Program-made: the position numbers and the translations under genes
NCBI GenBank assembly: GCA_002269645.1
Contig: NIVC01000104.1
Location: 186,001 to 250,000 of the forward strand
Source of the DNA: Macrostomum lignano
Lineage: Eukaryota
DNA length: 64,000 bases
Direction of reading: 5' to 3'
Shown: in pieces, positions 1 to 64,000 of the stretch
Position numbering within the stretch: position 1 is the first letter of the stretch
How the letters are laid out: each line of letters opens with the position of its first letter
Notes under the pieces: generated by a model
The model's input: the letters and a program-made list of their open reading frames with translations, nothing else
Told to the model about the DNA's origin: nothing
The model's database searches: none

Positions 1-239
1 AGAGATCAAGCGGGAGAAAGAGATCAGGCGGGAGAGAAATTCAGGAAAGTGAAAGTAATTAAGATATCAAAGAAGAGTTGGAGTTGGGTTGAACGAGATT
101 AAGCGATACGGAGTGAATTGGCTGCGATAAAGCTAGCTACATGTATAATATCGATGAATGATCGGCCCCATCTAGATAGTACAAATTGCTCTGCTATAGA
201 AACAGTGTTATCATCATGAACTCTTAACTAAATAAATCA

Positions 240-520
240 GCGCTTAAAACAGGTTTGCTATATAGCTAATAAACTAATTTGCAATCAACAATCAATCAAC
301 AACTGCTCAGTATTTATATAGATTGCTGAGCCCATAGCAGAGCTAAGAAGCTGTCTGATCAACATAAAGAAGCATTCCGATAGCGCCTCGATCTACCAGT
401 CGATGAAACGGTGATCAAAAAATGTTTTGCGTGGATTAGCATACACTTATGAAATAAATTGAGGCGTAAGGTTACGTATTTTCAATAGGCTTGATCGAGA
501 CTAATAACTAATGCATCGGA
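240..520 (+). mobile_element. Possible degenerate 3' fragment of a CR1/L2-type LINE
   Basis: Around 418-470 the + strand reads KKCFAWISIHL*NKLR, resembling the F..R....WN.L motif at the C-terminus of CR1/L2 ORF2, with the Trp codon mutated to TGA. No RT core is visible. Confidence 0.25.
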
Positions 521-1916
521 TAGCTATGATCATGATTAGGATTAGGGCTATAGCTACGAACGTAGTAACCATAACTCATTTCGTATGCAAGCTATACAAC
601 ACGAAACTTTAATCTCATTTAGTAGTAATCTGCAAGTTAACATACTGAAGCTACTGAACAGTTTAAATCATTGAAATTGAAGAGAGAAAAACAGGAAATT
701 GTAGAGTCAGACGCTCTCTGGCTGTGGGCAAAGCGAGAGGAAACATAAATCAGCGATACATGTATGCTCCATTCAGCATTCAATGGAAACGACCTCAGAA
801 ATTTGTCGTCTCGTAGCACTGATTTACTGATATTGGACATGCGGACTTGTGAGTCAGAGAAAAGTCCACACAATACAATGGCACTTATTGGCTGTCAATT
901 GCAATCACCCTGTCTGCAGCTGTGATGAATTTCAGAGAAGTTACATGTTGAGAGATAGGTCTTGGCTCTGTAGGAAGCAGCGAAACTATTTTTTTCTTAA
1001 CATTACTGAAGTCACTACAAAGGGCATGTAGCCATCCTCATGAGGAAATTTTGAGCAGCTGGAATCAAAACCGAACGAAGGGATGAAAGGAGATCCGGAT
1101 AGACGTGCTACGTGCTACATGCCTGTAAGCGAGACAGAAAAGAACGATACTGTTTTGGAGTTTAGTCTCTAAAATGCAATCCGGTTCGTTCAAGCCAGCG
1201 CAAGGCAATTGTAGCATTGGAGAGGCCAGAATGAAAGGGTTTCTTTGAGAGGCATTCAGCCCGAGTTCAAGTAGCTGGAAGGGAAGAAAAGGGATTAAGT
1301 TGGTTAGGGTGGTTGAGAAAATCGGCTTGAGTCCAGTTGGTCAATCCGGACACCAGATTAGACACCTAAACACGTGCTTGAACAAACCGCATCGCTAAGC
1401 CTATGGATTCAGTCAAGCCGAGTTAGGCGAACAGCGAGAAATCATTCCTTATCCACTCGTTTCTCCGCTCCCCATACGGCTGGTTCAGGGTTGGGTTAAT
1501 CAACGGCTCAAGCTACTATTTTAGCCGTTGCGGGGATTATTTCTGGTCTCTTCCCCTTCCTTAAGTAATTTACTTAGAAGAAAATTACTTAGAAGCGCTC
1601 GCGATTCAGGGACAAGGGACGATTCATAGTTGGATATTTCTTGACACTTTTGCGCGTCACAAATCAGGATTCAGGACGCTGCTGCAACTGATTTAGGACA
1701 CTCACAAAGAAGCCGTGGGACTGACAGCCTACATCCGTGATTTCACTTCTTACGCCCTCTGTTGATGTTGTTACTCCCATAGCATAGACGAGAGCTTCTC
1801 CTTTCATGTCCCAGCCTGCATAAGTAATTAGATAAGAAAATGATGAAATTGAACTTCAAATCATTTTAACAAATTTACAGACTCGATTGAGACAAGAAAA
1901 GAAAGCGCTTGACAAC

Positions 1917-4731
1917 ATGGGTGCTGCCACCAGCTCAGTTGACAATGCGTCCAATTGTTGGAATCACTCCATTACGGAAGAGCCGCTCTACAAAGGCCTG
2001 GCAACGTTCCAAGCCGCCTACCGGCCAGTGCACGGGTACCTCTGCGCCGCATTGTGCGTATTCGGAGTCGCTGCCAACCTGGCCAGCATAGTTGTGCTTA
2101 CTCGGCGCACAATGGTTTCGTCCGTCAACGTTATCTTAATTGCCGTGGCTGTTGCCGATATGTTTACAATGTTTTTCTACTTTTTCCACTTGCTACACTT
2201 CACTGTCATGTCGCCAGCTGTGGGGCTTCACCAGCCGCACACGCTGTCCTATCCGTGGATACTATATTCTCTGTTCACTATCAGTGTGGTGAGTATAGGC
2301 GCTTGTTTTATGTTTTATGGTTGAAGGGGACTGTAGCCTTGTGGTTAGAGCGTCGGACTGACGACTGAAAGGGTTCGATTCCCGACCCACTCGGAACAAT
2401 TGTTGTCCTTGAGAAAGATTTTAACTCTGCATTGCTTCGGTTCACCCAGCTGTAAAATGGGTACCAGCATTATATGGGGTAATTGAGGCTGTGTGTAGCG
2501 ACCCCCCAATCCTTGGACTGAACAGCCGTACGCAGCCTTCAGATGCGTCGCACAATAGTTGCGGGTGAGCTTTCGGTTGCTCATCTGCCCATTAAGGGAG
2601 GTATAATCGATTATTATATTATTGCTCATTATTTATGGCCAGTATAGTCAATACTCTCCGCTCAGACATTAGAAAATATCATAGTAGCACATTGCCTTCC
2701 CAAGTACATGTACGGCTCGTAAGTAAATCAGCTCAAATAAAATTCTGTACAAATAAAAAAAAGCTACTACAGAAACTGGGCAACAAAACACTGGGTTGAC
2801 AGTTTTTCGTCGTCTGGCCATGCCTGCGACTTCAATCGGCAGGTGGGTGGACTTTTGTCTGGATAAACTGGCCCGGGTTCTATTAGCAAAGTGCCTCAGC
2901 AGGTCCCAGCAAAGATGGACCGCGGCTAAACTATTGGTACACTGCAGCCCGGAACTAGTTTTAGCTGGGAAAGCTGAAAATGTGCGAAAAGACATCCACA
3001 AAGGCTGGATTTTTACAGGGGGTGGATCAGGGCTGGCTTTGGGTCGAGCGCAGATATTGCAGCAAGCGGGCAAGCAGTATGCAGGTTGCAGAGCTGTGCG
3101 CATAATTCTGCTTCGTAGGATTAGAAGAAACACAGCCCTATGCGTCTGCGCTATGACAAATCATTTTCGCACTGAAATGTGAAAATGATACCCTTAGCTG
3201 CTATCTGTTCCATCCATCATTATACGTAGTGTAAGACCCATTTCTTTATGTTTCTCGGCAGCAACTTCGGCGTTAAAAAAAGCGCATATTCGCAAACGGA
3301 ATCGTCCGGAATGCGAAATAATTGCCGCAGATGTTTTGCACGACACAATTTATTTGCTTTGAACAATAAAGAAATTAATAGTTAACATTGGAAATCCATT
3401 AGAATCCCCAGTGGGTTGTATTGTTACTTTCGCGATGAATTGGTTGACTGGGGTCTTTTACATCATCGATGATCGATAGAATCTCGTAGCTTTGCAGACT
3501 TACGCTTGAGATTTAAAAAATGTCAGTCATCCTGTGCTTCTTGTGATTTTTTTCATCCTGAATTTGGACGCAGGATGATAAAAAAGCACCCTGCTTTTTC
3601 CAAACTGCTTGGTAACATATAATTTAAGCTTCAAAATTCTGTAATTCATCTTTTTTGAATGATCAATAAGTTTCTAACTATTCGGATTCGCTGGATTTGA
3701 AGACTTCCATCAATATCCGATCAAGGACCACTAGAAGCTACTCGTGTCAAATTTGAATAATCTGTAAGCAAAATCAACAGTCTTCTGCAACTTCTGCGGG
3801 TCAGGGAGGTTAAGAAATGTAAAGAGTAGAGTAGAGATGTCGGTACATTTTTCATCCTGGTTTTTAACTAGCGCAGTGACTCTGACGCTTGTAAAAACCC
3901 AGAAGTTGTCTACTCGCATTCATTTACTACTCGCCTTCTCTGTCACAGGTTCTGGTTCTTCACACAATAGCCAGCTGGTTAACCGTGACTCTGGCCATAT
4001 TTCGCTATCTGTACATTGCCCTGCCAACCAGAGGCGTTACCCTGGCCAGCATCAAGAATGCGTACATCAGCATCGCCGGGATCACGATCGTTTTGACGCT
4101 TAGCACGGCGCCGAACTACCTGATGAACGAGGCCGCATACTGCATATCCGCTGATCATGACAACGCAACAGTCTACTTTATCAGCACACCGGCTTCACTG
4201 CCAAAAGCTCTGGTAATGTCCAACTACTGGACTATCGCCATTGCCTACAAAATCTTGCCGTGCGGACTGCTGTCTCTGATGACCGTGCTGCTCATCTCGC
4301 AGCTGTCCAAGGCGGCCAAGAGGCGCAGGATGCTACTAAACAAAGCCCAAGCGGGCGAAGCGTCCAGACGAGAGCAGCGCAACGATCGGAGGGAACAGCG
4401 CACAACTAGGATGCTGCTGGCTATCGTGATAATCTTCTGGGTGACTGAACTGCCGCAAGGCGTCATGTCGTTGATGTGTTTTATCATGGCCTCCTTTCAA
4501 AAGAATGTGTACGAACCGCTCGGTGACGTTCTAGACCTGCTTTCGCTGGTGAATAATAGCTGTAACTTCGTGCTGTACACCTCCATGTCGAAGCAGTTTC
4601 GAGACACGTTCGCGCAGATATTCATATCGCCCTGGTGGCAGCGAGGGGGCGGTCAGGCCCAGCGGACCCTTGAGTTGGAGGAGCACATTGAGCTAAATGA
4701 AAACAACTCGAACAGAGTTGAAGAAAACTGA
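1917..4731 (+). CDS. Class A peptide GPCR, myosuppressin/FMRFamide/sex-peptide-receptor-like; 2 exons, 384 aa
   Basis: Exons 1917-2288 (donor GTGAGT) and 3949-4731 (acceptor ctctgtcacAG), phase 0. The splice joins TM2 to TM3 as FTISV|VLVLHTIASWLTVTLAIFRY. Other motifs: TM1 GVAANLASIVVLTRR, TM6 RTTRMLLAIVIIFWVTELPQG, TM7 NNSCNFVLYTSMSKQFRDTF. Confidence 0.9.
2326..2630 (+). mobile_element. tRNA-derived CORE-like SINE, family A, copy 1 (in GPCR intron)
   Basis: A-box-like TAGCCTTGTGGTTAGAGCG and B-box GGTTCGATTCCC, then the CORE-like block GTCCTTGAGAAAGATTTTAACTCTGCATTGC...CAGCTGTAAAATGGGTACC and an AT-rich tail. Homologous to 5441-5700 and 15885-16190. Confidence 0.75.
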
Positions 4732-5440
4732 CGCTAAAATTAATGACAAAATCTATTTGGAACATTTCGACACGACATGCAGTTCTTGCCGTTTTATTTT
4801 TTTCTTTGATAAACCCATTCTGTTAACCAGTATCTCTCTTCAACTGCTCCCTGCTTAAATAAAACATCACTTCCCAATTATTTAATCAGCATGCTTTGTG
4901 TTTTAACACTCCTATATAAAGCAAACCACTCGAGCAAGCTTTAAATAATTAAATCGTGAAAGAAAACGTCACTACTACCAACTCTACATGATTTACTGTT
5001 TGTCAGGCCACATAGAGCTAGCTCGAATGCTGAAACAGAGGAAAAAATGAAGCATGAAAAAATAATGAAGCGAATAGGCGGATAGATTTGTCATACTTTA
5101 CGCTCGTAGTGCGTAAGCTTGATTTGTAATTTTGGTAAATGACTTTGGACAATTGACCCAAACTACAGAGAGATAAACAGTTTGAGGGGGAGAAGAAAAG
5201 TCTACAGCGCATGCAGTAACAGGTATTGTAAATCATCAGCATTCTTGTAGATAATGCAATCTAGGCAGTTATATAAGCAAAGGTGGGCTTTTATAGAGTT
5301 TAGTCTAACCTGGAAGCGTTCGTTTCTGTGGCGAACTTTAAGTTGGCAGAAGCTGCCTAAAATTATCTAAAATATCGAAATGACTTACACAATTCCTTAT
5401 CGCACGTCGCATGTAGCATATTGTTGGCGTTTTATTAATA

Positions 5441-5700
5441 GGGGTTCGACTCACTTAAATTTGTGTCCTTGAGCAAGACACTCAACTCTGCATTGCTTCA
5501 TCAGTTCACCAAGCTGTAAAATGGGCACCAGGATTATATGGGGTAATTGAGGATGTGTGTGTGTGGCGACCCCCCCCCCCAGCAGTCCTTGGGCTGAACA
5601 CAGAACAGCCTTCAGATGCGCCGCAAAATAGCTGCGTCTGAGCTGTCGGTTGCACAACTATCCAACAGGGCAAGGCGTAATCAATTATTACTATTAATAC
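5441..5700 (+). mobile_element. SINE family A, copy 2 (5'-truncated at the B box)
   Basis: Starts GGGGTTCGACTC, then TGTGTCCTTGAGCAAGACACTCAACTCTGCATTGC...GCTGTAAAATGGGCACC, and shares the downstream body with copy 1. Confidence 0.75.
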
Positions 5701-6351
5701 TTTATGATACGCACAATTCCTTTAAATACTGAAAAAGAAAATATATTAAGAACTACTAAACACTGCGATAAATTTAATTCAAGAAAAACCCTTCAAAAAT
5801 TATTATTTTGCGGATTCTGCCATCCTTGAGGACAAGATATTTATTATTGATCGATTTATTTTTAATTTGAAAAAAACGCGAGTTAATCAGAAACATTACA
5901 TTCCGAAACGCAGAGAAAAGCAACACAGTTACAGCTTGAATTGCAGATTAGCCATAGCTAAGACTGCGACGACTGCGTAATCTCCAAAATAATATTCTTC
6001 CCATGCTCTGCCAATAGAAAGTATTCATACCTAGGAAAATCTACTCAGCAAAATTGTAAAGCCGTCACCCTGTCACCCTTTAACAATAATGTTAATAAAA
6101 AAGTGAAACGATGCTATCATTGTGTTACATCCTATTGCTCAGCGTTGTGATTATGTAATGCATGTCTCGGCAATGTAGACTGTGAGATGTTGCTTACTGG
6201 AGCAATTGGAGGCGACTTTTCATAATGCTGACAATTTTGTTCCAGCCTTCCAAAAACATTACACGGTAGACTAATTACACGCATCCAACTCATTCCCAAT
6301 CGAATCAGTTATAGAGGATATTATATATTATACAACAAGGCAATTTCATCA

Positions 6352-9300
6352 TTAGTATTTTACATCGGACAGATTCTCGTTGCTGTTAACGTAGGCCGAG
6401 TTGACCGCCCCGGGCTCGAACGGTCGTGAATAGGCGCCGGAGGACTTCAATTCGAATTGGCCGTCGCCATTGGCGTACTTGGACTCGTCCGTGTCCTCCC
6501 TCATCCAGGATGGTCGCAGGTAATAGACAAGAACGTTGACAAACAATAGCAGCAGCAGCAGCGCAACCCACTGCGAAAGAAAGAATAGTATGAATAGAAA
6601 GATGGCACATGAATTCAGTCAATTTTACTATTTCAGTAAATGACAGCGCCTAATACTACTTTTCTAGGTAGTTAGCATGCGACATCCTCCATTTAAACTC
6701 ACAAGATCAGTATAATGCTATAGAATGGAACTTGAGAATTTTACAGTTCTTTCTTAAAACCAAAGGATTGACTCGCTTCATAAGTCGTACCAACTAAAGT
6801 ACTAACTTAAGACGAAAAGCCATTTTCAAGGCGCTTTGAGTATGGCATCGTAGCAACTGACCTCAGTGATGACGGTGACAAAGGTCTCAACGCCGTAGTC
6901 GTACCAGCGATTGCCTGGTGCCTCATCTGCGGTGCTGCGGATCAGCTCCAGCGCCCACCAGGCCAACAGGCCCACCGCTTCGAGTGGAGCGATGACGCTG
7001 GAAACAAAATTATCGGAGAATAAATTGATTCATTCATCTGTAATCACTTTGTCAGCCTGTCAAACTAGGTTTTATAAAAATACGTCAAAATAATGTAGCT
7101 GAGTAAGCTTTTTAAACTATTAAGCTTTATAATCTACAAGTTTTACTAGGCGTAAAGGGGTTCGGTTTTTCGTGTTGACATCGCTTCATGGTCAGAGGTC
7201 GGTGACTTTTACCTCAAGGGCCAAATAAAGCCAGAATGAGAGAGGAAATGAGAAAGAATAGAAGATGAGAGAGGAGAGAGAACAGAAGAGACGAGAGATG
7301 GAATGAGAGAAAAAATATAAGAGAGGAGATGAGAAGGGGGGCCGTTGCCCAGCGGTCTAGCGCAGGCTCTGGTGTTGCCAGCGACCCAGGCTCGATTCCA
7401 AGTGCAGTTACATTAATTTGGGGCTGAATTGGAATCTCGGCTTGGCTCTGCTCGTGCAATTAACGGCCTTGAGGGCCAACCCCCAAGGCTCAGTGAAGTG
7501 TACATGCCTAACGATAAAATAAAGTTAGGGCCGCTGTACACTCCTGTGTGAGTGTGTGCCTGCGTACGTATCCTCGCGCTTGTATGCCTGCTCAGGGGAG
7601 TCGGCGGAATGGGCAGCAATGCCTCTCGCCGGTTGTGTTCCTATGTCGCTTAAAGTGCGCCAGGGTGCACACAACCCCCTGCCTCTAATAAAAAAGGATG
7701 AGAAGAGACAAGATGAGAGAGAGGAGAAAGGGGAGAAAAAAGAGGGTTAAGAGTAGATAGGAGAGAGAAGATGGAAGACGGGGAGAAGCGACACAAGCCT
7801 TGAGCTAGACAGATTGCCATTGTGTAGTTTGAAAGGACCCGAAGGCCGGATACAAGTATATGCCTGTCATTCACCAATGAACTAAGAAATCGATTACTCA
7901 AGTGGAAATTGTAGCGGCCAGCTTACACAATGATAATCATAGTAACGATCGTCAAACGCCAGTCCTTCTCGCCGTAGTCATTCACAACCTCTTGCTGGAA
8001 TTTTCTAACGCCGTACTTAATTACCAACAATTGGAACATGATTCCAGACAGCATTAGAGCGAAGCCCCACACAAAGTCCTGCAATTTCGTTGTACAAACG
8101 TTTCATATTAAAACTGTATTAATTAGACAATTAACTTCCAAATGCGGCGTACCTGGTTTCTTAGAATTTCAATCTCCATAGCCGACGGCAGACCAATTAA
8201 GAAGGTTGCAATGATCACAATCGGTGTGCCATACTTTCGTGGAACTGAAATTTAGAACGATGCAAATAAGAGGCAGGTAAAGTTCATTTTGCAACTCTTT
8301 GCTTAACAGAGTTGGCTCATGAACATATTGGGGATGCTCAGTCAGGTACACTCGTACATCCCCATACATTGCGTCATCTCCTACAACTGTAGAAAAACAC
8401 ATGATTTCACCACAAATAACCATAAAGAAATACGTGTAGGTTAATTAGTTCGCAGGGACATACTCTCCGCTGCAAAATCAAGCGACAGTCAAGCAGTCAT
8501 GGCCATTCCACTGACTCCAGAGTATGCAAACGGACGCAGATAAGTACACATACACGTCATGCATAGTATACAGCGGCCCTGACTTCTCATCGTCACGTCC
8601 ACAGGCTTGTACGAATGTTACTCTGAGCTTTGGCGGCTCATGCCTTCATGAGCAATAATTATTTTTTCAGTAGATAGCTTACTTCCAAAGTCCTGCAGAG
8701 TGAGCGACGTCAATTCGAAATTGGCGATCAACGAGCTAACGCCGGCAAAGCTGAGGCAGAGGAAGAACAAGACGCAGAGAATTTTTCCTAAGATGTCAAC
8801 CTGAGCAAATAGCACGGGAATCCAGATGAATGTGAGCCCAGTGGAAGCCGGTCCAGATTGCTTGATAATCTCCACGATGCCAGTGCGCGATAGAGTGCTC
8901 TGAGTCTGGATCAGAGTGGAGAACACTGTCGAGAAGATGGTCAGTGCGCACAGCATGCTGCGGAATGAAAATCGCCATGAGAGCTTTTTAAATTCGCTCA
9001 TTCTAACAAAAGTTATCTTTCTAAACTTAGAAAAAAACGATTGAAATTGTGTTACCTAACAAAGTTGTTCATGGCGGGAATCAGTGTCGAGAACCTCACG
9101 ACGCCATGCTTCCTAGTCATGTAGGTTGCGTAGGGAACGATAAGGCCCATAGCGGCTCCGGTGTCGAAGGCATTTTGGGAAGCCGAGTCCACCCAGAGCC
9201 GAGGGTCTTGCAGCGCTTCTGTAGGGAATTGATAACGGAAATCTAGCGTTGTTATTACGTCTTTGCGAACTGTGAATGAATTGCTGCATAATGAAACTTC

Positions 9301-12300
9301 TACAAGTTGTTTTGGCCGTCATGGATTGTTTAGTCCCTAGGTTAAATCCCACACGACAACCTAGTAGGAGCGCACAACTGAACTTACCTAAATCCGGAGT
9401 AAATAGGAACCTAATGCCATAGTCGCTATATTTGTTCAGAACCGACCAGCAATAGGTGCCAACAATGATGAGCAGCAGGGTAGGCACCAGCACCATGTTG
9501 GCCTTCTCAATCCAGGTGATGCCGCCGATTACGCAAGCGCCGGATGCGAGAATGGCCAGGCCGTGGCACATGATTGGCCAGTAGCTTTTCTCCTGGGAAT
9601 TGAGAAGTCAATCAGGCGACTAACGTTACCAACACGTTTTCTGAATTCAGAGTCTCAAATGCAAAGCAACTGCTCATTTAGGACTGGGAAACTGGGAGAC
9701 TCAATCCTTAAATTTCTTCAGGACTGGGAGCCTATGTTAATCTCTAGTCATCTCTATAGTCAGGAGAATTTTGTTCCGGGCAAGGAATCCCTAGCTGTTC
9801 AGGGCAGGGAATCCCTAGTAGTTCAGGGCAGGGAATCCCTAGTTGTTCAGGGCAGGGAATTCCTAGTTGTTCAGGGCAGGGAATCCCTAGTTGTTCAGGG
9901 CAGGGAATCCTTAGTTGTTTAGGGTAGGGAATCCCTAGTTGTTCAGGGCAGGGAATCCCTAGTTGGTCAGGGCAGGGAATCCCTAGTTGTTCAGGGCAGG
10001 GAATCCCTAGTTGTTCAGGGCAGGGAATCCCTAGTTGTTTAGGGCAGAGTGTCCTCGATCCAATGCATTTTCCAGATTCCTCAGGACTGGAAGCCTCAGA
10101 TCCCAGTTTCTTCAGAGTCAAAAGCAGTCAACTAGGGAATTTAAAAGAGAAACTCGGATCAAAGCCTTACAGCAAACGCTTCGAATATTTCCTGACTCTC
10201 TGGCTCGGCCTGCGGCAGCTCTCCGGTGGCGGACAGTTGAATCGTTTTGTACACATAGTAGAAACACCAGCCCAGCACGACCGAATAGTAGCAACTGAAA
10301 GTTTTTGGTTTAGGTAACTTTTTACTTTACAAGCTACTGATTTAATAAGTAGTATCGAAAACAAAATAGTGTTCGATAGTTGGCTGAAGAAAAAGAGTTC
10401 ACTTTGTCGCAAGCAGTCATCTTATCTATCTAAGCGCTTCGTGCCTTATCGACCGAACTTCTCTCCCAGAGACTGTATAAACAGGCGAGCACACAAAAAT
10501 CCTAAAAAAAAAGGAAACACCTGAGCACAAGCCTCGTTTAGCAAATCGGCATTATGGTTTTAATCTATAGAAAAGACCACCGCATTGCGATGGCGATTGT
10601 TACCTGCGCAATTCTGTGCCAATGTATGCCTGTTTTAAAGGCCGGAACGTGTAAGTTTCGTGTTGCTTCATTTTTTAAAGCTGGGCTCTCGGAATTTCTG
10701 GAAAAGCCTCTTTTTCGAAGATTGATGTCAGGATGACTTTTCAGTTATGAATTCACGATTTCTGTGGGTCTTGGCGTCATTTTGAGTGTTTTAACCCAAT
10801 TTGGTTGTCTTGACGCCACTTTGGGTGTCTTGACGTCACTTTGGGTGTCTTGACATTACTTTGGGTGTTTTGACGTCACTTTGGGTGTCTTGACGTCACT
10901 TTGGGTGTCTAGACGTCACTTTTGGTGCTTGACGTCACTTTGAGAGCCTTGACGCCTTTTTTGGTGTCTTGACGTCACTGTGGGTATCTTGGCGTCACTT
11001 TGAGAGCCTTGACGCCTTTTTTGGTGTCTTGACGTCACTGTGGGTATCTTGGCGTCACTTTGAGAGCCTTGACGCCTTTTTTGGGCGTCTTGACGCATCT
11101 AAGTTGTCTAGAATAGTGCACTATTTCGGATATCTGAACTCTATTTTTGATGCCTGGTGCTACTTTTGGTGTCTGCATGTGTGCCTTTTAGGTGCCAAGG
11201 CGAAAATTAGATTACAGGAGCGCCACTTTTCTATGAATTCAATTAATCAATTCCCAGGTGAGAATCGGTCTCCGGCCACGGACCCGTGCGACTGGGTGGC
11301 AACCTCTGGCAGCTGTGCAGAGTACTACCAGGTGTACGCTAAACTGTCCTACCAGTACATCAGCAGTCCCAGGTATCCCGACAGCTACCCAGAGTGAGTT
11401 TGATCAAGTCTTTAAATTTCCATTGAAAGTGTGATGTGTGGCTGATTTGATTGTTTAATTAAACTTTTAGCAGCGCCACCTGCCGCTGGGTGATTTCCTC
11501 ATGCAACTGCCAGGATACGGACCAGCAGGAGGGCTTGGAGTATCGGGTGGAACTCGAGATGCTGGACTACGAGATGCAGGAGAGTCCCTCGTGCACTAGG
11601 GACTTTGTTGAGGTTCGGGACGGTAAGTCTAAAGACAGTTCTGAGTTTGCGAAAATTAAACTTGGGCCTCCAATCCCTTCTTCCAGGTTGGTCAAACTGG
11701 CCGCCACCCCCTTCCCCCAGTTGGTTAAACTTGGGCCGCGACCCCCTTCCCCAGTTGGTTAAACTTGGGCCGCCAGCCCTTCCCCAGTTGGTTAAACTTG
11801 GGCCGCCAGCCCTTCCCCAGTTGGTTAAACTTGGGCCGCCAGCTCCTTCCCCCAGTTGGTTAAACTTGGGCCGCCACCCCCTCCCCCAGTTGGTTAAACT
11901 TGGGCCGCCAGCTCCTTCCCCCAGTTGGTTAAACTTGGGCCGCCACCCCCTCCCCCAGTTGGTTAAACTTGGGCCGCCAGCTTCCCCCAGTTGGTTAAAC
12001 TTGGGCCGCGACCCCCTCCCCCAGTTGGTTAAACTTGGGCCGCGACCCCCTCCCCCAGTTGGTTAAACTTGGGCCGCGACCCCCTCCCCCAGTTGGTTAA
12101 ACTTGGGCCGCCACCCCCTCCCCCAGTTGGTTAAACTTGGGCCGCGACGCCCTCCCCCAGTTGGTTAAACTTGGGCCGCGACCCCCTCCCCCAGTTGGTT
12201 AAACTTGGGCCGCGACCCCCTCCCCCAGTTGGTTAAACTTGGGCCGCCACCCCCTCCCCCAGTTGGTTAAACTTGGGCCGCCAGCTTCCCCCAGTTGGTT

Positions 12301-14684
12301 AAACTTGGGCCGCCAGCTTCCCCCAGTTGGTTAAACTTGGGCCGCCACCCCTCCCCCTGTTGATTAAACTTGGACCGCCACCCCCTCCCCCAGTAATTAA
12401 ACTTGGGCCGCCACCCCCTCCCCCAGTAGGTAAACTCGGACCGCGACCCCCCTCCCCCAATATGTTAAACTTGGACCGCCAACCCCTCCCCCAATATGTC
12501 AAACTTGAACCGCCACCCCATCCTTCCATGCCAGTTGCGTAAACTGAGCCACCACCATCTCCTCAATAGGCTAACCTTGAATTCTCACAATTCAAAAGAG
12601 ACCGCATCGGATCAATTGAAAAAGCGACACTCTCGCAGGCAAGCGCCAGTGGGACTACTCCCCGGCCCGTTACTGCGGCAGTCCCAGTTTCTGCTCGACA
12701 ACGCGTAGAAATCGAAGCGTCAGTTCGAAGCAGCACCTACTAGTTGCATTTCTAAGCGACGTTCCCAATCATAGTGGGAAAAATACTAATAGAGGATTCC
12801 TGATGCGATACAGATGCTTGGCCTACAGTGAGTTAAAAAAAGTTTAGTAAGATGCAAACTGCTCTACTGTAAGTAGGTAAAATAACGAAAAATCTCTTAA
12901 CAATTAACCTTTATCCTTGTATGATATTTCAGAGCCGGCCATCGAGGCTAATCTATCGATGGGGCCGATGAACTATGCATTGATATGCGTTAGCTGCCTG
13001 CTAGCGGTCGGGTTTGCCTCGGCTATCACCTTGTTGGCTATTAATGAGAGACGACGAGCCTAAGTGAAACGTACGGCTTATGACAGTTTGACTTGGCTGG
13101 GCAATGATAAATATGATTAGTTGTTAAATCTACTACAGAGGTCGGTGAAAAGGGCCAGCTGATTTTTACCTTAAGGGCCAGATAAAGAATCGGGGCTTCG
13201 GGTTCGGGCCAGATGAGAGAAGAAAGGTGAGACAATAGAAGATGACAGAGGAGAGGAGAGATGGAATGAAAGAAAAGATAAGAAAGAAGATGATGGGAAA
13301 GAAGATAAGAGAGGAGAGAGAGAAGAAGTAAGAGAATAGATGGGAGAGAAGAGAGAAGGGGGAAGAGGGGAGAGGGGAGATGGGGGGTTTACTTTTTTAT
13401 CTACATGTATCTCTGACCTCTGTCCTTAAATATTTTTATCCCTCTCGCTGCGAATAAACTACTGATAGTAGAAAGAACTTTAACTGTATGCAATTATTGT
13501 ATTTTCATTGTACGCCTATCGTAAAATTGTTAAATTTTGAGAATCAGACTCGAGAAAAAACGCATATCACTGGCATAGCACTATTTTGTAAGTCCAAGAG
13601 GTTTCGAGTTTCAATAACTTTTCCAACGATGTTGATGCGATGGGAAAATTGATCATAATTAAGCTGGCGTTGGTTCGAGTATAGCAGAATTTCCTCATTT
13701 TTTGCTACTTTGAAAATCAACCTGAATCTGCTGCGACTGCAGACTGGCCTGATCAATTTGTGTAAGAAACCTGTCGATCTCACCTAATCAGAAACGTCAC
13801 CGAAGTGACCCAGGCGCCGCACCACACAAACTTGTCGCCCATCGCCTTCCTAAACGATTGGATCGGCGACTTTTTGAAGTAGCGCCCGATGGCGTACTCG
13901 ATTAGAAGCATCGGCGACGACCACAGGAACAGAAAAACAAACCACGTGACCAGAAAAATCAGGGTGCCTGTGGGTTGAGGTTCGAATGCGTCGTTACGCA
14001 GCTCTTAATAGCGGTATTTAGTAAATATTATGGCATCCCCTAGACCTGCAGTGTGATTAATCTTCTTTTGCTAGCCATTTGATACCTACATGTAGCCACT
14101 AAAGGTCTTACAAAAGTCAACACATAAATATATATATAACTGCGCATTTGTGGAACTAAAACTACATGCTTGACGGGAACAGCGTTTAACGTATAACGAA
14201 AAAAAGTTTGGGTAACTAAAAGTGAAAACTTTAGTTGTCGATTAGGGCATAGTTTAAGGGATAACGCAAAATTTTCTATTACGCTACTGTGAGTAGTTTT
14301 AGTTGCGGAAATGTCAGTAGATGGGTTAGTAAATCAGTATCCCCAGACCACGGGAGACACGATTACGATCGGTAGAAACTTCAGTAGCAAATATGACGGA
14401 TTGCCTAGATTGACTCACCCTGAGAGGCGCTGTTCTGCGCGGCGATTCTAGGAAATCGCCAAATATTTCCGGTGCCAACGACGGTGCCGAGACAGGAGAA
14501 AACGATAGCAGCTGACGAGCTAAACGCCTGTGGCGGCTTCGGCTCTTCAATATCGTCCGTGTCATGTTGCTGTTCGGACAAAAGAATGCAGCAAAATTTA
14601 TAGAACAAGTTTTCTTTTTTGAACATTAAGAATTTGTTAAACTTTGATGCTCACCCTGTTTCCAGCGTATTCCACCTCAGTCAT
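6352..14684 (-). CDS. SLC6/NSS (SNF-family) sodium:solute symporter; 11 exons, 576 aa
   Basis: Exons (minus) 14655-14684, 14419-14569, 13784-13967, 10171-10294, 9388-9592, 9056-9218, 8683-8957, 8153-8244, 7927-8078, 6862-6997, 6352-6570. All are GT-AG with consistent phases and sum to 1731 nt. Motifs: TM1 LGTVVGTGNIWRFP, TM2 LLIEYAIGR, TM3 CYYSVVLGW, TM6 WVDSASQNAFDTG, TM8 FAGVSSLIA. Confidence 0.92.
7193..7795 (+). mobile_element. hAT/Charlie-like MITE remnant with GA-rich interior, interrupted by a SINE
   Basis: Begins CAGAGGTCGGTGACTTTTACCTCAAGGGCC, matching the ends of the elements at 13136 and 38429 (reverse). Purine-rich filler lies on both sides of the SINE. The right TIR and TSD were not found. 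Confidence 0.5.
7338..7690 (+). mobile_element. tRNA-derived SINE, family B, copy 1
   Basis: A-box-like TTGCCCAGCGGTCTAGCGC and B-box-like GGCTCGATTCC. The body is shared in reverse orientation with 36165-36420. Confidence 0.65.
9770..10045. repeat. 24-bp minisatellite (CAGGGCAGGGAATCCCTAGTTGTT)n in SLC6 intron 4
   Basis: About 11 near-perfect units. Explains the CPEQLGIP and QGRESLVV ORF-track repeats. Confidence 0.95.
10554..13063 (+). CDS. Single-CUB-domain type I membrane protein, nested antisense in SLC6 intron 3; 5 exons, 234 aa
   Basis: Exons 10554-10650 (signal peptide MAIVTCAILCQCMPVLKAG), 11258-11393, 11471-11622, 12639-12827, 12933-13063, phase-consistent, 705 nt. CUB motifs: ISSPRYPDSY, CRWVI, CTRDFVEVRDG, RYCG, LLVAFLSD, RGFLMRY. 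C-terminal TM YALICVSCLLAVGFASAITLLAI followed by NERRRA*. Confidence 0.85.
10790..11100. repeat. 20-bp minisatellite (TTGACGTCACTTTGGGTGTC) with a 60-bp higher-order unit
   Basis: Visible tandem units. The last three 60-nt lines are near identical. Confidence 0.9.
11660..12530. repeat. ~33-35-bp C-rich minisatellite (CCCAGTTGGTTAAACTTGGGCCGC...) in CUB-gene intron 3
   Basis: About 25 units with a variable C-run spacer. Confidence 0.95.
13136..13422 (+). mobile_element. hAT/Charlie-like MITE with GA-rich interior
   Basis: Ends CAGAGGTCGGTGA... and ...TCTCTGACCTCTG are inverted. Same family as 7193 and 37739. The TSD does not match. Confidence 0.55.
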
Positions 14685-15884
14685 AACTGAATCAAAGTGG
14701 TTTAACAGCCAAGTCTACTGTTGCTCTGGAGTTTTTTTGCGATTAGTATTCAACGGCTACTACTGCTCTGCAAAGTAAATTTTATCGCAGCTCTGCCATG
14801 CTAAAATTGGCACACCGCAACCACTTTTATACCTGCCCGATTAAAAGCTCGGCCCTCCCACCCCCGAGCCAATTTTTCGGTCGAATAATTTTCCATGAAT
14901 CAGACCGAAATTCGCGGATTGTGGAATTGTGGCAAAGGGCGTTTTCTCAACACTACTTGTTTGACTTTTCGGGTCTCGCCCAAAAACTCATGGCCAACTG
15001 CACGCATTTAGCCTCGACTGCAAGGTTTAACTGCGCTGATAAGATACTGTATCTCACTTTTTGAAAAAAGAAACGACCCCAGGGCGGCTTGCTTATATGA
15101 CTCTCCAAGAACAGGTGCGCAGAGAGTAGGCATCGGCCAGGATCAACTCTTTATCCTGCGAAATTTATCGGCCTAAACAGCAAATATATTCGTGTATAAG
15201 AGCTGCCTGCATTCGATTTGATTTAATGTTCTTTTATTCCGCGACCTTAAACCTGCCCCGAGTGTTGGTGGGTGCATGGCATTTGGCTCGGCGTATTTTT
15301 ACCTTTACGATTGCGATAAAGTGAACTTTTCTTGGTTTCAAAACTCTTCTACTCTCATTTAACCTTCTGTAGGCGCTATCAAATCAGAGAGACTTTAGCG
15401 CGGGAGTTTATTTGCTGCTTGCAAAATTATGCCAAGAAAAGAGTGGCTTAAAATAAAAAGAACTTTGGCACACGCTTGGCTACGTGTAGCTTCAGTGAAC
15501 CATTGCATAGCATAACCTGTTATTCTGTTAAAAATGATCTAGCTATCAAGACTGAATTGGAAAGACGATTAACCGTTTGGCTTCTTTCCTTGCATATATG
15601 CACTATATGCATATTTTATTAGGATTTGAAATGCAATGCACGACTGATCGACTTTGTAGTTTATTTATTTCTAAATTTTAGCGGAATGCCGATGCTTCTG
15701 TAGAGTCATGTTCTAAGGCATGATCCAATTTTAGTCGCAAGATTTTTTGGCAACTCAACTCCCGCAAGGTTCAAGGACTTCTGAATGACTAAAATATCAG
15801 TCTGGTTTTATTAAATAATTTGAATAAAACCTTCTACATCGACAGACTTTGCTACATAGCTGTGAAGGAAAAACCTATATGCTA

Positions 15885-16190
15885 TGAAACAGTTGTAGCC
15901 CAGTGGTCAGAGCGTCAGACTCACGATCCTGAAAGGTCCGGTGGTTCTATTCTCGACTCACTCGGAACAATTTGTGTCCTTGAGCAAAAACACTTTACTC
16001 TCTGCATTGCTTCGTTCACCCAGCTGTAAAATGGGCGCCAGCATTAGCTGGGGTAATTGAGGCTGTGTGTGGCGACCCCCCCCCCTTCCCAGTCCTTGGA
16101 CTGAACAGCAATAGCCACAGCTGTGCTGTCGCAGCTTTTGCACATATGCCGGCCAAGGCAGGTGTAATAGAAAATGCGACTTGAATAATA
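15885..16190 (+). mobile_element. SINE family A, copy 3
   Basis: TAGCCCAGTGGTCAGAGCG A box, degenerate B box, CORE-like TGTGTCCTTGAGCAAAAACACTTTACTCTCTGCATTGC...CAGCTGTAAAATGGGC, and shared body. Confidence 0.75.
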
Positions 16191-16795
16191 AAATTTCCTA
16201 CCTAATTACATACTTTTCTACAGGCCTTATGCGTAAAAAATTAACAATTATTCAACTATTTTATCTTTTTTCTAAATAGACAACCATAACCGGCTGTTTA
16301 ATCAAGTAGTATAACGCATAAATTTTTTTATTCCTACTTATTTCGTCATCCGTCATTTCGTCTTCCAGTGTTGGGCACTTCCGTTACCGAGTAACTTGTA
16401 AATGGTAACGCAAGTTACTTTTTCGTAAAGCGTTCCTTACGCAAGTTACTTTCCTATTTTGGTAACGGAGTAACGGTAAGTTACTCAAATTTCGGAAGTC
16501 CGTTACAGTTACTTTGCAACAATCGCAATATTTAAATTTAAAACTGATATGCTTAGCTATTACGCCAGTTGTCACATTTTTAGCATTTTTCATTCCTAAA
16601 TTCAAAACTAAGTGAATAATATCATACGGTATTACGCTGTAATTAATAAAGAAATACTTGAAACATGTTTTTACTTTGTTATTTTCGGTAAAATATTTTT
16701 GCTTTTCGTTTTTAAGTTAATAAAAATATTTTGTTTAGTTCTTAGAAACAAACAACCAAAGAAAGAAATTCATCTGTAGTCTCCACAAATCCACT

Positions 16796-17108
16796 CAGTG
16801 ATCGACGTAGCCATGCAGGAATTTTAATTGGGGGGGGGGGCGGGTTGGCCTGGCTGGCCATGCCTCATGCCATTGCCACTTTTAGCGCCGCAGGCACTCA
16901 TTTTAGCGCCGCAAGCACTCATTTAAGCGCCGCAGGCACTCATTTAAGCGCCGCAGGCACTCATTTAAGCGCCGCAGGCACTCAATCGCCTCATGGTTTT
17001 TGGTACCCGCCACGCCCAACCCCACCCCCCCAGGTGGGGTGTCTTGCAGGTGGGGTGAAGTTGCCGCCCCAACGATTGTTAAGGCGGCCTCCCTGGCTAC
17101 ACCACTAA
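16796..17108. mobile_element. Nested small TIR element with internal 21-bp tandem repeats
   Basis: Ends CAGTG..GACGTAGCC / GGCTACACCACT. Flanks AATCCACT / AGTCCACT differ by one base. Internal (GCGCCGCAGGCACTCATTTAA)n. Confidence 0.55.
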
Positions 17109-17242
17109 AGTCCACTGGCACTGCACTGCACTGCACAATAATTTAATATTAATGATAATAATTGAAAATAAATAAAAAGACTAGTAAAGCAGACTGTAGA
17201 GTGGAGTATAAAGCCAGGTACTTATTACGAGTGATGTATTAT

Positions 17243-17276
17243 CAAGGACAACTGAAGTTACGTTAAGTTGTCCTTG
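17243..17276. mobile_element. 34-bp P-type transposon footprint with 8-bp TSD
   Basis: CAAGGACAACTGAAGTTACGTTAAGTTGTCCTTG, flanked by TGTATTAT at 17235-17242 and 17277-17284. The ends resemble those of the element at 63200-63894. Confidence 0.75.
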
Positions 17277-18692
17277 TGTATTATAACTTATAATGTTATT
17301 AAAAATTAAATTGCGTTTTGCCTTTAACGTTTCTGACCTTCAGCTTCTCTTCTTTTTACGGAAAGGGCCTAAAGTGATTAAAATTTAATACAGTTACTGA
17401 AATTAATGTTGTTGTACTCTTCCTCCTGGCTTTCGCGATCATTTGTGCTGTTCCATCACATTTGCAATGTTAAAAAAGCAGAAAATTTTGTTAATAACAT
17501 AGGTAACGGAAGTAAGTAACGGAAGTAACTTAAAAGTTACCGGGTTTTTGTTCAAAGTTACTAGGCTAACGTAAGTTACTTTTTAAAAAGTGGTAACTTA
17601 AGTTACAGTAACGCAAGTTACTTTTTTTGAGTAACTTGCCCAACACTGTCGTCTTCTAAGATGACCCCAACCTCGGTTCTTGTCACACTTCGTCAATATT
17701 AATCAACATACACCAATTACTGGAAGGGTGTTATTTTGTCATCTACCAAGTTATGTCTAACCTAAGTTAATTCATTAATGTGGAATTATTCTGTCAGCAT
17801 GGACTTAACTAACTTTCCAAAAATTTTACAACTTTTATTGAAACGCCAAATATATTTTATTTAGATTGATATTGTAGAAAATAAGCAGATTTTACCGACT
17901 TTTTCAATATGCGAATCAATATGCGATCGAAATTCATCGAAGCGCAACAGAAACATTATAGCTCGTAAAAAAGAATCAAATAGTAAACAAAACACTTTCT
18001 CTTAAATTTCGCATCGGATAAAGTAAAAAAAATTACAAAGAAAAAATTAGATTTTATTAGCTCGTAGAATAAATATTTTCTTACAATTTTTACTTCGGAA
18101 GAGAAAATACTTCTATCATTGAAACGTTCATAAGTAACTTTTTGTTTTATTAGATTAGATTTTTTCACAAAAACCAGGGCCCGCATGCAACAGTTATTTA
18201 ATTTTGCTTAAATTTGACTGCATAATTTTTTCTTTCTAAAAAATTAAAGCTTTTTATAGATAGTGAACATGCAAAATAAATAAAAGTGCAAAGCTGGATA
18301 ATCTATCAGACAAGTTAATCAAAATTGATAAAACAAAGAAACTTAGCCTAGCTACGTACTGGAAATTTAGTGCTTTTGGCAGGCAAACTTCCAGAAATTG
18401 GTAGCCAAAATTGGCAATATAATCTCGATTCATCTCGAATAGTATCGTTCAATATCGTTTTGAAATTCCTGATACTCCGCCAAACAAATATTTTTACTGT
18501 CAACTTGAAGATGGGTTTTAAACTTTAACAAAATCAACTTCAGATGTATAGTTTAAATCTTTTTTTCTGTTTTTGTGTTGCCTGCTTTACTTAACTTAGC
18601 CGCAGAATAAATTTCAGATGGAAATTATCCCTATGCACTATGTAGTTACCAGTCACATGTACCTCAAAACTTCAATCGACCAAAAAGTGACG

Positions 18693-21600
18693 TCAGATCA
18701 TGAAAGGCACAGGTCCACTGTAGGCTAACGCAATGGCAAACGACACCTTGCGCCTTTGACGAAATTCTTCTTTTCGCAACGAGTTCTCGGGCACTCGAAG
18801 CACCCAGCAGTCAAGTTCTTCGCAGACCACTCGATCGGTGTCGTTCAGGTAGCCAGTGAATGTTCTATAGCGAGTCTCGTTCAGGATGTACTTTTGTTGC
18901 TCTTCGAACGAGCGTCGTCTCGGTAGGTAAATCAAAGCTTTCAAGTTATCACCTGTGCCGAGAACAAGTCGGGGCACGTTTCGTCCAGGAAACGTCTTGG
19001 AGCTTCCCTGATGGCACGGATCGTCCCGTTTCGTCAGGCGATCGCACCTTTCCATCAGCTGCTTGGCCTCCTGCAGATGTTCTTTTCGCTTTGGATCCGT
19101 TGGCTTCCGAGAGAGCGCAGAGGCCAGATAGAACGCTCCGTGTATGAAGTTGGCAATGACGTCAGTAGTGAACTTCGTTCGCCAATCGGCAGCAAGTTGA
19201 ATGCCCCGTTCTAGCACGTCCTTTGTAGGTCGAGACAAGATAGTTAGCACACAAGCTTCCAAGTAAGTACGCGACAGCTTCGATTTGCACTGCAGCAAAA
19301 TCTCTAAAAGTGACTCAGAGTCCTTCGCATTCACTCCTTTTAGTCGCCAGACGCGATCCCACATAAGTCGCGCCAGCAGCTTGTTATCATCGGACTCATA
19401 AATATCCCATAGAGCCGAATCCTTAGATGCCTTCTTGCTCTGGGTGTACACATCCACAATCGTCCACGCATAGGCATTGTCCTTGATGTCTGTTCGAAGC
19501 TTCACGCTGCTTGCATTGATGGCCGATTGAGAGAAGCGATAGCGGCTGATAAATTCTTCTTTTGCATCATTTAGTTTTCCCATATCCTTTTCGGTTAGCG
19601 TTTCCGAGTCCACTTCGCCTTCTTCATGCATCTTCTCCAGGTTTAAAACATTCTCAATTATTTTCTGATGTGCTTCTCTAGCAACACAGAAGCAGTCGTT
19701 TTCAATCTCCTGAAAGTAAATTTCGCTGTCAGAGTGACACTCAGTTTCGAAGAAACGATTTAGCAGTATGCGCTGCGCCTGAATTTCGTAAACAAACGGG
19801 TGCGCTTTGTAAACGAAATCTCCAGTTGACTTTGCGGGAACTCTTTTTTGAATCTTCTTGCACAGGCGAATACTTTCGACAGCCCACGCCTGAGCCTCTT
19901 GAAAAGATATCTCTGGACCGGAGCTCACGCGACAGTTAATGAGGTGAGCGGATAAACCAAGGACTACATCATCAGTGCAAGTTGTGTCCGAGAAGAATGT
20001 CGCATCTTCAGTTATGTCCAATGCCTTACGGACAAAAACGATAGATTTTGTATGATCCTTCTGGTGGTATGCAACATAGCGAGCAAAGTGGACCAGCGTG
20101 TGAGACTTTGTTTCTGGAAAAGCATTTGCTAGTCTCGTGAATATGCGCTCAATTTCTTCCAATGGAAGGTTCTCGTGAAGAGTCATGAAGAAGTCAGTTA
20201 ACTTAGGATGTTTTGTCCTTTTCTGGCAAGAAATCAACCTTCGTACCAGGTAGGTCAAGCAGGAAAGCAGAGAGTCGGGTCCTTCTTCACCCATTTTGCA
20301 CAGACTGCTCACAAACATTCTGACTTGTTCTCCTTCTCGCTCGATAGGACTGATATCTTCAAAAAGATATTCAAGAATTTTCTCGCCGACAATCGATATT
20401 GGGGCCAACCCCCATCCTTTCCGCATTCTTTTCACAGTTAATAGATAACGCTGTTCTTCCAAGTGTTCCAACACCTGTAAAGGATCCTTCTGTTCTGGAG
20501 GAAGGTCCAGAAATTTGGCGGCTATCGATAAGTTCAAAGATGAGTGCGTGAAGTACTTCGTCAGGCAGGCAAAGCGCAGAAGAGAATTCTTTTTGTTTTC
20601 ACAATCCTCTAGAAGAGACTGAATAAAAACGTTAATCTTCACATAATCCTTTCTAAAGTGCCAGACGCCGAAAAGGAACGGTGTTCGATCAGTTTCCTTT
20701 TCGACTTTGTCCGTCAACTTGCGATTCTCATCGCCTCCGGATTCCATGTAGATTTTTGTGAATGCATTTGCCTCGTCTGGGCTAAGTTTTGCCGTCAAAA
20801 CTGGAATCTCAAAGTAGCACCGTTTCCTGTTAGTTTCTTTATTGGACTGAACTTGCTCCACGCAAACGGCAACAAATCTTGGCGCAGAAACGCGCCTGTT
20901 CAACTCTGACGCAAACGCATGAACAGATGAGTGTGGGAATTCCTTAGAGTCGAACAGCACTAGGACAGGTAGCTCTGTCTTCTTGTGCAGGGTACAAATA
21001 CCTTCAGACACTTCCTGCATTCGATCGAAGCACTTCACTTCAATGCAAGGGTACTCTTTACGAAGACGCCAAAGCACGATTTTGGCGATCGTTGACGCAC
21101 CAGATACTGCCTCGTGGGGTAAGCGAATGATCTGCCTGACGTTGGTGTCCCAGTTTGTGAAAGAACGGTTGCCGCAATGGCTAAGAGATTTGCTCACTTT
21201 TTCTTTCTGCGTCTCAACTTGTCTTCGCTCAACATATATTCCACTGTTTTGGTATCGTAGCTCATCATGCAGATGGAGCATCTCCTTTGTGAGTTCGTTT
21301 CCAGCTAAGAACTGACGGCGAACTTGATTAGTGTACTGTTCCTTCTGATCGAGGGCCTTGCTGAGGTACTTGGACTGACCAGACTGGATGTGGTAAAGCC
21401 GGAGGTACGGTTTAAACGTCGCGAACTGCTCGCGAGCCAAAGATATTTGGCCGTGCTTTCCAGGCAGCTCGTATTGTTTCAGTGCAACCATTGAAGGATA
21501 AATAGACTCAAATAGATGGCATAACTGATTCACAGGAACGAGAATCAAGTGTTCTTGCAGACTTTGATTCTTATAGACTTTCCTTAGCTGATCGCTTAGG

Positions 21601-23819
21601 CCGGATAGCACTTGCTGCTGAACGTACATGGTATACGCTTTAAAGGCATCTGCATTGTTAGACTCGGACAAGAATGCCTCTCTTAGATGGCACTCAGCGT
21701 CTGTGGGACTCATTGGTAAATTTTCAATTTCCAAAAATGAGGTGCAGAGGCATAGAGACGTACACAACACTGGTCTAGGACGCTGGTTCTTCTCAAATAT
21801 GGCATTTAGCAAGTAGGTTCTCAGCAGCTTCTTGAGCTTGTGTTCATTAGTCGGTCCTGCTTTGCCTGTCTCGCTGCATCCCATCACTTGAACGTAAATT
21901 GTTCGATGACCGCTTTGGCACTCTTCAATGTCGTGGGTCTGCAGAGTGGAAAGGTCCTCCCACGACTTTACCGTGCTCAGTCGACCTAACTTGCGCATTT
22001 CTTCTTCCATAAAGGTGAAGATGCCTCCTTCCTTGCGGCTATCCCTATCGAAATCCAAAACTACGTCCCATGTGCCTCGACCAAGCGACTTTGCAAGAGT
22101 TTCACGCTCTCTAGCGTTCTTTGCTGCAGAAAACTTTGTGATTATCAAGACTCGGAATGCGTTTTTGGCTTGAATAATGTCTTCTTTCGCCCAGTACAGC
22201 TGGCTTACGTCACATTTTGATTCAAATTGAGAATAGACCAAGTTTCTAAAGTCGTTATCCCAGTTACACTCTTGCACGTTCTGTGCATCGCTTCTTGCAT
22301 ACAACAGTCGCTTTGATTGTTTTTCGGATTTGCTTTTTCGAGAAGCGTCGGCAGTCGACTTCGCACGGCAGTCCCTGAACACAGCCGGACCGGACTCACC
22401 TCTAGGGATCTCTAGCATGCCGTAGCTACCTGCTGGAATAGTGAGTCCCATGTTCTTCAGACAAAGCTCAGAATCAAAACGGATTAGGTGAAAATAACAT
22501 TTCACAAATGGAGTGGTATTGTTTCGAAAACAATCCTGGATCTCTTCCTCGCCCGGGTACTTTGAAAGAGGAGCAAATTCGTGCTTCTTGTCACCAGTCT
22601 TTCTATCAAGCTCCTTCACGCCATAAACAATGTAGGAGCTGAAACAGGACTTGTCAGTCAAGCTGGGCTCCCTCAGGTCCGGGTGAAGTCCGTTGTACAT
22701 GGAACAGGCGGTCTTGAGCATACGGAACTTCCAGTCATTAGACTCGTTCACGGATGTTTTGAAATCGACGTGGGTCGACTCCTTGATATTCTTGCATAGC
22801 AAGTACACAAAAAACTTTTGGTCCCGTGAAAGCTCGTGAAATGCCTTCTCGCTTCGAAGCGGTGGATCTGTAGTTTGAGTTTGAAAAAACGTTTGTCCAG
22901 AATAGTTGAACTATTCATTCATTAATTCAACACAAAAAACTTACGCTTTTTTAACATGACGCTATCAAAATTGTCAGTGTTGATGTTGTTGTCCTCTGCA
23001 TCTGAATTCTCCAGCTGATCCAGCAGCTCGAAACCTATTATTTTTATTTAAAGATTCTATAAATCAGCGCCTGTCTTTTATATCGGAAAACCCTGACACT
23101 GTAGCTCGTATCGTCACTTACGGTTCGTAGAGTTAAGCGAAGGCGTCGTGTGTTTTTCCGTGTGCTGTGCTGGATAGTCTTCAATTTCGTCAGTGGCAGG
23201 TTTCACCAGCAAGAGTCCACTTTGGCCATCTCTCTGTTGGCTTGATGTACTTGTACTTAAATCCCTGTCAGAAGAGGGATTCTGATTTTCACTTTTTGAA
23301 CCCAGAAAGCTCGACGTTCCGGAGACGTTCCTACGGAGCTCATGGCTTTCCACATTGGTGTTGCTCTCCGTTGTAGTCTGCTTGTCGGCGTCAAGTTGAC
23401 TGATGTCACTTTGGTTTGGCTGCTAGAAAAAGCACTGGTTATTTAGGCTGGTTAAGAAGCGCATCTAAGATTAGATATGGTGATTTGACGATAACTTACC
23501 GGTGTTGCTTTGTTCTTGTTTTTTTTCTTTCTCTTGCGTTTTTTGCTTGAAGCATCGGCAGACTGCGGAGGAGGGAGAGGTAAGAGTTGGAGTCATTTGT
23601 ACTGTTGACTCGTAGTTTCCGTATTACTCTGTATTACATTTCGTCTGATTCATCTGATTCACCTCTAAAAAGGTTGAAATCGTAAACAATGTCTACGGGT
23701 TTTATACTCACCGGCGTTAAATTTGGACTATGCCAGCAGAACCATACCAGCACAAGTACGCCAACTAATATTGCAATGGCGATTGTTAATGGATTAACCG
23801 ATTGCAAGTATGGGTGCAT
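18693..23819 (-). CDS. SAMD9: SAMD9/SAMD9L-like protein (AlbA_2, SIR2-like, STAND NTPase, helical repeats, OB) with predicted N-terminal TM anchor; 5 exons, 1578 aa
   Basis: Exons (minus) 23712-23819, 23500-23562, 23122-23422, 22945-23034, 18693-22867, phase-consistent. Family motifs: ESTHVDFK...YIVYGVKE (AlbA_2), WDVVLDFD, IIRLPHEAVSGASTIAKIVLWRLRKEYPC (cf. SAMD9 [29 protein letters not shown]), LPVLVLFD, and C-terminal KVSFAIALAYSGPVPFMI*. The symbol denotes family, not orthology. The four 5' exons are less certain than the large exon. Confidence 0.85.
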
Positions 23820-25649
23820 TGCTTCCTGAGGATGAGGATGGGAGAGCAAAATAAAAATCAAACTAGAAAAGAACCAGACTGAATCTCTAGGCTGGAGCAA
23901 AAACAACTCTATATAGTAACGTCTGATTGTTTTCTCCAGCTTATTGTCAAAGAATACGTTTGCCACAGAGGTCTAGAGGTCTGAACTCGCGTCTGGGCAT
24001 GACTAATATGTAATATCTATCCTCTTCTGCCTCACCGCCACCCCAAGTCAAGCTGGAGCCTGGAATCGTTCCTTCTTTTCTCTTTCCCACTTTGGTCCCC
24101 AATGTACAATTACGCTGCACAATGTGCACAGACTTTTGATGAAGGCCTTTCGTACTAGCTATTTTAAGCATCGCGTGCATTGGTACGCCCTCTCTCCTCC
24201 CTTGCCTCCATCCCTCTGCGCATTAAAAGGGCAAATATCGAAACCGAAAACTGTCTGTCTACTATACAGATGGCCTCAAGATATCTAAGAGTAGTTGCTA
24301 TAGATTGTGCTATCCACGGCTTTTTTGGGAGACGCTAATTCCATCCATTCGGTTTGGAAGACTGAACGACTAAAATAACAACTGTTAGCTAGCTATCTCT
24401 ACTAAACGAAAAACATTAATCTGATCTAAAGTTTGATGCACATTTCACGGAGTAGTTTCAACACTATTGACTCAAAAAATGAACAAGAAATGCTTACTCA
24501 AGGAGTTATCGCGTGTAAGTCAGCAGGCTTCAACCCCCGGCCTGACAACTATATATCATGCTGAAGCAGTTGACCAATAGCAACTCGCTTGTAACTTCAT
24601 CGTCTTTTGTGCTCAACTGTGCACTAGCACACTGTTTGAGAGAATAATATAAGCGTGCAGCTTACGTGTGTATGCGCCTAACCCTTGAGCCTCAGGTCTC
24701 GCAGCTTACTTCTTTGGGAAAAAAATCGAATTCACAGCTGACGGTGTAATTGAGATTAAAACTACCGCTTGAATTTACAGGCTTACGCATGGCTGCAAGC
24801 TGAGAAATTGCCATGTATAGATTGTACTTTATTTTGTGGCATTACGAGCGTAGATACACCACACGGGAGAAGAATGGACGTCGTGTAAATATTAATCCAT
24901 ATTGAGTACGATTGCTCCTTGGCTCCCTGGTAGTTTGATACTCGTATGCCTGAAGGGTTTCCAATGGCAGCAGGAGGTCCACTCCAAATGGGATTTTTAA
25001 AGACGAAAATCTACGAGTTGAGAAATCTACAGTATTACAATTTTATTGTAAATTGTGCCCTCCTAATGCAACAATACAGAATATGAATATTTTATATCAC
25101 TAAAACAAGAAGAATTATATTTTAATAATCGTTACGTTCAGCAACAGTACAGTGAAAATTACTTTATGAAAAATATTTTATTGCTGCTACTATGAGTAGA
25201 CAAAAAGAAACGCACGGACATTTGTAACAATAAAAAATGGTAAAATTCTCTACTATAAGCATTTTTTAGAGTTAGCTATGATGTAGCATATTAACCAGAA
25301 GCACGAAAAGTACCAGAACTCGTAAAAATTGAATGAACGTTGAAAAATATCATAGCTATGAGGTGTACACCGATGGGACAACTCTAAGCATGTAAATTCG
25401 AGTAGATACGGAGCTTTAAGTATTGTAGTTTTGTTCCTTTTGTTAATATTGAATTAAATCAAATTTACTTAAAAGAAAACTGTGCATCAAACCATCAAGG
25501 CGCATGTCTTTTGGATCTTTTCAATGTGTTGTATTTAAAACAAAACAGTTGAAAAAATGTTGTTTTAACTGCAGCTCTTTGAGCGTACATGTACTTGAAG
25601 TTTCAATTCGAATTCTTTAACATCAAGTTGTGCACTTCGTAACAGCCAG

Positions 25650-30017
<4,368 letters not shown>

Positions 30018-30882
30018 GATTTAAAATACAGTTATAAATCAAGGCCCTATAGATGGCCGGGTTACGAGCAACTCACAGGTAAGCGAGAGTTGTTTAAAAA
30101 CTACGTTTAACAAACCGTAGCCGAAGAAATACTGCGCATTGCAGTTCTTCTAAGGCGCTTGTCGAATTTGGAGTGAAATTATAAGAGTAAGAGGAAGTTA
30201 CTCGCAGTTCTTTTGCCTGCTGGCATGCAAATTTTATTCCAACGGGAGAGAGAAAGTCAGTGCTCCAGAACATGGGCAGGGTTCATATTTAAATTTGCTT
30301 TCCTTGTAGTCTATTCACTTCTTCAGAGTACATTCTTGCTCCAAGAGGAGAGAGAGAGACAAGGAAGGGATATATTTAGAGAGGGATAGTACAGAAGTAC
30401 ACATTGCCTGGCTACTCAAAGTCGTTCCCCTCTTCCCATTTTTCCTTTTGTGCAGCCTCCGTTCTAGGGGCGCTCATCGTCCTTCTTCCCCCAATGGAAG
30501 TACTCGTACTCGTATTTATATGCATATATCGAGCTGGAGCTCATCCCATAAAGTTAGCGGGAGATCTCCGTTGATTTCTGCTGCAGAGAATGGCCTTCAC
30601 GTGACCTGACCATAAAGTGAATGCGAATTATTTGGGTCAAGCATTCTGTTTAGCAAAACAGCAGCTGCTTTCCACATGACCATAGTTGTAAGACAGCATA
30701 ATGGATAATGGATAGGAAATGGGATAAGCTTGATGCCAAACAAATTCGTACAACGGTGCAGTGACTCTGAACCATTTCACTTTAACACTAATTCAACACC
30801 AACTTCAACTACAAATAACAAAGAAAAGATTTGTTTGACAGTCAGTCTAATAATATCAATTTTTGCCGTACAAACGCTTGCA

Positions 30883-33800
30883 CTAAACAGCGTCGCCCTC
30901 GCCCTCGCCTTCTTCTTCGTAATCGTCTTCGCCCTCGTTATCGTCTTCGCCCTCTGGCGGCTCCTCAATGAGATCTTCTTCGTCGGTAGTTTTCTTTGCC
31001 AGCGGGACGAACAGCCTGTCAAAGTCAATCTTGCCCACCTGTGGCGGCTCGCTCAGGCTCTTCTTGCCATCCTGCTCAGTTGGTTTTTTCTTCTCTGTCT
31101 TTGACAGTTTCGCCTGCCTAAGTCTGCGCCGCTGTAGAGAGCTCACGCCAGTCAGGTGATCGACCACTGGGTGAGGAACAAAGACGCCCATACGAAAAAA
31201 GTCTTCGCTCTCCCCTAAAATTTCGCCTTGAAGATCATCCTCATCATCGCTTTCTTCTTCGTCGTTGTCGGCATCGTCGGCGTAAGAAGCGTCGTTGCCC
31301 CCCGTTTTCCGTCCACGCTTGAGTTTCTCAATCCTGTCCTGCCGACGATGGGCCTCCAGCTCGGCGTGCCGGATCATCAACTCGTCGCAGACCTGATCGA
31401 CTGCGTAGGCAAGCTTACCGGCCTGGTTGACCGACTCGAGCTTCCAGTCTTGAAAGTTGAAGCCCAGCGCGATTAGCAAACCGAGACAGTAGACAAATAG
31501 GAATGTTCCGATAAAGACTGCAGCGGATCGAATGTATAAACTAGCCGGCAACGGGTCGTGCAAGCTGCGCACGAAAATTGGAAACGATTCGTTCTCGAAG
31601 CACCGGGCTGGTTGGCAGCGACGGTGCTGGCGTCGGAATCCTTCGCAGAATCGGCCGTCTGAGTCGGCAGACTGGCAAGGTCGCTGGCGAAACTGGCCGC
31701 CGATGTTGCCGCAGGCCGGGAAGCAGTCGCTCCACTCGGACCAGTCAGACAGCGTTGAAAATATCTCGCGGCAGTCTTGCCCGGCGTAGCCTTCGTCGCA
31801 TTTGCACTCGACATCGCGCTCGCGGCCAACGCAGACGCCGTTGCCGCAGACTTTGCTCTGGCATTTTCTTGCCGCGAGTTTTGCCGCGGCGCCTCTGCCT
31901 TTGCCGCGACTGCCTCGACAATTGGGGAAGTTGGACACGGTTTTGTTTTCGAAGTAGGGCATGAAGCACGTGCACATGTAGGTGTCGCCGTCCGTCGTGC
32001 ACTTGTTGCCAATGTCGGCCTGTTGAGTTGAGATTAGGAGACTTAGTAGCCTAACAATCTGATAAATTATTTACAAAGCGTTTATTGGAAAAAAATGCAA
32101 CAGACATAACCACGTAAAAATGCAGGAAAAGTCTGACCTATTATTCACTGGTGCACTCTAACCTAATGAAACATGCAAGTCGTTCTGAAGAGCTTGTACG
32201 GCAAACTACCTAGGTTACGTTAGGCTTAGTCTTTTGAGCTTTATTTAGCCATGCTTCTGTTAAGTACTTATCCTAAGATCCTAAGACCTAAAAAGTAGAT
32301 CCTCGGAACACTAGAAGTTACGCTTGTATTCGGATGTAACACTTGAGTACCATGGACAATTCATTAGAAGGCCTAAATTTCATTTAAACGGGCACTTGAA
32401 ACGCGATAGAAACTTAGCACTCAATTGTCAATAATCTCACATTTTGGGCTTTCAAATGCATATAAAATTGGTATGCGTTTGTTTAGAGCTTGATCCATGA
32501 GGCAAAAATTCGTCCATTCAGTGCCTAAAAATGTAGATTTTCTATCTCTCTATCTAATACATGGTTTAGCGAGATAGGACTTTCAAAAAAACTTCCTCAG
32601 AAAGCGAGTGTTGTGTCCGAACGCAACCGTAACTTCATTTTGATCTTTTCATAGATCTCCGGCTAATTTAGCCAATTACCTGACAAAGATCGCGCCCAGT
32701 CTCTGCACTGTGCGGCGTCACTCGTTCCGTGCACCTGTCGGCAATATTGAAACACTTAGACACCGGATCGAAGCCGTGATAGCAGTTGCACATCACATTG
32801 GCCGATTCGTTATTCTTAGATACAACGGTGCACGTTCTTGTCGTCTCTAATTTGCAATCGATGCAACCAGGCGGCCAATAGACTTCTATTCTGCTATGCT
32901 CCCGGCAGGACTCCATCACTATCGTTGATAGGTGACTAAATCCTTTGTCCAGCAATGGAACGAATGGCTCAAAGTTGGCCAGTCGCGTTATAACCCGGTG
33001 CACCGCTGGCCGCCCGTTGCACACGCACATTGGCACCAAGTAGCCTTGCGGCACGTTCTTCACTGTCCAGCCGTTTTTAATGTAACGAGGCACCGAGCTC
33101 TGTGGGCGAAGAGTTTTTTAATTGACAATTCAGTTCATACTGTCTACAGATAAAGCGACACTTAAAAAACCCGGACTTCTTGAAGATTAGTCCAGTGAAA
33201 GAGTGACGTCTTGGTAGAATTATAAATCTGTGGTTGTTGGGATCTTTGATGGTGTTGATTTTAAGTTTGGGAAATATTTTTCTGTAGCTTTAATCTATCT
33301 CCATGTACATGTAGCTTAGAACCAACAACGGATACAGGCCGGGAATTGGAATTTGGGTTTTTGGTGGGGAGAATTATTAAACAGGGGGGGGGAGAATGTA
33401 AACTCTCTAGGACCAACTGACCCGGAAAAAGACTCTGCATGCTCTACCATATCGCCATAACCTTCACCTTCAAGACACTCCTATAGCACAAAGATAGATC
33501 TCACGTGACCGCTCCGCACGCCCCAGGCAAAGGTGCCATTGTCGCCTTGGCAGAGTCCATTGAATATTTGATAGGCCACCCGTGGCAAATCGATGTTGCT
33601 CACAGCCAACTTCGACGAGAGTCGATTTGAGTCCTGCACCAGGTCAATACTGGGCACTGCCGGCAGATCGCTTTCTTGGCTCTTGTTGAGAACTAAAGTG
33701 TCTTTCGTAGAGTCATAATACCCGGAGACTCCGTACTTGGTCCGGTAGATGCGCAGCTGCTCGTACAGCATGAACTTGCCAAAAGTGACCTCTTTGTAAG

Positions 33801-33885
33801 CAGCTTCTACTGGCCTAGACAGCATCAGCATTAGCACTATGGTTGCTACTATGCTAGCAACTGTAGTCAGCAATGACGGCTTCAT
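30883..33885 (-). CDS. Type I membrane protein with EGF-like repeats, a TSP1 repeat and an acidic cytoplasmic tail; 3 exons, 645 aa
   Basis: Exons (minus) 33505-33885, 32680-33099, 30883-32019, all phase 0. Signal peptide MKPSLLTTVASIVATIVLMLMLSRPVEA. EGF CGNGVCV...CKCDEGYAGQDC. TSP1 WSEWSDCFPACG...RQRPC. TM SAAVFIGTFLFVYCLGLLIALGF. D/E-rich tail. Confidence 0.85.
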
Positions 33886-35536
33886 TTCGAAGTGATATGT
33901 AGATCCGCGTTCGTCTTTCAAAAATAGGCGCTAAATAGGCCCCGATCAAAAATAGGCGCTAAAATCTAATCATTTATGGTTTAACTACGACGTGAGTTAA
34001 TTTGAAGCTTAATTCGGCCATAGAAATTAAAAATGGCTCTCGTGAAGGAAGAAACAGAATAAGGACTCCTTAATCTACACTTCTAAAGCTTCACAGCTTT
34101 TACTTTAAACGGTGGTGTACATTTTATCACGCGGCATCGATATATTAATCCCATAGTCTATGGCCCAAATGGGGAGCAGGCTTAACTTTCTGATGTACAT
34201 GTTCGAGTGTAGATTCAATGGGTCTGTTATCTGCCTCCCCCCATGTATTTGAAGTCTAGCATCATCTCCCTCTCATGTATTTGATCAAGTTGCCCAGTTA
34301 TGGCCATAGCTAAATCTAGGTTGCTGAGAAATTCTGTAGATATGCCTGTACCGTATAAGAGGATCTGTCAGATAGACACTGCAAAAAAAATTATAAATCC
34401 TTTTTAGGTTCCCCAGTGCTGCATTTTTGAAGAAAACCACCTACACACGAAAAACTGAAAAATTTAAACAAATACAAATTAGCTAGTTTTCACGTTTTAA
34501 TCGAAGTAGTCAATGAACCACTTGTCTAATGTGTTTATTAATCTTTTGTTAGTTCATTCATTGGTTAAAAACGTGGAACACGTAAAAATAAACAGCTGAA
34601 GGAGCAATCGAAGCTATAAAGCAGACTTGCAAGCAAAGCAAATTAACAGAAATGGAGACAGACGAAGGAATAATATCTGCGTGCATTTAAAGCCAAATTG
34701 AGCCATGAAGCGCGATCCAATTTTCTTTGCAAATTTAAATCAAAGACGAAGCTTATAAAAACAATATAGACAAAATTAAAACAAAGATTTTTGAGCTTGT
34801 GAAACCGTTGTCAATTATTACGAGAGTGTATAAAGCTACTCACTAGATTGAAGCAAAATAAAAAAAATCAATATACACTGTATATTAAGCAGCATATATA
34901 AGATGTCACAGCGTATTTTGAAACCCCAAAAATGTGTTGTTATTTAACATATTATAAAAATGACTCTTCAACTCCTGTATCAAATTACAATCATAATCGG
35001 CGCAAGAACCTGTGACGCGGTGCTTGCGTATGAAATGTTTAGTTTTTCCGATATATTTTCTAAACAGCTAGCTATCGTATATTTAAATTTGTTTCGGAGA
35101 CGAGGTTAATTACTAAATTTTTTGTTTGAGTAATTTGTTCTGTATTGTCTTAGCAAGACACGTTAAGAAACGTTGTTTTACTGCTTTGATAAGAGTTGCG
35201 ATTTAAAAAAATAAAACTCCTCGGGTTATATTAGCTATTAACTTTGCTTGCGTATTGATCTTTTTATGTTAAATACATCAAACCTTCATTAAAAACCTAA
35301 TATGCTTATTAAAGTGAAAATTATATTCGTAAGTTTCCCACCGTTTCTGTTCTACTTACTCTACAAGAGGTATTTTGGCAAACCAAATATACTCTTGTCT
35401 TTCACGAACCAATGCTTGAAAGGATTGCAGAATCTCTACAGATAATTGTAACATATTTGTGGTTAATGTTGTCGATTTATAGACATGGTAATTAAAATAA
35501 AGAATTAATCATTGAACAAGCAACTTCCAAGCAAGA

Positions 35537-48014
<12,478 letters not shown>

Positions 48015-50049
48015 GGCCGACTTGTGTCTGCCCTGCTTACAAAGCGATTGCTTTTAGATTGTGATTGTGAGCTAGATTCTAAGCATGCAATAAATTGAAT
48101 CGTAATTAATAGTTTAAGATTTATAGAGGTAAATTGTTGTATAACATAATATAATAGTTATTAAATAGAAAGATATAAAATATTTTGATACCTTTGTTCT
48201 TAAAAAATCAAATACAATTTAACTCATCTATGCTATAATTTTTGTTAGTATAATATAGTTTAAATGATTGTCTAAAGTACAAAAACATTTTTAGTGTTGG
48301 TTTTTTTCTGGTAAGAATGGTGGAGAAGAAATATAACTCTATCTGATCAGAATTCTTTATAAAAGTGGACAAATATTAGAATTACAAAAAAGAAAGTCTA
48401 TCTGATAAAACTGTTATAGCAAAGATATTTTCACTTTTAGTATATGGATTTCTTCTTTTTTCAAAGTTAGCTTCTTCTGCATCTTTTATGTTTTATTTGA
48501 AATATTGCAAGAAACATTTTGGCTTAAACCAATTTTTAAAAGCATATATTTATTAGTTTGGCTATAGAAAAGGCTATGCTTTACTTTTAGGTTACTTTTA
48601 GATACACTTAATTTTCTTTTTCTCAAGATAAATTATTCATATAAGCATATTTCAAGTTTATTCATTCATACTCTTTCAGACGTCAATTATATACTTATTT
48701 AATTTAAAGTGCATCTTACACAATGTAAACTTTTTGAATATACTATATAGCTGACAGTGTCTGGCACTTTAGTTAATATGATAGATACTGACAGATAATG
48801 ATAGATACTGACAGACCATTTTACATTCTTTGTGTAATTGTGTACGCTCGAAAATTACTGACAGCAGGCTTAAAATGAAAAATACGATATCGAAAAGAAC
48901 AACGCCTATGTACTTTGAGATTAATATGCACTTAGACATTTAAAAAGCTTAGAAACGTATATTTACGATCAAAAAATACATGACATTTTTAATCACAATT
49001 AAAAGTCACTAATACAATCCGTGACCGTGAGGCGTTAAATTACAATCATGTTTAAGTAAAAATCATGACCATGGATTCATGATCATACTCACTTTTATGT
49101 GAGTATCAGGATTCGTGATCATGGTTAGTTTTAACTTATTTAGAAAAGAATTCAAGCATACAAACCTTAGAGATTTAGTATATTTAGATTATGGATTATT
49201 TTGTCTGGTAAATGTTCTATGATTGCTTAGAATTTCAATGAAATTTGTACTGGGCTGCTTCGCCTTCAATCAAAATTTCTGTGAGATGACTTGTTAATTT
49301 GAAAGATATTTAGATTAGTCTAGGCTAGGGAACGCTTTGTAAAACTTTTTTAATGTATCGTGTTAAAATAATTGTTGACAGTAACAGCTAGAGGTATAAC
49401 ACTAAAACAAAACCACACAAATGCTTATACAACGAATTATGTCTAGTAATTAATAAAAGCTAACTAACCACTTTTTTTAACTTACACTTTTATCAATTTT
49501 ATTAAACTAACCCTCATTCCTGAGATGATACTACACGACTGTATTAGTTAAACCCCAGAAGCTAATTAATCTCCGCAAAATAGCTCTCGATTTTTAGATG
49601 GAAATTTCGATTTAATCTTATCTTTGTCTATTTAATTACTTACAAGATGTTGAAATATACATGGAATTATACAGCTGCACTCCACTATCTAGATTTTTTA
49701 TAAGAAAATATTGTACGCGGCGTCGAATGTCGATTTTTTTCATAGAAATTCTCTGTCGAGAACCGAGACTTGTTGCTATTTCATGCATGTTTTTACACTG
49801 TATTTCTATTTGTTATCTGCTATTTTAATTTACTATTTAATTTGCTATTTTAATTATTCTCAAAGTACGCGATCGAAATTAGACTAGAATTATTGTGCTA
49901 TAATTTGTCAAAAAAATTAGACGCTATTTACAAAACCGGCTTGGCCCAGCAAAGTATACGACAACGAAAATCAGCCTTCATTCCCCTTCCACTATTTTTA
50001 CACGAATCGAGAGTGGAAACATCCTTCTATAACGAAGTGGTCCTTGCTG

Positions 50050-50648
<599 letters not shown>

Positions 50649-50790
50649 GGCAGAAATTCTCTGGCCTGAAAACATCAGAAAGATCCGGTCTTGGCCACGA
50701 GGAAGGTGCACCTGTCCTGAGTAAAGGCAGGCCGGGGCATTCACGGATGAAGTGCTCCACATTCTCGACACCGGAGAGGCAGAATGGGCG
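50649..50790 (-). mobile_element. 3'-terminal fragment of a non-LTR retrotransposon
   Basis: The minus frame reads [20 protein letters not shown], resembling the C-terminal CxxC...EHxxxxC motif of LINE ORF2, and runs directly into (GACA)n. Confidence 0.55.
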
Positions 50791-51194
50791 TTATACCTGT
50801 GATAAATCACTTAATAACTTCTTACCTTTTCGAAACATACTTCAAAAATTCAGCCGTCGATGTTTTCCTTAGAACTTCGAGGCTCTCTAGCGTCTATATA
50901 TGTTATCGAGTCAGCATCAGAATTTAGGCTTAAATAAGTTATAATCAATGAATATCTGCTCAGATAAGCCCTAGGTACTTACGCCTACTGTACTGTTGGC
51001 GACTTGGGAAACTGGTAAATCAGACAAAGCTTATAGTTCTGCTGAGAAACAGAGTTCATGTTGTTATATTTTGTTAAACTGATCAGTCAATAATTATGCG
51101 GTCAGGAATCACAGTTCAGAGTGCATACGTCAGTGCCAGCAAGTCTCAAGCTCCGATCAAGTGAGCTGGATGTCAGGTGTGGCTGCGGTAGCAT

Positions 51195-51383
51195 TTAACC
51201 AAGCCTAACCCTGACCCTGACGAACTTCTTGGCGTGGTCGACGGCCTCCTCCGACATGCTGGACTCGTCCACGTTGGACAGAGCCTCCAGAACGGCCATG
51301 GCCTCAGCCTTCTCCTCCTGGGTGGGCACGGCGACAGCCAGGGCTGCGCACAGCAAAAGTCCGAGAGCGAGTTGCCACTTCAT
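51195..51383 (-). CDS. Secreted prepropeptide (signal + acidic spacer + KK + FVRVRVRL-G), copy 1; 62 aa
   Basis: Intronless ORF MKWQLALGLLLCAALAVA-VPTQEEKAEAMAVLEALSNVDESSMSEEAVDHA-KK-FVRVRVRLG*, with start context GCAATCATG. A second copy is at 54057. Confidence 0.85.
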   Translation of the reverse strand: MKWQLALGLLLCAALAVAVPTQEEKAEAMAVLEALSNVDESSMSEEAVDHAKKFVRVRVRLG

Positions 51384-52029
51384 GATTGCTTGAGTAGGAT
51401 CGATTCGAGTGTTTGAGCTGAGTCGAGTCTGAGCTTGTTATCTTGAGCAGTCGGCAGATGCGAATTTATGCACATCGGATTGGCACGTGTTTCCGGTCGG
51501 AGCGGCGACGTTGGTTGAGTTGAAAGCCTTCATGTGAGAAGGGCGGAGCAGAGACTGCATGGCTTGCGTGTCTGTGAAGATTAGGCAGCATTGTTTGCTT
51601 CATGACAGCTAAGCAATCAAAAGTGTGTCTCACCGAGTTTTGTCAGTGCAAGTGTATGCAGCTGAATAGTCTATTTGACTCTTATGACCTTTTATGACTT
51701 TGATTGACACTTTATCGACTCTGAAGTTCTCATCGTTTTGGGCCATTGGCGAGAATTACCCGAAAAGCCACAGTTCGGTCAGCTGCGAGCTGTCAGATTC
51801 AGTCAGCCTCAATCTTCGATGAAGCGGCTTTGATCTCAGATCTAGACAATGTAATCCCTGATAGATGCCCGATACGCTCGTAAGATCTAGCTCGTGCTTA
51901 CAGGAAAGCTGTTTAAGTTATTCTCCCGACCTAGTTAGTCTTCGATTGCCAAAAACGTGTGAGCCACAGGGCTCAAAATAGAACAAGCGTAACAGTGATG
52001 AACTGCTCAACTGGAGCCTTTATTTTTTA

Positions 52030-52795
52030 GCTGGTTGCCACATCGCCAATGAAGCTACTTGTCACCTTCCGTTCACTGCAAAACCAACACTTCGACGATT
52101 GCGATCAAACCCTGGAGATAGACGTCTCGGCTGAAGTGAGCCGATGCCTTCAACCATTGGAGACAATTGCTGAAGTTAATAAGTGGGAGGAGGACGTCCT
52201 GAAGACACGCATTCATAGATCAGCTCGGTAAAAAAGCCTTTAACCTGCTGGCCTTACTCCCCACAAACCACAAGACAAGACTTTCGACGAGCTGAACGAA
52301 CTTCTAAAGAATCAAAGTCAGGGCTGGTCTATCGGTACGTCTTTCACTGTCGGAAGCAAGAGGATAGCGAAGACACACCTTACTCCAGAAGGCTTCATCA
52401 GGCGGTCGAGAGCTTCGAATTGACAGGCCTGAACGATAGGCTCCGCCACCAGTTTTTATTTGGCTTGGCCATCAAGTAGATTGTCAGAAAGCTCCTTAAG
52501 GAAAAATTGAAGGACATCACTTGGGAGAAGGTGAAGTCTGGTCAGTGCATGTGAAGCTGTCCCGTGCGGCGAAAGAGAAATGAAAGGTATTGACACTTTG
52601 TTAGTCAATAAGACAACTCCACAATGCAAGCTGGATGCGCGACACAAGGATCACAAAGCATTCCAGTCTCATGGGAAGTTAAATCAATGGAACTTTGGCA
52701 GGGACGGAAGAGAACGGGAAGTGGTGTCGAGTGCACCCAGACTACGCTGGACCTTTCAAGGGACAAGCACCTACTTTAACTCGTTGACGCCTAAA
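52030..52795 (+). mobile_element. Decayed Ty3/gypsy gag-like remnant
   Basis: Fragments such as LNDRLRHQFLFGLA..IVRKLLKEKLKDITWEK resemble gypsy gag (DRLRDQF..GL...LL.E..LTW.K). Multiple stops and frameshifts. Confidence 0.5.
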
Positions 52796-53250
52796 GTAAA
52801 TGGGCCGAGGGACATGTTACATGCTGCGCAGTCGACTACATCGGCAGAAACACTCCAGCAGTAAATGGGCCGATGGACATGTTACATGCTGTGCAGTCGA
52901 CTACATCGGCAGAAACACTCCGGCAGTAAATGGGCCGAGGGACATGTTACATGCTGCGCAGTCGACTACATCGGCAGAAACACTCCGGCAGTAAATGGGC
53001 CGAGGGACATGTTACATGCTGCGCAGTCGACTACATCGGCAGAAATACTCCAGCAGTAAATGGGCCGAGGGACATGTTACATGCTGCGCAGTCGACTACA
53101 TCGGCAGAAACACTCCGGAAAAAATGGGCCGAGGGACATGTTACATGCTGCGCAGTCGACTACATCGGCAGAAACCCTCCGGCAGTAAATGGGCCGATGG
53201 ACATGTTACATGCTGCGCTGTCGAATACATCCGCAGAAACACTCCGGCGC
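52796..53250. repeat. 65-bp tandem repeat, 7 units
   Basis: GTAAATGGGCCGAGGGACATGTTACATGCTGCGCAGTCGACTACATCGGCAGAAACACTCCGGCA at 52796, 52861, 52926, 52991, 53056, 53121, 53186. Confidence 0.95.
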
Positions 53251-54056
53251 TTCCGGAGAACATTTTACTATTATGAATTCTTGGACGGTACCAAGGACTA
53301 TTGGGTAGGAGTGTTAGGCGTCTCATAAAATATCTAGCTCATAAATAAAGCTGCTTGTCACCTTCCGTTCATTGCAAAACTGACAATCCCCAATCTAAAA
53401 TGTCTTACTCAGGTCCAAAACACGCTGGGAAACTTCCGGCCGCACAAAATACAGATAATGAAGCTCAGAGCCCGGGCTGTCGACGAACCGTAGAATCGTG
53501 CCTGTTCTTGCAGGTATGGCACCATACCTCAGCGTGAAATGCGTCAACTACTCGTAGCTGATCCAGGGAGTTAGTCAGAGCTTCCTGTGTCTTAGCGCAA
53601 TACTGCTTGACGGTGTCGACCACTGCCTTACGCAACGCCACTATTTTGCGCTCGGGAGCACTAGACTTGCCCGCGACGCATTTTTCCTGCATTATACTTT
53701 TTCCCCAATGCTTTGTAGCCGTTAATAAGGAGATTTAGCAAATCAAAACGTTCCAGTAGTAACTGAGTTACAATAAATTATTATCTTCAAATAAGCACAA
53801 GTATCAGTTCACTACGCAAAGACTGGACTGGCGACTGGCCGAAATTGAAAATGTTCAATAAGACAAAGCTTAAGGTGCTGCTGAGATCTTAATCTGTGTT
53901 CTCGATGGTATATTTTGTAAAACGGATCAGTCAATACAACCGTGATTTTGCGGTCGGGATTCAAAGTTCAAAGGTCATTTGTGAGTTGTCGTCAGTGTCA
54001 GCGAGTCTCAAGCTCCGATCAAGTAAGCTGGATCTCAGGTGTGGCTATGGTAGCAT

Positions 54057-54245
54057 TTAACCAAGCCTAACCCTGACCCTGACGAACTTCTTGGCGTGGT
54101 CAACGGCCTCCTCCGACATGCTGGACTCGTCCACGTTGGACAGAGCCTCCAGAACGGCCATGGCCTCAGCCTTCTCCTCCTGGGTGGGCACGGCGACAGC
54201 CAGGGCTGCGCACAGCAAAAGTCCGAGAGCGAGTTGCCACTTCAT
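54057..54245 (-). CDS. Secreted prepropeptide FVRVRVRL-G, copy 2; 62 aa
   Basis: Protein identical to copy 1. The only CDS difference is synonymous (Val GTC/GTT). Confidence 0.85.
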   Translation of the reverse strand: MKWQLALGLLLCAALAVAVPTQEEKAEAMAVLEALSNVDESSMSEEAVDHAKKFVRVRVRLG

Positions 54246-55309
54246 GATTGCTTGAGTCGGATCGATTCGAGTGTTTGAGCTGAGTCGAGTCTGAGCTTGT
54301 TATCTTGAGCAGTCGGCAGATGCGAATTTATGCACATCGGATTGGCACGTGTTTCCGGTCGGAGCGGCGACGTTGGTTGAGTTGAAAGCCTTCATGTGAG
54401 CAGGGCGGAGCAGAGACTGCATGGCTTGCTTGTCTGTGAAGATTAGGCAGAATTGGTTTGCTTCATGACAGCTAAGCAATCAAAAGTGTGTCTCACAGAG
54501 TTTTCTCAGTGCAAGTGTATGCAGCTGAATAGTCTATTTGACTCTTATGACCTTTTTATGACTTTGATTGACACTTCGCTAGCTTAATGACAGTCTCTCA
54601 GGTAATTGTGACTAACGGGGTGTGGCATAAATGATGTCAAATGAGCAGTCAAAAAGGAATTTTATTCCGGCTCAGGGATATTTTTGAACTCCACTCCCAA
54701 ACACTAGCGATTGCGCTCACTGGAATGAACAGAGATGGCAACAAAGGCATCCTTGGCAGTTTAAATGACAGTTCAGTGCAACAGTTCAGATACTGTTTTA
54801 CTGCTTGACAATTGCCTTGAGAAGTACAGAGTGCAGTCTATTGGTGGTCGATGCCGAACGCCTTTCAGAAGGCCCTGGGACTGACTCATTGGAGACAAAC
54901 TTGGGTCTGATTTGGCATTGGCACTGACCTCTCCCGGGATGCCCCAGGTCCTGCACACCAAAGATAAACGCATGCAACTACTAAAACAGGTCAATGTGTG
55001 TGTAAATTTAGCTCTGTTCACGGTTCCTTCGGCCACTTGGTCGGGATCAGCACTGTCCGATGCGGCTTGAAATTCGCTGATGGAGCTGCAAACAAACTTC
55101 TTGATAGTTCTGAATTTGTTTCCACGGCATCCATTTCTCGACTTAACTGATTATTTTTGACCTTCATCAATATCAGAGTTTCATCTTTGTCAGATCTGGG
55201 GAGGGTGGCAGAATTTTGAGACTGGCTGGAGAGAGCGAAATCTCGAGGAATTGTACCACACTACCACAATACAACTGGTCTAATCGGCACATCGCAGTCT
55301 TACCCTGAG

Positions 55310-55316
55310 TCTGTCC

Positions 55317-55352
<36 letters not shown>

Positions 55353-55960
55353 TAGTGTCTGTCTGTCTGTCTGTCTTTTTGTCTGTCCAGTCCTGGTCTT
55401 CTAGATTCTGGCCTTTGCGGCAAAGGTAGCTCGAGAACGAATCTCTTTGTTGGTCGTGGTCATTTGCCGCGCCGTGGTTTCAGCCTCAGCAGTCGCAGCA
55501 GCATCTCCAGGGAGCTCCGCCGCTGAACTGCTGGAGCCTCCACCGACCGTCCCGTCTGTTTGCTTCGAGGAGCCGGTTGCTTCAACACCCTTGATGGGCG
55601 CCCCCGCTTTGGCCCCCGCACCTTGGTTTCGATGGCTCCCGTTGGATATGCCAGCAGAGCCGGCCGATCCTTCGGACTGAAGCTGGGGTTTAGAAGGGTC
55701 CCCGTCCCTAGGTAAAGCTTTTTTATCCATAGTCGGTTCGAAGGCCATGATAAATGTTGGTGGGCTACCCTCGAAGGGGCGCAGTACCCTCTTTGCCGCT
55801 CCACCTGACCGGGCGGGCAGTAGGCCAAAATAACCCTAAAGGCTGGCCCGACATCAGGAGGGGGGCCGCTAGCGACCAGACTACTCCCCGGCCTTCCAGC
55901 CCATCGGCTAGGTCAAACACCTTAAGGCATTAGACACTACCACGGCTATCCAATGGTCAG
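55310..55960 (-). mobile_element. Probable internally deleted non-LTR element: GC-rich leader, ORF1-like start and (GACA)n tail
   Basis: Minus strand: GC-rich leader ~55760-55960, ORF 55401-55748 (MAFEPTMDKK..., low complexity, Ala/Gly/Ser-rich), then (GACA)n with CTAA variants like those at 50050-50648. Family assignment is inference. Confidence 0.4.
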
Positions 55961-56149
55961 CAGACTCGTATTCACATAATTTCCCTGTTATCTCTGACCA
56001 AAACTTTCCATTTCTAACAGATAACGAATTCTTACCGTCCATTTCCAATCTACATTCTGCCAGCGGATCTTTTAACAGCACAGACCAATTATACTGAGCC
56101 TAATTTAGCAAAAACCCTCTCGATAGCTGACTCACACCTCCCTATTCTT

Positions 56150-59100
56150 TGTCGCGTATAAAGAACTACGCTCGTATGCCCCTAACAAATATACTCGGAA
56201 AACTGTTTTTGCTCGCTTGCTACTTTTCAACTAGCTACCACTCGCAAGCCGCTTCATTGGTGAGTCCGACGCAGCCATTTCGTGCAATGGCCCCAAAAAT
56301 CGACTCTGCTGTGTCCCCGTAGTTGCCCACGTTTTGGGCGGCCCAGCCTCGAGCCTGCTTTATCCAAGCCGAGGCTCAGTTTACCCAGAGAGGCATCACT
56401 CAGGACAAGACCAAGTACGCCCATCTGGTCGCAGCTCTTGACCAGCAGACAGCAGAGCGCCTCCTCGATGTGCTCGAGGCTCCTCCAGAGGCGAACAAGT
56501 AAAGAAGCTCAGCTAAAGGAGCGCCTCAATAGCACGTTCGATTTGACTCCTCAGCAGCGGGCCAGCCGCCTGCTCAGCATGCCCGGCCTTGGCGACCGGC
56601 GGCCGTCCGAGTTGATAGACGAGATGCTCGCCCTGCTGGAGAACCACCGCCCCTGCCTGCTGTTCGAGGAACTGTTCCGCCAACAGCTGCCACCGGAGGT
56701 ACGCATGGCCATGACAACTGTCAGTTTCGCGGACCCCCGGGCAGCAGCGCAGCAGGCGGACAAGCTCTGGGACAGCCGGCCGGCTGACCGACTTCCTGCG
56801 GCACCACCGCCTGCTGGTGGACCTGTCGCACCGACGCCACCTGGACGCCCGCTCGCTCGCTAGCGTGCACCTGCTGGACGGCGCGGGGCCCGGACTGCAG
56901 CTCGCCGCAGCCGCCGCTGCGGACCCATACAACCAGCTGCTGGCCGAGTTCCCCGCCCTCACCGAGCCCAGTTTCCAGCGGGCTGCGCCACGACACGTGT
57001 TGGAGCACCAAATCCCGACGCAGGGCCCGCCGGACAAGCTGGCGGTGGCCAAGGAGGAGTTCCGGCTCCTGGAGCAGCTCGGCATCGTGCGCCGGTCCAA
57101 CAGCCCGTGGTCCTCGCCGTTGCATATGGTGCCAAAGGCCTCTGGCGGCCCCGCGGCGACTTCAGGCGGCTCAACGATGCCATGGTGCCCGACCGCTACC
57201 CGGTGCCGCACATCCAGGACTTCTCAGCGCGCCTGGCCGGCTGCTCGATCTTCTCCAAGATCGACCTGGTCCGCGGCTACCACCAGGTACCCGTGGCCAC
57301 AGTTGACGTGCCAAGACCGCAGTCACCACCCCGTTTGGCCTCTTCTCGAGTTCCTGCGAATGCTGTTCGGCCTCAAGAACGCCGCCCAGGCCTTCCAGCG
57401 GCTGGTGTACTCCGTCTGCCAAGACCTGGACTTCGTTTTCGACTACATCGACGACTTCCTGGTCGCCAGCCGCAGCCCGCAGCAGCACCTGGAGCACCTG
57501 TGGACGCTGTTCCAGCGCCTGGCCGACAACGGCCTTATCGTCAATCCGGCAAAGTGTGGGTTCGGCCGCAGCGAGATCGACTTCTTCGGCCACCGGATCA
57601 GCGCCCAAGGGGCCGTGCCGCTGCCCGCTAAAGTCGCCAGCGGCACGCTAAGGGCCTGCAGGAGTTCGCCGGCATGGTGAATTTCTACCACCGCTTCGTG
57701 CCGCGCGCCGCCCAGCTGCTGCGCCTCATCCATGCGGCCATGGCCGGCAAGGAGAAGTTCGTCCGGTGGACGCCCGAGCTGACCGCCGCTTTCGACGGAG
57801 CGAAGCGGGCGCTGGCCTCTGCCGCCATGCTGGCGCACCCGCGGCCATACGACGCCTCCGATACCGCAGTCCATGCGGCGCTCGAGCAGCGGGTTGGCGG
57901 CGCCTGACAGCCGTTTGCCTTCTTCAGCCGGCAGCTCCGCCCGCCCGAGCAGAAGTACAGCGCGTTCGACCGCGAGCTGCTCGCCTTGTACCTGGCGGCG
58001 GTTCGCTATTTCCTCGAGGGCCGCACATTCGCTGCTTTCACGGACTACAAGCCACTGGTCACCGCCATGTCCAAGATGTCCGACCCGTGATCCGCCCGGC
58101 AGCAGCGCCACCTGGCCTACGTGTCCAAGTTCACCACGGACATCCAGCACGTGGCGGGCAAGGACAACTCGGTCGCAGACGCGCTGTCCCGCTGCACGGT
58201 CTCTTTGGTGCAGTGGATTTTGCGGCAATGGCCCAGGCACAGGCGGCCGATACGGCCAGTCAGGCCGACGCCAGCATACAACTAGAGCCCGCTGCAGTTC
58301 AGCCCCGGTGTTGCCCTGCTCTGCGACATCTCCACGGGCCGGTCGCGCCCGTTAGTGCCACCGGATTTCCGCCGCAACGTCTTCGACGCCATCCACGGCC
58401 TCGCCCACCCGTCCATCCGCAGCACGCGGCGCCTCGTGGCCGCCAAGTTCGTAGGGGGCCGGCATGAACAAGGACGTCAGCCAGTGGGCCCGGTCCTGCG
58501 TCGCTTGTCAGACGGCCACGGTGCAGCGGCACTTCTCCGCCCCGGTTGGCAATATCCGCGTCCCGGACCAGCGCTTCGCCCAGGTGCACGTCAACCTGGT
58601 GGGGCCGCTGCCTCATGGGGCGGCTGGCCGGACCAGCCTGGGTCAGCGAGCTGCCCTGGGTGCTGCTTGGCATCCGGACGGCCCCTAAGGAGGACCTGCC
58701 GGCCTCGTCGGCCGAGCTGGTCTACGGTGCGCCCCTCTGCGTGCCCGGCGAGTGCCTGCAGCCCAGCCCGCCGCCCGGCGACCACAACCAGTTCCTCGCC
58801 CGGCTCCGCGGTGCCGTCCAGGCATTTCGGCCGACGCTGACGTCCCGTCACGGCAGCCGCCCCACAGCCTGGCCCGCCGCCCTCGACGCCTGCCAGTTCG
58901 TCTTAATCCGGCGCGACGGCCACCGCCCTCCTCTGCAGCGACCTTACGACGGCCCGTTCAAGGTCCTCGAGCGGGACGCCAAAGCTTTCCTGCTGGACCT
59001 GGGCACTCGCCGCGACCAGGTGTCAGTCGAGAGGCTGAAGCCAGTCGTCATCGACGCGGACGACCCAGTCCCGACGCCGGTTTTGCGACCAAGAACTACG

Positions 59101-59209
59101 TATAAAGAATATAAAGAACTACGCTCGTATGCCCCTAACAGATGTACTCGGAAAACTGTTTTTGCTCGCTTGCTACTTTTCAACTAGCTACAGCTCGCAA
59201 GCCGCTTCA
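56150..59209 (+). mobile_element. Degenerate Ty3/gypsy (Mag-like) LTR retrotransposon
   Basis: 100-bp direct repeats 56157-56256 and 59110-59209 (4 mismatches) end in CA, with PBS-like TTGGTGAG after the first. Gag *LPTFW..P..CFIQAEAQF..RGIT; RT SPWSSPLHMVPK and YIDDFLVAS; RNase H DASD...YSAFDRELLA...FTDYKPL; integrase HGLAHP...CVACQ and QRPYDGPFKVL. Many stops and frameshifts. Confidence 0.92.
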
Positions 59210-60329
59210 GTATTGCCAAACTTGACACTTTTACCCATGCAGTATACTAGAAGTAGTGAAGTCCGCATATTTAAGTCCTCATTCACCTAAAGCGCGACAT
59301 GGCGTCTTTTATCATCCACACTTTCAATAGAACTAGAAAGCATTGCCTTCATACAGTCTGGAGGGTCGAACTTAGGGGATGACGCAACCACTACCACCCC
59401 ATTGCTTGGAGAGAGTGAGATTGTACAGCCCGCGAGCCTCTGAAGCATCGCGTCAGTTTTAGTATATTGAGAGATGTACATCTGGAAGTACAAATAGAAA
59501 TTACCACGCTACTTGCATATTTCTTGTCAGTAGTATAGTGACAGTGTCTGTATATGTGTCAGTATAATTTGTTTTTTTGCGAAAAAACATCTAAAAACCA
59601 AGCTCTAAAAATCGCCCTAAGTATTAATAGTGCTGGTGGTGCAGACCTCATACCGGCCCCCACCTGCTGAAGATAGGGGCAGGCGTGAAGCGATCGCAGA
59701 CCGTAGCCCATAGACCTGTCCTGTCTCATACTTCACTGGTGGGCTGAATACGCCTTCGCTAGCGTCTTTCTTTCTCTCTCTCTCTCTGTTTGTCTATCAG
59801 TCTACAAATTTGCAGAGTAAATAAAAAAGATTAATCAAACTAACTTTTTACTCTTCTTCTCAACACCTCGATACCTTATATGACCAGCTGAGTCAATAAC
59901 CTAGCTGAGTGCTCAGTAGGCAATTGCCATGGCAACCGAATTGGCCAACTGTCACAGATACAGCCTCTTGCCAATGCATCGAATCCCTCAAAGCCTCTCA
60001 GCAATCCCAAGTAAGCGCTAAATGAAAATTCGCATTTTACCTATCGGCAGGCGGGGCTGTCCCAGGCTCTCAGAAAAAGCCAATTAAGTTAAAAGTAATT
60101 ATCTGTATACAACTTCTGTTTTAGCATGTGTTGAGGGGTGAAACTGAGTTTTCCCCACCACAGAGGCATCACCATAAAAGTCAGGGGTCTCTTTGAGAAG
60201 ATTAGTCTTGGGCTTGGCCGAAAAAATTCTAACTCTGAATTAATGGTACCCATCAAACAGCTTAGTTGCTAGGATTACTTCGGAAAGAGTCGCTTTTTAA
60301 GAAAAATATTTCAGATATTGTAAATCAAA

Positions 60330-62482
60330 ATGGCACCAATAACTCTTGCCTGTTTCTGCCTGCTGACGATAGGTAAGCTGAAAAGCTCTGTTGCTAAGTC
60401 GCCACCTGCATCCGCTCATCCTAAACCCGCCCCGCCAGTCCCAGCCTCCCTCACGCAGCCGCTCATCCCATACCCGCCCCGCCAGTCCCAGCCTCCCTCA
60501 CGCAGCCGCTCATCCCAAACCCGCCCCACCAGTCCCAGCCTCCCTCACGCAGCCGCTCATCCCAAACCCGCCCCACCAGTCCCAGCCTCCTTCACGCAGC
60601 CGCTCATCCCAAACCCGCCCCGCCAGTCCCAGCCTCCCTCACGCAGCCGCTCATCCTAAACCCGCCCCGCCAGTCCCAGCCTCCCTCACGCAGCCGCTCA
60701 TCCCAAACCCGCCCGCCAGTCCCAGCCTCCCTCACGCAGCCGCTCATCCCAAACCCGCCCCGCCAGTCCCAGCCTCCCTCACGCAGCCGCTCATCCTAAA
60801 CCCGCCCGCCAGTCCCAGCCTCCCTCACGCAGCCGCTCATCCTAAACCCGCCCCGCCAGTCCCAGCCTCCCTCACGCAGCCGCTCATCCTAAACCCGCCC
60901 CGCCAGTCCCAGCCTCCCCCACGCAGCCGCTCATCCTAAACCCGCCCCGCCAGTCCCAGCCTCCCTCACGCAGCCGCTCATCCCAAACCCGCCCCGCCAG
61001 TCCCAGCCTCCCTCACGCAGCCGCTCATCCCAAACCCGCCCCGCCGGTCCCAGCCTCCCTCACACAGGCGCTCGCCAGCTGCAGCCGCTTCATCAACTCC
61101 TCCGGCCCAGTCCTGCTCGACCCGACCGTCAGCAGCCTCATCATCAGCGAGCCCAGCTCAGCCTCCATCCAAGACTGCCTGCTCAGCTGCTGGTCGAGGC
61201 GCTGTGCGGCAGTCAGCCTGCTGCGGGCCAGCCGCGTCTGCCAGCTGCTCTTCGTCGAGGACGCCTCGCGGACTGCCGGACCGCCGGGCAGACACGCGTG
61301 GAGGTCGCTGGGATCCGAGGCCGGCGTCGAGGTGTGGAAGGCGGTCGACATCGACAGCGTCATCGACTCGAGAAGGCTCAACATCACGAAAGAGTTCTCA
61401 AGTGAGACCAGTCCCAATTTCTCATTCTCATGCCAGCTCATTCTCATGCCAGCTCATTCTCATGCCAGCTCACTCCCATGCCAGCTCATTCTCATGCCAG
61501 CTCACTCCCATGCCAGCTCATTCTCATACCAGCTCATTCTCACAGCAACTCAGTTGACCCCACTGACCCTCACTGACTCCCAGACTCGAGCTTGGGCCGC
61601 AGCGGCTCCATCCAGCAGCTGACAGTCGAGCTGACCGGCTGCTACCGAATCGAGGCCCGGGGCGCTGCAGGCGGCTCCAACAGCTTCGCAGGCACAGCTG
61701 GCGGCAGCGGAGCCTCGATGTCAGGCCGCTTCAACCTGACTGCCGGCGTCCGGCTGTCGATTTTGGTCGGTCAGGCCGGCGGACCGGCCGTCAACGTCGA
61801 CTGCGGCGGAGGCGGCGGCGGCGGCAGCTTCGTGTTCGTCGGCGGCGCCGGCGGTCGCCTTCTGGTCGCCGCGGGAGGCGGCGGCGGGGCGTCCTACAGC
61901 CAGTCAGGTGCGAACGGTTCCTCAATGCTGATCGATGCCACAGGTAGGCGCACTGCAGTTGGCTTGTAGATGAGGAACTGGCAAATGTCGCTCTTCAGGA
62001 GTCGCCGGGCAGCAGGGCCCCAATGGCACGGACTCCACCGCCGCCGCCGTGGCTGTGGGCATCGGCGGTGCCAACGGAAATCCCGGCTCCAACAGGCCGC
62101 AGAAAACCTTCCGGTTGGTTAATCACGGTGGCTGCGGCGCCGGCTGGCTGGGCAAGCCGGTCAACGCTCGGCGCAGCGCCAATGACGGAGACGGCGGCGG
62201 CAGCTCTGCCGAAGGCTGGGTCGGCGGCCTCGCTGGCCTGGGAAACACCGGCTTGGGCGGCTTCGGCGGAGGCGGCGGCGCCGGCGGCAGCGGTGAGGGC
62301 CTGATTGGCGCGGGCGGCGCGGGCGGCGGCTTTAGCGGAGGTGGCGCAGGTACCGGCCAGAACCACGCAGGAGGGGCGGCGGCTCCTTCTGCGACGGCTT
62401 CGACTGCAGCGGCGTCACTGGCGGCAACAGCGGCAGCCAGCAGGGCCGGGTGGTGGTGCAGCTGGTGCCGGGGCTGTGCTGA
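60330..62482 (+). CDS. Secreted PAN/Apple + ALK/LTK-like glycine-rich-domain protein; 4 exons, 411 aa if one G is restored at 62373-62376
   Basis: Exons 60330-60372, 61054-61401, 61584-61943, 61999-62482, all phase 1. Signal MAPITLACFCLLTI|ASLTQALA. PAN-like IQDCLLSCWSRRCAAVSL...CQL. Glycine-rich domain GCYRIEARGAAGG...LSILVGQAG...GGGGGSFVF...LLVAAGGGGG...GGFGGGGG, ending GGSFCDGFDCSGVTGGN...GRVVVQL after a -1 shift. Confidence 0.75.
60410..61070. repeat. 47-bp minisatellite in intron 1 of the PAN/Gly-rich gene
   Basis: CCCGCCCCGCCAGTCCCAGCCTCCCTCACGCAGCCGCTCATCCYAAA, about 14 units, some 46 bp. Confidence 0.95.
61420..61560. repeat. Short (CATGCCAGCTCAYTCY)n tandem repeat
   Basis: ~16-bp units in intron 2 of the PAN/Gly-rich gene. 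Confidence 0.85.
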
Positions 62483-62496
62483 GGCAGGCAGTTCAT

Positions 62497-62755
62497 GACA
62501 CTGACATGCCACCTCCTGACACTGACATGCCACCTCCTGACACTGACATGCCACCTCCTGACACTGACATGCCACCTGACACTGACATGCCACCTCCTGA
62601 CACTGACATGCCACCTCCTGACACTGAGCATGAGCCCATCTCCTGACACTGACATGCCACCTCCTGACACTGAGCATGAGGCATGAGCCCACCTCCTGAC
62701 ACTGAGCATGAGCCCACCTCCTGACACTGAGCATGAGCCCACCTCCTGACACTGA
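62497..62755. repeat. 21-bp minisatellite (CTGACACTGACATGCCACCTC) with CATGAGCC variants
   Basis: About 12 units immediately after the stop codon of the PAN/Gly-rich gene. Confidence 0.92.
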
Positions 62756-63199
62756 GAATTTACTCAGGTTGGTATGATTGAACTGAGAAGTTGCTCGAAG
62801 GTACGCTTTTCTCAGGAGAATCCGCTCAAGTTATAGAGCCAATATTCTGAAACTGAGTGTGGATACTCCAGTCAATACGACTGAAACTCTTGGCACACAT
62901 ATAAATTGGATAACTGTTAAGTCTATGAAATCATTTTTATAGGCTATGGTAGAGTTTCTGGTTCATTTGCAGCTCGTCAGTTGAGAGAAGTATATTTAGG
63001 GTCGTGTTTCAACATTTCTCTGCGTTGTTTATCCGACGCAAATTGCCATGCCTTTGCTCGACATGAACTGCATACTTTGGTGGTGATATCAGCAGGTTTG
63101 CATCGCGAAGAGATGGGCTTTCTATCTTTCTTTGCTGGCAACTCAGACTAGTGTTACCGATGGACTGGATTACCGGCTCCTGGCGTTGGATGCAGCTAT

Positions 63200-63894
63200 C
63201 AAGGACGACTTAAGTAGAAGGACGGGAAACCTCGTTTCTTAGAAAATTTTTGAAGGCACTTTTTCCCGAAAAAATACACTGCGGAGATAGGAAATTTTCA
63301 TTTTTTCAGCACAAAAATTGCTATAACTTTTGATAGGAGGCAGATCCAGTGTTGATCTTTTGATATGTTGTGCCTTTTTTATTGCTCTATCGATATTTAT
63401 AAAGCTTTCCGTTCAGAAAATTAGGATTCTATGTTAATTTTTTATTCTACGTATATTTTCATGTGTCTTGTGCTTGAAATACATTAGAATGCCACGGCTT
63501 GGCTCTTTGATTTTATGAGTCTATTTTATCCTTCTTACCTGACTGTATAGCAAATAGTCGTAACATAGATGATAAAATAGATTCATAAAACCAAATATTA
63601 GAGCTGTGTCATGCATTTTTGTGATTTTTAGATACAGGAAATATACGTAGAATAAAAAATTAACATAGAATCCTAATTTTCTGAACGGAAAGCTTTATAA
63701 ATATCGATAGAGCAATAAAAAAGGCACAACATATCAAAAGATCAACATTGGATCTGCCTCCTATCAAAAGTTATAGCAATTTTTGTGCTGAAAAAATGAA
63801 AATTTCCTATCTCCGCAGTGTATTTTTTCGGGAAAGAGTGCCTTCAAAAATTTTCTAAGAAACGAGGTTTCCCGTCCTACTTAAGTCGTCCTTG
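63200..63894. mobile_element. Foldback MITE, probably P superfamily; 695 bp with ~256-259-bp TIRs
   Basis: 63200-63458 is the near-perfect reverse complement of 63639-63894 (3-bp indel and a few substitutions). Ends CAAGGACGACTTAAGTAG. Perfect 8-bp TSD GCAGCTAT at 63192-63199 and 63895-63902. Confidence 0.9.
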
Positions 63895-64000
63895 GCAGCT
63901 ATACGCATTGAATCCAGAATTGGAAAATTTGCTTGAAGATCTTGCGGATCTCGGAGTAACTGTCTCTTCCACCAATTGATCGCGTTAATCCTGTCAGAAG

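Follow-up and report, generated by a model that had tools for sequence, protein, structure and literature searches.

The 64,000-nt stretch of DNA analyzed here (the window) carries, on its minus strand, a gene for a SAMD9-family STAND NTPase of Macrostomum lignano. Our favored reading, which we hold with moderate confidence, is that this one paralogue has gained exons for an N-terminal signal-anchor. The locus is BOX15_Mlig002174g2, already public in GenBank under the label hypothetical protein, and a literature search for this identifier returned no paper. No second copy of the gene is present in the 64,000-nt window.

The window sequence gives a five-exon model with phase-consistent junctions and GT..AG at all introns, resulting in a 1578-aa ORF (Table 1). 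The four junctions and the small 5' exons proposed in the initial annotation are in frame and coincide with the GenBank model after the exon-3 acceptor is moved from 23422 to 23419, these being the two sites of a tandem TAG|CAG acceptor. Use of 23419 leaves one Gln fewer, and the translation of the window is then identical to that of BOX15_Mlig002174g2 (P0001, 1577 aa). The peptides read earlier from the spliced 5' part are also present as described: exon 1 encodes MHPYLQSVNP, the hydrophobic segment LTIAIAILVGVLVLVWFCW and HSPNLTP, and the basic-cluster peptide SKKRKRKKKNKNK and a Ser/Thr-rich linker are found further on. The M. lignano annotation combines RNA-seq-guided StringTie/TACO transcripts with TransDecoder ORFs (PMC5730564), and the junctions of BOX15_Mlig002174g2 are therefore transcript-derived.

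Table 1. Features of the BOX15_Mlig002174g2 locus, in window coordinates.
Feature	Position	Strand	Details
Pyrimidine-rich tract ending CAG	23826..23850	-	6 nt 5' of ATG; read from sequence
Exon 1, coding	23712..23819	-	36 codons; ATG 23819-23817, A at -3; donor GTGAGT; start of GenBank P0001
Predicted transmembrane/signal-anchor segment, LTIAIAILVGVLVLVWFCW	23733..23789	-	residues 11-29; hydrophobicity and flank charge
Exon 2	23500..23562	-	21 codons; basic cluster KKRKRKKKNKNK, residues 43-54, 23509-23544
Exon 3	23122..23422	-	disordered-looking S/T/N/Q/D/E-rich linker; tandem TAG/CAG acceptor
Exon 4	22945..23034	-	acidic segment; holds Met183, the next in-frame ATG
Exon 5	18693..22867	-	~1390 codons and stop 18693-18695; SAMD9-like body
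AlbA_2-like region	22362..22781	-	residues 216-355 of P0001; Pfam PF04326, 23.5 bits, E=8.4e-5, cut-off 25.3
NTPase and following helical region homologous to human SAMD9	19773..21326	-	residues ~701-1218; profile against PDB
Walker A-like motif, HEAVSGASTIAK	21081-21116	-	aligned to human SAMD9
Walker B-like motif, LPVLVLFDS	20946-20972	-	aligned to human SAMD9

A family search returned 265 matches at E<1e-3 among 1.84 billion representatives. We built a profile from the 14 nearest relatives and compared it with the PDB, and this analysis revealed a match to human SAMD9 chains (37ib, 9zjw, 9zjr etc.) at E=4.5e-28 over ~515 profile positions. Because the profile reaches the solved human SAMD9, membership of BOX15_Mlig002174g2 in the SAMD9-family STAND NTPases, as initially annotated, can on sequence grounds be considered solid. 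The Walker motifs match, and the motif IIRLPHEAVSGASTIAKIVLWRLRKEYPC aligns with the corresponding stretch of human SAMD9. The similarity to SAMD9 was seen only through the 14-sequence profile; a single-sequence phmmer search of the PDB with the main-exon protein gave no match at E<=1. The alignment extends beyond the NTPase into the helical region, up to profile position 1087 of 1421, and the last ~330 positions have no significant match. Pfam TPR, OB and NACHT models have no match in P0001. As judged from its sequence, the NTPase is a member of the SAMD9/nSTAND5 clade and not of NACHT.

The AlbA_2 assignment made earlier is weak: the region matches PF04326, but with a score below the Pfam threshold, and the best match to this family among the close relatives scanned has an E-value of 2.2e-5. 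A profile of the AlbA_2 region identified no relative in the PDB, its sole match being a spurious one to SPC24 (E=0.09). AlphaFold2 models of the first 400 residues of exon 5 are of low confidence, with a pLDDT of 34 using no alignment, and a pLDDT of 47 and a pTM of 0.42 using a 4-sequence alignment. Foldseek retrieved nothing at E<=0.001 with the latter model; its top match, 2kyy (E=0.07, probability 0.66), may be taken only as a hint. The stretch between the AlbA_2-like region and the NTPase, where the SAMD9 family has a SIR2-like domain, is conserved among close relatives.

The absence of a SAM domain was confirmed both in the protein and in the three minus-strand frames of the 2.9 kb upstream. 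This 2.9 kb interval reaches from the ATG to the next gene on the minus strand and contains no exon for SAM, DEATH or any other domain. Only vertebrate SAMD9s have SAM; N-termini vary elsewhere, and SAM is not a defining feature of the family at large (PMC5445408). A SAM-encoding first exon was rejected, since SAM is vertebrate-specific within the SAMD9 family.

The anchor had been proposed to stand in place of SAM, and this claim is not borne out: SAM occurs in vertebrates only, and M. lignano has paralogues without any N-terminal module. Three of them, BOX15_Mlig021180g1 (P0002), Mlig007074g1 (P0156) and Mlig000249g2 (P0007), are 36-43% identical to BOX15_Mlig002174g2 over the AlbA_2-like region and the NTPase body, and share with it an acidic N-terminal exon. 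They have no counterpart of exons 1-3, and thus no transmembrane segment, basic cluster or long linker, and they begin 30-50 residues ahead of the AlbA_2-like region. Because these paralogues have no N-terminal module, the anchor would be an addition and not a replacement. The first coding exon of substantial size in P0002 is the homologue of exon 4, and the next intron is of phase 1 in both genes and lies within one residue in the alignment. This common phase and position indicates that exon 4 is ancestral and that exons 1-3 were added. The three extra 5' coding exons thus appear to be a lineage-specific gain in one gene. No exon encoding a transmembrane segment was found within 5 kb upstream at the paralogue locus, where the DNA has no similarity to the 5' region.

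Residues 11-29 form a segment of 19 residues with a summed value of about -3.6 kcal/mol for membrane insertion on the Hessa scale (Hessa et al. 2005) and a mean Kyte-Doolittle hydrophobicity of 2.71. As a chance sample we used the stop-free fragments of at least 36 aa from all six frames of the window (n=924), and 19-mers as hydrophobic as this one occur in only two of them (0.2%). A survey of 153 other homologues revealed no comparable N-terminal segment, none of them scoring below +2.96 kcal/mol (next best ~+3.0). In this sample the segment is confined to one gene and missing from the M. lignano paralogues (P0002/P0155/P0006 and P0156/P0007). By these measures the hydrophobic segment is a real feature of the gene, but a single, unconserved case. 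The flanking charge is 0 on the N side; on the C side it is +1 over the nearest 15 residues, so that the asymmetry is weak close to the helix, and rises to +9 over 25, which agrees with the initial description of a hydrophobic stretch followed by positive charges. The basic cluster, KKRKRKKK, begins 14 residues past the helix. Given flanks of 0 and +9, the positive-inside rule favors an uncleaved anchor with a cytosolic enzyme body, that is, a predicted signal-anchor with N-out, C-cytosolic topology.

The extra exons encode, in order, an uncharged N-tail of 10 residues, a very hydrophobic helix of 19 residues and a polybasic cluster (net +9). A net-acidic linker of ~130 residues follows, rich in Ser, Thr, Asn and Gln, the final ~30 residues of which come from the ancestral exon 4. 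From this arrangement we infer membrane insertion, topology, choice of membrane and nuclease activity as follows. The helix would serve as an N-terminal signal-anchor that is not cleaved off and leaves the N-terminus on the lumenal or exoplasmic side, and the basic cluster would set the orientation and might also bind acidic lipids. The flexible linker would then allow the ~1400-residue body, comprising an AlbA_2-like putative nuclease module, an NTPase switch and a C-terminal sensor region, to operate at the cytosolic face of an endomembrane, most likely the ER because the helix is highly hydrophobic. Activation may proceed as in SAMD9/SAMD9L and Avs, from ligand sensing to NTP-dependent opening or oligomerization, and the output may be RNA cleavage leading to translational shut-off, here restricted to the membrane surface. 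A fuller proposal, possible and put forward only tentatively, is a SAMD9-type sensor/anticodon nuclease that a permanent tether keeps on the cytosolic face of the ER or of some other endomembrane, where membrane-bound translation or viral replication organelles would be under its surveillance; optional proteolytic release would then let KKRKRKKK redirect it.

It is rather unlikely, on balance, that the product is mostly soluble like its paralogues and that the transmembrane exon extends the 5' end only as a young, minor or alternative addition. Such a product could start at Met183, in exon 4, or at the AUG of a spliced leader joined by trans-splicing to exon 2, whose acceptor is of phase 0; this second route would give M-SADASSKKRKRKKK..., with a TM-less, NLS-like N-terminus. 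The spliced leader of M. lignano has ATG at its end (PMC8629364) and 30-39% of genes are trans-spliced (PMC8629364, PMC5730564). A soluble product would also resemble the paralogues, all of which begin with an acidic N-terminal stretch that corresponds to exon 4, and would fit with the anchor being conserved in no other homologue examined. Exon 1 by itself carries no significant coding signal, as its 36 codons are too short for significant openness or codon usage. On the other hand, exons 2-3 comprise 121 codons that are open in frame without an ATG, and so require an upstream start. Exon 1 is supported by these open exons, by supplying the sole in-frame ATG before Met183, and by the deposited transcript-based model, which splices it to exon 2; moreover, hydrophobicity of this degree is expected in only ~0.2% of chance 36-codon ORFs.

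We consider it improbable that exons 1-3 are an annotation artefact, either 5'UTR or stretches of a chimeric or read-through transcript, from which TransDecoder chose the longest ORF, so that the hydrophobic peptide is never made. The ORFs of the annotation pipeline were indeed chosen computationally, and the GenBank record of the gene gives no UTRs, its gene span being equal to the CDS span. In addition, the tract just upstream of the ATG is a good acceptor-like site, which makes the 5' end of the model provisional. This tract could be a putative cis- or SL trans-splice acceptor, an exon from 23825 being in phase 0, and it fits only in part the trans-splice acceptor motif of M. lignano, YTNCAG (PMC8629364). 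The open frame of the 5' exons argues against an artefact. The spliced 5' part (562 nt) has no stop in frame 0, versus 6 and 14 in the other frames, and the composition-based probability of its ~186-187 stop-free codons is 4e-5. Its codon-usage score is best in frame 0 (+12, versus -44 and -60), and the four introns have stops in every frame and a lower GC content. Exon 2 is open in all three frames, so that its own openness is not diagnostic. The ATG of exon 1, with its A at -3, is the first in frame past an upstream stop, and the 5' region of the gene is unique, not a repeat.

The anchor could also be real but serve a regulated release, proteolysis freeing KKRKRKKK to act as an NLS in the manner of membrane-tethered transcription factors, or it could target the protein to the mitochondrial outer membrane instead of the ER; we regard both variants as improbable. 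The basic cluster does resemble a classical monopartite NLS at a short distance from the helix. Nothing tested points to a protease site or a nuclear function, however, and SAMD9 family effectors are described as acting on cytoplasmic tRNA and translation. An N-terminal anchor with a basic C-flank also signals outer-membrane proteins such as Tom20. Against this option, the helix seems far more hydrophobic than typical outer-membrane anchors. Finally, a cleavable signal peptide with a secreted or lumenal protein is very improbable and was rejected: although an AxA-like motif (A-D-A, residues 38-40) follows the N-terminal hydrophobic stretch, it lies 11 residues past a core that is 19 residues long and has no basic n-region, the charge of +9 on the C flank works against moving the C-terminal side across the membrane, and a 1500-residue NTP-dependent STAND with a nucleic-acid-directed effector would make no sense in the lumen.

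Both SAMD9 and SAMD9L are considered restriction factors of the cytoplasm, and the determinants of their site of action are an open question. If the fuller proposal of a permanently tethered sensor holds, BOX15_Mlig002174g2 would be the first case of membrane anchoring in the SAMD9/Avs9 clade, and would have arrived independently at the membrane-bound type of STAND sensor known from NACHT NLRs. A natural membrane-anchored member would show that the AlbA_2-STAND module is able to function at a membrane surface. It would also bring a localization module into the set of swappable N-termini of the family, which include SAM and DEATH-superfamily domains (PMC5445408) as well as the HEPN and kinase-like modules seen here, and would make a testable case available in a flatworm amenable to transgenesis. 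The weight of the case is limited by its being one unconserved gene with soluble-looking paralogues, and by membrane-bound STANDs being already known in the NACHT clade.

The M. lignano protein has several features in common with human SAMD9/SAMD9L: a homologous STAND NTPase and helical region, with conserved deviant Walker A (GG/AS-T-T/I) and Walker B (hhhhD) motifs, a candidate AlbA_2-like module N-terminal to the NTPase (weak Pfam match), and a size of ~1400-1600 aa. It differs from them by the lack of SAM, as expected outside vertebrates (PMC5445408), by the addition of a hydrophobic anchor, a polybasic cluster and a long disordered linker, and by an identity too low for a single-sequence match. 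Its closest relatives beyond the M. lignano proteins named above (P0010, P0011, P0013, P0015 etc.) share the STAND core (E 1e-28 to 1e-38), but have an N-terminal HEPN_DZIP3 (HEPN RNase-type) in place of AlbA_2 and no transmembrane segment. The HEPN N-termini of P0010, P0011, P0013 and P0015 illustrate N-terminal module swapping in the SAMD9-like family. The bacterial SAMD9-like STANDs (Avs9/Avs5/Avs6; Pfam nSTAND_NTPase5; P0026, P0082, P0132 etc.) are of the same NTPase clade and likewise SAM-less (PMC12680541); they carry N-terminal kinase-like/TCAD9 or GT4-conflict modules, and the sampled members have no transmembrane segment.

The architecture had been thought undescribed, and this stands for the SAMD9 clade, in which our literature search found no membrane-bound member; the word "transmembrane" is absent from two papers on SAMD9 evolution (PMC5445408, PMC12680541). 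It does not stand more widely, as the gene model is public and N-terminally membrane-bound NACHT NLRs are published, namely those of anthozoans (3-4 TM helices) and AjNLRC4/AjNLR-new of sea cucumber (PMC3879445, PMC13133943). Sponge AqNLRs have weak N-terminal TM calls (PMC3879445, PMC13133943), and the domain types listed for defence STANDs of prokaryotes and for related defence proteins include TM (PMC13581612). The invertebrate membrane-bound NACHT NLRs are alike in being STAND-type innate-immune NTPases tethered via N-terminal TM helices. They belong to another STAND clade, have LRR/Ig sensors and are usually multi-pass or equipped with extracellular domains, whereas the M. lignano protein has a single predicted N-terminal anchor and no ectodomain.

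Microsomal cytochrome P450 has a short uncharged N-tail, a hydrophobic helix of ~20 residues, a basic halt-transfer sequence, a flexible hinge and a large cytosolic catalytic domain. The M. lignano protein shows the same order of N-tail, helix, basic cluster, hinge and body, and the P450 anchor may thus be viewed as a mechanistic analogue with no sequence relationship. Compared with P450, the basic cluster of the M. lignano protein starts 14 residues after the helix, and its linker is far longer.

The full-length translation proposed in the initial annotation is 100% identical to BOX15_Mlig002174g2 of the flatworm Macrostomum lignano (P0001, 1577 aa, NCBI protein), a public entry annotated as a hypothetical protein only. 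The gene is located on NIVC01000104.1 (GCA_002269645.1) and spans 5127 bp, at window positions 23819..18693. As first read, its five exons join in frame to give 1578 codons and a stop, with phase-consistent junctions and GT..AG at all introns. The sole discrepancy with GenBank is one glutamine at the exon 3 acceptor, a tandem TAG/CAG (NAGNAG) at 23419-23424 of the minus strand where GenBank takes the downstream AG. With exon 3 starting at 23419, the window translation equals P0001 across all 1577 residues, one Gln fewer than the first model. This is the better call, because CAG is the enriched cis-acceptor motif in M. lignano (PMC8629364), and isoforms from either AG are plausible. The public M. 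lignano annotation is not ab initio: RNA-seq was mapped to the genome (StringTie and TACO), a de novo transcriptome was merged in, and ORFs were called with TransDecoder (PMC5730564). The splice junctions of BOX15_Mlig002174g2 are thus transcript-derived.

Exons of BOX15_Mlig002174g2 and other features of the window
Feature	Position	Strand	Details
Exon 1	23819-23712	minus	36 codons
Exon 2	23562-23500	minus	open in all frames
Exon 3	23422-23122 (initial annotation) or 23419-23122 (GenBank)	minus	tandem acceptor
Exon 4	23034-22945	minus	
Exon 5 (main exon)	22867-18693	minus	
Srw-type / rhodopsin-family 7TM GPCR-matching ORF	3985-4728	plus	E=1.8e-25
Sodium:neurotransmitter symporter gene (PF00209 SNF)	about 8700-14684	minus	public contig gene calls; ~4 kb downstream of BOX15_Mlig002174g2, same strand
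34-bp repeat satellite	11656-12523		26 copies
ORF with weak SH2-domain match	26644-27270	minus	E=0.0036, under Pfam cut-off; probably last exon of next upstream same-strand gene
24-bp tandem repeat	27953-28866		38 copies, 93% matches; yields long spurious ORFs (305-366 aa) in several frames, both strands
(TCTA)n satellite	29363-29634		68 copies
EGF-like and thrombospondin type-1 exon	30886-31977	minus	TSP_1, E=1e-6; then hydrophobic stretch and acidic tail
Degenerate telomere-like 18-bp repeat TTTAGGTTTGGGTTATGG	42246-42510		~15 copies
(ATAG)n satellite	44838-45789		237 copies
GC-rich block	56000-62000		GC 0.57-0.63; many overlapping ORFs
Reverse-transcriptase fragment	56817-57677	plus	RVT_1, E=3e-15; probably a retroelement
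47-bp repeat	60408-61073		14 copies

A HMMER search of 1.84 billion cluster representatives revealed 265 relatives at E<1e-3. A profile built from the 14 nearest of these (alignment A1) matches solved structures of human SAMD9 over ~515 positions (E=4.5e-28). In the profile alignment, the deviant Walker A region IIRLPHEAVSGASTIAKIVLWRLRKEYPC is clearly homologous to its SAMD9 counterpart, and the Walker B strand reads PVLVLFDS in P0001 versus PVLLLVDD in SAMD9. Bacterial relatives at greater distance match Pfam nSTAND_NTPase5, with kinase-like/TCAD9 or GT4-conflict domains at their N-termini, in keeping with the published family description (PMC5445408). Together, the profile match, the motifs and the bacterial relatives make membership of the SAMD9-family STAND clade well supported, as originally proposed. 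Assignment of an AlbA_2 domain is weaker. Pfam SLFN_AlbA_2 matches P0001 with 23.5 bits (E=8.4e-5), just under the 25.3-bit cut-off, and the close relatives scanned give an E-value of 2.2e-5 at best. A profile of the AlbA_2-like region found no solved relative, AlphaFold attempts on this region gave pLDDT values of 34 and 47 (both low confidence), and Foldseek with the low-confidence model returned nothing significant. Its top match (E=0.07, probability 0.66), 2kyy, is an AlbA_2-type domain from the N-terminus of a RecG-related helicase and provides a hint at most.

The SAM domain is restricted to vertebrate SAMD9s; the N-terminus varies in the rest of the family, being CARD, Death, Pyrin or FIIND in other animals and a kinase in bacteria (PMC5445408). 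The lack of SAM in a flatworm SAMD9-like protein is expected and unremarkable. No Pfam domain was detected in any of the three frames of the minus strand over the 2.9 kb that separate the ATG from the weak SH2-like ORF of the next gene upstream. SAM is absent as first noted, but exons 1-3 are better regarded as an addition to this gene than as its replacement. HEPN_DZIP3 is found at the N-terminus, in place of AlbA_2, in 7 of the 14 closest relatives; P0010, P0011, P0013, P0015 and others, the closest homologues outside the named M. lignano proteins, harbor it with E-values of ~1e-28 to 1e-33. The pattern resembles an exchange of effectors inside a single STAND clade. At least two more groups of paralogues exist in M. 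lignano, Mlig021180 (P0002/P0155/P0006) and Mlig007074/Mlig000249 (P0156/P0007), which are 39-43% and 36% identical to P0001, respectively. Their full-length models have a short acidic start 30-50 residues ahead of the AlbA_2-like region and no hydrophobic segment. The acidic stretch of P0002 lies in an exon followed by a phase-1 intron, at most one residue from the position of intron 22945/22867. This correspondence indicates that exon 4 is ancestral and that exons 1-3, which encode the predicted anchor, the basic cluster and the greater part of the linker, were added in BOX15_Mlig002174g2 only. No TM-encoding exon was found within 5 kb upstream of P0002, and DNA similar to the 5' region was found neither in the rest of the window nor at the P0002 locus.

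Since neither exon 2 nor exon 3 has an ATG, an upstream start is needed. The ATG at 23819, preceded by an A at -3, is the first one in frame following an upstream stop. A pyrimidine tract with a terminal CAG lies at 23850-23826, 6 nt 5' of this ATG; it could serve as a cis or trans acceptor, and an exon beginning at 23825 would be phase 0. The M. lignano spliced leader, CGGTCTCTTACTGCGAAGACTCAATTTATTGCATG, terminates in AUG (PMC8629364). Its trans-splicing to the phase-0 acceptor of exon 2 (23562) would give an in-frame TM-less form, M-SADASSKKRKRKKK, with an NLS-like N-terminus. A mostly soluble product, made from such a spliced-leader AUG or from Met183 in exon 4, is in our view rather unlikely. 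Frame 0 is free of stops throughout the spliced 562 nt 5' of the main exon, whereas the other two frames contain 6 and 14. In this part, codon-usage log-odds with the main exon as training set are +12 bits for frame 0 versus -44 and -60; exon 1 alone is non-significant by openness and by codon usage. Each of the four introns has stops in all three frames, and GC content is 0.29-0.40 in introns versus 0.40-0.49 in exons. Since 186 stop-free codons have a probability of ~4e-5, as computed from base composition, an ORF-calling artefact (a 5'UTR or a chimeric transcript) is improbable.

On the Hessa biological hydrophobicity scale (2005 values), the total for residues 11-29 of P0001, LTIAIAILVGVLVLVWFCW (window 23789-23733), is ~-3.6 kcal/mol; their mean Kyte-Doolittle value is 2.71. 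In a scan of 154 proteins (P0001 and its homologues), P0001 is the sole outlier, with the runner-up 19-mer at +2.96. Among the 924 stop-free fragments with 36 or more residues in the six frames of the 64-kb window, only 2 have a segment this hydrophobic; the other one starts at 30898 on the plus strand, opposite the EGF-like/TSP_1 ORF. The 10-residue N-flank has no charged residue, and the net charge of the C-flank is +1 within 15 residues and reaches +9 within 25 because of KKRKRKKKNKNK. The initially described hydrophobic segment and positive charges are thus present, whereas the uncleaved state and the cytosolic body are predictions. By the positive-inside rule, the N-terminus would be outside and the body cytosolic. 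After the basic cluster come 132-133 residues (60% S/T/N/Q/D/E, net charge -12) typical of a disordered linker. A product that is tethered then released, or inserted in the mitochondrial outer membrane, is doubtful. The 19-residue core, the lack of a basic n-region and the distant small-x-small motif (the nearest, ADA at residues 38-40, is 11 residues beyond the core) argue for an uncleaved anchor and make a cleaved signal peptide very improbable.

The reading we favour, which we give a roughly even chance, is that P0001 acts as a membrane-tethered sensor/effector of the SAMD9 family: an uncleaved N-terminal anchor would hold it, and a long flexible linker would carry the entire enzymatic body in the cytosol. 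Membrane insertion, topology, organelle and nuclease activity are all predicted here from sequence features. The high hydrophobicity of the helix would favour SRP-dependent ER insertion, and the basic cluster may set the orientation, interact with acidic lipids, or do both. Sensing and output would be as elsewhere in the family, where NTP-dependent activation of an N-terminal effector directed at nucleic acids is the paradigm.

No paper found in a literature search mentions the gene identifier, and the SAMD9 evolution papers PMC5445408 and PMC12680541 make no mention of transmembrane segments. None of the 153 homologues has such a segment, and within the SAMD9 clade P0001 is apparently the first protein with a predicted membrane anchor, a claim that concerns one unconserved gene. 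The gene offers a neat lead that can be tested in an animal amenable to transgenesis, and does not change the understanding of the family. The architecture, initially considered undescribed, appears new to this clade, but the idea of a membrane-bound STAND immune sensor is established for NACHT-clade NLRs. In anthozoan NLRs the N-terminus has 3-4 TM helices, in sponge AqNLRs it gives weak TM signals (PMC3879445), membrane localisation was shown experimentally for TM-containing NLRs of sea cucumber (PMC13133943), and TM is among the domain types listed for prokaryotic defence STANDs and related defence proteins (PMC13581612). The layout predicted for P0001 is also that of microsomal P450-type anchors, in which a short uncharged tail, a hydrophobic helix, basic residues and a hinge precede a large cytosolic domain.

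Follow-up and report, generated by a model that had tools for sequence, protein, structure and literature searches.

A duplicated gene in Macrostomum lignano encoding a predicted FVRVRVRL-amide precursor, and its Macrostomum-restricted family

Results

Two near-identical genes encode the same 62-aa protein

The window, a 64,000-nucleotide stretch of the Macrostomum lignano contig NIVC01000104.1, contains two 62-codon open reading frames (ORFs) on the minus strand (51195-51383 and 54057-54245). Their starts lie 2862 bp apart, and both encode the protein MKWQLALGLLLCAALAVAVPTQEEKAEAMAVLEALSNVDESSMSEEAVDHAKKFVRVRVRLG. The coding sequences differ at a single base (G at window position 51240, A at 54102, plus strand), a synonymous GTC/GTT difference in a Val codon. 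Translation divides the protein into an 18-aa signal peptide, a 33-aa spacer with nine Asp or Glu residues, the dibasic KK, FVRVRVRL and a Gly before the TAA stop (Table 1). The signal peptide was called by inspection, using the -3/-1 rule and the hydrophobic core. It starts with MK, has A-V-A at -3 to -1 and is near-invariant across the family described below. The first-pass annotation had reported two intronless 62-aa ORFs at this distance with one protein, which the ORF listing, translation and GenBank models confirm, and translation gives the same segments that it had proposed.

Each copy has an RNA-seq-derived GenBank model annotated as "hypothetical protein". The absence of introns agrees with these models, whose products share the ...RLG stop. 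An exact look-up of the 62-aa product returned no record, because the deposited models begin in the 5'UTR. The product was found instead through the 79-aa model P0002, in which AQTRLSSNTRIDPTQAI, the translated 5'UTR, precedes the Met. The M. lignano annotation was built by RNA-seq-guided transcript assembly (PMC5730564). Since the two copies are nearly identical, RNA-seq cannot prove expression of both.

Each ORF lies in a repeat unit of about 700 bp (approximate limits in Table 1). The units are 97-98% identical from 330 nt 5' of the ATG through the coding sequence, and the 3' flank is less similar, with indels. The two-gene arrangement is collinear with a second M. lignano contig, NIVC01002033.1 (locus L002), at 91-95% identity. 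Homologues matched with E-values of 1e-36 to 1e-12, and the reading frame was intact in 17 distinct paralogous coding sequences, where every indel was a multiple of 3. Together with the duplicated unit, these results indicate that the ORFs are more than chance occurrences.

Two other readings of this DNA were rejected. GTCAGG/GTTAGG within the mature-peptide codons could be taken as a 5' splice site, which would make FVRVRVRL the read-through of an intron. However, the paralogues all stay in frame to the Gly-stop, indels there are multiples of 3 or 6, and the transcript-based products end in ...RLG. Antisense ORFs on the plus strand (51229-51393 and 51234-51416, and their copies) were set aside since the conservation pattern and indel phase match the minus-strand frame.

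Table 1. Features of the two gene copies, in window coordinates
Feature	Position	Strand	Basis
Copy A gene unit (promoter, 5'UTR, CDS, 3'UTR)	51008..51700	-	Repeat search and pairwise alignment
Copy A conserved promoter module, CGGAAACACGTGCCAATCC (GGAA core, CACGTG E-box, CCAAT)	51477..51495	-	Paralogue upstream alignment
Copy A TATA-like box, GCATAAAT	51464..51471	-	Invariant in every aligned paralogue
Copy A 5'UTR (GenBank model 5' end to ATG)	51384..51434	-	Model P0002
Copy A signal peptide, MKWQLALGLLLCAALAVA	51330..51383	-	Translation
Copy A acidic propiece, 33 aa, net -8	51231..51329	-	Translation, charge count
Copy A KK, putative processing site	51225..51230	-	Subfamily alignment
Copy A predicted mature peptide FVRVRVRL	51201..51224	-	Translation
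Copy A terminal Gly, putative amide donor	51198..51200	-	G62 invariant in subfamily alignment
Copy A stop codon TAA	51195..51197	-	ORF listing, translation
Copy A 3'UTR motif, CAAAATATAAC (includes AATATA hexamer)	51063..51073	-	About 125 nt past stop; paralogue alignment
Copy B gene unit	53847..54575	-	Repeat search and pairwise alignment
Copy B conserved promoter module	54339..54357	-	Paralogue upstream alignment
Copy B TATA-like box	54326..54333	-	Paralogue alignment
Copy B 5'UTR	54246..54296	-	Gene model, translation
Copy B signal peptide	54192..54245	-	Translation
Copy B acidic propiece	54093..54191	-	Translation
Copy B KK site	54087..54092	-	Translation
Copy B predicted mature peptide FVRVRVRL	54063..54086	-	Translation
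Copy B terminal Gly and stop codon	54057..54062	-	Translation
Copy B 3'UTR motif, CAAAATATACC	53907..53917	-	Paralogue alignment

The flanking elements are shared with paralogues. The promoter module is near-invariant in 19 paralogue upstream regions and can still be recognized in the distant member L010. It has two matches in the window, where 0.01 would be expected, and within the loci examined every occurrence lies some 110 nt upstream of a family gene. The TATA-like box of copy A lies 30-37 nt upstream of the annotated 5' end of the gene model. Past the stop codon, the block CAAATATAAC is kept in most paralogues, and the AATATA within the 3'UTR motif may be a poly(A)-signal-like hexamer.

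The genes belong to a large family restricted to Macrostomum

A profile search found at least 32 protein clusters in a Macrostomum-restricted family. When 1.84 billion representatives were searched exhaustively with HMMER, hits came only from M. lignano proteins, a single Logan contig and a plant, the last of them weak (E = 1.7e-5), and every named homologue was an M. lignano hypothetical protein. Pfam assigned no family to the window protein, giving sub-threshold matches only; those to Lock_Gag1-like (16.6 bits against a cutoff of 27) and ATP19 were treated as chance matches on low-complexity acidic sequence. The repeat-containing model P0001 reached 27.1 bits for Lock_Gag1-like, at the cutoff, with both copies of a duplicated acidic segment contributing to the match. 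For P0005 (73 aa), UniRef gives the name "SERPIN domain-containing protein", which was also rejected: the protein lacks a serpin-sized domain and is judged to be a truncated or mis-spliced older model that was mis-annotated. The literature search found no family peptide string or gene identifier and nothing relevant on Macrostomum antimicrobial peptides or neuropeptides, and the supplements of three M. lignano papers contained no family identifiers, sequences or primers.

The first-pass annotation recognized no named family, in agreement with the lack of a Pfam family and of any homologue beyond Macrostomum. Its term "duplicated prepropeptide" was right about the duplication but understated it, as the window holds one locus of a large family already in GenBank as hypothetical proteins. 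The family is real and probably new, and its precursor organization is of an already known kind. The genes occur in tandem clusters of 4-5 genes plus fragments per 10-20 kb: locus L001 has four genes and a fragment in 10 kb, locus L006 has five and a fragment in 20 kb, and locus L007 includes a degenerate copy.

A conserved precursor carries a hypervariable C-terminal peptide

Family members have in common the signal peptide, an acidic propiece, the K-K site and the promoter module. Both lysines, K52 and K53, are invariant in the subfamily alignment, and the last is invariant in the superfamily alignment; one paralogue has EK at the basic site and one has LK. As a convertase site, KK is rarer than KR or RR. 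The C-terminus is G, GK or GKR in 22 of 25 members, despite the variable sequence before it. The prepro layout, including the putative amide-donor Gly, was proposed in the first-pass annotation and is conserved in dozens of paralogues. The paralogues with variable mature regions that it suggested looking for were found as well, in tandem clusters and with a hypervariable tail.

This C-terminal peptide is Arg- or His-rich and ranges from 6 to 37 residues. Short versions are FVRVRVRL, FVRVRARIRL, WLRVRARVRI, IFRVRVRI, FIHIHF, GFHVHFH and FHLHLP; others are WRRRRRFRWRKAIRVAGKVAKAVL, WRIKSACKIFRRLLHLARKCYAKK, FRIRIRWGRVARNVLRLL and Arg- and Tyr-rich peptides of 26-37 residues. Across 12 paralogues, nucleotide identity was 0.96 in the signal peptide and 0.80 in the propiece and fell to 0.32 in the mature region, the least conserved part. 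The codons for FVRVRVRL contain an imperfect hexanucleotide repeat, GTCAGG GTCAGG GTTAGG, and their length differs by one 6-nt unit from that in the copies on NIVC01002033.1. Part of the variation in the mature peptide stems from 6-nt (Val/Ala-Arg) repeat units being gained and lost.

The first-pass annotation offered an unusual single-copy neuropeptide as its alternative. A neuropeptide or peptide hormone acting at a receptor, possibly derived from flatworm FVR[I/L]amide (NPP-1), would account for the amidation signal and the basic cleavage site, and the FVR start and Leu-amide end of the predicted product are superficially like GFVRIamide, a neuron-localized schistosome peptide (PMC6797213; PMC13026224). 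Both come from flatworms, contain the FVR motif and have a basic cleavage site, and each ends in an aliphatic amide, which in Macrostomum is predicted. In addition, some neuron-derived peptides of Hydra double as antimicrobials (PMC10945409). However, NPP-1 is neuronal and conserved across flatworms, whereas the Macrostomum peptide is hypervariable, Macrostomum-restricted and present as a single C-terminal copy per precursor. Here conservation is lowest in the mature peptide, behind a conserved signal peptide and propiece, the opposite of what neuropeptide precursors show, and unrelated 24-37-residue Arg-rich peptides sit behind the same prepro region. Paralogues number in the dozens, and no orthologue from other flatworms appeared among the 1.84 billion representatives. 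Hypervariability of the mature peptide thus disfavors the neuropeptide alternative, which we consider very unlikely.

Substitution rates followed the same gradient, with a dN of 0.027 in the signal peptide (dS 0.098), 0.19 in the propiece and 0.43 in the mature region. The pooled Nei-Gojobori dN/dS of the mature region was 0.71, which does not establish positive selection (>1); the region is short and its repeats make the alignment uncertain. Positive selection in the mature region is frequent in host-defense precursor families but not obligatory. The propiece had a dN/dS of about 0.9. Such a value would suit genes drifting with little function, or a real ORF from which no peptide is released and whose product is the 44-aa protein with an acidic helix and a basic tail. 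The pseudogene fragments and degenerate copies in the clusters, and the unproven KK cleavage, are compatible with this as well. Against it, 25 or more divergent members keep the frame, KK, the terminal Gly and the hydrophobic/basic pattern, conservation of the promoter module and TATA box is strong, and there are transcript-derived gene models. Of the accounts considered here, we find this one the least probable, to the point of being hardly credible.

Propiece charge tracks peptide charge

In the window genes, the negative propiece is followed by a peptide with a charge of +3 from Arg. Across 25 members, propiece and peptide charge were inversely correlated (Spearman -0.85, with kinship among members ignored). 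FIHIHF, GFHVHFH and FHLHLP are without charge from Lys or Arg and AVYKPNYYKD lacks any cationic character, so the family need not share one function.

Rapid change in small secreted proteins is compatible with a reproductive role, too. The peptides could be secreted by a non-immune gland, as part of the seminal fluid or as a prostate, cement-gland or pharyngeal product, or could help to poison or lyse prey such as diatoms or competitors, with the same prepro processing and another target. Taxon restriction, tandem expansion, a fast-diverging secreted part and coordinated promoters are all compatible with this, and M. lignano has many small, lineage-specific prostate transcripts for secreted products (PMC5977470). 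No family sequence appeared in the text or supplements of the seminal-fluid screen, which is weak evidence against this reading since those supplements carry no sequences. On the other hand, amphipathic sequences that are uniformly rich in Arg and paired with matching anionic propieces typify membrane-active defense peptides. A non-immune gland product is, in our view, a fairly unlikely explanation.

Short peptides alternate strictly between hydrophobic and polar residues

The hydrophobic moment of FVRVRVRL was 1.34 in beta geometry (180 degrees) compared to 0.49 in alpha geometry (100 degrees). Strict hydrophobic/polar alternation was seen in 14 short paralogues, all at or near the maximum moment for their own composition. 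Longer members do not alternate; by their moments, some are better as helices and others have no regular pattern. AlphaFold2 run on the subfamily alignment gave an all-helix model of the precursor, too low in confidence (pLDDT 64, pTM 0.28) to be informative. The computed monoisotopic mass of FVRVRVRL-NH2 is 1042.688 ([M+2H]2+ 522.351).

Alternation of this kind raises the possibility of a self-assembling material in place of a soluble antimicrobial, in which cross-beta fibrils or gels would build up from hydrophobic/Arg or hydrophobic/His peptides, for instance with polyanionic mucus or Zn2+, and would serve in mucus, rhabdite-like secretions or adhesion or as metal-binding or catalytic assemblies. 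The strict alternation in the short paralogues and a beta moment far above the alpha moment favor this, and designed (VR)n hairpins do gel: VRVRVRVRV-DPPT-RVRVRVRV-NH2 (PEP8R), which is C-terminally amidated, self-assembles (PMC12940918). The longer members do not follow the pattern, however, and a charge of +4 on eight residues would be expected to oppose assembly unless counter-ions are present. We therefore assign self-assembly as the main role a low probability.

Discussion

Each copy is a short gene that lacks introns, has a TATA-containing promoter of its own and is predicted to encode a secreted prepropeptide, for which a host-defense effector is the most likely role, a view that we hold with moderate confidence. 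A conserved prepro region, a hypervariable cationic tail and the tracking of charge between the two form a signature of host-defense or toxin precursors and not of neuropeptides, which makes the antimicrobial reading the best-supported one. The first-pass annotation had favored defense too; the family pattern, charge compensation and clusters speak for it, and the cleavage, amidation, structure and activity that it assumed remain predictions.

According to this host-defense model, the signal peptide would be removed first, and the anionic propiece would neutralize the cationic tail in storage. A proprotein convertase would then cut after the conserved Lys-Lys, and the terminal Gly would be converted to a C-terminal amide. 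The predicted product, FVRVRVRL-NH2, would carry +4 including its N-terminus and could form an amphipathic beta-strand with a V/V/V/L face and an F/R/R/R face. It may act as an antimicrobial or membrane-lytic effector, secreted at a barrier surface or into the gut. The family evolves by birth and death, with promoter, signal peptide and propiece in common and a hypervariable mature peptide.

Anuran preprodermaseptin-type precursors (temporins, brevinins, dermaseptins) are alike in having a signal peptide, an acidic propiece and a C-terminal active peptide; many are amidated at the C-terminus, as predicted here, and some are very short, with 8 residues in temporin-SHf. The site is KR in the frog precursors and KK in the Macrostomum family. 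Most frog peptides are amphipathic helices, in contrast to the strict, beta-strand-like alternation of the short Macrostomum peptides. Frog tripartite antimicrobial precursors also combine a conserved signal with a hypervariable active peptide (PMC10049141). As to homology with the frog prepro family, there was no Pfam match at E <= 10 and no amphibian or vertebrate protein in the exhaustive HMMER search. Since frogs belong to a different phylum, the likeness is taken as convergent. The antimicrobial-peptide families of Hydra are taxon-restricted, clustered and bipartite in charge (PMC10945409). Arminin and periculin resemble the Macrostomum family in their many tandem-clustered paralogues, an anionic/cationic layout after the signal, and some seemingly silent or degenerate paralogues (PMC10945409). 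They have no homology to it and differ in being about 30 aa or more and often Cys-rich, whereas the short Macrostomum members have 6-10 residues and no Cys.

The first-pass annotation compared the FVRVRVRL strand to arenicin and protegrin. These are disulfide-bonded hairpins, and linear designed peptides such as IRIKIRIK, which is amidated, come closer. IRIKIRIK (IK8L) is a synthetic, broadly bactericidal 8-mer (PMC4330034). Designed beta-sheet 8-mers match FVRVRVRL in length and in alternating aliphatic/cationic chemistry. They are synthetic, whereas the predicted FVRVRVRL is gene-encoded, and the natural peptides start with two hydrophobic residues (F-V or I-F), have a hydrophobic end and carry three charges per eight residues compared to four in the designed ones. 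Among the paralogues, the predicted FHLHLP-NH2, FIHIHF-NH2 and GFHVHFH-NH2 closely resemble Ac-LHLHLRL-NH2 and Ac-IHIHIQI-NH2, Zn-dependent catalytic amyloids (PMC10008563), in hydrophobic/His alternation, length and amidated C-terminus. This likeness, which also bears on self-assembly, concerns paralogues and not the window genes, and the natural N-termini would be free.

These parallels allow a tentative proposal, which we regard as possible but doubtful. The ultrashort (6-10 residue) amidated beta-strand peptides of Macrostomum, both Arg-type (FVRVRVRL-NH2) and His-type (FIHIHF-NH2, GFHVHFH-NH2), may be nature's version of the designer beta-sheet antimicrobials and of the Zn-dependent catalytic amyloid peptides, and would act by self-assembling on membranes, mucus or metal ions. 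Hexanucleotide (Val/Ala-Arg) slippage behind a frozen signal, propiece and promoter cassette would supply the variants.

To our knowledge, very little has been learned about the effector peptides of flatworm innate immunity. As a model, M. lignano is amenable to transgenesis and RNAi, and the common promoter cassette of this large family would be an easy handle on flatworm-microbe interactions through reporter lines and family-wide knock-down. Judged by their sequences, the unusually short, strictly alternating family peptides resemble designed beta-sheet antimicrobials. Should the predicted peptides prove active, few gene-encoded antimicrobials would be shorter, and nature would offer in them a rare instance of the linear, alternating beta-strand layout at which chemists arrived on their own (IRIKIRIK, (VR)n, LHLHLRL). 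The family also illustrates cleanly the joining of a hypervariable cargo to a conserved prepro cassette, with repeat slippage visible as a mechanism, and would be useful for studies of how effector repertoires diversify.

The gene pair and its surroundings

The first-pass annotation described two ORFs, 2862 bp apart, with an identical 62-aa protein, and an ORF listing and pairwise alignment confirmed both points. The two copies, A and B, are one synonymous base apart (51240, G vs A). Translation of each segment reproduced the proposed parsing: an 18-aa signal ending in A-V-A, a 33-aa spacer with 9 Asp/Glu, KK, FVRVRVRL, Gly and TAA. Each ORF is enclosed by a duplicated unit of ~700 bp. From ~330 nt before the ATG to the end of the CDS the units share 97-98% identity; downstream they are more diverged, with indels. 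The 2.1 kb separating the units is not duplicated and contains, besides a 65-bp minisatellite, degenerate sequence resembling mobile elements. Stop-riddled ORFs adjoining the minisatellite were taken for putative mobile-element remnants. No further family copies were found within the 64-kb window.

The window also holds long microsatellite or short-period arrays, which give rise to spurious long ORFs. A (TGTC)n array of ~600 bp lies directly downstream of copy A, an array of ~1 kb was recognized from ORF translation alone, and one of ~1.1 kb has an apparent 24-nt period.

Coordinates of features in the window
Feature	Position	Strand	Description
ORF, copy A	51195-51383	-	62 codons, encodes MKWQLALGLLLCAALAVAVPTQEEKAEAMAVLEALSNVDESSMSEEAVDHAKKFVRVRVRLG
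ORF, copy B	54057-54245	-	62 codons, encodes MKWQLALGLLLCAALAVAVPTQEEKAEAMAVLEALSNVDESSMSEEAVDHAKKFVRVRVRLG
Promoter module GGAAACACGTGCCAAT, copy A	51477-51495	-	GGAA core, palindromic CACGTG E-box, CCAAT box; just upstream of TATA box
Promoter module GGAAACACGTGCCAAT, copy B	54339-54357	-	As for copy A
65-bp minisatellite	52795-53248		Between gene copies; 7 copies, 94% matches
42-nt direct repeat	52048-52089 / 53344-53385		1296 bp apart, on both sides of the minisatellite
Probable peptide-receptor-like gene, split by an intron	1887-2324 and 3985-4731	+	Combined ORF segments match rhodopsin-type GPCRs (Pfam 7TM_GPCR_Srw, 1.8e-25; 7tm_1)
Large intronless gene	18693-22808	-	Uninterrupted 1371-aa ORF; sole match sub-threshold, N-terminal Schlafen AlbA_2 (23.4 vs cutoff 25.3 bits)
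364-aa ORF	30883-31977	-	Thrombospondin type-1 domain, very acidic C-terminal tail
GC-rich block, a retroelement with reading frames apparently broken over several frames	~56000-59200		GC 0.57-0.63 vs about 0.45 elsewhere; long ORFs overlapping on both strands; reverse-transcriptase domain RVT_1 (3e-15)
Microsatellite or short-period arrays	50052-50649; 45016-46041; 27807-28936; 55309-55387

A large family with variable peptides

According to the protein searches, the source organism is Macrostomum lignano, a free-living flatworm. The first search found 15 paralogues in M. lignano that share the signal, an acidic spacer and a KK or KKK site and have variable alternating tails: FVRVRARIRLG, FIRARVRVRLG, WLRVRARVRIG, FVRVHVRFG, IFRVRARIHIG, IFRVRVRIG, IFRVRVHIG and FIHIHFG. 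An exhaustive HMMER profile search (1.84 billion representatives) and a profile/word search brought the family to 32 or more clusters at 90% identity. The earlier description of a duplicated prepropeptide holds for the pair but not for its extent, as the pair is one locus of this large family. Apart from one 929-bp Logan contig and one weak plant match (E = 1.7e-5 among the 1.84 billion representatives), the latter regarded as spurious, all matches came from M. lignano.

Distant members retain the M[KR]WQ[LFI][AV]LGLLLC signal, the acidic propiece and the Lys site, and their C-terminal peptides are quite different: GFHVHFH-G, FHLHLP-GK, WRRRRRFRWRKAIRVAGKVAKAVL, WRIKSACKIFRRLLHLARKCYAKK-G, FRIRIRWGRVARNVLRLL-GK, WRIRFRRIRIRWRRVYRVVRTAYRIYRHLPFP-GK, WRMRHRIHFRWRRVYGVVHRVYRGYRRIIC-GKR, LFFRRRRRRHYFVYHSRRRYYRRRYHRRHHVHIVAYH-G, WFSRWFRITYRRRGGERRYLRSYFRL-G and the non-cationic AVYKPNYYKD. 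In the M. lignano proteins P0021 and P0035, the signal and propiece cassette carries this Tyr-rich decapeptide or AVYKPNYNKD, which we take to be reminiscent of the Tyr/Lys-rich repeats of adhesive proteins. Such members suggest that the cassette is reused for other cargo. At one paralogue locus (L007), the frame of the gene starting at 8913 (-) continues beyond the usual Gly (WLRVRARVRVG-SRRRSRSG).

No Pfam family scored above threshold for the window protein, and the database names of family members are all "hypothetical" or "uncharacterized", one evident mis-annotation excepted. The repeat-containing gene model P0001 (85 aa), in which a 23-aa propiece segment is duplicated internally, reached 27.1 bits against Lock_Gag1-like (cutoff 27), which was treated as chance on acidic repeats. 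Neither a family sequence nor a gene id was found in the literature searched. The genes are therefore already deposited; the family as such, with its architecture and likely role, seems not to have been described. Its existence as a family is well supported.

Divergence is concentrated on the mature peptide

Conservation by region: mean pairwise nucleotide identity (12-paralogue alignment of gene and flanks) and pooled Nei-Gojobori dN and dS (17 distinct CDS)
Region	Identity	dN	dS
-100 to -1	0.77
Signal	0.96	0.027	0.098
Propiece	0.80	0.19	0.21
Mature region	0.32	0.43	0.60
3'UTR	about 0.35

Both measures place the divergence on the mature peptide. Positive selection on this region was not demonstrated, since its dN/dS is 0.71 (pooled Nei-Gojobori, 17 CDS). 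Imperfect repeats of a hexanucleotide, (GTY AGG)n, make up the mature region, and the window copies have one 6-nt unit fewer than those of a homologous contig (L002, NIVC01002033.1). This one-unit difference suggests that length variants may arise by repeat slippage.

A neuropeptide would be one reading of the precursor, since FVR...L-amide is reminiscent of GFVRIamide, a flatworm peptide of the NPP-1 type that in schistosomes is neuronal (PMC6797213; PMC13026224). However, neuropeptide precursors keep the peptide and vary the spacer, and this family shows the opposite. Unrelated long Arg-rich peptides also stand behind the same prepro region, and the databases searched (1.84 billion representatives) yielded no orthologue from another flatworm. 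We consider a neuropeptide very unlikely. A fast-evolving gland secretion with a non-immune role, reproductive or prey-directed, is consistent with the evolutionary pattern and was judged unlikely, though worth keeping in view.

Transcripts and a shared promoter module

On contig NIVC01000104.1 of assembly GCA_002269645.1, which contains the window, both copies have gene models, with 77- and 79-aa "partial" products that start in the 5'UTR. The annotation of this assembly rests on transcripts assembled from RNA-seq under genome guidance, their ends defined by experiment (PMC5730564). Genes of this type are therefore transcribed, although reads cannot tell the near-identical copies apart. An invariant TATA-like box, GCATAAAT, is found 30-37 nt upstream of the gene model's 5' end, a placement that fits an independent promoter.

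In 19 paralogues, GCATAAAT is preceded by a near-invariant module, CGGAAACACGTGCCAATCC (GGAA core, CACGTG E-box, CCAAT), still recognizable in the distant Logan member. The module GGAAACACGTGCCAAT is common to all family genes examined (the window and loci L001-L009 and L011), ~110 nt upstream of each ATG, and in the paralogue loci it occurs only there. The window has two occurrences where 0.01 are expected. Except for the signal, coding sequence is less conserved than this module. The shared module implies that the family genes are co-regulated, and it could lead to the transcription factor in control, for which a bHLH-Zip or ETS-type protein is a speculative choice.

Processing signals and peptide chemistry

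The last Lys of the putative processing site is invariant in the superfamily alignment, and the subfamily keeps the terminal Gly without exception. Peptidylglycine alpha-amidating enzymes act in C-terminal amidation. Since an ending in G, GK or GKR occurs in 22 of 25 members while all preceding sequence changes, we read the C-terminus as a putative amidation signal, with strong indirect support. Frame, site, Gly and promoter are all maintained, so we give hardly any credence to an unprocessed or drifting product.

Net propiece charge tracks peptide charge (Spearman -0.85, n=25, uncorrected for shared ancestry), from about -5/0 (FIHIHF) to -15/+14 (a 37-mer). Propieces of cationic defence-peptide precursors neutralize the charge of their peptides, and by analogy the tracking in this family is that same relation.

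Two hydrophobic residues followed by (basic-hydrophobic)n are kept in 14/14 short paralogues. The hydrophobic moment of FVRVRVRL is 1.34 in beta geometry vs 0.49 in helical geometry, and an AlphaFold2 model of the precursor was of low confidence. The nearest chemical counterparts of the short peptides are designed linear beta-sheet antimicrobials, IRIKIRIK for one (PMC4330034), and gel-forming (VR)n hairpins (PMC12940918). For the His-type paralogues the likeness is to heptapeptides that form Zn-dependent catalytic amyloids, for example Ac-LHLHLRL-NH2 (PMC10008563). We give a small chance to a primary function as self-assembling or metal-binding material.

Genomic clusters and turnover

At the paralogue loci, genes of either orientation stand in tandem clusters, alongside gene fragments and one degenerate copy. 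L001 has four genes and a 3' fragment within 10 kb, and L006 has five genes and a fragment within 20 kb. Pseudogene remnants were seen at L001 4398-4466, L006 near 2973 and L007 from 345. One is a 3' fragment encoding ...QKAVDNAKKWLRVRARVRIG with its 5' half missing; another is a degenerate copy lacking an ATG, with signal and propiece frame-shifted. These two are traces of birth-and-death turnover.

Window 51062-54586, including the minisatellite region, has a collinear counterpart in L002 (91-95% identity) with the same two-gene arrangement, so the tandem pair is older than the split between window and L002. The L002 pair encodes FVRARVRVRL-G and FVRVRARIRL-G. The identity of the window copies suggests recent homogenization, or that the window pair kept one form.

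A candidate effector repertoire

The family is not homologous to any antimicrobial-peptide family known so far; it is new and convergent, with an unusual, ultrashort and strictly alternating peptide chemistry. It parallels frog tripartite precursors in its conserved signal and hypervariable peptide (PMC10049141). Hydra has comparable families, the arminins and periculins, whose genes are clustered and restricted to the genus and whose charge layout is bipartite (PMC10945409). Apart from the gene anatomy, we infer cleavage, amidation, structure, cell type and activity. The precursor would be cleaved and amidated to FVRVRVRL-NH2, which would act as a membrane-active defence peptide, a reading held at somewhat better than even. 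The calculated mass of this product is 1042.688 Da (2+ at m/z 522.351), against 1298.878 Da for KKFVRVRVRL-NH2 and 1100.693 Da for the Gly-extended form. More broadly, the frozen cassette of promoter, signal and propiece, the conservation of basic site and amide donor, the hypervariable Arg/His-rich cargo, charge-matched propieces, tandem birth-and-death clusters and taxon restriction point to a putative repertoire of secreted effectors, of a host-defence or toxin type.
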